Notes under the pieces: model-generated
Database searches by the model: none
The model's input: the letters and a program-made list of their open reading frames with translations, nothing else
Told to the model about the DNA's origin: nothing
Origin: Mobula hypostoma
Lineage: Eukaryota
DNA: 64,000 bases
Direction of reading: 5' to 3'
NCBI RefSeq assembly: GCF_963921235.1
Contig: NC_086097.1
Location: 53,880,001 to 53,944,000 of the forward strand
Part shown: positions 1 through 64,000 of the stretch, in pieces
Numbering within the stretch: position 1 is the first letter of the stretch
Layout: each line of letters starts with the position of its first letter
Position numbers and translations under genes: made by a program

Positions 1-589
1 GATCACTTAAGTGCTGTCCAATAGTGCATGTATTATCTGATAAAGAAATTTTCCCTCAAAATTGACAAATTCTGTACATGACCTTAACAAATATATAAAT
101 GGCACTGTATCCAAGTCCCTTAATATAAATGTCATCAAAGGCAAGATAATTTCAGTGAAAGACATGGGTAATGACACAACACAACATATTCAAATAATGC
201 TAAATTCTTAAATAAAGCTGTTCATTGAGATATGCAGGAAGAGAAGAGTACATGAAATATGGAACACAAGGACAATGAAAGAAGATGGATCTGAAGTGCA
301 AGCCACTTTTAAAGGGTATGTTGGATTTTAATCTTTCAGCTGCATTTCAGAATATGGTTAAAATGTTTAGAACAAAAGCTTATATTTTTTGCCTTTAACT
401 TCTTACAATCTAAACTTTGGGCATTGAGAAAAAAAATTCAGAGTTTTAAGTTCCTGTAACCCTTTATATTCAATGGCTTTGCTATCACCTGGTTTTTTCC
501 ACCAGTGCCCTGCAGATTAAATGGATCACCATTTTTTAATTGATTCACCATAGAGAGCCTTCTGTCCATAAAATGGCAACTGCTCTAAT

Positions 590-1050
590 CAATACTGCTA
601 GAAACTGCAGAGAGTTATAGGCACTGTTCAGAACATCACAGAAACCTCTTTGTGCCTTTACACAAGGTACCTCGTCCACACCTCACTGTCTTGGTAAAGT
701 AGTCAATGTAATACCCACCTTGAACCTTCTCCCTCTCCCTCCTCCCATCAAATGTAGAAACCTGAAAGTACCTACCACCAAGGTGACACTTGTAACAGCT
801 TCCATCCCACTGTTTGGATGAATAGGTAATCAGCTAGTACACTAAAATGAACTCTTGACCCTATAATCTACCTTGTTATGGTCTTGCACATTATTGTCTG
901 CCTGTACTGCAATTTCTCTGCAACTGCACTACTATACCATTGTTTTTCCCTTGTACTAGTTTAATGCACTGGTGCAATGAAATGATATGTATGGATGGCA
1001 TGCAAAACAAAGTTTTTCCACTGTATCAGGGTACATGTGACAATAATAAT
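590..1050 (+). mobile_element. Degraded Rex1/Babar LINE 3' remnant
   Basis: gaaactgcagagagtt... (KLQRV) followed by a 3' tail ending catgtgacaataataa; similar tail at ~61420-61665. Confidence 0.55.
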
Positions 1051-1831
1051 TCAATTTAATTTACCAGAGATTCAATATGATTTTGTCATCTGCAAATTGC
1101 TACTTATAGGGCAATTTAGTTCTTTGCAAATGTGGTTCTTAAACTCGACATGCAAAGAGTTAAATCAGCCAGTTAATTACTCTGGTGAACTGACTTGCAG
1201 CACTAAAGAATGATTTCATCAAAAACCTCAGAGGGTGGACACTCACATGTTGGTTTGTGGCAAGAGCAGGATTTATTCAAGTCACGATTACCCAGCAGGA
1301 ACACACCCAATTTTCAAAATGCGTTTGAAAGAGCAGTTGTTTTATTGTTTTGAGATTGCCATAATTGGCTCTAGCCTTTGTTTTAAGCAGCTTTTAGTTA
1401 GAGAGTGAGAGAGAGAAATACAGGGAAATGCATCAATTATTATGAGTAAGATATCTTATGATGCTTAACCATTTATAGTGCTGTAGAGTTACCATAAAGT
1501 TGGTCCAAATGGAGCCAACTGCCAAATGTAAGTAATAAAAATTCTAAATCACAACTAGCATAATCCAGAAACTGCAGTTACAATGGTGACAAAACTCATT
1601 ACTCCTGGTCATTACTCTTGAAAAAATGTCAGGTAACTTCTGAAGAACATGAATATGCAGATAAATGCAAACATCCTGCAATTTCTTCAAGTGACACCCG
1701 GTTCATACACGGCATTTAGTGTTACAAGTGTTTTTCCAAGATGCAAAGAACACAGAATCAGTGATCAGTATTCCCAAACAATCCAGAAACAATGTAGTAT
1801 AAACACATCTCAAAGTAGTATTCTTTAACAG

Positions 1832-3803
1832 AAGATGGCACAATCAAGCGTGGCTGACAAGGGAAGTTAAAGATAGCATAAAAGCCAAAGAGAGAGCATA
1901 TAATATAGCAAAAAAGTGGGAAGCTAGAGGAGTGGGAAGCTTTTAAAAACCAACAGAAGGCAACGAAAAAACATAAAGAGATAAAAGATGAAATATGAAA
2001 GTAAGCTAGCCAATAATATAAAAGAGGGTACCAAAACTTTTGCAGATATGTAAAAAGAGAGGCGAGAGTGTATATCAGACCACTGGAAAATGACGCTGGA
2101 GAGGTTGTAATGGGGGGAGAAAGAAAAGGCGGATGAACTTAATCAGTATTTTGTGTTTATCTTCTCTGTGGAAGAGACTAGTATATGCCTTAATTTTGAG
2201 AGTGTCAGGAGGCAGAATTGATTGTAGTTGCTATTACTAAGGAGAAGATGCTTAGGAATCTGAAGGGTCTCAAGGTAGATAAGTTACCTGGACCAGATGG
2301 ACTATATCCCAGAGTCATGTAAGATGTAGCTGAAGAGATTGTTGAGGCATTAGTAGTGATTTTTCAAGTATCACTAGATTGTGGAATTGTTCCAGAGGAA
2401 TGGAAAATTACAAATGTCAATCTACTTTTTAAGAAGAGAGAGAAGAAGAAGAAAGGAAATTATAGGTCAATTAGTCTGACTTCAGTATTTGGGAAGATGT
2501 TGAAGTCCATTATTAAGGGAGTGGTTTTGGGGTACTTGGAGGTACATGATAAAATAAGCCAAAGTCAGCGTGGTTTCCTTCAGGGGAAATCTTGAAGAAC
2601 AAATCTATTGGAATTCTTTGAGGAAATAACAGGCATTTTACACAAAGGAGAGTCAATGGATGTTCTTTACTTAGATTTTCAGAAGGCCTTTGACAAAGTA
2701 CCACACATGAGACTGTTTAGCAAGACAAGAGCTCATAGTATTAGAGGACTGATAGCAGCTTGGATAGAAGATTGACTGTATGGCAGGAGGCAAAGAGTGC
2801 CTTTTCTCGCTGGCTGCCGGTGACTAGAGGTGTTGGTTTTGGGACTGCTTCTATTCACATTATGTGTCAATGATTTAGATGACAGAATTAATGGACTTGT
2901 GGCTAAATGATAAGAAGATAGGTGGAGGGGATGTTAGTGTTGAGGAAGCAGGGAGCCTGCAGAAGGACCGAGACAGATTGGGAGAACTGGCAAAGAAGTG
3001 GCAGATGGAATATAGTGTTGGGAAGAGCATGGTCATGCACTTTGGTAGAAGGAATAAAGGCATGGACTATTTTCCAAGTGTGCAGAAAATTCAGAAATCA
3101 GAAGTGCAAAGGGTCATAGGAGTCTTCATGAAGGATTCCCTAGAAGTTAATTTGCAGATTAAATCTGTGGTAGGAAAGGCAATGCAAAGTTAGCATTCAT
3201 TTTGAGAGGACTAGAATATAATGCTGGATGTAATGCTAAGGTTTTATGAGGCATTGGTCAGACTACACCTGGAGTATTTTGAGCAAATTTAGGCCCCTTG
3301 CCTAAGAAAAGATGTGCTGACATTGGAGAGGGTCTGGAGGTGGGTCACAAGAATGATTCCAGGAGTGAAAGGGTTAACGTATGAATAGTGTTCAGTGGTT
3401 CTGGCCTTGTACTCATTGGAGTTCAGAAGAATGGGGGGGGGCGCAGGGAGAGAGATGTCATTGAAACCTATTGAATATTGAAAGGCCTAAATAGAATGGA
3501 AGTGGAGAGGATGTTTCCTATAGTGGAGAGTCTAGGACCAGAAGGCACAACCTCAGAATAGAGGGACACGCATTTAAAACAGAAATGAAGAGAATTTATT
3601 TAGCCAGAGTGTGATGAATCTGTGAAATTCATTGCCACAGATGGTAATGGAGGGCAAATCATTGGGTATATTTAAAGCAGAGGTTACTAGGTTCTTGATT
3701 AAGCAGGGTGTGAAAGGCTACAGGGAAAAGTCATGACAGTGGAGTTGAGAGGGATAAAAAAAAATCATCCAGCTGGCCTAATTCTGCCCCCATGTCTTAC
3801 AGT
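1832..3803 (+). mobile_element. CR1 (HER1-like) LINE, 5'-truncated, decayed ORF2 RT plus 3' end
   Basis: ORF pieces GNYRSISLTS, DFQKAFDKVPH (~2673-2706), WQMEY, HFGRRN; CR1 3' end ggcctaattctgcccc; many stops and frameshifts. Confidence 0.9.
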
Positions 3804-3804
3804 C

Positions 3805-5010
3805 AAACCAGAAGCCCTGGATGAACCATAAGATTTTTAGTCTACTGAGGGTTAGAACTGTGATGTTCAGGACAGGGGAACCAGACATCTACAAGTCATC
3901 CAGGTACAACCTCCAGAATGTTATTGCTAGTTGGTAAAGAGGCAATTTTGGACAAAGTTGGAAATCAGATGTGGCACAGCTTCTCGACCATCTTCTCCTA
4001 AAAGACGAGAATGAAAAGCATAACGGGCACTGACACATCACGCTCTGATGAACTTAATGTTTTTCATGCATGCTTTGAGGGTAAGAATAATGGCACACCT
4101 ATACTAGTCCCCAGAGCACTGAACAGCCCTGTGAACTCAATCTTGGAGGCTGACATCAGAACATTCTCCAGGAGTATGAACCCTCACAAGGTGACAGACC
4201 CTCCCCGACCTATAGCATATCTCGTCAAGCGTTAAAAACCAAGGCTGACCAACTGGCTGTAGTGTTCAGCGACATCTTCATCATCTCACTTTTAACGGTC
4301 TAAGTTTTCCTACCCATTTCAAGTGTCAATTGTACCAGTGCCCAAGAAGAACAGGGTGACCTACCTCAGCAAATACTCTCCAGTAACAAAGTACTTCAAT
4401 AAGTTAGTTATGGCTCAAATCAACTCATTAAATATTGGACTTGCTTCAATTTGCCTATCACCATAGTAGGTCTACAGCAGATGCAATCTCAATGACTCCC
4501 AACCCCACTCTGGAGCATTTGGACAACTGGAACACAGACATCAGGCTGTTGTTCATTGATTACAGCATATCAATGCCATCAAACTCCTAATCCTGGGCCT
4601 CTGTATATCTTTCTGTGGTTATGTTGTTGACTTACTTTCTGGAATTGATTAATAAGAATTGGAAAACTACATCTCTTCACTGAACATTCACACAGGCACA
4701 TCTCAGGTCTGTGTTCTTAGCCCCTGCTCTACTCTCTCCCTCTCTACACCAACGACTGTGTGGCTAAACATAGCCCAAAACCATCTACAAATTCACCAAT
4801 GATACCTCTGTTATTGGCAAAATCACAGGTGCTGATGAAGTAGTTCACACGAATGAGATAGGTCAGCTAGTTGAGTTGTGTCATAACAACGACTTTGAGC
4901 TTAACCTTAGCAAAACCAAGGAATAGATTGGGAATTTTAGGAAGGGAGGTCAGCTAAAGGATCTGCATTGGAAAGTTTGAGCAGCCATAAGATCTTAGGC
5001 TGACATTTCA
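3805..5010 (+). mobile_element. Rex1/Babar LINE fragment, decayed RT
   Basis: NQKPWM at 3805, DELNVFHACFE, QFAY, RLLFIDYS, SKTKE motifs. Confidence 0.8.
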
Positions 5011-6497
5011 GATGATCATCAGACACAAGAAGAGAAGAAATCCACAACACAAGGCCTTCTCAGATCCAAGAATTTTTTCTCCATGGTCAGCAGTGAACAC
5101 AACTTCTTAACATCTGACCATAAAACCTGGGTCGATCATTAAAATACATCATCAATTTCAGTTGATTATTCCATTTTCACATGACTAACACATAATTCAT
5201 CTGTTCTATGATTCTGCCTAGAAAATAGCAAAGGAAACAGGAAGTAAATGTTTACTTGCTCTTTCCAAACACAAGGAAGAGGGAAAACTCCCAATGCCAG
5301 CTGATTTCCAAGAACAACAGAATTCACAAATGGTTATGAAGCCGCATTAATCACACATACTGTTCACAGGCCATTGAGTCAGTAACTTCCTTTTGGTGTA
5401 GATCTCAATCAGAAAGGTACTTCAAAGCTACAATAATTAAGATTCACTGCAGCTGGCCTTTAAAAAGGAACAAAGAACAAGCAAGATGTATTATCTTGAT
5501 CAAGTCCATTAAACAGTTTTATCTTCACTTTAGTAGGACAGTTCCTGAGGAATGTTACAGATAAAAAAAAGATTTATTTTTTTTTATACATATAGATCAT
5601 TTTCCTGGAGCTCACACAGAGAAACCTTATTGATAAAAAAAAGGTTACTAGGTTTTTATGGATGGTGAATATTAAATCTTAAAAACAGAGCTTGCTGTTC
5701 AGCAAAACATTTATAAGGGATAGAGTCACTCCCAGTTGCCTTTGTAATTATTTTCACATGCTGTGGTGCATTTTATAGTTAGGAAAATGTTTTTTTCCTG
5801 CCTTTAAAACTTGCTCAATATTGGAAAAGGTAAAATAATGCAAGTTTGTCTTGAAAGACACTTTCACAGAGTAATGGACTCTTTAGAAAATCTTTGAAAA
5901 ATCTAAAATCAAATATCTTTTGATTCACGAGTTGCTACATGGATTTAAAAAGAAATAAAGGCATCAACGTATTAGCACAACACTTTTCACAAGAGTCACT
6001 GGGAACTAAAAATTCATCACAACAAGTTATTCATCAGTTACTAAAAAAATCTAAAAAGTCAAACTAATAACAGTGATAGACGGGCAAATGTGGTTCCTGT
6101 GAGCAAATAAACATTGGATTCAAATCATTTAAGGGGTTGAAGCAATTTATTTAAAACTTCAGCAATGGACATTTATCTCCTGTTGGAGGAAATGGGCTTG
6201 AAACTGATTATTCCCCTCCCTAGATGCTGACTGACTTGCAGAGTTCCTCCAGCATTTTGTGCGTGTTGCAATAGACATTTATTATTTACTTTCAAAGTAC
6301 TAAATGTCAATCACATTTGAGTTGGCATTGAACAATGGATAATGAACAACAAAGTAGAAAGCAAACTTGAGCAGTTCACTTGTTTCAACATTTTCAAAAT
6401 GAAATGTAATCAAGCCTTTGCTGTTACACAAGCACATCCTACAAAACAGAAGACTCAAGATTCAAGTATTTTTATTATCAAAGACTCTATAAATTAT

Positions 6498-7346
6498 CAC
6501 GCGAACACGAGGAAATCTACAAATGCTGGAAATTCAAGCAACACACACAAAATGCTGGTGGAACGCAGCAGCCCAGGCAGCATCTATAGGAAGAGGTACA
6601 GTCGAAGTTTGTACCCTTTGTCAGGACTAACTGAAAGAAGAGATAGTAAGAGATTTGAAAGTGGGAGGGGGAGGGGGGAGATCCAAAATGATAGGAGAAG
6701 ACGGGAGGGGGAGGGATGGAGCCAAGAGCTGGAAAGTTGATTGGCAAAAGGGATACAAGGCTGGAGAGGGAGAGGATCATGGGATGGGAAGCCTAGGGAG
6801 AAAGAAAGGGGGAGGGGAGCTTGGAGGAAGATGGAGAGCAGGCAAGGATTTATGGTGAGAGGGACAGAGGGAGAAAAAAAAAGGGAGAAAAAAAAGGGAA
6901 AATAATAAATAAATAAATAAATAAATAAGGGATGGGGTAAGAAGGGAAGGAGGGGCATTAACGGAAGTTAGAGAAGTCAGTGTTCATGCCATCAGGTTGG
7001 AGGCTACCCAGACGGAATATAAGGTGTTGTTCCTCCAACCTGAGTGTGGCTTCATCTTTACAGTAGAGGAGGCCGTGGATAGACATATCAGAATGGGAAT
7101 GGGATGTGAAATTAAAATGTGTGGCCACTGGGAGAACCTGCTTTCTCTGGCGGACAGAGCGTAGGTGACTCCTCCTGTCTTTTCCTATCATTTTGGATCT
7201 CCCCCTCCCCCTCCCACTTTCAAATCTCTTACTGCCTCTTCTTTCAGTTAGTCCTGACGAAGGGTCTCGACCCAAACCGTCGACTGTACCTCTTCCAATA
7301 GATGCTGCCTGGCCTGCTGCGTTCCACCAGCATCTTGGGTGTGTTG
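6498..7346. mobile_element. Penelope-like element, inverted pseudo-LTR arrangement with GIY-YIG C-terminus
   Basis: Minus-strand PVATHFN...RLEEQHLIFRLGSLQPDGMN (ORF 6958-7275); 7169-7346 is the reverse complement of ~6540-6705; 13-bp TSD ctctataaattat at 6485-6497 and 7347-7359. Confidence 0.9.
7250..7285 (+). ncRNA. Minimal hammerhead ribozyme motif, core damaged
   Basis: agtc-CTGACGA-AGGGTCTCGACCC-AAACCGTC-gact; the GAAAC box is mutated. Confidence 0.55.
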
Positions 7347-8811
7347 CTCTATAAATTATACAACCTTGAGATTGTTTGTTTACAGGTAGTCACAAAACAA
7401 GAAACCCAAAAGAACCCAAATAAACAAAAGAATGAAAATAAAATATAAAATAAAAACCCAATGCACAGGAGAAAGGGGAAAATAGACACAAATCATGCAA
7501 ACAATTGAAGCAAACAGTGGGCTTCGATTCTTTTTTTGTGTAATAAATTATTTTATTTCAATATTACGATTTAATTTAATTTACATGAATATAGGGTAAT
7601 GAGATCGCAAGTGTGATTCAAATATAATGTATTTGGTATTATTTTATCTTTTTTTTAACTTATAATATACATCATCTTGTACTCTGCTTCTTTTTTCTTT
7701 TTCAATATTTTTATTAATTTCTACATAGAAGAATACAAACAACAACATTCTGAACCAAAATTGAGTCCTTAGATCTGCACCCCAGAGCAGCATGAGTAGG
7801 TCTGAAGCCAGGCCTAGCAGTTCATCATATTAGCGGACATGAGCACAGTAGCCAGGCAGTCTTCATAGCCTCAGTGCCATGGAGAGAGAAGTGACTATCG
7901 CAGAGTGAGCAAAATTAGTTCTCCCCTCAGATCCCAACACCCCGTCTTTTCAGTCTATCTTGGCTGGCATTTAAATTACCCAGACAATGGGACACCGAAA
8001 GGCTCCAGCACCCTGGAGAGAAGGGTGACCATCGCAAAGACCGAGCATAATGGGCTCTTGCCTCTGATCTGGGCTGGCATTTAAATCGTCTAGACTGTGA
8101 ATCGTACCTCACACTGGGACCAGGATACCGCTGTAGCAAAAGGCTCCGGCCTACACCACGCGGCCCAGTGACTCATTCTGGGCCCAGATTTTGCCCCTCA
8201 ACCCGAAGCCGCTCCAAAGCTCTTCAAATCAGCTTGGTGCCCAGAGCGATCCAAGCCAGTTATACGGGCATCGGAACTCCATCTGCAACACACCATCTCG
8301 GCTCATCCCATGAACTCGCCTCACCATCGCTCACCCCTTCACTGTTTGTGGCAATAATTTAACACAACTTACCTCAGAAAAGGTATTTTTAGTGATGTTT
8401 TTAGTCAGATTTCTCAACTTTTTAAACTACCAGTGAGCTGTTGTACGCATTCAGTAGTGCTAACTTAACCGGAATACTTGAAGACTTGAAATATAGATGC
8501 TTCGCAACTGTTAAGAATGTATGGTATTTTTCATAACAGGATATCTAGAACCAGTGCTTACATAGTTGGCCAAATAGATCGTTTTTCTTTAATGTTCTCT
8601 CATACCATCTCTTTTTCATCCTCCATTATTAATAAAGGATTAAACACTTCCATTCCTGTGAACCACTTGGGTAATAGTTGCTCACTTCAACTATCAGTCC
8701 AGTTTACCAACATTTTCTGGAAAATTCTGCAAGCATTGACACAAATGCAAGGTGGAACACCAAGGGTTGGATTAATTTAATCAAATCAACTAAATGATTT
8801 TCTTCAGTTCT

Positions 8812-9235
8812 TAGAGCATTGAACAGTACTGCACTGGAACAGGCACTTTGGCCCCTGATGTCTATGCAGACTACGATGCCAAGTTAAACGCTTCCTATCT
8901 GTCTCCATTTGATCCATATCTTCCATTCCCTGCACTTTCATGTGCCTGTCTATTGCCTTTGAAAAGCCACTATCACATCTGTTTCCACCACTACAACCAC
9001 CCCTGACAGTGCCGTCCACCTCTACCCTCTTTTTTCCTATCTACTAAATCACCATGCACCCCCTGTATCTTAACCACCTGTATCAGCCTGGGATGAGGAA
9101 CCTTGTCAAATACCTTACTAACGTCCATCTCAGCAGCATCCACCACTTGATCCTCAAAGCATCTTCACATCTTCTCAAAGATAATCAAGTTTGTAGGACA
9201 TGACCAATCGTGCACAAAGCATGCTAAAGCAATTC
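8812..9235 (-). mobile_element. Old CR1 3' end fused to an RT remnant
   Basis: Reverse complement gives KVFDKVPH near 9095-9120 and a CR1-type 3' tail near 8815-8860. Confidence 0.6.
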
Positions 9236-9261
9236 ATGATCAGGATATCCATTTGAAATAA

Positions 9262-11061
9262 CCTCATCTATGCGTGAAGTATACAGAATAAGGTAGATGG
9301 ACTTGCAGTACAGCTGCAGATTGGCAGGTATGATGGTGTAGACATCACTGATTCGTGGCTGAAAGAATATTATAGCTGGGAGCTTAATGTCCAAGAATAC
9401 ACATTGTATCTAAAGGACTGGCAGGAAGGCAGAGGGGACAGCTTTGCTCTGTTGGTAAAAAACGAAATCAAATTATTAGAAAGGGGTGACATATGGTTGG
9501 TAGGTGTCAATCATTGTGGGTGGAGCTAAGGAACTGCAATGGTAAAACGACCCCTGGATACAACCCCCAAACAGTAGTAATGATGAGGCCTACAGATTAC
9601 AATAGGAGATAGAAAATGCATGCCAAAAGGGCAATGTTACAATAGTCATGAGAGACTTCAATATGGAGATAGATTGGGAAAATCAGGTTGGTGCTGGATT
9701 CCAGGAGGTGGAGTTTCTAGAATGCCTGTGAGATGGCTTTTTTAGAGCAGTTCGTGGTTGAGCCCATGACAGAATCAACTATTCTGGATTGGGTGTTGTG
9801 CAATGAACCAGAATTGATTAGAGAGCTTAAGATAAAAGAATCCTTAGGGGAAAGTTATCATAATATGATTGAAATCACCCTGAAATTTGAGAAGGAGAAA
9901 CTAAAGTCAGATGTTTTAGTATTACAGTAGAGTAAAGAGAATTACAGAGGCATGAGAGAGGAATTGGCCAGAATTGATTGGAAAACAACACTGGCAGGGA
10001 TGATGGTAGAGCAGCAACGGCTGGAATTTCTCGAAGCAATTCGGAAAGAACAGGATATACACTCCCAAAGTGGAAGTATTCTAAAGGAATGATGACACAA
10101 CCGTAGCTAACAAGAAAAGTCAAAGTCAATATAAAAGTCAACATAAAAGCCATAGAGTGGGCCTAGAATCGAGCTAAAATTAGTGGGAAGTTCGAGGATT
10201 GAGAAGCTTTTAAAACATTAGAAAGCAACTAAAAAAAAAGTCATTAAGAAGGTAAAGATAGAATATGAAAGTAAGCTAGCCAATAATATTAAAGAGGATA
10301 CCATACGTTTCTTCAGATACATAAAGCGTAAAAGAGAGGTAAGAGTGGATATTGGGCTGCTGGAACATGATACTCAAGAGGTAGTAATGGAGGAAATGCA
10401 ATGGCAGACGAACTGAATAAGTATTTTCAATCAGTCTTCACCATGGAAGACACTAGCAGTATGGTGGAAGTTCCAGGTGTCAGGAGTCATGAAGTCTGTG
10501 AACTTACCATAACATGAGATAATGTTCTTGGGAAACTGAAAGGTCTGACGGTAGACAAGTCACCTGGACCAAATGGTGTACACCGCAGGGTTCTGAAAGA
10601 GATTGCCAAGGAGATTGTGGAGGCATTAGTAATGATCTTTCAAGAATCACTAGATTCTGGAATGATTCTGGAAGACTGGAAAATTGCAAAAGTCACTCCA
10701 CTCTTCAACAAGGGAGAAAGGCCAGTTAGTCTGACCTCAGTGGTTGGGAAGATGTTGGGGTCAATTATTAAGGTTACTTAACCTCAGGGTACTTGGAGGC
10801 ACATGATAAAATAGGTCATAGTCAGCATGCTTTCCTCAAGGAAAAATCTTGCCCGATAAATCTGTTGGAATTCTTTGACGAAATAACACGCAGGATAGAC
10901 AAAGGAGAATCGGTTGATGTCATGTACTTGGATTTTCAGAAAGCCTTTGACAAAGTGCCATACATGAGGCTGCTTAACAAGCTATGACCCGATAGTATTA
11001 CAGCAAAGATTCTAGCATGGATAAAGGAGTGGCTGAGAGGCAGGAAGCAAAGAGTGGGAAT
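9262..11061 (+). mobile_element. CR1 LINE with AP endonuclease and N-terminal RT, 3'-truncated
   Basis: SIQNKVD...ITDSWL, FLEQFVVEP, ILDWVLCNEPELI, DKSPGP, YLDFQKAFDKVP; stops abruptly at aagagtgggaat. Confidence 0.9.
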
Positions 11062-11066
11062 TCTTT

Positions 11067-11470
11067 GAGGAGGCATTTGAGCGTATGAAAGCTTAATACC
11101 AGGAGCTGGTAGAGCAGTGCCATTGGAGGGCGCAATATGAGCCTGTAGGGGTGGGGTGTAGAGGTTTTGCTGGGTGCTTGCTCTGCAGAACCTACTCTCT
11201 CCTTGCCATTACAGGGACTGCAAAGGAAGAGCTACCAGGACTATCACAGAGGCTGCTGAGCAAGCCTCCAGATGACTATGGATCAAGAGGTGTGACGCAT
11301 GGACCAAAGCTCCTGGGACACAGGCCGGGGCCTGAACAACCCCCGCTGGGTCAACTGGGCGAGGATGTCTGATGTTGAAAGACCTGAAACACCCAGTGAC
11401 CCCAGGTTACATCACTATTGATGTGTCCCCGCGCATTCTAGGATGTATCAGAGCAGCATGATAACATCTC
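11067..11470 (+). mobile_element. HERO-like (R2 group) non-LTR element 3' end: restriction-like endonuclease C-terminus plus 3' UTR
   Basis: Translates EEAFERMKA*YQELVEQCHWRAQYEPVGVGCRGFAG...ITGTAK/RATRTITEAAEQASR*LWIKR; the PV(E)VGCRGF and EAAE.ASRWLW.KR motifs are typical of HERO-type RLE domains. Confidence 0.75.
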
Positions 11471-11759
11471 TGTGGTGTGTCTGGATGTATTTTGCTGAGT
11501 TTTTCATCTTTACAGTTAGCTGTAAACTTTTCCAAATACTCAAAAATGAGACAAACCACTGATTACTGCACACTCACGTCAAGTGAAGTGGTATTCAGTC
11601 AAATCCATGAAATAGCCTGGGGAATGTATACATTTAATAGCCTGAACTTTGTAGTCAGCAGTGAGAGTCCTGAACTATCTGATGACAAAAAAAAAGTCCA
11701 TTCTCAAGGAAAATGGCACAGATACAGACAGAGTTTTTAATAAGAGGCAAAAGCAGAGG

Positions 11760-12170
11760 AGTGGCTTGGTAGCATAGCTGTTGGTGTAATACTGTTACTG
11801 CGCCAATGATTGGAAGAATCATGCTCAATTCCCGCTGCAGCCTGCACATTCACCCTGTACTGCGTGGAACTCCTCCGTGTGCTCTGGCTTCCTTCCACAT
11901 TCCAGAAAAAAGACATACTGTACTGGTTAGGGTTAGTAAGTTGTGGGCATGCTACGTTGGTACCAGAAGGATAGGGACGCTTGTGGTTGTGCCCAGCACA
12001 CCTTTGAGCTGTGTCGGTCATTGATGCAAAAATGACACATTTCACTGCTTGTTTCAATGTGCTTAAACCATAAGGCATAGGAACAGAATTAGGCCATTTG
12101 GCCCATTGAGTCTGTTCTGCAATTTGATCATGGCTATGTGGTAAATAAAGCTAATCTTTATCTTATCTTC
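11760..12170 (+). mobile_element. tRNA-derived SINE with V-SINE-like central domain
   Basis: ctccgtgtgctctggcttccttccacattcc core and tail aaataaagctaatcttt; homologous to 51390-51695 and 34205-34485. Confidence 0.7.
12065..12135 (-). mobile_element. ~70-bp CR1 3' tip inserted antisense into the SINE
   Basis: Reverse complement agccatgatcaaat...gggccaaatggcctaattctg; atgtg flanks both sides (12057-12061, 12136-12140). Confidence 0.7.
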
Positions 12171-12414
12171 ATTCTGGCATGTTGGTGTCACAATAGATTA
12201 GTTACCAGGCCCTCCCCAGTTTACAAAAGCCTGACTTAAAACAGTCTGTCTATACAGATGAGTTATTTGGAAGATTTGCTGGGTGCTAAGGGGCTACAGA
12301 CACCTTCTGCTGTGGGCCACATTTCCAACTTGCAAACTGTTCACATGAACAGATCCCTTCTGCACCGAGCTAAGCATCTGCTATCCAAATGCCTGCATTA
12401 ACAATTGAGAGAAA

Positions 12415-12660
12415 AAAGTTTTGAAATCCCACCACGGCTGCTGTGAAACGTAGAATCAGGAATTCAGACAAAATAGTTACTCATCCTGATGACCAGAGCA
12501 GTTCTGGGTTGTGAAAAACATAGCACAGCCCCAAAACTAGTTTAATTTAGTGTGACTACAGTTCCAATGTGCTTGACTTTCAAGTTCACCCTGAAGCAGC
12601 CAAGTCGCGCAGTTAGGAGTGGCCAATAAACCTTAGCCCTGCCGTCAGAAAAAAATGAAT
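12415..12660 (+). mobile_element. Ancient SINE remnant
   Basis: ttgaaatcccaccacggc B-box-like start and tail agttaggagtggccaataaaccttagccctgcc; heavily decayed. Confidence 0.4.
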
Positions 12661-14799
12661 TAAGGTAAAGGTATTCCAGGACTATGAATGGAAAAGCATT
12701 CATGCAGAGCGGAATAAAGACTGGTGATTGGTATAAAATGAGATGGAGTCAACAACACAAGAATGAGGTAGGTGATATTAGCAAGTATGGAGCTGGGAAG
12801 CAAGATACACAAGGCAGGTAGCATGAGGGAGCAGTGGGTGGGTTGAAATAAGTTATTGCATGGGCATACCTAAAGAGAATTCAATAGTCCATTTTCAAAT
12901 TCCATTGAAGAGACTTGTTTGTACACCAGACGCCTTTCCACAGAGTGACACCAATCTACAACGACAGTATCTAGAAAGAATGGACCTTAACTACCAGCCA
13001 CCTTAACCACCATCGTCCACTCATTGAAATTAGTGAATTTCAACCAGATTTCATTCCTGGGTTCAAAAGATATGAAAGTAGTGAAATGGTATCTAAACTA
13101 CAACACCATACAATATATGTATCTGTTGGATTCAACAGCAACTATTAGAATAAAAAAAATTCACAAATTTAACATAAATGGTGTGTAAATGATTTGGAAA
13201 ATTGGATGTTCCATTTGCAATCCAGAAAAGTCAGTAGCAATTAAAGACTGCTACAGAGTGACATTCTTTTATCCCTCATCTATCAACAGGTGGCCTTCTG
13301 AAAACTGAGTGAACTACTCATGTGAATTTTTAGTTTCCCATAACATAATGGGAGGCCAAATCTCTGGAACTAGTCCATTTACCTCATGTCGTAACCACAG
13401 AAGAGGCAGGCTGCTGAATGTTTAGATTTGCATGAGTCGGCTGTGTCCCTGTGTGCATTTTACTAAGGGAAGGTTTGTGATGTGTGCCAGGACTTACTGC
13501 AAGATCAAAGCTTGGAGCAGTTCATAATGAAACAAGATGGTAAAGCCCAGAGAATAAAGGAAACAAAGGAAATGTTTAGGAGATAAGGATCTGTCTCTGA
13601 AATGACATTCATCCAGTCCAGATCCGCTGCAGAAGTTAAATCTAAAGTTCATGGACAATAATTCAAAAAGATCACATTCAATGCTTTATTAATCTTCGTC
13701 ACACCGCTACCCTGCTGTTGCATATTTGATAGATATGACTTATGTTTAATAAAACATAACACTATTTAGTACAGGCATTACATAAGTATGTCAACCACAC
13801 TTTTTTAAGGAGATTAAATTTATTGAAACAAACAGCAATTTTTTTGACGAGCAGCTTGTAGTATTTAATGATATAACCAATAGCAGAGAAAGCAGCTATA
13901 ATTAACACTGAAACAGCAGGACCATAATTGCCAATGTGCATCAACCTACACTGTATGTTCAAAAAAGATCCTAAATAGATTTGAATATATTAGCAAAGAA
14001 ATCCATCCAAATCATAAAAATCAAGCTACAGTGATGATTTGATAATTCAAACCACAAGTTTGCAAAATGTTTATACAGATAGCAACACATGTGTGAAATT
14101 CAACCAGCTTTAGAGTAATGAGAAACAGATTAACAACTCACAGCAAACAATTTATGTCTCATTTAAAGAAATCTCGCAGAACTCCTGTTAATATTGAATG
14201 AATTCCCCACACGAAACATCCCCCAACCCCCCACTGAGTGTTAGTGCAAGAACACATCGATTTACTGGAAGTAAAAGAATCTCCCAGCATTGCAACATTT
14301 TTATTTTTAAAACATGAACTATAAATGATATTCTAATCTACAGCCTAACTGAACAAATTATTCTCATACAGAATAATCAGTCATATGAAGATAAAGACAC
14401 AAGTGAAGAGAATGGCAAGAACAAACATTTGAATTATAAAATATCTTCAGAAATGGTATCTGCTAGATATGTTAGAACCAACAAACCAAAAATTTTCAGT
14501 TAAAACAGGCTGTGTTTGAAATTAATATCATAGAAAAATACTTCTAAAAATGATTTTAAAAAACAGAGCAATCAGCAAGTGTGCTAAATAAACTTAACCA
14601 CTTGTTATTTGACTTGCAGAATTAGTCCTTTAGAGAAATATAAAATCATGAAGTTGTAAGTGTAATAATGCAGGAAGGAATTATACTAATGCATGTGATT
14701 TAAAACAATTACCAAGGATGCTTTCTTAAAGTTAAAAAAAAGAAACAGCTTTGTTTTTTTGTAACTTATTTGTTTAGCCCTTGTATAATTCCTGGAGTC

Positions 14800-15345
14800 A
14801 TGGAGTAAAACTACAAGGAAGCAGGCCCTTTGTCCTAGTTTCTCTACAGCATCCATGGCGCCCACTGAGCTAGACCCATTTACCTACCTTTGGCTCATAT
14901 CCCTTAAAAGACCCAACCATGTACTTATCCAAATGTAGTTTGAATGCCATTACTGACCCTGCCACAACCACTTCCTCTGCCAGCTGATTCTACATATGCA
15001 TCGTCCTCTTCATGAGGTTGTCCCTCAGTTCATTATTAAATCTTCACATCTTACCTTAAAGCTTTGCCTTCTAGTTTTCTGAGAAAAAATGACTATGTAC
15101 ATTTACCCTATCGACAGCTGGTCGTGATTTTATATACCTCTAACGTCATCCCCCAAACTCCCATGTTCCAAGAAATGAAGTCCTCGCCTGCCCAACCTCC
15201 CCCTGTAAATTTAGCTCTCAAGTCCCTGCAGCATAGTTGTAAATCTTTTCTGCAATCTTTCAGTTTAATGACATCTTTCCTATAACAGGGTGTCCAAAAC
15301 ATAAACAACACTCTTAAGTGCAGGCTTGTCAGCGCCTTGTACAAT
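14800..15345 (-). mobile_element. Old CR1 3' fragment
   Basis: Minus ORF contains LYKALTSLHL...FWTPCYRKDVIKL; CR1 tail near 14800-14860. Confidence 0.7.
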
Positions 15346-16184
15346 TCAGTTGCATTTGCACATAAGCTTTTTTCAAGAGCAAAGGAGGGACCAGTAGGAT
15401 AAAGATAAAATCCATGATTGAAGTCATAGGGTATATTGGTGATTGACTGATAGAATATTGGTTGCAAATAACTCAGGACAACATCCACAAGAAAGTGAAG
15501 TACACCTCTTGATAACGTCAACTCTAACTCCTCAAAAATTACAGATAAAGAAAGGAGGCAAAAATGGCACGAAAAGAAATCCAGGCAGAACGTCACTCTA
15601 GGGCACAGGTGTTCTAATGGAACGTGCAGCTTAAGCACGCCAGGAGACAATTCAAGAAGAGGACAATCATTTGGTAAAGTATAATAGTGGCAAGCAAGTA
15701 CTCCATTGTAGGGAAAAAGATATAAAACATTGGTGAGTGTAGTTGTGTAAGAACCTGAGGTAAATGTATTAAATTTGCACCAAGATCTGCATCTTTAAAA
15801 TAGATAGCAGTTTCCCCACATTACTTGTTTTTGTTCCAAATGAATGAATTAACCAATCATCTTCCATACAAAGGTCATCGCAGGATTATCACTGTTTGCA
15901 AGTCAGAAATGCAGCATCGAACAAAGTTCCTACGTGGCAGAAGATGCCCACAACAGCAGGCAAATCCCTACCCCTGGTCTTCCAAACATTTGCTCATGTG
16001 TGCTGGCTGTACAAAAGTCAGGTGTTCACCCTGGGGATGACAAATTCTTTTGCTAACTACCAGACTGTAAATACATGCTTGAGGAACAGCACCTAATTTT
16101 CAAACCGGACACTCTACTCTCCAGACTCAATACCCAGTCCCCCGACCCAGTAATTCTGACTGAAACAAAGAAAAATGTCAGCAA

Positions 16185-16880
16185 AACATAAGGCTGATTG
16201 TTGACTTCCGGAGAGGAGAATAGGGCAATGCACCAGAGAGATTAAGACCAACAGGGACTGAAGAGTCAGCAGCTTTAAATTCCTGGGCATTAACATATCT
16301 GATGACTTGTCTTGGGTCCAGCAGACAGATGCAATCACAGGGAAAGATAGATGCTGGTGTGCTTTCCTTAGGAGGACAAGTTGTCAAATACTTTAACAAA
16401 CTTCTACAGATGTATTGTTGAAAGTATCCTGACAGGTTGCATCATGATCTGAATGCACAGGAATGCGAGCAGTTGCAGAGAGTAGGTGGACTCTGCCCAA
16501 TGCATCATGGCTGCATCCGTCCACACCACTGGCAGTATCTGTACTAGATGCTGCTTCAAGAAGGTAACATCCATCAGAGATATCCACCTTGCAGGCTATG
16601 CCATCTTCTTGCAACTGCCATTAGGCCCGAATCCCCACACCAGAACTACTTCACTTGAGCTGTTTTGTTTTTGAACCACCCAGAAAAAAAAACCTTAATT
16701 ACTGCTGTTAGGATCACCATGACCACTTTGCACTGACGTGGACTGTGTTACTTGTTGTTCTAATGGGTCTCTTTATTGTAAAAGTATGTAGAATTCATAT
16801 TTAATTTACATTTTTCTTCTGAATGATTCTATGTGCCTGTGATGCTGCTGCAAGTTTTTATTGCCCCAGCGCACATATAC
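16185..16880 (+). mobile_element. Rex1/Babar 3' fragment
   Basis: LIVDFR, FKFLGINISDDLSW, FYRCIVESILTGCI motifs. Confidence 0.7.
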
Positions 16881-17421
16881 AGACATCATAATCGAGTTTA
16901 TTATCACAGACATATGTCTTGAAGTTTGTTGTTTTGTGGCAGCGGTACCATTACTGCAAGATAAAAGTAAATAAATACAAATGTTTGTAGTTCAAAAGAG
17001 GAATGGCAAGGTAATGATAATGGACCATTCAGAAATCTGATGACAGAGGGGAAAAGAAGCTATTCCTAAGATGTTGAGTGCAGGTTTTCAGGCCTTAACA
17101 GCTCCTCCCTGATGGTAGTAATGGGAAGAGGACGTGTTCTGGATGGTGAGAGTCCTTAATGATGAATGTTGCTACATGAGGTACCATCTTTTGAAGATGT
17201 CCTTGATGGTGAGGAAGGTTATGCCCATGATGGAGCTGGTGGAGTCTACAATGCTCTGAACCCTCGTGCTGTCCTGTGCATATACGTCCTCCACACCAGG
17301 CAGTGACACAACCAGGCACAATGCTCTCCAATGTACACCTGTAGAAATTTGCTCAAGTCATGACATTCCAATTCTCCTCAAGATCCTAACAAAGATCCAC
17401 TGGCATGTCCTCTTTATGATT

Positions 17422-19084
17422 AATTGTGTAAGGTAAAGGAAACAAGTAGGGTAGTTATGGAAAGTATGACAATTAAAGAAGAGGAAGTACTGACACTTTT
17501 AAGGAATATAAAAATGGATAAGTCTCCAGGTCCGGACAAGATATTCCCTAGGACTTTGAGGGAAGTTAGTGTAGAAATAACAGGGTCTCTGACAGAAATA
17601 TTTCAAATGTCATTAGAAACGAGAATGGTGCCAGAGGATTGGCCTTTTGTTCGTGTGGTTCCATTGTTTAAAAAGGGATCTAAGAGTAAACCTGGCAATT
17701 ATTGGCCTGTGAGTTTGACGTCAGTGGTGGGTAAATTGATGGAAAGTATTCTCAGAGATGGTATATATAATTCTCTGGATAGACAGGGTCTGATTAGGAA
17801 CAGTCAATGTGGATTTGTGCGTAGAAGGTCATGTTTGACAAATCTTATTGAATTTTTTGATGAGGTTACTGAGAAAGTTGATGAGGGTAAAGTGGTGGAT
17901 GTTGTCTATATGGACTTCAGTAAGGCCTTTGACAAGGTTCCACACGGAAGGTTAGTTAGGAAGGTTCAATCGTTAGGTGTTAATATGGAAGTAGTAAAAT
18001 GGATTCAGCAGTGGCTAGATGGGAGACGCCAGAGAGTAGTGGTGGATAACTGTGTGTCAGATCGGAGGACGGTGTGTAGTGGTGTGCCTCAGGGATCTGA
18101 ACTGGGTCCAATATTGTTTGTAATACATATTAATGATCTAGATGATGGGGTGGTAAACTGGATTAATAAGTATGCAGATGATACTAAGATAGGTGGTGTT
18201 GTGGATGATGAGGTACGTTTTCAAAACTTGCAGAGAGATTTAGGACAGTTAGAAGAGTGGGCTGAAAGATGGCAGATGGAGTTTAATGCTGAAAAACGTG
18301 AGGTGCTACATTTCGGTAGAACTAATCAAAATAGGACATACATGGTAAATGGTAGGGCATTAAAGAATGCTTTAGAACAGAGGGATCTAGGAATAATGGT
18401 GCATAGTTCCCTGAAGATGGAATCTCATGTGGATAGGGTGGTGAAGAGAGCTTTTGGTTTGCTGGCCTTTATTAATCAGAGCATTGAGTATAGGAGTTGG
18501 GATCTAATGTTGAATTTGTATAAGGCATTGGTAAGGCCAAATCTGGAGTATTGCGTACAGTTCTGGTCACCGAATTATAGGAAGGATGTCAATAAAATTG
18601 AGAGAGTATAGAGGAGGTTTACTAAAATGTTGCCTGGGTTTCATCTCCTAAGTTACAGAGAAAGGTTGAACAAGTTAGGTCTATATTCTTTGGAGCGTAG
18701 AAGGTTGAGAGGAGACTTGATAGAGGTGTTTAAAATTATGAGGGGGATTGATAGAGTTGACGTGGTTTGACTTTTTCCATTGAGAGTGGGGAAGATTCAA
18801 ACAAGAGGGCATGGATTGCGAATTAGAGGACAAAAGTTTAGGGGTAACATGAGGGGGAACTTCTTTACTCAGAGAGTGGTGGCTGTGTGGAATGAGCTTC
18901 CAGCAGAAGTGGTTGAGGCAGGTTCGATGTCATTTAAAGCTAAATTGGATAGATATATGGACAGGAAAGGAATGGAGGGTTATGGGCTGAGTGCAGGTTG
19001 GTGGGAATAGGATAGGGTAAGAGTTCGGCAAGGACTAGAAGGGCTGAGATGGCCTGTTTCCGTGCTGTAATTGTTATATGGTTA
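17422..19084 (+). mobile_element. Young 5'-truncated CR1/HER1-like LINE
   Basis: Near-intact RT, 3' end ggcctgtttccgtgctgtaa plus (gttatatg) tail; 7-bp TSD tatgatt at 17415-17421 and 19085-19091. Confidence 0.95.
17424..18611 (+). pseudogene. CR1 ORF2 reverse transcriptase fragment (395 aa open)
   Basis: KSPGPD, YMDFSKAFDKVPH, GVPQGS, YADDTK; no endonuclease domain; premature stop at 18609-18611 although homology continues (GNFFTQRVV). Confidence 0.9.
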
Positions 19085-19673
19085 TATGATTGCATTAATG
19101 TTGGGCCCAGGACAGATTCTCTAAGATGCTGAAGCTGCTCATAAGTTATACCTCCTTGATGCCTCAGTGAGAATTGGTGTGTAATCTCTCTCAACCTCCC
19201 CTTCCTGAAGTCCACGATCAGTTCTTTGCAACATAAAACCTGCTTCATAAACAGCGTCCATGGTTATAAAATGTATGTATATTTAAAAGAAAACAATTAG
19301 AACAAAAAGGTTCATTTTAGTGCAAGGTGATTGGAGTAATCATGATGTTGCTAAGCCATGTGTTTTTCCTGGTCGATTCAAGAACCAAATGGTTGAATGG
19401 AAGTAGCTCTACTACTGTCCGCATTCAGTGCAGTTTTCTATCAAGTTCTGTTTTTCTTTAACTTCACGAACAAATGCTTCCTAGGTTGTTTGGGTCTTTT
19501 CTGTAGGGAAAAAAATAACCCAGCTCTCCAACATGGTGGGCAGTTTGAGATCAGAAAATTACTCTATTGGATCAGAATGGGGGAGAAAGGCAAAAACATT
19601 ACAAGTTACAACTAATGACACGTCCAGACCGTTAGACCTTTCATGGACTCAATCATTTGGAAATTCTTCAGAG

Positions 19674-19753
19674 CAGGGGTTCCCAGCCTGAGCTCCACAG
19701 ACCTCTCAGTTAATGGCAGGGTTCCGTGGCATAAAAAAAGTTTGGAACCAACT
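19674..19753. mobile_element. ~80-bp hAT/Charlie-type MITE
   Basis: Starts caggggttcccagcct, ends agtttggaaccaact (decayed TIR); 8-bp flanks cttcagag / ttccagag. Confidence 0.65.
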
Positions 19754-20624
19754 TTCCAGAGCTTTCCCATTCTGCTTTTCTTACAGCTGGTAGAAAAATT
19801 AACAAATGAGCCTGTTGTATATGTAAACAATACTCCCACTGAACAGCAAGATACTGCAATAGGGTAGAAGTCTTAATGAAACTCTTGGAACATACATCGC
19901 ATGCCTCATTTTCACATCATCAGATTAGTTTCAGGAAGTTCTGGCTCTGATGTGATACATACAGACAAAAATCTTTTCCATTGCATCAGCCAGATACCAC
20001 TTATCACTTACCGCTCCAGATCCACAGAAGTTGGTTCATAGTTTATTTTTAAAAGTTGATTCAGTGCTACGTACCTGATGTACCCAGAATAAAATGGAGT
20101 CGTGATAAATACCACCTAAAAATAAGGGAAAGTAGCAAAAAGTTGAGTAAAATTCCTTTCGTTTAGGAAGGAAGAACACATGTACATCACTTTCAGTATA
20201 TTTGCCGTTGGCACTATGATAGTTTCCCCTACAATTTGTGTCATTTATGTCACACTTACTTGTTTATTAAAAATAAAGTTGCACCAAATATCTTTTCTGA
20301 AGATATTGTTTAAATACACAATCCAGAAAAAAATAATCAAATTACAATGCATTTTAAAAAACTGATTTACGCACTTATTATTTTTAGTATTGTGGTCTAC
20401 CAATGCATACTACTCATATTCTCCACATTAAGTAAGGTTTCAAGTTATCACAATGCTAGGCAACCAGAAGTTACATTAAGGTATGACCAATGGATTCTGA
20501 AAAAGTGTTGTCCTTACAGGAAGTGAAACCTGATCTGGAAATGAAAAACATGGTCAAAAAGTTGCCATTTTTCCCTCTTGTTCAGTGCTTTTTAACTAAT
20601 TTGAAGCAGTGCCCTTGCAGATCT

Positions 20625-22305
20625 TCAGAATCATGTTTATTATCACTGACCTGTGCCAGGAAATTTGTGGCAGCAGTAGAGTGCAAGTAAAGAATATAAA
20701 TATTTATAAATATATAAATAAATAAATAGGAATAGCGAGATAGTGTCCATGGACCATACAGAAACCCGCCAGTAGAGGGGAAGAAGCCTTTCTTAAAACA
20801 CTGAGTATGGGCCTTCAGACTCCTGCATCTCCTCCATGATGGTAGTAATGAGAAGAGGGCATGTCACAGATGTACACAGCCTTCATGAGGAATTACCTCT
20901 TTAATATGTCCTCAGTGGTGGGGGTGGGGGTGCTTGCTCCTGTGATGAAGCCAGCCGAGTCTACAGCCCTCTGCAGACTTTTGTGATCCTGTGCATTGGA
21001 GTCTCGAATACAGGCACTAATACAACCAGTCAGCACGCTCTCTACTGTACATCTGTAGAAATTTACAAGAGGTTCCTCAAACTCCTATTGTAATCATTGG
21101 CATGCCTTCTTCATGATTGCATCAGTGTCTAAGGCTCAAGAGTGATCCACTGAGAGTTTGGTGTCCAGGGTCTTGAAGCTGCTCACCCTTTCTACCACTG
21201 ACCGCTCAATGACAGGTTGTGCATTTTCTCTTGACTTCCCCTTCTTGAAGTCCGCAACCAATTTCAGAAAGCCTTTCTGACATTCAGTGCAAGCTTCTAC
21301 TTCCTCAGGAGTTTGCGAAGATTTGACATGACATCTGAAACTCTGACAAAATTCTATAGATGTGTGGTGGAGAGTATATTAGCCGGTTACATCACAGCCT
21401 GGTATGGAAACACCAACACCTTTGAATGGAAAATCCCACAAATAGTGGTGGCTGCAGCCCAGTCTGTCACAGGTTAAGCCTTCCCCACCACTGGGCACAT
21501 CTACATGAAGTTTTGTCACAGGAGAGCAGCATCCATTATCAGGGATCCCCATCACAGCTCTTGTACCTCCTCCCTGATCCCTGCCACCCAGGTCATGTTC
21601 TCTTCTTGCTTCTGGTACTATTCAGGAAGAAGTTACCGGAGCCTCAGGACTCACACCACCGGGTTCATGAACAGTAATTTCCCTTCAACCATCAGGCTCT
21701 TGAACCAAACGGGATAACTTCACTTGCCTAGTCACTGAAATGTTCCCACAACCTATAGACTCACTTTCAAGGACTCATCATCTCATGCTCACAATATTTA
21801 TTGTTTATTTATTATTATTTCTTTCTTTCTGCATTTGCAATTTGTTGTATTTTTCACACTGGCTGAACACCCAAGTTTGTGCAGTCTTTCATTGATTCTA
21901 ATATAATTATTAATGTATTATAGATTTACTGAATGTGCCTGCAAGAATTTGAATCTCAGACTGTTTATGGTGACACATTTGTACTTTGGTAATAAATTTA
22001 CTTTGAAGTTTGAGGCTGCTGTGACACCAAAGCTAATCTCGCTCCTGTACACCCTGTTGCCATCTAAGGTTCTGCCGACCACAGTCGTGTCATCAGCAAA
22101 TATATAGGTTGTGTTTGAGCTGTGCATAGACACACAATTACGTGCGGAGGGAATAGAACAGTGGGCTAAGCATGCATCACTGAGCTGCACATGTATTGAC
22201 GGTCAGAGAGATGTTATTACCAATTCACACTGACTGTAGTTTCCCAATGAAGAGGTCAAGGATCCATTTATAGAGGGAGGTACAGAGGCCCAGGTTTTGA
22301 ACTTT
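20625..22305 (-). mobile_element. Rex1/Babar fragment interrupted by an opposite-strand Rex copy
   Basis: YIFADDTTVVGR (minus ORF 21918-22190); host reads ...cattcagtgcaag|gctgctgtgacacc... across the insert. Confidence 0.75.
21294..22013 (+). mobile_element. Rex1/Babar 3' fragment nested in the previous element
   Basis: FYFLRSLRRF, FYRCVVESIL, AASIIRDPHH, SGRSYRSLRTHTT; tail aataaatttactttgaa. Confidence 0.8.
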
Positions 22306-23499
22306 TTCTTGTTGCCTGGTCCCCTTATGAAACACTGCTTTGGAGGCTTAGCTTCCCAACTTTAAGTGTCTTGATCTCTTGGTAACTATAAAAAGACAAT
22401 AGTCTGCCAGGTGCTGTATGACCACACTACTAAAGTTTTGGAAATAGTATAATTATCCAGCTTCAGCCCAGAAGAATGCTCAGCTTTTAGGTTTCCAGTT
22501 TTTGTAATATATTAAAAATATTAAATGTTTGATAACCTTGATGTTCTGTCAATCTTAGCTATCATGACAGTCAACTATATTTTTCTTCACACTTTTTATG
22601 CTCTTCTACCCCAAATCCAATCATGAAATATTTCATTGTTATCATCCAGCCAATCCCAAATTGATATCATTGTCAAATTTCATTAATGAGAATCACGTTT
22701 AATATTACTGGCATGTCGTGGCTTTGTTCATCACAGTAAAATAGCTTTGTGCATGATTGGAACAGGATCCCTGGCTCCAAACAAAGGTGCAATCGATCAT
22801 CCCTTACCATCATGGAATACCACTGATTAACAGCATCAAGTACTGCAAGCCTACAACATTAACTGGTTGTCTGATAGTGATGGAGCTGGACTTATTGCAT
22901 ACCGTGTTGTTGCCTGGACCTGTTGCAGAAATGGTGCAGTTCCAACAAACAGTACTAACGAATGTCTTGGATGATTTTTTTGCAACCGCAAGACCTCATT
23001 GGTAATGTTGAATACCGCAAGTCAGGCGGAGGGGGAGCTGCGTAACCTCAGTTGTTGCGTGGACTAGACCCTTATGCCGCAGTGTTGTCTGTTGCAGCTG
23101 CCCTGGAGAGTAGGCGTTGGATGTGGTATGGAAGAGAACAGAGGCCTCAGTGGGTACACTGGAGTCTATGCTGGGTTGGGGGCTGCCCCTCCCATCAGTG
23201 CTGCCCTCTAGTGTTCACTCAGGGGAAGACAAGCTGGATTGCATTTGTCTGTTGCATACTTGATCTTGTAGAAATGAGGCTCCAGGACAACATCCCATGC
23301 ACCAGTAATCTACCGGACATGCCACTCACGGACTTGGGATACATTTCTTTTGTGACTGTATGTCTTTCTGCTATTGTAACTATGTGACAGCTGGTACTGT
23401 GTTTTGCACCGTCACTCCAAAGGAACACTGTTTCATTTGGCTGTATTCATCTGCGTGATTGAATTGCAATTAAACTTGAACTTGAAATATCTTTGATTT

Positions 23500-24330
23500 G
23501 TGGCAGAAGGACATTGCAATACATGTATTTTTAATCTATAAATTACAAGAAATATATATATCCAAAAACATAATTAAGTAGTGCAAAGGGAGAGCAAATA
23601 CAAAAAGTGAGATAGTGCCCATGGGTTCATCGTCCATTCAGAAACCTGCTGGCAAAGGAGAAGAAGTTTTTCCTAAAAACACTCTGAATGCATGTCCTCA
23701 GGTTCCTGTACCTTCTCCTTGATGGTAGCAATGAGAAGAGGGCATGTCCAGAATAACAGGGGTCCTTAATGATGGATGCTGCCTTTTTGAGGCATCGCCT
23801 TTTGAAGATGCTCAAGGCTGGGAAGGTTAATTCCCAAGATGGAACTGGCTGAGTTTGCAACTTTCTGCAGCTTTTTCCAGTCCTGTGCAGTGAACCCGCA
23901 CCCCCCCCCCATACCAGATGGTGATGCAACCAGTTAAAATGTTCTCTACAGTACATCTATAGAAATTTGTGAGAGTCCTTCGTACATACCAGGTATCCTC
24001 AAACTCCTGTCGTGCCTTTTTGTAATTGTATCAATACAGTGGGCCAGGATAAATCAGACATGTTGACACCCAGGAACTTAAAACTGCTCACCCTTTCCAC
24101 TGCTGATCCCTCGATGAGGACTAGTCTGTGTTCCCTCAACTTCCCCTTCCTGAAGTCCACAATAAACTAATGTTTGACTGACGTGGAGTGCCAGGTTATT
24201 GTTGTGACACCAGTCAACCTGCCAATCTATATCATTCCTATATTCCTCCTCATCACTATTTGAGATTCTGCCAACAATAGTTCTGTCATTGATTAGTTTA
24301 TAGGTGTTTTTGAACTGCGCTAACCACTCA
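23500..24330 (-). mobile_element. Rex1/Babar 3' fragment
   Basis: CLKKAASIIKDP...HALFSLLPSRRRYR and DWCHNNNLALHV in minus ORFs. Confidence 0.8.
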
Positions 24331-25269
24331 GTTGCAGCTACATACAACTTGCATTACTTAAAATTTTAGATGCACAACTTGCATTGTGTCTAAAAGGCAT
24401 CATTGATGCAAATTAGAAAACTGAAAAACTATCACCAGTCCTCAAGACATTCCACTCACTTTACCACTTCCCTAGAAACCATGTACACAGAGACAGTTAC
24501 TTTTTTGACTCCAAGTTTTTAATAACTTAATTTACCAATAGTTTCCCTTTATATAGTCGCCATCACATCCCAGTTGCCATTTTTTTTTAGTACAGCCCTA
24601 AACAACAAATGAGAAAATTGGAATTAAATGCACCTGCCTGGGCAGGAGCCAACATTTCTCACCTTTCTTCGGAGGGGACAATGTTACCTCGCTACACAAA
24701 ATGTATCCTCAAGGCTTTCGAATTCAAAAACAATTCATGCTAATTAGTACTAAATCCGGTGTAATTCAAGGCCATAGATAAATGCAGTTTGAATTGTCCC
24801 AACATGTACAAAATACATTTAATTCAATTCAGAATGATCATCAACTATCAATGAGATAACACCATAATCTGTTCTGTCAGGAAGAGAATCAAACTCAAAT
24901 TCTACTGAAATGATCACCAGGCTACCCAATATTCCCTTAATAAAAACAGCTGGTTTATTTGTATTTATTCCTGAAGAAGCCTCTGTCCAGAGATGGTCTT
25001 CAACCTTACATTGCCTATGTGATGGTTTGTTAGTGACATTCATATACAGTACTACACAATAATATTTCAAAGTTGCAAGGGGTGGGGGGAAGAAAAGGAA
25101 AGTGTTGCTGCTCTGGGTGGGGCTGATATTCTAGCTGCCTGAATTATCCAGCACTGTTGGAACCCAGTTGATTTTTATTGATGCGATTTCAATGGGACTT
25201 CCCTACAAAGAGTATGCAATCAATCCATCCCACAGGTTTATTCAGCAAGAGACAGAAAATACTCACTGA

Positions 25270-25990
25270 GTCAGGCAGCAAATACAGAGGGAAATATAGA
25301 GATAATGTTTCAGGTCAAAGATACTTCACTGTACTGTTATTTGTCAATGTGGAACGGAGAGCGAGTTTGTAAACTTGGCAGGAGCAAAGGGGGTTGGGAA
25401 TGGTGAGGGTGGAGCGCTGCTGGATGGGTGTGGGACAGGTAATAGGGAAGAAGTGCCAGAGAAGAAGGAATCTGATCGGAGTGGAGAGTGGAACATGGGA
25501 GAAAGGGAAAGGGCACTAAGTGGAGGTGATAGGCAGGTGAGGAGAAGAGGTAAGGGGCCAGAGTGGGGAATAGAAGAGAGAAGAGGGAGGAGAAAAAAAA
25601 ATTACCAGAAGGAGAAATCAAAGTTCATACCATCAGTTTGGAGGCTCCCCAGGTGGAATATGAGGCATTGTTTCTCCACCCTGAAAGAGGCCTCATCATG
25701 GCAGAAGAGGATGCCATGGACCAACATGCCGGAACAGGAATGGGGATAAGAATTAAAATGGTTAGCCACCGGGAAATTCCGTTTTTGGCGAATCAAGTAG
25801 ATGTGCTCAACAAAGCAGTCCCCAATTTATGTCAGGGCTCACCAATGTAGAGGAGGCCTCATCAGGAGCGCTGGATAAAGTAGACAACCCAATAGGATGT
25901 GCAGGTGAAGTGTTGCCTCACCTGGAAGGACTGTTTAAGGCTCTGACTAGACGTAGGGGAGAAGGTAAATGGGTAAGAGTAGCATATCTG
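25270..25990 (-). mobile_element. Penelope-like fragment (GIY-YIG region)
   Basis: FPVANHFNS...LIFHLGSLQTDGMN (25602-25796); LYIGET motif near 25835-25855. Confidence 0.75.
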
Positions 25991-26339
25991 TTGCTTGCAG
26001 GGATGTGTGTCAGGAGGGACATACACGGGTGGTCTCTGCTACAGTCCAACTCTTCTACCATGTATCGACCCAGACTCTACCACAGTGACCTCAGCTACAT
26101 AGGTAGCTTTGAGGAAGATGAACTCACTTATAATCTCAGCAAAGGTGGAATCTAAATTCCAGAGGGAAGTACAATATCAAAAAGTCATTTTTAAAAGAAT
26201 ATTTTTTTGAAGTTGCATTAGGCTAAAACTGTTAGAGATTTTAAGGAGGCAACATCAGCCAAAATCTGCCTATTGCCTAAACCTAGACAACAGAAATCAG
26301 AGGGCAGCTGTCAGTCGGATAATAACATACCTGGTGTTA

Positions 26340-26980
26340 TCCTCCTCCTTCAAAGAACAGGGTTTCCCTTCCTCCACTATTGATGTTGCCCTTACTCACA
26401 TCTCTTACATTTCTCAGACATCTGCACTCACCCCATCTTATTAAAGATAGAGTCCCTCTTGTCCTCACCCACCACCCCAAGTGCCTCCATGTCCAATACA
26501 TCATTCTTCACAACTGCCACCATCTTCAACAGGATCCTATAACCAAACGCATCTTTACCTCCCCCACTCCCTGCAGGGATAGCTCCCTCCATGATTCCCT
26601 TGTCCATTTGTCCCTCCCCACTGATCTCCCTCCTGGCACTTATCCCTGCAAGTGGCCAAAGTGCTACACATGCCCATTCACCTCCTCCCTCATCTCCATT
26701 CAGGGCCCCAAACAATCCCTCTAGGCGAGGCAACACTTACACCTGTGAATCCTATTTGGGTTGGCTACTGTATCTGGTGCTCCAGATGCAGCCTCTTCAC
26801 CTATCCCTTCCACATTGTCCCCCTTCTCCTCCCGTCACATTCTTATTCTGACATCTTCCCCCTTCCTTTCCAGATCTGATGAAGGTCTCAACCTGAAATG
26901 TCAGCTGTTTATTTATTTCCATAAATGCTGCATGACCTGCTAAGTTTCTCCAACATTTTGTGTATGTAGCTCTGGAATTA
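26340..26980 (+). mobile_element. Penelope-like fragment (linker/Cys region plus pLTR)
   Basis: DRVPLVLTHHP, PPGTYPCKWPKCYTCP, YCIWCSRC; pLTR end with hammerhead motif. Confidence 0.8.
26871..26907 (+). ncRNA. Minimal type-I hammerhead ribozyme motif, core intact
   Basis: cagat-CTGATGA-AGGT(ctca)ACCT-GAAA-TG-TC-agctg; stem II 4 bp, stem I 4 of 5 pairs. Confidence 0.65.
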
Positions 26981-27344
26981 TTGAATAAAAATCTGAAGAC
27001 TTGAAAGCAATTTATTTATTTACCTATATTTTATCTTTTTTTTAAATTCCCTAATTGCTTAAATAATTAAAATCATGAATATCAATCCTATTTGAAGTTT
27101 TCTTAATTATTCCCTATCAAAGGCAAATAAGGATAGTTCAAAGGTCTTTGAAACATCAAGTTGTCAAAAAGCCACCAGGTCATTTGGGATGGTGCCTCAG
27201 GCTAGACTGTCAGAGGACAAGTCTCTCACCAGCACTCTGCAGGAGGGTCTCCCAGATACAGAGTGTCAGCAGAGGGTTCTCCACATGAGGATCAACCTTT
27301 TATGGGCAGATGAGACCGGTTAAAAAAAATAATCAGAAATAGGA

Positions 27345-28065
27345 AACAACAGGAATTCTGCAGATGCTGGAAATTCAAGCAACATACATCAAAGTTGCTG
27401 GTGAACGCAGCAGGCCAGGCAGCATCTCTAGGAAGAGGCGCAGTCGACGTTTCAGGCCGAGACCCTTCGTCAGGACTAACTGAAGGAAGAGTGAGTAAGG
27501 GATTTGAAAGCTGGAGGGGGAGGGGGAGATGCAAAATGATAGGAGAAGACAGGAGGGGGAGGGATAGAGCCAAGAGCTGGACAGGTGATAGGCAAAAGGG
27601 ATATGAGAGGATCATGGGACAGGAGGCCTAGGGAGAAAGACGGGGGGGGGGTGACCCAGAGGATGGGCAAGAGGTATATTCAGAGGGACAGAGGGAGAAA
27701 AAGGAGAGTGAGAGAAAGAATGTGTGCATAAAAATGAGTAACAGATGGGGTACGAGGGGGAGGTGGGGCATTAGTGGAAGTTAGAGAAGTCGATGTTCAT
27801 GCCATCAGGTTGGAGGCTACCCAGAGGGAATATAAGGTGTTGTTCCTCCAACCTGAGTGTGGCTTCATCTTTACAGTAGAGGAGGCCGTGGATAGACATG
27901 TCAGAATGGGAATGGGATGTGGAATTAAAATGTGTGGCCACTGGGAGATCCTGCTTTCTCTGGCGGACAGAGCGTAGATGTTCAGCAAAGCGGTCTCCCA
28001 GTCTGCGTTGGGTCTCACCAATATATAAAAGGCCACATCGGGAGCACCGGATGCAGTATAAAAAT
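27345..28065 (-). mobile_element. Young Penelope-like 3' fragment with pLTR
   Basis: GIY-YIG region (YIGET...) and pLTR highly similar to 6503-7165 and 60757-61370; flanked by agaaatagga at 27335-27344 and 28066-28075. Confidence 0.9.
27442..27477 (-). ncRNA. Minimal type-I hammerhead ribozyme motif, core intact
   Basis: Minus strand agtc-CTGACGA-AGGGTCTCGGCCT-GAAACGTC-gact; palindromic ACGT in place of stem III. Confidence 0.75.
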
Positions 28066-28550
28066 AGAAATAGGAGCAGGATTGACCACCCAGCCCTTCA
28101 AGTCAGCTGCACCATTTAACAAAACCATGGCCAGTTTTCTATTTCAGGATTGTGTTCCAGCACTATATCCTTAAACCTTGATTCCCTGAAGATCCAGAAA
28201 TCTGGTAATCCGAATTTTAACGAATGCAGTGTCTGAGCTTCTACAACTCCTCACATCCCCAAACCCCTGAAGCAGAAAGCTCCAAAGGATCATCAACCTC
28301 AGAATGAAAAAAAATTCTCACCGTCTCAGTCTTAAACAATTTAGGTCCTGGTCTAAAAGTATGCCACAGTTCCAGGCTCATCATCCTTGGATGGCATCCT
28401 CCCTACATCTAACAAGTGAAACTTTTTAAGAATTTTGTAAGTTTTACACAATCTCCCCCAATTCTTTGAAAATAGAATAAATAATCCCAATCTATTTAAC
28501 CTTGCTGCATCTGACAAACCCACCATCCTCGTAACCAGTGCAGTAATTCT
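28066..28550 (-). mobile_element. Old CR1 3' fragment
   Basis: RLNRLGLF...KTYKILK in minus ORF; CR1 tail agaaataggagcagg. Confidence 0.65.
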
Positions 28551-28749
28551 TGCAGGGCAATGATCACACCAACAAAAAACAATTACACAGCTGAAGCAGA
28601 AATTCTTCGTCACCACACGGTCTGGAACCGAGAACCTGGGAGATGATGCGCAAGGAGCAGCAGCACCACCTAGCTTTGGAAGAACTGGAAAGGTATGTTT
28701 ATAAAGGTTGCAAACACAGGTACGATGCAGTCAGTGTAACACCAAAGCT

Positions 28750-29145
28750 CAAAGCAAATCCATTATCAAAATACACACGTCACCCTGAGATTCATTTTCT
28801 TACGGGCATACACTACAAATCCCGAATAGAATAATAACCATAATAGAATCAACGAAAGACCGCACCAACTTGGATGCTCAGCCAGAGGGCAAAGGACAGC
28901 AAACAGTACAAATACTTAAAGAAAAAGTATTAGTAATAAATATGGAGAACATGAGATGAAGAGTCCTTGAAAGTTAATCCATAGATGGTAGGAACATTTC
29001 AATAATTGGGCAAGGTGAAGTTGAATGAAGTTGTCCCTTTTGTTTCAAGAGCCTGATGGTTGAGGACAACTGTTCCTGAACCTGGGGTGTGAGTCCAGAG
29101 GCTCCTGTACCTTCTTCCTTATGGCAGCAGTGAGAAGGGAGCAAT
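28750..29145 (-). mobile_element. Rex1/Babar 3' tail
   Basis: STIRLL C-terminus plus tail homologous to 21690-22013. Confidence 0.65.
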
Positions 29146-29221
29146 ATGTAAATTGACAGGAAATGAAAGCTGCAGATCATGATCAGTTTCAGTACAGTGT
29201 ATTGTGCTGCTTAGGGCACAA

Positions 29222-29615
29222 AACTCAATTGTTGGCACTCTTGACTAAGGATAAGAGTCCTGGGGAAGCCCCCTACAGAAGCTTTGCACCATTAAAAAAA
29301 AGCAAGGCTCAGGCTCCAGTGCAGTACTGAAGAAGTCCTGCAAGTTGTGCATGCCATTATTTATATTAGATATTAAACCTATCTGTCCTGCCATATCAGC
29401 TATTTATTTTAAAAAATAGTGCATTTTCAAGGCGAGGCTTTCCCCTGTTATTTCAGCCTATGCTCATCTTTCAATTAACATCAATTTGAAGGAGCTCGTT
29501 GTGTGCAAACTGGCTGCTGTCTTTCCTACATTACATCAGGGTATTCACTCAAAGTTACTATGCTGCTTGTGACTATAGTCTCAAAGATCAAGGAAGGGAA
29601 ATAAAAAGCATTATG
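29222..29615 (+). mobile_element. Ancient Deu-domain SINE (SacSINE1/AmnSINE1-like)
   Basis: ccagtgcagtactga...gatattaaacc and gttgtgtgcaaactggctgctgtctttcctacattaca match the Deu-SINE consensus as recalled. Confidence 0.6.
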
Positions 29616-30504
29616 AAAAAATTCATATCCATTTCTCCTTTATGGTCAGAGGTATTCAGTTGTAACAAGTTCTAATCTTATGAAGTAATTAACTGGAATT
29701 TCCAGTTAAACTTTAGACAACGATTTAACTTTCTGTAAAGATATGATGGTATATTTTCACCCAAGCATTTAACTATCTCACTGTACTTAGTGAAAAATAT
29801 ACAGGCAAGGGCTACTCAAAATAAGCAGAATATGAGACTTGGCTGCCTTGACTCATCTACTGAAAACATAAACCAAAGTCAAAGTAAATTTATTATCAAA
29901 GTATGCATATGTTATCATATACAAACTTGAGATTTCTAGGAAAATAAAAATATACAATATACTTTAAAAAAAACTATACACAAGCAACCAGCATGCAAAT
30001 GACGACAAATTGTATGAATTAAAAAAGTAAGCAATACCGAGACATGAGTTACGAAGTCCTTGAAAGTGAGCATGTAATTTGTAGAACAGAGCAATGAGGA
30101 AATTCTAGAGAGTTACAAGCTTCAAATGTATGGATTTGCCTCAACAGACATGGAACTTAGCAGATTTTCCTTGAAGATGTATATATCTTGCCATTTGTCT
30201 CATTTTAAGTATTAATATTGGAATATTTTGATTTCCTACCTCCTGGCAAAGCTTAATTGTTGTACAAACCTTTGTAAATAGCAACAATTCTATGCCCAGA
30301 CTGGAGATGATTGGTTAACAGATCCATCAATCATGTCTATTGCCTGCATGATCGTTAGTGACAGAATTAATATCTACACCTCATCGGTATGCAACTGTCC
30401 TCCATTCAATGCATTTTCAAAAAATTATCATTTTTTTAAAAAATCAGAAGCAAATGCAGTAGCATTGTCATGGTTTGGTTTATTCTGCTCTGTAGAGAAA
30501 CACT

Positions 30505-30705
30505 TCAGGCATGACAGCATAGCAATTAATGCAATGCTATTACAGTACTAGGATTTGGGTTCAATTTCATTGCTCTAAGCAGTTAGTACATTCTCTCCAT
30601 GACTGCACGGTTTCCTCCCACATTCTAAAGACGTGTGGGTTGCTCACGTGGTGTAATTAGGAAGCATGGACTGGAAGGAGTTGTTACCATGCTGTGTTTC
30701 CAAAA
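30505..30705 (+). mobile_element. Decayed V-SINE-like SINE
   Basis: gggttcaatt B-box-like motif; cggtttcctcccacattctaaagacgtg core. Confidence 0.6.
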
Positions 30706-31204
30706 AAGGTAAGTTTTGACTTTGTCTCTTACACACAATTGTCTGCTTTAACTTCAGCCACAAACCCTGCCTCACCTACAACTCATTGTCTCCTCCCCAA
30801 GAGATATTGATAAAGAAGATATCCTGCTGGTTGATGTTTCCACTCAGGCTTTGAATAACCCCATTTGCCTTGGTGTGCTACTGTCAACAACTTTGTGGGC
30901 AAAATGTTTTCAGCCAAAACGCGCAGGATCTAATAAGCAGCAGATGCTTTTAAATACCAAGCAACGGCAGTTCCCACTCAAGTCAGAGAGGATGAGCCCT
31001 TTCAAAACATAGTTTTGGGCAACATGCAACCACCAAATTTAATTTCAAATGATAAAATAAATAACTTTTTTTTATATAACTAACAATAATTAAACGAGGC
31101 TTTCTTGCAAGTATTTCAAATGATTTGGTGTCATCACCATGAGTAAAAGCTGATGCAAAGTTTTCTTTTAACTGTCCATTGCAACATGATCACACACAAG
31201 GCTT

Positions 31205-31995
31205 TTAAGGTCAAGTTCAATTATCATCCAACCACACATCAATGCAACCAAATGAAATATCGTCCCTCCAGGGTCAAGGTGCAAAACACAGCAGCGACAG
31301 TCATACACTGCACAAGGCACAAACATAATAGCAGTAACACAATAGTCACACAAAAAAATATATAGCCCAACTCCCTGAGTGACACGTCCTGTAAACTGAT
31401 AGTGCATGGGTGTTATCTGCAAGAGCAAGCAGCTCTCAGCAGTCCGCGGATGAGAGTACGCAGGCGTGCGATCCAGCTTGTCTTCTGCCGAGCGAACTCG
31501 GGAGAGCAACAACAGGAGGGGCCAATGCCCAACCCAGCATGGATGCTGAGCTACACCACCTCTAGTGTCTCCCCTCCTAGACTGCTGCAACAGACAAGCC
31601 TGTGGCAGGAGGCCTAATCCTCGCTACAACAAAGGCCAAGCAGCTCCCCACCGTCTGTCTCACCGCTAAACCAGTGAGCCAGACTTGCAACATTTTACAT
31701 TACCAATTGTCCAACAGGGGCTCACGATCACAAGAAAAACATCCACGACAGTCACTCACTGTTAGACCACACACTACCCTTGTGCACCGACTCCGATACC
31801 TCTCTGTAGCAACCAGCAACACAGCCCCCACCAAATCCAGCTCCTCCACTATCAAGGGGCTCACTGATGGGATAGACCTGCAGTACTGATTGTCCAGCAT
31901 TGTGATGCAATTGTAAAAAAAATTAAAAGACAAAAACACCTTTGTTTGGCCCCAGAGAGGCTGTTGCATCTAAGAATGACAACACCTTACCTGAA
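31205..31995 (-). mobile_element. Non-coding non-autonomous repeat with LINE-like tail
   Basis: Tail (31205-31290) is the reverse complement of the tail at 23395-23488; GC-richer body. Confidence 0.5.
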
Positions 31996-33119
31996 AGATC
32001 AAATTAATAATGTGACAGAAAGTTAGCATGCATAAATTATGATAAAGTTCTTACATATTGCAATCATATGCTGACTTCAAACACTTTGCAACATAAGATA
32101 TTAAGAGATTAGTACACTGACTAATAATCGCTGTCTAGCCCAGAGCATGAAGGCAGTATCCTTTTTGCTTACCATCAGCAAAATAAAGGGCAAGATCTAA
32201 ATTTAGGATTGCTTTTCAAACCTTCAACATCTCTAAGCATCATCTTTTCACGAATGTAGATTGTAACTAAATGGAGTTTAATATTACTTCATATTTGGCT
32301 TTAAAGTGCAAGTTATCAACAAAGTGATTATTATTATTTGATGATAGAGGAAGAAAACCACAGAAACTTTCAATACCCACTGCCCCTCTCAGCTGTCCCT
32401 TGAGTAAAGATGGTACCAGTATCAATGAGACTGTAGCGTTCCAGGATATTTGGAAATAAAAATCAACCCACAGAATATTGCATTTCCAGCCAAGCGGAGA
32501 TAGCTACTCAGGGTAGAAACAACTGAAAACTAATGACTGACCTGGATATTTTCTATACACCAAGTGTTGACAGAAATACACAGCTACTGAAATGACCCCT
32601 TACAGTTTTCTCACCATGCTAAATATATCATGCACAATGCATTCTTTGTAACATGTTTATAAATGAAACCTGCAGTAATTTGGCAGCAGTTGAAATTCTT
32701 CTTGTCTCCTAATCAGTTCAATCAAACACAGCAGTTTAGAAGAAGCTGGGAAATCATTAATGGAGCACACCTGTTTGATGGAATCATGTAAAAAACGGAG
32801 CCAATCTTTATTCCTTCAACAGGTGAAAGTGTTCCAACAACTGCACATTGAGAAAGGTTGCAGAACTCCCAGATCCAAATGAAATTATACCCAAATCCAG
32901 ATTATAATTAGGATCAGCTGACAAAGGCTAATATACAAAATACTTTTATTAGAAATTATTCTGAATCCATATATATTCACAGAAATAGTCCACTGTATTG
33001 AGTCAAGTCAGGCATATCACCTAACCTTTTACAAACCTCTTTAAATAATGTAATTACTTAGAGGAACATTATTAAAAATTCTATTTGGAATCAAATTCAA
33101 ACGTCTTAAATTAAAAACT

Positions 33120-33500
33120 GCAGGCCATGGATCACAAATATTGTAAATCACCGCAATCCAAAAAGACCAGCACTTGCTACCACCAGGTTCAGGAATACTT
33201 ATTACACTTCAACCATCCAGCTCCTGAACCAGCATGGATAGCTTCACTCACCTCAACTGATTCGACAACCTATGGACTCTACAACACATATCCTCAGTAT
33301 TATTTATGTACATTTATATATTTTTATTTGCACTGTTAGTCTTCTTTTGCATATTGGTTGGTTGTCAGTATCCGTGTGTAGTTTTTCGTTGATTTTATTG
33401 TATTTCTCTGTTCTACCGTGAATGCCTGCGAGAAAATGAATCTCAAGGTAATATATGGTAACGTACTTAGAGAATAAATTTACCTTCAATTTTGATCTTC
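33120..33500 (+). mobile_element. Rex1/Babar 3' tail
   Basis: caccaggttcaggaa...accatccagctcctgaacc; ends aataaatttaccttcaattttga. Confidence 0.65.
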
Positions 33501-34204
33501 CAAATTTGTTCCCTTAAGGGAATTTCTATATAATAATCTTTCATGTCAATATGCCTCATTGTAGCATCTCAGCAGAAGGTTCTGTTAAGTGATCCACATA
33601 ACTGTGTCTTTTTGATCTACAAACACAGCTTATCAGCCACAGTGGATGAAGCCAGCAAAGATAGTGGCAAATATTTATAGTTATCTATTTGTATAAAAAT
33701 GTTGTCATCTGTCATACTTCAAAGTATCAGAAGTATACTTAAATGTAAGCAGACATCTCATGTTTTTTTCAGAACTGAAGCTAGAGATTTACAGGCATGG
33801 TTTAATTTGTAACTTCCTTTGCTGAACAGTAGTTAAACGTGATTGGGATTCTCTGTGTTTACTAAAAGAAAGACTTTGTAGTCTTAAATAGGACTATTTA
33901 AACAGAGCGTCACCTTACCAGCAGAAGCAGCTCTGTTTATTGAATGGTAAAAGTGAAAATTTCTCGAAATATTCTAAATATTGAGAACCTGGCACCAAGA
34001 TGTCAGTGGTAAATCTGCAAACAGAAGTGTTCAGGGTAATCACTAGAGTTTAAACTATCTTACTTTGCACAGATATGATTTCTGAAAGCAGTTGTTTCAG
34101 GCCCAGAGAACCACTGTAAGTTCAGAGCAGCATCCTAGGCACAATTTTCTTCAAATGATTTAACACGTCAGCAGTGCTATTGTTCACCAAAAACTTTCAA
34201 CGGT

Positions 34205-34485
34205 AAAGATTAGTTCTATTTGAACACATACATATATCAAAACATTCACAGTGAAATGCACCGTTTCCATCGTCAAATCAGTAAGGACAGTGCTGGGCAG
34301 CCTGCACGTGTCGCCACGCTTCAGTAGCTCGCCCACAACTCAGTAACCCTGACCATACGTCTTCAAAATGAGGGAAGAAACTGGAACATTCACAGGGAGA
34401 ACATACAAACTCCGCACAGACAGCAGTAGGATTCAAATACGGATTCAACAGCTGGTGCTGTAAGGTGTTGTGCTAACTGCTATTC
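34205..34485 (-). mobile_element. V-SINE-like SINE
   Basis: Reverse complement of the family at 51390-51695 (acagggagaacatacaaactcc). Confidence 0.65.
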
Positions 34486-34673
34486 TACTGAATCACCCAT
34501 CTCTGTTTACAATTCCCCAGGGCATGCTTATTTACGTATTCCCTTTTTGAGATCTGGAACTTAGAAAGGTCAGCAGTTATTATCCATTCCCGATTGTCCT
34601 GCAAACGATGGGAACAACCCATTCATAAGCACTTAGACCCAGACAACGTCCGGACGCAAATGAGATATTGCAC

Positions 34674-35792
34674 AGAATCAGAATCAAGTTTAGTATCATT
34701 GGCATATGTTGTGAAATTTTTTGCAGCAACAGTACATTGCAATACATAATAATAAAGATAACTCTAAATTACAATAAGAAGTATGTACAGCCGGTGGTGT
34801 AGTGGCATCCGCACAGGATTCGAAGTGAGTGGTTGAAACCCGGCTGGCTCCTTGCACACTTTCCACCCGTGCTGGGTTAGGCATCGAGCCAGCAGCTCAG
34901 CCTCGTCTTTAAAAAACAGACAATTGCTCAAGAAATGGCAAAGGTTGCCACCTGATATGCCACAAGGTATGGAGAGAAACAACAATAACAATAACTGCAT
35001 ATAAAAAATAAATTATATAGTGCAAAAAGAGAGACAAGATAGTGAGGAAGTGTTCATGGGTTCATTGTCTATTCAGATGTCTGATGGTGGAGGGGAAGAA
35101 GCTGTTCCTGAAACGTTGAGTGTATGTCATCAGGCTCCTGTATCTCCTCCCTGATGAAGAGGGCATGTCCTGGATGATGGGGGTCCTCAATGATAGATGC
35201 CACCTTTTTGGGGCATTGCCCTTTGAAAGTATCCTCGATGCAGGGGAGGCTAGTACCCATGATGGACGTGACTGAGTTTACAACTTCCTGCAGCTCTTTC
35301 TGATCCTTTGAAGTGGCTGCTCCATCCAGGCGGTGATACAACCAGTAGAATGCTCTCCCCAGTACATTCATAGGCATTTTCAAGAGCCTTTGATGACAGG
35401 GCAAATCTCTTCAAACTCCAAACGAAATATATCTGTTGTCTTGCCTTCTTTGTAGTTGCACCAATATGTTGGGCCCCAGATAGATCGTCAGAGATGTTGA
35501 CACCCAGGAAACCGCTCACCTTTCCACTGCTGATCCCTCGATGAGGACTGGTGTGTGTTCCCTCGACTCTTCCTTCCTGAAGTCCACAATCAGTTCCTTG
35601 GTCTTACTGATGCTGAGTGCAAGGTTGTTGTGACACCACTCAACCAGCTGATCTATCTTGCTCCTGTACCTCTCTTCATCACCATCTGAAATTCCACCAA
35701 CAATGGTTGTGTCATTGGCAGGTTTACAGATGGCATTTGATCTGTGCCTGTCCACACTGTCATGGGTACAGAGAGAGTAGTGCAGTCGACTA
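34674..35792 (-). mobile_element. Rex1/Babar 3' fragment
   Basis: NDTTIVG...EWCHNNLALSISKTKELIVDFRK, FLGVNISDDLS, SIIEDPHHPGHALF; (ctgatt) tail at 34674. Confidence 0.85.
34790..34993 (+). mobile_element. Short tRNA-derived SINE with (ACA)n tail nested in the Rex tail
   Basis: A box tggtgtagtgg, B-box-like ggttgaaacc, tail aaacaacaataacaa. Confidence 0.7.
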
Positions 35793-36449
35793 GTGCAGGG
35801 AGATGAGGTTGAGTACAGGGCTACTGTAGGAAACTTTGTCACATGGTGTGAGCAGAATTATCTGCAGCTTAATGTGAAAAAGACTAAGGAGCTGGTGGTA
35901 GACCTGAGGAGAGCTAAGGTACCGGTGACCCCTGTTTTCATCCAGGGGGTCAGTGTGGACATGGTGGAGGATTACAAATACCTGGGGATACGAATTGACA
36001 ATAAACTGGACTGATCAAAGAACACTGAGGCTGTCTACAAGAAGGGTCAGAGCCGTCTCTATTTCCTGAGGAGACTGAGGTCCTTTAACATCTGCCGGAC
36101 GATGCTGAGGATGTTCTACGAGTCTGTGGTGGCCAGTGCTATCATGTTTGCTGTTGTGTGCTGGGGCAGCAGGCTGAGGGCGGCAGACACCAACAGAATC
36201 AACAAACTTATTCGAAAGGCCAGTGATGTTGTGGGGATAGAACTGGACTCTCTCACGGTGGTGTCTGAAAAGAGGATGTTGTCTAAGTTGCATGTCATCT
36301 TGGTCAATGTCTCCCATCCACTACATAATGTACTGGGTGGGCACAGGAGTACATTCAGCCAGAGACACATTCCTCCGAGATGCAGCACAGAGCGTCATAG
36401 GAAGTCATTCCTGCCTGTGGCCATCAAACTTTACAACTCCTCCCTATAG
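35793..36449 (+). mobile_element. Young Rex1 RT C-terminal fragment (different subfamily)
   Basis: WCEQNYLQLNVKKTKELVVDLRR...YKYLG...KLD*SKNT...RHRKSFLPVAIKLYN; one TGA at 36012-36014 in an otherwise open frame. Confidence 0.9.
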
Positions 36450-36759
36450 GGCTGCAGCACCGCATCCAAAATGATGGAGGTTAGCCATGCTTCCACGAAG
36501 CAAAGTAGGTAGCAGTCCTTGATGTCCGTCTGGTACATCTGTAGCCTTCAATTTTCTTTTCCAGAGAGTATACATTCACCAAAAGGATAGACGGGAGTGG
36601 GGATCTGAAGCCTCTACATTTCAATCATACCTGTAGATCAACATGCCTTCCCCACTTCTATTTTCTTAAAAGGGAACTGCACTCACGACCCCAAGTCTGC
36701 TGTCCGAGATCCGCCAATTTTGAGTATTGATAGATTTTTAACCTCTTAAAACAATGTTG

Positions 36760-37075
36760 CTTGTGTTGGCGCATGGCCAAGTGGTTAAGGCGTTCGTCCA
36801 GTGATCTGAAGGTCGCTAGTTCAAGCCTTGGCTGAGGCAGCGTGCTGCGTCCTTGAGCAAAGCACTTAACCACACATTGCTCTGCGACGACACCGGTGCC
36901 AAGCTGTATGGGTCCTAATACCCTTCCCTTGGACAACATCAGTGGCATGGAGAGGGGAGACTTGCAGCATGGGCAACTGCCGGTCCTCCATACAACCATG
37001 TCCAGGCCTACACCCTGGAAACCTTCCAAGGCGCAAATCCATGGTCTCATGAGACTAACGGATGCCTATATAAAA
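36760..37075 (+). mobile_element. Full-length tRNA-derived SINE with CORE-like central motif
   Basis: A box tggccaagtgg, B box agttcaagcc, gtccttgagcaaagcacttaac; 12-bp TSD aaaacaatgttg at 36748-36759 and 37076-37087. Confidence 0.9.
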
Positions 37076-37120
37076 AAAACAATGTTGTTAACTGAGAGGC
37101 AGGCAGATCATCAGCATCAT

Positions 37121-37354
37121 TGATGCACCATCAATAACTCCAAAAGACTGGAAGTAGAGTAAATACTGAAAGGCTTTTATTAGCAGTAAAATGTGACCTC
37201 CAGCATGCTGAGTATCTGCCCCTGGACTGAGAGGAGGAGCCAAGGCCCAATCGCCTTTATTCAGGGGTCTGTGGGAGGAGTCACAGGGGCAGTCAGCAGG
37301 GGGGTGTGTCCAGACAGGTAACCCAGTTACAACATATAAATATGGTTTACCACA
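37121..37354 (-). mobile_element. Solo LTR (234 bp), probably Gypsy-type
   Basis: TG...CA ends, AATAAA on the minus strand near 37176-37181, perfect 5-bp TSD atcat at 37116-37120 and 37355-37359. Confidence 0.85.
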
Positions 37355-38039
37355 ATCATCCAGCAAGCTAGTGATGAATATTAGACTAATAATGGATAAA
37401 TGTAAAACAATAAGCAGCTCCAGTAGGAGTCTAATCACCTCTCCTTCATTCTGAGCAAAAGTACCATCAGCAAGTCTCCTGTCACTTTAGGAACAATGAC
37501 TAACCAGAATCTCAGCCTGACCAGCTAACGAAAAGGCATGGTTAGAAGAACAGAATTTTATAAAATAGTATTCCTCTCATTATAAAACAACATACCTACC
37601 ACAGTGTGCAAGGTGGTTGTTGGAATAAGCAATTTATTCAAGTTCTAATTGTTGAGTTATATGAAGTTGTCATCATGATCCACTTAACCACACTTGTCTT
37701 TCATTGTTTTTGCTATTAACAGCTTCCTTAGTATTTCTAATCCTTTGCCAATGGAATTCTCACCTGAAATATTATGTGGATTCTACATTCCTATCTGTCT
37801 ATTAGATAGACTTTAATTTCCTGAAACATAAAGAAATGTAAGTATTTCCATGAACAACAACTGGGTTTTGGGCAAATGTAATCCATTCACTTCTCTGAAT
37901 ATCTATCAACTGGAAAATGTGAAGAAATCTCCCGTCTAAATTTTTGTTGTAAACAACTTGAAAATATTTTTGTATTAATACGGCAGTTCTGGACAGAGAA
38001 TTCCTTAATCATGCTAAAAAGTGAAGTTAGTTAGTTCTA

Positions 38040-38174
38040 ACCAGTCCTAATGAAGAGTCTCTGCCCAAAACATCGACTATTTAATCTTTTCCATCGATGC
38101 TGCCTGGCCTGCTGCGTTCATCCAGCATTTTGTGCATGTTGCTTTGGATTTCCAGCATCAGCAGATTTTCTCTT
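38040..38174 (+). mobile_element. pLTR-only Penelope mini-insertion (135 bp)
   Basis: Begins at a decayed hammerhead motif (agtc-ctaatga...aaaacatc-gact); 10-bp TSD gttagttcta at 38030-38039 and 38175-38184. Confidence 0.8.
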
Positions 38175-38324
38175 GTTAGTTCTATGCACTCTCTTTTTAG
38201 TTGATTTCACTTACAAAAACTGATAATAGATACTGCACTGATTAGCTGCCATTATCTAAGAATCACTATGATGTGACTTTGGATGTAGCTCAACTCAGAA
38301 ATAGCGATATTAGTAAAGATCATG

Positions 38325-38890
38325 CTGGTGGTCAGCCATTTTAGTTCCTCTTCCCATTCCTACTGGCGTACTTTACTTCCAAGTTGATGCTGCACGGAGA
38401 ATGGAGCTAACACTTATATTCCACCTTGGTAGTCTCTGACCTAATGGCATGAACATCGAGTTCCTTAACCCGTAATAACTACTCCCCTCTGTTCCCTCTA
38501 TCCTGCTAGCCCCTATCATCCCATCATTTTGCCCTCTCTCCTCTTGATCTGTCTGTCAATCCACATCTTCCTCCTGCTGGTTCCCCTCCTCAGCTCCCCT
38601 TTATTCCATGGTTCATTGTCCTCTCCTCGTAGATGCCATTTGATATTTCCACATATACCTCTCAGCTTCCCACTTCATCTCATTCTCACCTACCTATTAC
38701 CGTGTCTCACATAAATCCACCTATTATACACCAGTTCCTACTCCACCCCATCCTCCCACCTTTGGGGAATAGCTATCTCCCTGCTTTTTATTCAGTCCTG
38801 ATGAAGGGTTCCAACCCAGACTATCAATTGTCTACTTCCCCTCATAGATGCTGCCTGGCCGATTGAGTTCCTCCAGCTCCTCTGTGTGAT
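38325..38890 (+). mobile_element. Old Penelope-like 3' fragment
   Basis: LIFHLGSL*PNGMNIEF at ~38413-38463; pyrimidine-rich UTR; decayed hammerhead motif at 38793-38830. Confidence 0.7.
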
Positions 38891-39452
38891 TTTCAGCAAA
38901 AGATCTCCAAAGTTATAGACCTAATCATCTTTGCTCAGAACGCAGGGAGTAGCGATAAATTCTGCTGATGCTGGAAATCCTTAGCAACACACACAAAATG
39001 CTGGAGGAACTCAGGAGGTCAGGCAGCATCTATAGAAATGAATAAACATTTGACGTATTGAGTCAAGATCCTTCTTAACTATTATATTTGCTGAACTTAT
39101 GCAAGGGTGAGTTAAACCAGGCACAAGGCTTTTAAATATCATTGTTTACAAAATGTTTTGTAAACCAGTGTTTCTCTTTGTCCTAATCTATTTCTTTCCA
39201 TGGTTTCATACTGGACATCTGTGCATACCTTCTGAAATTATCACTCTTGTTATTATTGGTAATTATTGTCATATGTATGTAAATACATTGAGAAGCTTTC
39301 GTTTGCACACCATCCAGATCATTCCATACATAAGTACATCAAGGCAGTAGAATGTAGAATATAGTTTGTTATGGTATACGACTGCTCCTGACGTGGCTTC
39401 CTCTACATCGGTGAGACACAATGTACATTAGGGGACCATTTCACTGATCACT

Positions 39453-39614
39453 TGTCAGGACACTGGAGCAGGGATCCAATCGCAGACCCAGTACTGCGTA
39501 CACAGTGATATTAGTTGAGTAACAAATCCCAAGGTGCAAACAAAGTCGGCGTTGAAGTTCAGGCAGAAATCAAAACATCCAGAGAAATCCAAAAACCAGA
39601 ATCTGGAAACAGGC

Positions 39615-39657
<43 letters not shown>

Positions 39658-39980
39658 TGCTGGAAAGGTGCAGGAAAACTCACTGGTACAATTTGGCAAC
39701 AAACAGTTGAAAACACAGGACTAAAATACACTGAGCAATAAACAGAGAGGCAGATGATAGGCGGAGCACAATGAAACAAAAGTGGAGGCAAAACAGGTAA
39801 TAATGAGAAACAGGTGAGAGGCAGAGTATTCAGTAATACAGGGGCCGGAGTAGAGCAGAAGCAGGGACAGGAGCACATGGGGCATGAAAACAAGCAAGAG
39901 CACATGGCAATACAAAACCACAGACCAATGGCCAGGGGGAAAACACACAAAAAAACAGAGTTCAACTGGACGTACTGACA
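39453..39980. mobile_element. Solo LTR (528 bp)
   Basis: Terminal inverted tgtcag...ctgaca; decayed 5-bp flanks tcact/gtact; host PLE sequence resumes after it. Confidence 0.75.
39616..39657. repeat. (CAGA)n microsatellite
   Basis: About 10 perfect units. Confidence 0.95.
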
Positions 39981-41739
39981 GTACTTAACTCCCATCTGCC
40001 ACAAAAGGAGTGATTGCCTGGTGGCCACCCATTTTAATTCTGCTTCTCATTCCCATTCCAACTCCAACATGTTAGTCCATGGCCTCCTTTACTGCCACGA
40101 TGAGAACACACTCAAGTTGAAGGAGAAACATCTCGTATTCCATCTGAGTAGAATCCAACCTGATGGCATTAAATGTTGATTTCTTTAATTAAGCATGTCA
40201 TGTGCTGCAGGAACTCAACAGCTCAAGCAGCATCTGCAGGAGGAAAGAATTTGTCAACATTCCATTCGGGTCAAAATCCTGCATCAGGGATGAGAGTGGA
40301 AAGATCAGATGACCAGCATTGAGAGGACAAGGGAGTGGCAAGAAAGAATTCCAAGGCAATTGGTGGACTGGCGAAGGGGGTAAGGTGACATGCAGGTAGG
40401 GGAGGTGAATGGGGATAAAGTTGTAAGACTGTTCCATTGTCCATCCACCGACTACACACACACAAGTTTGTTATCATTGACTTATTTGTCATGAAGTTTG
40501 TTGTTTTGCAGCAGAAGTATGGCACAGAGATATAAAAAAACCATAAATTATAAAATAACCAAATAGTGCAATAAAAAGGAATAGTGAGGTAGCATTCATG
40601 GACCTTTCAGAAATCTGTTGGCGGAGGGGAAGAAGCTATTCCTAAAACATTGAGTATGCGTCATCAAGCTTTTGACAAAAGTTCTGAAGTATCAAAGGAA
40701 CCCTCTGCCCATTTTCCAAGAAGCGACAACATAGGTTGTGCCAATGCTCCTCTGCCACTCCCATGATCTGACACCATCAAGTGTAACAACCTCTCCAAAG
40801 CAAACTACAGCTTGACCTCAGATTCTGAATGGCAGCTATCTGAGGCTCTATCAAATTCAGAAGAATTGGTAGGATAAAGTTCTATAGTAAGAAGCCACTT
40901 ACAGTGTCCGTGCATTTGGATTTGTACTTTACTGCTTTTGGGCAAGCAGCAGGGAGTGCTGAATGCAAGGTGTTTGGAGTGTAACATCAAAGAGGACAAA
41001 ATATCCGGTTTTGTAATGGTTAAGAGGACTGTTAGTGGTGTAATGGGGAGTAAGGAAGAAATGAACATGTGTTTGGAATAAGAATGGAAGGAGCATTTGT
41101 ATTGAAGAGTATTTGTGAAGGCCACGGTACAGAGGGAGTGTTTTGGGAGAAGATTACCATGTGTTGGACCCAGTTTGTTAAGCTGAGAATCTCTATATCA
41201 TCTCCTCAGATCAGATGTTCCTCAGTTTTATCAAATTGACCATTGACAGTAAAATAATCCCCCCATTTATCGTGACTTCATTCAACAGAATCTCCAAGAA
41301 TGCATTAGAGAATCTTTGAACTTATTTCATAATGACTTAAAGAAAGAGGAGCAAGAGTAAGCCAAGACTAAGCCATTCTTATGAATAAGCCATGGCAGAA
41401 GCTATTCTGCCCTCTGCCCTCTGCCGTGCCCTGAAATCAATGGCTGATCAGCTATATGCATCATTTCATTGTCAGAGCCACTTCTCTCCAAAGCCCTCAA
41501 TCCCCACATTTTCTAAAAAATTACCTTCTTCCTCTTTAAATACTTGCGATGTTATAGCTTCCATAACGTTCCAGTGGAGAGAATTCCAGAGGTTCATCAG
41601 CTTCTTGAGAAGTTCCAACGTATCTCAGGTTTAGATGACTGCCTCTGATCTTGTTCAAAACTAGTAAAAACAACTTGGCATCTATATTGTCAAGTCTCCT
41701 TAGAATCTTCCATGTTTCCAAAAGATCACCCTTCATTCT

Positions 41740-42856
41740 CACGCCCTCTTCTCATTGTTACCATCAGGAAGGAGGTACAGAAACCTGAAGGCACACACTC
41801 AATGATTAGGAATAGCTTCTACCCCTCTGCCATCTGATTTGTAAGTGGACATTAAAGCCATGAACACCACCCCACATTTTTTATTTTTTTCTGTTTTTGC
41901 ACTATTTTTAATTTAGTAGATAGATAGATGGATAGATAGATATACTTTATTAATCTCGAGGGAAATTTGGTTTCATTACAGCCACACCAACCAAGAATAG
42001 AGCGTAAATATAGCAATACAAAAAACCCCAGCAATCAAACCCAAAATGCAAACTATGCCAGATGGAAAATAAGTCCAGGACCAGTCTATTGGCCCAGGGT
42101 GTCCGACCCCCCACGGGAGGAGCTTCACGTTTGATGTCCACAGGCAGGAATGACCTCCCGTGCCGCCCAGTGTTGTATCACGGTGGAATGTGGCCGAAGT
42201 CCAACAGTAAAAAGTTCAATATCCAGTCTGCAAACACGTTCCTCGATCGTAATATACCCCGAACTGCACCATCCGTTGTTAGCCAGAACAGTAAGCACCC
42301 AACTCCTTTATGCTTACCGCTCTCACTGCACTTCCGGTCAGCCCGAACGGTATTACCCACCGAACTCCTCTTCTCCAAAAGTCTCTGTTGTCTCGACCCG
42401 GTCCTCTTTCCTCGGCTTTGTGATCCCCCTCTGTGTGTTTTCCTCCGGATTTCAGCAGGGGTGTCCACCGCTCTGTTCGCTAAGCTGGCCGGTCTTTGCT
42501 GGTCCGTGGAATATACAATGCGACCTTGTTTCTGTCCCGCGAGTCGGGATGTAACTATTTCCAGCGCTAAAGAAAACCCAAATAAAACTCTCTCTACCAG
42601 CATGTTAGAGAGGGTGCAGCTTCGACATGTTACCGTGAGAGAAAAAATACAAAAAAGTAACGTAAATTAAAAAGTAAGAAGAAGAAAGTAAGAATAGACC
42701 AGAACGGCTGTACCAGGCTGCATGCACGACTGGCGCATGCGCACTAATTATTCATATATACACTTACTGTAATTCATTTATTTATTTTTGTCTATGATTA
42801 ACAAATTAACAAATTTCACAACATATGCCTGTGATACTAAACCTGTTTCTGATTCT
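41740..42856 (+). mobile_element. Rex1/Babar 3' fragment, middle layer
   Basis: HALFSLLPSGRRYRNLKAHT at 41740; tail ends aaacctgtttctgattct; attct at both junctions. Confidence 0.75.
41917..42744 (-). mobile_element. Short internally deleted Rex1 derivative (5' end + APE piece + 3' end), inner layer
   Basis: N-terminal GRIVYST...RRKTHRG, APE piece VRADRK.../VLANNGWC...DIELFTVGLRP, C-terminal GRSFLPVDIK, (TATC)n tail; CpG-rich. Confidence 0.8.
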
Positions 42857-43604
42857 TCAAAACTCGAAAGAATATAGATCTAATTTATTTAGCCACTCCT
42901 CTTAGGACATCCTTCTCACCCTAGTCTGGTCTCTTTTGGACGATCTCCTTTTTAAAGTAAGAGAAACAAAACTGCACACAGGAATCCAAGTGTGTCCTCA
43001 CCAGGACCCTGTATAATTGTAACAATATTGCCCTATTCTAAACTCCAACCCTCCTGTGATAAAAACAAACAATATACCACTGCCTTCCTAAAAATGAGCT
43101 GCACCTGCATGCTAACCTTTTACTCTATGACTTGTTCACAAGACCACTTGGATCCCTCAGTCCATTAACGTTTACAGGTAGATGGTAGTCTGTCTTTAGA
43201 TTCACCTTAACAAATTGCACAATCTTACACTCCCACTCAGTAAACTCCTCATCAGGTTTTCACACACTCACTCAGCTTAGCTGTGTTGTTTTCCAGCTTG
43301 TAGTATTGAGAGAAGCCGACAGTCAAGTGAATGCAAAACCACTTTAAGAGCTGTGCTTTCAATAACTCAAACTCTGGAGTTTTTTCAAGATTCATCATCA
43401 AAGTGGGCAATCTGCCAATAAGCCCACCAATCAAACGTTAAACAAAGCTCCAGAATGAAATCATTTCAGGTCTAGATCATATGAAAATAGGTCTGTTTTA
43501 CCATCTGCTGAGGCTGCTTCAAGAAATCTGTTCCTATGCTTCATGGTTCTATGAAGTATAATGAGAGATATCTTGAATGGCCAGTGTAAGCCAATTTTAT
43601 AAAG

Positions 43605-44000
43605 GTTCAGAGGTTCATTGATTATTAAAGCATGTATCCATATACAACTCTGAGATCTGTCTTCTCCAGATAGCCAAAAAACAAAAAAGGAAGATGAAAG
43701 TCGTTCACAGAGAAACATCAAACCCCCCCTACACAAAAAAGAATGACATCCTAATCATCAACCCTCAAACACCCCCTCACCTGTACAAAACAGAACAAGA
43801 ACATTGACCCCACACGACAAAACAGAAAGAAATTGGGCAAAAAAACACAGAATATAAAAGCCTAAGGAAGCCCACAGTCCGTAGATGCAATAGTCCAATC
43901 CCATAATGCAGAACCACGGTAACATCTTCCTTCGCTGACAAAGAAAAACACACCACACGAGTGCAGAGGCCTACCCGCCTGCCGCAGTGAGCCACAGGTC
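43605..44000 (-). mobile_element. Non-coding repeat with Rex-like tail
   Basis: Tail similar to 6470-6497 plus 7360-7400. Confidence 0.5.
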
Positions 44001-44539
44001 TAATCTAAGTAATTAGAGGAGTTATTTCAGCATCTGTGGGCAGAAAAATATCAGATCTTTAATTAAGGCTGAAATTATCATGTATCTGTAAACAGGGAAT
44101 AGAGAAGAAACCAAAAAAGATTCCATAAGGGGTGATGATGCAAACAGTATAGATTTTATTTAGGTGGGGCAGGTAACAGGAAAAAGCAAATAACTGCAAT
44201 GGATTTAGGGTACATTAACTTTGGAAATACCTTAGGCAAGGCACCACACAGGAATTTATGGAATTAAGGAAATGCAATAAAATATATATTTTTAAAATAT
44301 TTTGAAAATAGAATAAAGTAAGACAGCTTCATACAGATCTTGGCTCATGAAAATCAATATTGTAGGTCTCAAGGATCGTTTAAAGATTGTTATTGTTACC
44401 AGCGAGGATATTCTTGGAACCACCTTGTCCCATCAGCTGCGCATTTGGTCATCACCTTTCAAGACCGCACATGGAAGGACTGCAAAAGTCCATAGGTTGT
44501 GAGTTAGCTCTGTTCATTGCGTAATTCCTAGCATGGAGT

Positions 44540-45907
44540 TAATTGTAAAAGATGAAATTACGACACATCTGGATAGCAGTAACAGGATCGGTCCGAGTCA
44601 GCATGGATTTACAAAGGGGAAATCGTGCTTGACTAATCTTCTGGAATTTTTTGAGGACGTAACTATGAAAATGGACGAGGGAGAGCCAGTGGATGTAGTG
44701 TACCTGGACTTTCAGAAAGCCTTTGATAAAGTCCCACATAGAAGATTAGTGGGCAAAATTAGGGCACATGGTATTGGGGGCAGAGTACTGACATGGATTG
44801 AAAATTGGCTGGCTGACAGAAAACAAAGAGTAGCGATTAACGGGTCCCTTTCGGAATGGCAGGCGGTGACCAGTGGGGTACCGCAGGGTTCAGTGCTGGA
44901 ACTGCAGCTGTTTACAATATATATTAATGATTTAGATGAGGGAATTAAAAGTAACATTAGCAAATTTGCCGATGACACAAAGCTGGGTGGCAGTGTGAAA
45001 TGTGAGGAGGATATTATGAGAATGCAGGGTGACTTGGACAGGCTGGGTGAGTGGGCAGATGCAGTTTAATGTGGATAAATGTGAGGTTATCCACTTTGGT
45101 GGTAAGAATGGGAGGGCAGATTATTATCTAAATGGAGTCAAGTTAGGAAAAGGGGAAGCACAGCGAGATCTAGGTGTTCTTGTGCATCAGTCACTGAAAG
45201 CAAGCATGCAAGTACAGCAGGCAGTGAAGAAAGCTAATGGCATGCTGGCCTTCATAACAAGGGGAATTGAGTATAAGAGCAAAGAGGTCCTTCTGCAGCT
45301 GTACAGGGCCCTGGTGAGACCACACCTGGAGTACTGTGTGCAGTTTTGGTCTCCAAATTTAAGGAAGGACATTCTTGCTATTGAGGGAGTGCAGCATAGG
45401 TTCACAAGGTTAATTCCCGGGATGGCGGGACTGTCATATGTTGAAAGATTGGAGCGACTGGGCTTGTATACTCTGGAATTTAGAAGGCTGAAAGGGGATC
45501 TTATTGAAACATATAAGATTATTAAGGGATTGGACACGCTGGAGGCAGGAAGCACGTTCCCGCTGATGGGTGAATCCAGAACCAGAGGCCACAGTTTAAG
45601 AGTAAGGGGTAGGCCATTTAGAACGGAGTTGAGGAAAAACTTTTTCACCCAGGGAGTGGTGGATATATGGAATGCTCTGCCCCAGAAGGCAGTGGAGGCC
45701 AAGTCTCTGGATGCTTTCAAGAAAGAGATGGATAGAGCTCTTAAAGATAGCAGAATCAAGGTTATGAGGATAAGGCAGGAACTGGATACTGATTGTGGAT
45801 GATCAGCCATGATCACAGTGAATGGTGGTGCTGGCTCGAAGGACCAAATGGCCTACTCCTGCACCTACTGTCTATCGTCTATTGTCTATTGTCTATTGTC
45901 TATTGTC
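44540..45907 (+). mobile_element. Young 5'-truncated CR1 LINE
   Basis: ORFs 44533-45069 (QHGF, DFQKAFDKVPH, GVPQGS, FADDTK) and 45029-45802, separated by one frameshift near 45060; (ctattgt)n tail. Confidence 0.95.
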
Positions 45908-46059
45908 ATGCCTGTAACCCAGTGTTGCAGCTTAGCTAAACTGGTACCTCACCTTTTTATGTATGGCTGTTTTATACTCCTTATTCAACCTGAGTTGGTC
46001 AGGTGGCATTATCATCATACTGAGGTGAGAAGTTACCACCTAAACAAGGATTTGAGGTG

Positions 46060-46850
46060 CAGGTTGTGATGAGATATATTTCTGCTGATGATGAAGGTCC
46101 CTAATGCTTCCAGGATGCCCTGTTTTGATCAACCTAACCTATTCTGAGCTGAGGACACAGGACACAATTACAGTACATAACGGAGGATATCCTTAGCATA
46201 AAAATGCGATCTTGTCATCACAATATCATTTCTGTCATTCTGACTGCCAAATAGTGAAAATGCTATAGAAGGATTGTTAAGGATGAAGCTAAGTAGGTTC
46301 ATCCATCATATTGGTTCACTCACTACCTGTATGGCATCTGTGTCCTTCAGAACTAGGCTAGCTCAGTCAATGGTTACTCCTGATAAGGGAGGTGAAAATC
46401 TCCCATTCAGAATACATTCTGTGTCGTTCATCCTTTCTGTGCTCCTTCCAAGTGTGTTTCACCACAGAGAAGCAGTGGTTCATCAGCTGATGAAGGACAA
46501 TAGGTGACAATCTGGAGGAGATTTCCTTGCCCACGTTGAGCCGATTCCATGAGACTTCATGGAAATTGGAATCAATGCTGAGAACTCTGAGGCCTGCTTG
46601 TTCCTGCATGTATCCTGCTGTGCCCTCAACTCTGGTGGTTCTGTCCTGCTAGGGGACAAAACATACTAAGAAACTGTGGTGGAACCCAGCACATAATTAT
46701 ACCCATAAAATCATGTCTTAAATATCAGACTGTTGATTGATGGTCTGTGGGACAGTTAACCAATTTAGATTCCAGTCCCAGATGTTAATGAGGAGGATTT
46801 TGCAAGGTCGACTGAGCTCGAAGAAGTTTGCTGTGTCTGGATTAAATAAG
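46060..46850 (-). mobile_element. Ancient CR1/L2-clade LINE endonuclease remnant
   Basis: Reverse complement gives decayed YVLS..QDRTTR and HEVSWNRLNVGKEI; family uncertain. Confidence 0.45.
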
Positions 46851-48424
46851 ACCAAAATTAAAGTACTGAATACAATTTCAGTTTCAAGAGATCAAGAGCA
46901 ATGTCCACATACATAGTGAAAATCAAAACAAACTGCAGATGTCAGAAATCTGAAACAGAAACCAAAACAGAAAATTCTGGAAAAAATTCAGTAAATCAGG
47001 CGGCTTCTGACAATATACCACAGGCTCAAAACAATAACTCTTTCTCTTTCCATAGATGCTGCCTGCCTTGCCATTTTCCTACAGCATCTTCTGTTTCTGT
47101 TTCACAATCATGATATTCCACAGGTTGGTGATTGTTGTTGTCAGATGATAATCAACTCATCCCCAGAATCTCCGATAAACCCTCCTTGGCCCATCTACCT
47201 TCAGCTACTTCATTAGTAACCTTCTGTTCAACATACTAAGATTGGAACTAAGATTCTACAACATGCAATAAGATTTCTTCTGAAGATACAAGCAGTAGTT
47301 AGCATTAACTAATAAATGAAAAAATTAATTTCCTTCAGAAAATATTGCTTTGATCTTGGGCTGTAATTTTGGCAAAATCATCAGTATTTACCATCAAAAC
47401 ACTTGAAAAAGACTTGACTATCTGGAGTTCTTGTGTGTACAGTTCCTGTCAGTGGTTCCCTGCTCCTTCACAGAATGTACTTTTTGCGGTCTTCTCCAGT
47501 GTTACCTTTAGATATCAATGATATAACCAGAACAAACAATATAGATTAATGTTCTTGTTGTAAAAATAAAGCCCTGGAAATGTTACAGTTCATTACTTAC
47601 CTGTCACTCTGGTCCTAAAAAGAACCAAGTTTTTATTTGCATAGAATGCAACTTCCTCAAAAATTCTATATATAATGGGTTTTCAACTTATTTTTATAAT
47701 TCAATATTTCAGATTCATCCTCTATTTTGTACACCTAATCCAATCATGACTTCATGTTCTGTAAAATGACTAAGTATCAGCTGAAAATAGTAATTCGATC
47801 TTCCAGGCTTGATGTCTTTTAGGTATTTTATTGTGATTGATTTTTCAACCTGCTTAATGACATCACTAAACACTTGAAATCTGACAGCAACCGATGGTGA
47901 ATCCCACATTATAGATCATTTCTGGGTAGTTCTTGGAATCTGCAGTAAATGGCAATTCTCTGTTGCTGACTGCATTATCCATGCCAAAATGTCAGGAGAT
48001 GATATGATCATAATTTGACATATAATGCATAATGAATACCCCAGAAATGGAAGGAATATTTAAGACATGGTTCCTATAGTTTTATACACCTGGAGGTTTT
48101 CTCTTGCATCTCATTTAATTATTGATATTAAATGGAGATTTATTGATCATCCAGAATCTCGTGCATCATTCATCTGTGGAGATGATGGGATGTGAGCCAG
48201 TTGGATTTTTCTCATCTTTTATTACTGTAACACTAAACTTCACTAAACATGATGCTGGAAACCAATGTTTACTTACACTGCCCACTTGCAGTTTGGAATG
48301 TGAAAGATCTCTTTAGAGCTTCTCCAAGGAGATAACATAAGGTCCTGGTATCTGCTTCTCCAATGCAAGAGACTTAAGAAAAGCCTCTTTTTGGTGGTGT
48401 AGCTGGTTGTCATGGTCCATGCAA

Positions 48425-48560
48425 GGCCCTGAATAAGGGTCTTGACCCAAAACCTCGACTGCTTGTTCATTTCCATAGATGCTGCCTGACCTGCTGAGTT
48501 CCTCCAGCATTTTGTGCGTGCTGCTTTGGATTTCGAGCATCTGCAGATTTTCTCGTGTTT
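48425..48560 (+). mobile_element. pLTR-only Penelope remnant
   Basis: Decayed hammerhead motif followed by atagatgctgcctgacctgctgagttcctccagcattttgtg and tail; no TSD seen. Confidence 0.75.
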
Positions 48561-51389
48561 ATAATAACTAACTATTGATGTTTTGTGTTTTCCAATGGAT
48601 CAGCAGAGTTTTCCGTATGATAATTAAAATCAGAAATGCTCAAAACATTCAGCAGATCAGGCAGCATTTGTGGACAGATTGGTTTCTCATCATTTTGATG
48701 GTGGTATTAGAATCATAACCTAAGAGTCTATTATCCCAATTTACATCGTTTACCAGAAGAATAAACCTCTGTTAAAGTAAATGAGGACTAATGTGCTGAA
48801 AAGCCAGTAGGCAGCTGCAAAAATCTTCAAAGCTTGTTATCAATAACACACCTTACATCACTACTTCATTAAAATTCTTCAACCCAATGTACATTTCAAG
48901 TGTGTTTGAATGTGCCTTTGCAAGAGTACTCTTAGCAGATACCATGTGAAACACGATCTTTCGAAGTACTTCACTGCGAGAAGGTTGCAACTGAGATTTC
49001 TCCAAGTCATTAGGGCTTTTAATTATATAAATATTTTCACAGTTTAAGAGGCCATGGTTTAAGTTTCATCTAAAACATGACCCTGGATTAGTCCGTCATA
49101 CAAACAAGTGGCCTTATAGACCTATCTGCAGACTTATTAGTAGGAGATACTTTGTAAAGAGTCTTTATTTGGACATCAGATCAAAGTGTAGTTCCCTGCA
49201 TTATGTCAATTATGTGGTAGTCAGAAGTGTAGAAGTAGATTGTGCCTTTCCCAGGCAGGTGTGTGAAAATAGATAGGTCTGATGTTTATGCTTAAAAGGA
49301 ATTCACTGGGGAATGTTGAATATTTCTCAGGAAGGTGAAGAGTCTTTTTGAGTGATGACAGGGTATTGAGAATTAATTATGACAGTTCCTTAATCACTTT
49401 TAGCATGAAATGTAAAATAAGTTCTCAGCTTGATTCCTTAGGTGGGAAGAAACAGGCCTATCACACATTGTGATATTACACTAAAAATTGTGTTGCCTAC
49501 TACCCCCATTTCTATCCAAATACTTTCAGATATGCTTTGATGGTTTGGATTCCCAGGGGAGAAGAAAGAATGATGAATAGAGAGTGAGGTCACGTTGCCC
49601 TGTAAGATGTGACCCTACTCCTACATATCTGTACATCATGTCAATCATACGTGTCGGACACTCAATGAAGATCACAGCCATAAATCACCTGTCCACACAG
49701 CTGCGGCACTGACTGTGGAAGGAGTGGCCACATTCAGCATTTATAGCACAGGCTTATCTCGAGCAACCAGAGGAGATCTGTGCAGTATCATTCAGGGGCC
49801 ATCTGTGTTTGTACTGAGCAAATCATTGAGAGCCTATTTTTAGGAGAATCTGGGATCATTTCAGCCAGTGATTAGATTGAAATAACGCTGTGTTTTTTTT
49901 TCTTACAGTGTGGCTATATCCCACAAAACAAAATTTGCAATAGAGAGCATCAACAGATTATTGCAAGCTGCAATGTTAATCAATTCAGTTTTCTTAGCAG
50001 AAAATATATCATGAGTGATTCAAACAAATAATTCTTTCACTGTATATCAATCCAGATTGTGTTTGACCACATCAAATTCATCAACCTACTTCCAACTCCT
50101 CAGATCTTCAAGGAACCTGGTCATGCTTTTCAATTACGAAGTATACTCTTTGCTGCCATTAATAATAATTCTGTAAGGAATCCAAGCAGCACCAGGCACA
50201 AGAGTGGCTGTTGTGGGAACCACTCAGCTATTCTCATTGTCTGAGCAGTAGGCTCTCTGCAATATCTTTAAGTACCTTCCTAATTTGCAACTTGCTATAC
50301 CCACCACACCTTTGCACGGATACAGATGTTCCTGTGCAAATAATCCTATGCTAGCAGAAAGCCATGCAGTACAGCACAGTCAAGATTAACTTTTAAAGAG
50401 CTCCAGCTAAAAAGTGCCAGCAACCAAATATCTGGTTGTTCTCTTTGAACTTCTTGAGTTCTCCTTCAATGCTTCAAAAGAAAAGGACAGATGCAATCTT
50501 GTGTGCAACTAATGCAATAATTATGTGTATGTACAGCAAGATATAGTCCTCTGTATCTTGCTTCCTTTGGGTGTCTTCAAAACTTGTGGTATTTCTCCTG
50601 TATTCATTGGGAGGGTTTGACGTTGGATATTGGCTGTTATCATGAGAGGTGGGAAGTCCATCCCTGTCAGTCACTCTATATCCACTACTCAGCAGAGGGC
50701 CAATTGCTCCAACAGTAACCATGAGACTATAAGAAGCATGAAGAAATTGCAATCTACATTCTGTGCAGCAAAAGCATAAAGCCATTAAGTTCCATGTAGA
50801 GGCCACGTGTTGCATTGAAGACTCACTACAAATGCCAGAAATAGCTGTACACAAATTATTAGTGTTACTAGACCATGTCCATGGCATCACAGAGGGGGGA
50901 ATGATGATGGTAGAGGAAGTGCCTGCAAGATAGGGCTGGCCCTAAGCAAGTAAATCCAGGTTGTAGCTGAGAACCACATGAGGATAAGAATCAAAAGAAA
51001 TAGTGGCTGCTCTATTAAGACTAAGCTGAGGACAATGGATGGAGATAGCTGGAGCTGGATATCAGCCACATTGACTAGAGGAAGAAAGTTAGGAAATGGA
51101 GTTTGTTGTGGCGAATTAGCCCTGTGGGTTGTGAAGCAATGGAGTGGCTAAGGAAGGTGACAGGATCACTGTGTGATGAGATTACAAGGACTTGAAAGGT
51201 AATCGCAGGATCTACCTTCCAGGATATCCAATCCTCCACTATGATGTGAATGCCCAGTTGTCCTGGGAGTAACAAACAATGATATCACTTGGGAAAGCTT
51301 AGTCTAGGTTCTCCTTCAATGCTCCAAAAGAAAAGGACTGATGTAAACCTGTACACAGCTGATGCAAAAAGTATATTTTGTGCATTATG

Positions 51390-51695
51390 AATGGTTGCAC
51401 AGTGGTTCACATAGTGTGCTGCGGCATCAGTGATCAGACATCAGGGTTCAATTTCCGCTGGTATCTGTAAGGAGTTTGTATGTTCTCCCTGTGACCATGT
51501 GGGTTTCCTCTGGGAGTTCCGGTTTCCTCCCACATTCCAAAAAGATGTACAGGTTAAGGTTAGTAAGTTGTGGGCATGTTATGTTGATGCCGGAAGCATG
51601 GCAACACCTTTCGGCTGCCCCCAGCACATCGCAAGCAATATATTTCACTGTATCTTTTGATGTTTCAATGTACGTGTGATAAGTAAAGCTAATCA
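51390..51695 (+). mobile_element. V-SINE-like tRNA SINE
   Basis: gggttcaattt; gggtttcctctgggagttccggtttcctcccacattcc V-domain-like core. Confidence 0.75.
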
Positions 51696-51789
51696 CTAAT
51701 GATTTATGCTGGCTGAATTGCTAGGTGACACCACACAACTAGGAAGTTATCATTATTGCATTTCTTTGGGAGGAGAGGATTGATTTTCC

Positions 51790-51976
51790 ACCATAGAGCA
51801 CCAAACTAAAGAGTGTTACATTATTGAATTCCTGGGCAGTCACCTTCAACTTTGCAGGATTCCTCTGTACTGCAAGGGAATGTCAGCCTAGACTGTTGTG
51901 CTCAAGACCCTAAACAGGACTTTAAACCTCACAATCCTCTGACTGAGAAGTAAGAATCTTATTAACTGAGTCACAG
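51790..51976 (-). mobile_element. Ancient Deu-domain SINE 5' part
   Basis: Reverse complement ctgtgactcagtt...cttgagcacaacagtctaggctgacattcccttgcagtac. Confidence 0.55.
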
Positions 51977-53469
51977 TTCAACATCATGTCGGTTTTTATT
52001 TAACATCCAAGGATAGAATCTGTGCTGTGAGATGCTTCACCCAGAATCCTGGCCAGTAAATGAAAAAAAATGGTGTACATATTAGTCTCTCTTAATTCTA
52101 AGTATTAAACTCGTGACCATCTGGTTGTAAAGCCAATATCTTTACTACTGGGATACCATAAAGACAGATCACGATTCATATAAACTCCAGATCTTATTTC
52201 CTGTTTCACATTCTTGACCTATTTTCACATAAGAGCCAAGCCCATAGGTCAGTGGAAATGAAGCTGTCTGGTTTGTTGTCGGCATTTGGCTTATGTCATA
52301 ACAGCAGCCATCAAATGTCAAATGTTTCATTTCTATGTTACTATCATTCAGTTAGTCCTAGATAACCAAAATTCAATGTGCACACATCCAAACCTTTGCA
52401 TATTTAACTCAGGTGTGAAGTGGTCTGCGTTAACTGCTTTCATATACCATTAATTTAATTACTTTACACTCAATTTACAATATTTATTTTTATAATTTTC
52501 ACAAAATGTTGCATCTTTTTTCAATTCTTAGTTTTTCATTGTTTTATTTTTGTTTGTTCCTGTGTTTTAGCTGTTTACTTATTACTGAGTTCTTCATTTG
52601 CAATGTTCATATCATAAACTTGTCTTTAAAGACTCATATATAAATGATCACATCAAGAGTTGAGCTTTTAACTTACATTCAAATCTAATTTAATTTGTTT
52701 GGAGTGATCCAGACAGATGAAAATGCTGTTCTTTTATATAAGGAACTTTTATATGTTCTTTTAGATATAAATTTCACTCTTAAAAATCCAGTGTTCTACT
52801 ATAAAACCAGTTGGGCTGCAAACTAATCTAATTCAAAGGCTGCTATTTTTCTATTACCTTATTGTGTTTGTCTATTGAACTTGTGCAACACCAGACTAAT
52901 GAAATATATACCAATTAATCCTTACATCACATGGAGTTCAAATCTTGTTACTTCAAGATTGGTATCATGGGAGGTTGGAATTGAAATTGGAATTGAAACT
53001 GGAATTGCTTTTGGTTTACTATTGTCACATGAACAGGAACAATTCAATTTCAATTCAGTCTAAATTGTCCTTCAGTCATACATAAATACTCATGAATACA
53101 GCCAAACAAGACAGCGTTACTACGAAGTCAAACATATTACCAACAGTCAGAGTACAACACAAACAAGAACACAATCACAGAATAAAAGAGTCCCGACCCG
53201 ACCCCACCCCCCCCACCCCCATCAGTCAATACAACAGCTTGAGGCCCAGTGCTCACCCATACAAGACAGCAAGCCCATATAGGATATCAGTAAAATAAAA
53301 TGACACAAAATATGCATGTATATAGTCCAGACACCCCAGCCCACTGAGGTCATCAGCCAACCAGCCCCGACGCCCGCAGGGTGACACTGCAGCTTGAGGA
53401 CCAGTCCTTGCATAGACAAGTGCACATAGAATATTAGCAAAAACACAAGCAGTGAAAAGTGTGTATACT

Positions 53470-54345
53470 TTTCATATAGATCATATCATTACACAGTGCA
53501 TTGAGATAGAACAAGGTAAATAATAACAATGCAGAATAAAGTGTAACTGCTACAGAGAAAGTGCAGCACAGTTAAACATTGAACTGTAATATCAATACGG
53601 GGTAAATTATGAGTCAAGAGTCCAGCTTTCTTAGTAGTGAACTATTAACTTCTCTTTTAATAGTGAGGTAGCAGCTGTCCTTCAGCATGGTGTTCTGTGC
53701 TTTCAACCTTCTGTACCTTCTGCCGAGTGGAAGAGGGGAGAATATCCAGAGTGGGAGGGGTCTTTGATAATGCTGACTGCTTTACCGAGACATCGAGAAG
53801 TAGAGGAGGCTGGTTCCATGATGTGCTGAGTTGTGTTGACAACTCTGCAGCTTCTTGTAGCCAGGTGTGGAGGAGTTGCCATTCCAAGCTGTTATGCATC
53901 CAGATAGAATGCTTTCTATGGTGCATCAATACAAATTGGTCAGGGGGCATGCTAAATTTCTTTAGCCTCCTAAAAAGTAGAGGCGTTTAGAGCTTTCTTG
54001 GCCATAACATCTACGTGTTTGAACGAGGACAGGCTATTAACGATGTTTGCTCCAAGGAACTTGAAGCTCTCAACACAGTTGATGTAGACAACAGAATGCG
54101 CACCAGCCCTCTTTCTGAAGTCAATGTTTTGCTGACATTAAGGGAAAGGTTGTTGTCACGGCATCATGCTATTAAGCTCTCTATCTCCTTCCCGTACTCT
54201 GACTCATTGTTATTTGGGATACTACCCACTATGGTGCTTTCATTTACAAACTTGTAAATAGAGTCAGAACAAAATCTGGCTGCTCTGTCACGGGTGTACA
54301 GGGAGTAGAGTAGGGAGCTGAGGATGTAACTTTGTGGAGCACTAG
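53470..54345 (-). mobile_element. Decayed Rex1/Babar 3' fragment
   Basis: Reverse complement gives NNLSLNVSK, IESILSGCITAW, SIIKDP. Confidence 0.7.
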
Positions 54346-54649
54346 TATGTATTTACTCGTGGTGAAGATGAGCACTATTAACTTTTAAACAGCTTTAATG
54401 TGCATTCGAGTTTATGATGAGTTTGAGCACTTTCTAATATTTAATTGAAGGAAGTTTCTACTCAATTTCAATAGTGCTGTGTGAGACTCCTGGCAAGATA
54501 AGTCAGCATGTGTATCAAACTGGTATGATATTTTAAGGTGATCTTGATGTGCAGAAGTTGATGACCAGTAAGTGAGGACCAAGAACAGGTCTTTGTGTGT
54601 GAATACCACAGACAATAATACCATTGTGAGAAGAGAAACCATGTTTACC

Positions 54650-55332
54650 TTGCCATGGTAAACCTCCCCTCAGCCATTAGATTTCTGAACAGACCATAAA
54701 CCCCATGAACACCATCTCATCTTTTACTCTCCTTTTGCCCTGCTTATTTAATATTTTATATATTTTTTTATTGTAACTTAGTCATCTTCCGTCCATGGAC
54801 TCACTTTACACCGCAACGCATGCTGTCAGAGCAGTGCAGCCAGGATAATCAAGGACACGATCCCCCCAGCCAACAGACTTTTCGTCCCTCTTCCCTCCGG
54901 GAGAAGGTTCAGGAGCTTGAAGACTCGTACGGCCAGATTTGGGACAGCTTCCTTCCAACTGTGATAAGACTGCTGAACGGATCCTGACCCGGATCTGAGC
55001 CGTACCCTCCAAATATCCAGACCTGCCTCTCAGTTTTTTTGCACTACCTTACTTCCCATTTTTCTATTTTCTATTTATGATGTATAATTTAAATTTTTAA
55101 TATTTACTAATTTTAACTATTTTTAATATCTTTAATATTTAATATTTGTAATCCAGGGAGTGTGAAGCGCAGAATCAAATATCGCTGTGATGATTGTACG
55201 TTCTAGAACCAATTGTTTGGTGACAATAAAGTGTAAAGTATAAAGTATTTTTTATGTATTATACTGTACTGCTGCTGCAAAACAATAGAAGTTACAACAT
55301 ATGTCAATGATAGTGAACCTGATTTTGATTTT
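54650..55332 (+). mobile_element. Two nested Rex1/Babar 3' ends (inner ~54785-55247)
   Basis: Inner RIIKDT...LFVPLPSGRRFRSLKTRT with (taaagta) tail, inside an older tail ending aacctgattttgatt. Confidence 0.7.
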
Positions 55333-55825
55333 GCACCACTCTCATTCACGGTCCCATATCCCTTGATTCATGAATGTCCATAAATATTTGGGCCTCTGTC
55401 TTGAATATATTGAAACTAAGCCCTTTTAGGTAGATAACTCCAAAGTTTCACTACACTCTGGGAGAAGAATTACATATTATCCCTTTCCTGTATAGCTGAT
55501 GGCTTCTTTTTAGGTCTCTGATTCTGAACACCCAGTTGGGGAAGGGTCATCATTTCTTGCAACTTCTTACTAAACCAAGCTGAAATTAACAAAATGAGGA
55601 TTTTCCAGCTACATAGACACATCAGTTAAAGGTGACTAAAGATAAAATTCCTCTCAACTTGGAACCATTCCAACAAGTACTTTCTGCACTTGAACACCCT
55701 CACACCCTTCCAAGGTGTGGTTACCTGCAATAGTTAGAATACTCCAGTCCATCTAAGGAACTAAACCCTGTCTCTCAAGCCTGGCATAGCCAAAGAGACT
55801 GAAAGCAGTGACTTATTTCTTTAAG

Positions 55826-55962
55826 CAACACACATAAAAAATGCTGATGAACGCAGCAGGCCAGGCAGCATCTATAGGAAGAGGTACAGTCAACATTTTG
55901 GGCCAAGACCATTCGTCAGGACTCAACTTGAATTTCCAGCATCTGCAGAATTCCTCGTGTTT
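55826..55962. mobile_element. 137-bp inverted pLTR-only Penelope insertion
   Basis: Minus pLTR with hammerhead remnant (55826-55923) plus plus-strand 36-nt tail (55927-55962); 15-bp TSD acttatttctttaag at 55811-55825 and 55963-55977. Confidence 0.85.
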
Positions 55963-56537
55963 ACTTATTTCTTTAAGTCACAATTTCAAGGTTTGTCATT
56001 ATTTCTTAATTCTGTAAAGTATGCCTCTGTTTATGAAATACAAGATCTGGTTAACCAGCATCTCGCTTGCCCTGCCACCATTAAGACTATATGCACAAGC
56101 AACCAGACTTCATTGCTCCTGAACTACACTGAAATTTTACCTTTTACAATGCATTGTTTCTTCTCACTCTTCGCAGTAAAGAATATCAGTCAAGAGTGAA
56201 CTCAACATTACGCCTCTCTTGCCTGAAGAAACTCAAGCCATCTTTAGTCCAGTCTGACTGAAAAAAACTCTGAGGCAGCACAAAGCATGAAAAGAACCCA
56301 GAACCTTTTCTGAAACCAAAGCAGAAAATGTTGGGAAAATTCTGCAAATCATGCATTGATAGCATGGTGTCATGCAGGAAAAAGAAGGAGTCAACATTTT
56401 GGGTCTGTGGTAGGTAAGTGGCAGAATGAACAAAAATGTTGACTCTCACTCTGTCCACAAATGCTGCCCGACTTAAGGAAACACAGAAGACTGGAAGAAT
56501 TCAAAGAGTTAAGCAGGAGCAGTCGAGACAAAAGGAG

Positions 56538-56577
56538 TATGTCAATGTTTCAGGTCAAAACCCTTCATCAAGACATA
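56538..56577 (-). ncRNA. Hammerhead motif variant in an old PLE pLTR
   Basis: tatgtc-TTGATGA-AGGGTTTTGACCT-GAAACATT-gacata; 6-bp stem I; first core C changed to T. Confidence 0.55.
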
Positions 56578-56604
56578 GAGGGAGGAGGAAAGATTGCTAA
56601 TATA

Positions 56605-56671
56605 CAGTACAATACAAAAGTCGTAGGCACCTATATATAGCTAGGGTTCCTAAGACTTTTGCAAAATACTG
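56605..56671. mobile_element. 67-bp Tc1/mariner-type MITE
   Basis: cagtacaatacaaaagtcgtaggcacc / ggttcctaagacttttgcaaaatactg imperfect TIRs; TA on both sides. Confidence 0.75.
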
Positions 56672-56966
56672 TATTTGTCAACATGGAGCTGAGTGCAAAT
56701 TTGTAAATCTGGCGGGAGCGAAGGATGTTGGAAATAGCAAGGGTGGAGCTCTGTGGGAGGTGTGTGGTTCAGGTGGCAGAGAAGGAGTGCCAGGGCGAGG
56801 GGTGGTATGGGTGCAGACACACCTAGTCCTGAGACACCAGGCAAGGTCATTTGATTCCAAACAATTGGTTTATTGAACACAAGATACTCTGCAGATGCTG
56901 GGGTCAAAGCAACACTCACAACACGCTGGAGGAACTCAGCAGGTCAGGCAGCATCCGTGGAAACGA

Positions 56967-57006
56967 TCCGTTAACGTTTCGGGCCAGAACCCTTCATCAG
57001 CCCTGA
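56967..57006 (-). ncRNA. Hammerhead motif, core intact, stem I disrupted
   Basis: tcaggg-CTGATGA-AGGGTTCTGGCCC-GAAACGTT-aacgga. Confidence 0.6.
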
Positions 57007-57440
57007 AGAGGGAAGGATCATGGTAGCCACCCACTTCAACTCTGATTCCCATTCCCACTCAGATATGTCCATACGTGGCCTCCTCTACTGCCATGATGAG
57101 GCTAAACTCGGGTTGGAGGAGCAACACCTCATATATCGTCTAAGTAGTCTCCAGCCCCTTGGTATGAACATAGAATTCTCCAACTTCTGGTAATTCACTC
57201 CCCCTCCCTTCCCCTATCCCTATTTCACGTTGCCCCCTCCCCCAGCTGCCTATCACCTCCCTCTTGGTTCCACCTCCTTCTACTACCCATTGTGTTTCCC
57301 CCTATTCCTTCTTCACCTTTCCTGCCTATAACCTCCCTGCCTCCCCTCCCCCACCCCTTTATTTTTCCCCTGGAACCTACTAGCCTTCTCCTTCCCACCC
57401 TCCCCCCACCTTTCTTATAGGGCCTCTGCCCCTTCCCTCT

Positions 57441-57480
57441 TCAGTCCTGACGAAGGGTTCCGGCCCCAAACGTCGACTGA
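57441..57480 (+). ncRNA. Hammerhead motif, 6-bp stem I, one core substitution
   Basis: tcagtc-CTGACGA-AGGGTTCCGGCCC-CAAACGTC-gactga. Confidence 0.6.
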
Positions 57481-57709
57481 TCGTTTCCATGGATGCTGCC
57501 CGACCTGCTGAGTTCCTCCACCGTGCTGTGAGGATTGGTTTATTGATCATTACAGACTGTCTCTCTGGTGCCCTCCCCTTAGCTCCCCTCTCCCTTCCCC
57601 TTTCCCAAACCATGATTCCCCTCTCCCTGCCCCCCTCCCACTCTCAGTCCACAATAGAGACTCTTATCAGAATCAGGTTTATCATCACTCACAGATGTCA
57701 TGAAAGGAA

Positions 57710-58230
57710 GTGACAGATGGAACCAGACAGAGAGAAGATGACGGACATGTGGAACCAGGTGGAGGGAGGGAATAGGAAAGATGAACAAAGAGACAAGCAA
57801 ACTCAGAGGATGGCTGCACATGTGAGTGAGGAGATTGCTGGGCAGTGTGGGCTACCTGAAAATGGAAAATTCAATTTTCATACCATGGGTTTAAGCTACC
57901 TAAGCAGAATATAAATTGTTGTTTTGACAATCTGTGTTTGTTCTCTTCACAGCAACGGAGAAAGCCAAGAACAGACAGATCAGTACAGGAGTCGGAAGGG
58001 GAGTTAAAATTGTATGTTTGAGATGGCCATTGCTAACAGAATGTAGGTTCTCGGCCATATAGTTGCCTGATGTACACATGCTTTTTCCAGTGTAGGGGAG
58101 GCCACATTACTAGCATTGGATTGAAAGCGGTGCAAGTGTACCATTGCTCCACTTGGAAAACCAGCCTCCCTTGTTGAGATTTTCCCAGCACTCTCTGCTT
58201 TTATTACAGATTTGCACTTGTAAATTTTTT
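57710..58230 (-). mobile_element. Old Penelope-like fragment
   Basis: Reverse complement gives FIFCLGSLNPWYEN-like GIY-YIG C-terminal remnant near 57860-57920. Confidence 0.55.
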
Positions 58231-59814
58231 TTGGTTTATTTGACTCAATTCCTCAACAATACTTGCATTTATCTGCTGATTTCTTACTGCAAGTCATTGC
58301 GAGTAAATGTTTAATATTTGATAACAATATTTTTAACTATTTATATTAGCAACACCCCAGGTTATGAAGCACTGTTCACTTTAATATCTAACAGAACTTA
58401 AGATATGGTTGCATGTAGTCCTCTCCACTTAAAAGAAAATAAACAGAAATAAAGTACTATCGGTTACTAAATACTTCTTCAATAAAATTGTGATTGACAA
58501 TAACCCAGCTCTATTTTATATTTGCAGTACCTGGACAGAAAAGTAAATAAAAGGAATGCTTATATTGGCATGTGAAAATGAACAGTTTTAGAAATGTGTG
58601 CTCCACATAAACTGCATCATATTTCAGTTCTTGAGCCCATTCAGATGAACATCTAAATTGTTCTCAAATATTTGCATAGAGGCTTGTGAAAACAATAGTT
58701 ATACAACTGGAGGCACCTTTGCATTCTTTTTGTGATTGTCCACTCTGCTCGCTACTTGTGTGAGACAGTCATCATGTGCTGCCCATACCAGTAAACCTCT
58801 CCCCATTCCTTTCCTCAAAGTGCCTGGGTGATTACAAATTCTAATGCATAATTCAACATCAGTTCACGTATTCATCATCATAATAACAAGGCCAGTAGGA
58901 TTACAGAAGTGTACATCACAAAAGGCCAAATGCGTTTTGGGTCCATTCATTAGATCCAACAGGAACAAAACTAGCAACAAACACTTGGAGGAATTATGAA
59001 TAGTACTAGCTAAAGAAGTTTGAATGAGATGCCTACGTGTACTGAAGTTGTTACGTGAAGAGTTAAATGTGAGAGGGCAACGCTGGCATTTGTGACACTT
59101 TAGTGCTGTTGTTAAAAAAAATTTCACCGTTCATTATTTTAAAATAATGGTGTCTTGTGAATTGGGGTAAACAGGTTTGCAACAGCTGACAACAATAAGG
59201 ACAATTGGTGATGAATAGCTTCCCTTTTTTCTAATAAAGTTACGAAACTTATTTACATGGAACTTTTCCACACCCCTGACATTCTATTTTACACTGGCCA
59301 TGGATACTTCTCCACAAATATCATCTTTCAAACAGTGAGAAACAGGTTAGGTAGACTGCACGCTGTATTGCAAAAATCAAAGGACAAATTGGATCAATTT
59401 GCTCTGGAAAATAATGACTTTACACTAATATATTTGCCCCAAGAGATCCTAGTTCAAAATATCAAAGAATTTTGAATGCAAATTAAGTCACGACAGCCTT
59501 CTGTATTACTTTCAAAGATATTGCACTGGAGGGCAAACACAGCAGCAATACTGACCACACCCAGGATTGAATCAATTCCTATTGCAAATTTATGCTAATT
59601 GTGTTCATTTACGGCTCTTCAAGGAAGTGCTTAAATTTGAGGTGTTTTTTAAGGTGCAAGAAAACCGAACACAAAAGGCTCAATTTTAAATTTACCAAGA
59701 TGAGTGCATTACTTCAAACATGATAAACAGTTCTGTATGGTCTTAAGGTCATTTTTAGTTATTTAAAACCCAGTTACTGATATGTGGCCGGGGCACTGGG
59801 ATAAGTTTTAGATC

Positions 59815-60585
59815 AGGAGGTAGCCACCCACCTCAGTTAGGTCACCCATTCCCACTCTAACATATTGGTTATGTGGAGAAGACCCTCCTCTCCTACTATG
59901 ATGAGGCCACACTCAGATTGGAGCAGTAACGCCTCATATTCCTTCTGGTAGCCTCCAACCTTATGGCATGAAAATTGATTTCTCTAACTGCCGGAAATTT
60001 TACTTTACTTTATTGTCGCCAAACAATTGATACTAGAGCATACAATCATCACAGCGATATTTGAAATTTCTCCACCCTCTTCCTTCTCTCTTTTTCCATT
60101 CACCATCCTGGCTCACCTTTCCCTTTTTCTTCTCCTCACCTCTCTCTGGTGTCTCCCACCCCCTCCCCCCCTTCCCTGGTCCATGTCCTCAGTTCCCCGA
60201 AACGTCCACTGTAATCTTTTCCCAGTTGCTGCCTGGCCTGCTGAGCTCCTCCACCGTTGTGTGTGTGTTTCTCAGATATCCAGCATCTGCATTTTCTCTC
60301 TTGTCCATGTCCTCTCCTATCAGATTCCTCCTTCCTCAGCCCTTCCACCTTCCGGCTCCCAGCTTCGTACCTTATCACCCCTTCCCCACCCACCTTCCCC
60401 CTCACCTGGCTGCACCTATCACTCGCCAGCTGTATTCCTTCCCCTCCCACCAGCTTCTCATTCTGGTTTCTTCCCCCTTCCTTTCAGACCCGATGAAGAG
60501 TCCCAGCCAAAACATTGGCTGTTTAATCCCCCTCCATAGATCCTGACTGATAGCTGAGTTCCTCAAGCATTTGTGTGTGTTGCAT
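59815..60585 (+). mobile_element. Penelope-like 3' fragment with two pLTR remnants
   Basis: EATLRLEQ*RLIF..GSLQPYGMKIDFSN; pLTR pieces at ~60180-60310 and ~60480-60585. Confidence 0.7.
60001..60062 (-). mobile_element. ~60-bp Rex 3' tip inserted in the PLE
   Basis: Reverse complement of ~55175-55245; gaaattt at 59994-60000 and 60063-60069. Confidence 0.75.
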
Positions 60586-60756
60586 CATACAGTTGTATTT
60601 CAGAAATGAATATGGCCTTGCAGTAGTATTATAATACATCAGTTTCTTAGTCTTGTTTGCAGTTTTGTTAACTGCTGAACTTTGAAATTTAGGTTATTTT
60701 TTTCTCATATAAATATCCTGCATTCACGCTGAATGTGCCTAATACTGTGGTTTAAT

Positions 60757-61370
60757 CAACACACATCAAAGTTGCTGGTGAACGCAGCAGGCCAGGCAGC
60801 ATCTCTAGGAAGAGGTACAGTCGACGTTTCAGGCCAAGACCCTTTGTCAGGACTAACTGAAGGAAGAGTTAGTAAGAGATTTGAAAGTGGGAGGGGGAGG
60901 CGGAGATCCAAAATGATAGGAGAAGACAGGAGGGGGAGGGATAGAGCCAAGAGCTGGACAGGTGATTGGCAAAAGGGATACGAGAGGATCATGGGACAGG
61001 AGGCCCAGGGAGAAGGAAAAGGGGGAGGGGGTGAAAAACCCAGAGGATGGGCAAGGGGTATAGTCAGAGGGACAGAGGGAGAAAGAGGAGAGTGAGAGAA
61101 AGAATGTGTGTATATAAATAACGGATGGGGTACGAGGGGGAGGTGGGGCATTAGCGGAAGTTAGAGAAGTCAAGGTTCATGCCATCAGGTTGGAGGCTAC
61201 CCAGACAGAATATAAGGTGTTGTTCCTCCAACCTGAGTGTGGCTTCATCTTTACAGTAGAGGAGGCCGTGGATAGATATGTCAGAATGGGAATGATATGT
61301 GGAATTAAAATGTGTGACCACTGGGAGATCCTGCTTTCTCTGGCGGACAGAGTGTAGGTGTTCAGCAAAT
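60757..61370 (-). mobile_element. Young Penelope-like 3' fragment with pLTR
   Basis: Same family as 27345-28065; 12-bp TSD ctgtggtttaat at 60745-60756 and 61371-61382. Confidence 0.9.
60819..60854 (-). ncRNA. Hammerhead motif, one core substitution
   Basis: agtc-CTGACAA-AGGGTCTTGGCCT-GAAACGTC-gact (CpG decay at G8). Confidence 0.6.
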
Positions 61371-61704
61371 CTGTGGTTTAATGTTCATTTTGCCAAAAGG
61401 CTCATGGACAGCTTCTGTTATCAGAATATATGATAAGATGGACTCTTGGCCTCAGAATCTATCTCGTTATGATCCTGCACTTTATCATTTACTTGTACTG
61501 CACTTTTTCTGGTAGCTTTTAGACTTTATTCTGCATTGTTATTGTTTTACCTTAATCTAGCTCAATGCACTGTGGGATGACTTGGTCTGTATATACTGTA
61601 AGCAGTAGGCAAGACCAAGCTTTTCACTGAACATTTGACAAAAATAACAAACCAAAACCAATTCTGTATGAAGCTGAAATACTTTAGTGGGACAGTGATA
61701 GGGC

Positions 61705-62010
61705 TGGTATGGTGGCAGCCTCATTTCCAGTGACCTCGCTTCAATTCTGACTTCTGATGCTGTCCTTGCTGAGTTTGCACCTTCATTCTATAAGAGAGTA
61801 GGCCTCTAGTCTCCTGCAACATTCCTAAAATGTGTCAGCTGGTAGGTTTATTGGCTGCTGTAGATTGCCCCTGGTGTGTCGTTGTGTGATAGAATCAAGG
61901 GAGTGGTTGAGTGGGGAGATTAAAGAAAAAGGCAATCAATTTGAAAGGGTGCTAAGTGATAGATGGGCCAACAGGCCTGGTTCCATGCTGTATGACTTTA
62001 TCTTTCTATT
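61705..62010 (+). mobile_element. Decayed HE1-like SINE with CR1-type tail
   Basis: ttcaattctgacttc head, aggtttattggctgctgtagattgcccctgg body, gatgggcc...ggcctggttccatgctgtatgac CR1-like tail. Confidence 0.55.
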
Positions 62011-63014
62011 TCTGGTAGACTCTCATAATTTAAAAATAATTTTAATTCCCACTTTGGAGAGCTGGTATGATTACTCTTTTCATCAGCTGTTTATCACTTG
62101 GCTGAGTCCAGTCTCCAACAATGTAGGAAATAGTTGAATTCTGGTGTAAAGATTTATGGAGTCTTCTTCAACCACTGTGTAATTATTTTATCCTACCTTC
62201 CTTTCACTACTCGACTATGTTTGAGCTTGTAATCTTGTCATGTTGATAACTTGAAGGGTTTGTGCTCTATATTGAATATATGAGCTCTAATGAAGTATAT
62301 TATTCTGTAATTCACATGCATTCATAATCAAATGCAACCCACCAGAGGTTAAATTTCATCCCCACTGTCTTCTTCACATTGTTAGTACATTTGCATTTCT
62401 GACCCCACGTATTGTTAAGATTTTAATTATGCAGAATACATAAGATTTCACAAGTAAGCTCATGATTGCGCTGTTTCCCAAGGAATTGATCCCTTGAATC
62501 CCAAGATGGAGTGACATTATGAAGGGCCCACATCAAATAATCTTGTTTTGTTGAAACCTACAATGTAAATTCATACAGTGGAGCATCTGTTTAACAATTC
62601 ACTACAGCAGTCCAGAGTTTGCTTAAGAGTGGACACAGCTAAAGCAGACAGAATTCATGACTGAAACTACAGCAATAAAAGCAGAGTGCAGCAGCCAAAG
62701 CAGAAATCACTCCGATAAACATGGAGTGAATAAAAGCAGAGCAATTCCTTCAGCAACAAATTATGGATATAAAATCAATTCCAGTCACTTTCAATCTGAT
62801 TTACAGATTTGATTGACAGAGCAAATGGGTGAATAAATTGTAGAATTAAAGCCTCTTAATTGTGGGATGTCAGAAGATCAAGAGCCCTATCAAAAAGTTG
62901 TGGTATTAAATAGAATCCTGACTTTTGCCAGCTTCCTCCCACTCCCAGCTGGATATATTAAGAATCTGTATATATTTCTAAGCTGCCCTTTACAACTGGA
63001 ACATTCAATTGGCT

Positions 63015-63327
63015 TCAATTGGTACATTTAATGTCAGAGAAATGTATACAATATACATCCTGACATTCTTTTTCTTCGCAAACATCTACAAAAACAGAGG
63101 AGTGCCCCAAAGAATGAATGACAGTTAAATGATAGAAACCCCAAAGCCCCCCAGCTCCCCCCTCCCATGCACAAGCAGCAGCAAGGCAATAACCCCCCCC
63201 TTCCCCCACCAGCAAAAAAAACATCGGTGCCCCCCACCGAGCCCTCAAGCATGCAGCAAAGCATCAATGAAGACACAGACTTGAAGTACCCCAAAGACTA
63301 TTCATTCACCCGGTATTCAACATACCA

Positions 63328-63396
<69 letters not shown>

Positions 63397-63712
63397 ATAA
63401 GGGAAAAAGAGGTTTCCCCATTTCACAGCGAAAGGGGAGACATAACAAAACAACTCGCTGACTTATGGTGTTAAAAGCCTGTTGCATTGCTTTTTCCGAA
63501 CTCTGTGCCCAAAGAACTCAGGTCTTTGGGCACACAGCCAGCAGCCAGCCTGCTGCTTCCGATCTTCCGTGTTCTCCCGCGATGCATCAGTTGGCGGCAC
63601 CAGCCTTGAATCAGCCTGCCTCCACAGTCACGAAAATCTGGCACCCTGAAGGCACACGAGTCTTCCAGGCCTCGTCCTACAAATATCAAAAAGCGGCCGG
63701 TCGTGAGGCCCT
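63015..63712 (-). mobile_element. Non-coding, CpG-containing non-autonomous repeat
   Basis: LINE-like tail at 63015-63090 and GC-rich body; family not identified. Confidence 0.5.
63332..63395. repeat. (CT)n microsatellite
   Basis: 32 perfect units. Confidence 0.95.
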
Positions 63713-63779
63713 GTGCCATTGCTCAGAATTTACTATATTCAGAAATTTTAGTCAATAAAGATCAGCAGAGTTGGGATTG

Positions 63780-63930
63780 GACATTGATCTGGATATAAAT
63801 GAAACTCCTAGAGAACATGGCTTCACAGCCAAGCTGCGCTTCTAGCCGGCAACTTGAAGAATGACGTCACTGCTCTCATCTACAAGCAAAAGGGGGAAAA
63901 GATCAGAAATTGACGGTCCATCTGACTGTT
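63780..63930 (+). mobile_element. Tx1/L1-clade RT remnant
   Basis: TALIYKQKGEK...RN*RSI*L resembles ITLIYKxKGE...NWRPISL. Confidence 0.45.
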
Positions 63931-64000
63931 TCATCACTTTGTCCATGCTCATCACTAAATGATTTAACTCTGCTCTGTGTCACATAATTCATGCACATCA

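Follow-up and report, generated by a model that had tools for sequence, protein, structure and literature searches.

A 36-nt motif in Mobula hypostoma, on the minus strand of a 64,000-nt stretch of DNA (the window), raises the question of what a small self-cleaving RNA does for the transposable element that carries it, and of whether its solitary copies act on host transcripts. The kind of motif is already known, as minimal hammerhead ribozymes (min-HHRs) of Penelope-like elements (PLEs) have been published (Cervera & de la Pena 2014, PMC4209133), and the role of hammerheads in endonuclease-containing PLEs is called unclear in PMC8557442. In a young family with some 50,000 near-identical copies, the ends of the copied templates can be read from DNA alone. 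The new point is a pile-up of genomic 5' ends at the first base of the ribozyme.

Read 5' to 3' on the minus strand, positions 27477-27442 consist of the blocks AGTC, CTGACGA, A, GGGT, CTCG, GCCT, GAA, ACGT and C^GACT, the caret marking the predicted cut. Numbering starts at this cut, with +1 assigned to the G on its 3' side (27445) and -32 to the A of AGTC (27477). The parts are as follows.

27442..27477, minus strand: minimal type-I hammerhead motif, 36 nt, whose sequence fits the min-HHR description in PMC4209133.
27474..27477, minus strand: 5' arm of stem I, AGUC; the A at 27477 (-32) is the main 5'-start hot spot of copies (sequence and junction counts).
27466..27473, minus strand: core C3-A9 (CUGACGA) and the bulged A after A9 (sequence).
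27454..27465, minus strand: stem II, GGGU/GCCU, with loop CUCG; the wobble G10.1.U11.1 is that of the youngest subfamily (sequence, fold prediction).
27446..27453, minus strand: G12-A14, the palindromic A15.1-C-G-U16.1 and C17, with the predicted cut at 27446/27445 (sequence).
27442..27445, minus strand: 3' arm of stem I, GACU (+1..+4); a secondary 5'-junction peak lies at +1 (sequence and junction counts).
27476..27500, minus strand: pyrimidine tract ending CAG-TTAG, initiator-like and 3' splice-site-like, both candidate readings (sequence; Inr consensus BBCA+1BW from PMC5287114).

The catalytic boxes CUGANGA and GAAA..UH are present in type-I order. A first-pass annotation of this DNA, made from the letters, had described the minus-strand motif, with cleavage predicted between 27446 and 27445 and stem III reduced to a palindrome; the sequence is as it stated, with C17 at 27446 and G1.1 at 27445, and the minimal type-I architecture is likewise visible, as helix III is absent, positions 15.2-16.2 are palindromic (ACGU), and an extra base lies between 9 and 10.1. 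Stem II comprises 4 bp, including two G.U pairs, and is preceded by the bulged A; position 11.1 is U, where C is the usual base, giving a G.U pair at 10.1/11.1. No hammerhead model appeared among the 4 matches that an Rfam scan returned at E<=5.

The element that carries the motif is bounded by a duplicated target site, and its layout is the following.

27345..28060, minus strand: full extent of the 5'-truncated PLE copy, about 716 bp, with 96% identity to a longer copy (genome comparison).
27771..28060, minus strand: C-terminal GIY-YIG fragment of the PLE ORF, with the stop codon at 27771-27773 (PF01541, E 2.7e-05, above the cut-off).
27345..27441, minus strand: 3' end of the element past the ribozyme, with the optional tail; 3' ends of the family cluster at +65..74 and +95..104 (genomic copies).
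27335..27344, plus strand: left copy of the 10-bp target-site duplication (TSD), AGAAATAGGA (sequence).
28066..28075, plus strand: right copy of the 10-bp TSD (sequence).

The window copy is a truncated insertion that has retained an intact motif, located in its 3' pseudo-LTR (pLTR) on the sense strand of the element. The best 30 genomic matches share a common 3' end about 100 nt past the cut, vary in 5' length, and often have an inverted second copy. A set of 30 copies was chosen by the N-terminal part of the ORF; eight have an upstream motif on the same strand, and these 8 and one more were fetched as long copies. Two intact same-strand motifs lie 3,507-3,523 nt apart in 8 of the 9, and an open frame of 1,041-1,043 codons that starts in the tail and has all six tested motifs is found in 4 of the 9. 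The unit of the element is about 3.51 kb and codes for reverse transcriptase (RT), a CX4CX2C linker and GIY-YIG. The RT and GIY-YIG frame lies upstream of the motif on the same strand, which bears out the origin in a PLE pLTR proposed at first pass. Pfam searches of the element ORF gave PF00078 at E 2e-4 and 4e-5, both below the cut-off, and PF01541 at E 7e-4 (below) and 2.7e-5 (above); a CX2-5CxxC linker, CCHH-type EN residues and a DKG motif were found by regular expression from the feature list in PMC8557442. Partial-tandem pLTRs, inverted 5' copies and an optional tail of 30-40 nt are all present in copies of the element. By these sequence features the carrier is a Neptune/Nematis-type PLE, an assignment made by feature list and not by tree.

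The very high copy number supposed at first pass is confirmed by searches of 3.48 Gb of genome. Exact matches number 49,069 for a 34-base pattern that includes 4 Y positions and 94,050 for a 28-base core pattern, each against 0 for the reversed-pattern control and so well above anything chance would give; a variant with a loop 1 nt longer is rare (184 matches). The identity of 27477-27442 on the minus strand, as the minimal hammerhead belonging to a highly abundant Penelope-like element, can be regarded as close to certain. Within the window, nhmmer with the segment 27340-27520 gave 19 matches at E<=1, among them one inverted tail piece and one match at E 0.22. All 12 further positions named in the first-pass annotation have a homologous motif, and its description of them as mostly decayed agrees with the finding that only 1 of 15 aligned window copies, namely 27477-27442, passes the rule of intact core and stems. 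The other copies are listed here.

6506..7371, both strands: two older copies in inverted orientation, each with a decayed ribozyme motif (about 6600, minus; 7250, plus) (nhmmer, alignment).
26860..26972, plus strand: older decayed homologue on the strand opposite to the motif at 27442..27477 (alignment).
38039..40301, both strands: four older decayed homologues (38043 and 38793, plus; about 39070 and about 40280, minus) (alignment).
48425..48555, plus strand: older decayed homologue (alignment).
55819..57520, both strands: four decayed homologues (55925 and 56570, minus; a subfamily-B inverted pair at 57000, minus, and 57447, plus) (alignment).
60196..60876, both strands: three homologues (60196 and 60487, plus; 60860, minus, which lacks G8) (nhmmer, alignment).

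An inverted mini-insertion at 55819-55972 has a sense arm that begins at about -32/-36. Elsewhere in the window are LINE reverse-transcriptase frames at 17424-18611 and 44503-45802 (PF00078, E 7e-29 and 1.5e-20), PF09004 (ALKBH8_N) frames at 21235-21474 and 36015-36449 that are probably the ends of another LINE family, and a pair of 1-kb repeats at 1776-2799 and 10034-11056 with 72% identity. No non-transposon Pfam match was found in 99 of the 146 window frames of >=78 aa, a search that short exons would escape.

How far the ribozyme has been retained during the evolution of the family can be judged from 497 kb of window and locus DNA in which selected centres were masked (loci L040-L069, picked by ORF, being left unmasked). 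The motif is covered by 81 of 113 matches, which fall into three subfamilies, A (33), B (13) and C (35), with intact motifs in 19 of 33, 7 of 13 and 1 of 35, respectively. The majority sequences of the three are identical at 30 of 36 ribozyme columns, compared with 2 of 16 columns just upstream and 4 of 12 just downstream, so that the catalytic positions are unchanged despite diverged immediate flanks; the differences within the ribozyme lie at N7, loop II, 11.1 and CpG sites. About equal conservation is seen in the tail block +17..+40, with identity at 19 of 24 columns, so that conservation is not peculiar to the catalytic core. Across the three majorities no compensatory stem change was found, only G-C/G.U changes in nearly invariant stems, and the sole double change in a 13-copy RNAalifold alignment is consistent with CpG decay. 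The comparison of core with flank proposed at first pass as a test of the ribozyme therefore comes out in its favor beside the motif and against it in the tail block and in the lack of compensatory change. Position 11.1 offers a further detail: the majorities of subfamilies B and C have G-C at 10.1/11.1, the window copy has G.U, and among the first 100 listed matches to the 34-base pattern, which represent the youngest group, 85 carry T at 11.1. As the other CpG sites of the motif are altered in just 3-4 of 100 first listed matches (counted by eye), the wobble was evidently already in the source element. Within the block +17..+40, GATGCTG can pair with CAGCATC of the tail, possibly as a protein-binding or priming structure; the pairing is absent from the RNAalifold consensus of 13 copies.

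The ends of the copied templates were mapped by counting junction words, each made up of 3 bases that all differ from the element and then 28 bases identical to it, throughout the genome at 13 positions (-31 and -34 lie outside this set). Upstream of stem I the raw counts are 73 at -330, 200 at -43, 453 at -36 and 830 at -33; from stem I to the cut they are 2,159 at -32, 757 at -30, 186 at -22, 33 at -7 and 56 at -2; and past the cut they are 332 at +1, 99 at +3, 169 at +5 and 61 at +8. A true junction passes this filter with a chance of 27/64 (18/64 at -22 and -7, 12/64 at +8) if even base use is assumed, and the denominator, 50,601 copies of the +1..+28 word, is a proxy for -32. The corrected shares are 10.1% at -32, 1.6% at +1, 0.26% at -2 and 0.34% at -330. 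The first base of stem I is thus the highest of the 13 positions and accounts for about 10% of copies, and much of the count at -33 is expected spill-over from it. No prior report of the pile-up was found in the PLE-focused literature as far as available to us, although one could exist in subscription papers, in Repbase, or in supplementary material to PMC4209133 and PMC11167929 (Fig. S2); Penelope and hammerhead literature on sharks and skates yielded nothing relevant.

Junctions were inspected as the first listed and not at random (40 of 2,159 at -32, 15 of 757 at -30, 40 of 56 at -2, 70 of 332 at +1, 40 of 169 at +5, where three second rows of palindromic or adjacent pairs were left out, and 15 of 55 in subfamily B), and some were moved by eye out of the solo class: L282 and L290 at -32 (16 to 14 of 40), L096 at +1 (7 to 6 of 70), L118, L233 and L249 at -2 (10 to 7 of 40), and L131, L132 and L255 at +5 (6 to 3 of 40). 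The resulting estimates of solo inserts (with 95% CI) are 756 (413-1,268) at -32, 28 (10-62) at +1, 10 (4-20) at -2 and 13 (3-37) at +5.

The -32 peak is real. The first 40 junctions listed there comprise 23 inversions, 14 solo inserts, 2 copies of other subfamilies and 1 jump. Partner ends of the inversions range from +62 to -615, and most of them either overlap by 0-2 nt or have a few bases added; the solo inserts are about 100-135 bp long, and 5 of the 14 have an exact duplication of 10-15 bp that ends 0, 0, 1, 2 and 7 nt from AGTC. Subfamily B shows 55 raw junctions at -32, about 196 when corrected, of 4,684 (about 4%), a count made in B at this position alone; 14 of the 15 inspected are B copies and all are junction-like. 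Unselected DNA (294 kb) contains 20 subfamily-A arms, of which 6 begin at -39..-29 and none at +1, subfamily-B arms having been excluded because the reference homology stopped at -93.

Several smaller observations touch on the same position. CGA or TGA, often as ACGA and repeating part of the core box, precedes about 17 of 100 listed -32 junctions (L270, L276, L278, L299, L305, L327 and L328 are cases), which may represent RT re-priming at the template end. Contigs of other organisms at L062:415-458 have opposite-strand joints at positions matching -32/-31, so that relatives may share the hot spot. At G000:C2:12242899-12243219, three ribozyme motifs stand in direct tandem with a period of 145 nt, each from -30, possibly as a small retrozyme-like array.

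The favored explanation of the pile-up is that the RNA of the element probably begins at the A of -32, most simply through a promoter start within the pLTR, and a start there would make the ribozyme the first 36 nt of the element RNA. Reverse transcription would prime at two internal sites, at about +66 and about +100, and from the 5' tail copy it would reach the end of the RNA after 100-135 nt. The products would be short inserts flanked by TSDs, and inversion arms, that begin at AGTC, which would also account for a class of SINE-like inserts of 100-135 bp. The 3' ends of copies are compatible with this scheme. Among 220 arms of the fetched loci, which are a selected set, the 3' end falls at +65..74 in 87 and at +95..104 in 97. 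Inverted pairs (from the G000 loci L070-L099, L190-L229 and L270-L309) almost always join a long-tail arm to a short-tail arm (51 of 54 and 23 of 23 cases), and both orders occur. Such pairing agrees with joint use of two priming sites, as in PMC11167929, and also with the one-sided tail drawn in PMC8557442; it looks as if two halves of one complex used the two RT start sites. A simple snap-back of one cDNA was rejected as the origin of the inversions, since in 27 of 54 and 10 of 23 pairs the longer tail is found on the shorter arm.

The evidence from promoter motifs is mixed. Subfamilies B and C match the initiator consensus BBCABW exactly at -32, and A does so at -36, a smaller peak; the -32 peak of subfamily A sits on TA and not CA, which counts against a start site. 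A copied cap might give an extra G before AGTC, and no such excess is seen (23 of 100 first listed -32 junctions, by eye). Nor was a downstream promoter element matched by eye at the spacing used in fly.

The main rival is that the -32 peak records an RT roadblock or a break at a retained 3' splice site, where the pyrimidine tract and YAG would bind splicing factors. A pyrimidine tract with AG precedes the core in all three subfamily majorities, the -36 and -32 peaks both lie on the A of YAG, and an intron of Drosophila virilis Penelope ends at helix I (PMC4209133). However, the inserts retain AG (2,159 junctions at -32 vs 757 at -30) and so are not products of splice-site cleavage, a common upstream exon is absent from the 40 and 15 junctions sampled, and a motif scan found no GTRAG donor within 400 nt upstream, the only candidates being two weak sites at the end of the ORF. 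Plain splicing is excluded by the retention of AG and by the lack of a shared first exon in the 55 junctions, and the roadblock or break at a retained site is itself judged unlikely.

Further complicating the interpretation is the second peak at the scissile bond. The count at +1 is six-fold above that at -2, and the 70 inspected junctions comprise 55 inversions, 6 local changes, 2 jumps and 7 solo inserts (6 after review), with a duplication in 2 of the 6 solos. Microhomology of 3-5 nt, mostly to the stem-I mirror or to GAC, is present in 20 of the 70. Perfect palindromic joins at the cut number 68 sites, and the neighboring GGTACC palindrome contributes about a quarter of the first 100 listed +5 junctions (by eye), so that joins at the cut are not clearly above those at the neighboring palindrome; a control at a tail palindrome (1 site) was unfair, being too close to the 3' end. 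The cut site was rejected as the main 5'-end hot spot, as it comes second after -32 and shows no clear excess of solo inserts. The peak at +1 is therefore ambiguous and weak evidence, as microhomology confounds it and the interval of its solo estimate overlaps those of -2 and +5, and whether cleavage lies behind it is put at somewhat below even. Two observations belong beside it. A recurrent class of +1 junctions (of the first 100 listed, 17 end in CCT; L075, L093, L197, L198, L223 and L224) looks as if copying had jumped from one GAC word of the ribozyme to the other and then run off near -31. At L076/L077 (G000:C1:61736934-61736995), a 31-nt unit that begins exactly at +1 is tandemly repeated.

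Both peaks might instead be by-products of joining and repair (microhomology, hairpin skipping, trimming of the cDNA back to a hairpin), with the ribozyme catalytically vestigial in the youngest subfamily. This reading draws on the GAC/GACT microhomology in 20 of 70 +1 junctions, about 11 of which resemble a skip between two GAC words, on the 68 palindromic joins at the cut, a number of the same order as at the neighboring GGTACC palindrome, and on the fixation of G10.1.U11.1 in the youngest subfamily (85 of 100 listed) together with absent covariation. It accounts poorly for the -32 junctions, 14 of 40 of which are solo, several with a duplication abutting AGTC, and most of whose inversion partners have little or zero microhomology; the mirror image of stem I in the cDNA has little stability (-1.9 kcal/mol and not the minimum free energy, MFE) and so insufficient for the -32 peak, and the catalytic positions are constant in three subfamilies with diverged flanks. 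Repair as the source of both peaks is accordingly considered very unlikely.

Predictions of the fold bear on whether the RNA could cut itself at all. In a 38-nt segment the four Watson-Crick pairs of helix I have probabilities of 0.91-0.98 and helix II 0.87-0.97, values that are lower in a longer context. The MFE structure of the monomer keeps stems I and II and pairs G5-G8 with C15.2-C17, which buries the cut site and core in the predicted monomer; the open hammerhead form has a predicted probability of 0.0006, and RNAalifold of 13 copies has the same collapsed pairing in its consensus. An active double hammerhead is predicted at -9.5 kcal/mol vs -20.0 for two collapsed monomers, in energy models that omit the tertiary core. 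According to PMC4209133, a min-HHR monomer was not cleaved and dimers cleave at a low level, so that the first-pass statement that these motifs cleave as dimers goes further than that paper does. In PMC11167929, the anole motif cleaves only with the protein of its element, mutants leave insertion unaffected, RNA-seq ends at the cut were not found, and uncut RNA is the main template.

Returning to an RNA that begins at -32, the collapsed fold (G5-G8 with C15.2-C17) would keep the ribozyme off, and the ribozyme would cut a minority of molecules, probably aided by the protein of the element or by a second copy. Most copied templates would be uncut, and the smaller +1 peak may record cut ones. The full two-step map of RNA 5' ends, with a main end at -32 as the start site and a minor end at the scissile bond about one-seventh as frequent, is held only tentatively and is on the doubtful side. 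If true, it would make the hammerhead a switch at the start of the mRNA that removes a capped 32-nt leader from a germ-line minority, would amount to in vivo evidence of cutting by a PLE min-HHR, and would offer a handle on function (decapping, monomer release or circularization, cap-independent translation). It predicts capped ends at -32 and 5'-OH ends at +1.

The first-pass proposal that intact solo copies are active ribozymes that cut host intronic transcripts, here extended to host pre-mRNA at scale, can point to some 94,000 copies that keep both core boxes and to the intact window copy, but it is highly improbable, as the monomer is unable to form stem III, the predicted fold hides the cut site, published monomers were uncleaved (PMC4209133) or, in the anole, protein-dependent (PMC11167929), and the window has neither an intact same-strand partner for the motif nor a detected host exon; on these models solo genomic copies would be passengers, unlikely to cut host RNA.

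Comparison with known systems places these features in context. Like the min-HHRs of metazoan PLEs (PMC4209133), the motif is of type I, has no real helix III, is palindromic at 15.2-16.2, and has a bulge after A9 and a short helix I, and like them it is located in the pLTR, mostly as single copies on truncated elements. The copy number of about 49,000 or 94,000 compares with about 4,000 in coelacanth and about 9,000 in Xenopus, obtained there by other search methods. Helix II is 4 bp here and 7-8 in S. mansoni, the motif sequence is uniform here whereas it is highly variable in that paper, and the youngest subfamily has G10.1.U11.1 in place of the G-C pair of the published min-HHRs, a pair called highly conserved there and lying outside its descriptor.

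The carrier resembles the Neptune/Nematis EN+ PLEs (Craig et al. 2021, PMC8557442) in its C-terminal GIY-YIG with CCHH-type residues, its CX2-5CxxC and DKG motifs, its partial tandems, its inverted 5' copies and its tail at one end only. Likewise, as in D. virilis Penelope, where a promoter lies within the pLTR (Schostak et al. 2008, PMC2377424), the pLTR belongs to a partial tandem (the promoter being shown in the fly) and helix I opens with an acceptor-like AG. Transcription of the fly element starts 46 nt ahead of an intron of 75 nt (PMC2377424), the end of which maps to helix I (PMC4209133), so that the start there is not at the ribozyme, which counts against a start at -32 here; no such intron was found in the present family, in which the inferred start coincides with helix I.

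Poseidon PAc of Anolis carolinensis (Frangieh et al. 2024, PMC11167929) shares with this family a hammerhead just before two internal RT start sites, an optional tail of 30-40 nt and an ORF that begins near the ribozyme. The CX4CX2C linker present here is absent from Poseidon (PMC8557442), and the stem-I pile-up of genomic 5' ends is not reported for PAc in the available text of PMC11167929. Non-LTR retrozymes (PMC7229834; bioRxiv 10.64898/2026.07.22.740005) have a type-I hammerhead related to those of PLE pLTRs, as found here. Identity with a retrozyme was rejected for the window copy, which is single and ORF-derived, the fetched tandem units being coding elements of 3.5 kb. Retrozymes are described as non-coding tandem arrays, whereas the present family is autonomous, with short copies scattered as solos or inverted pairs.
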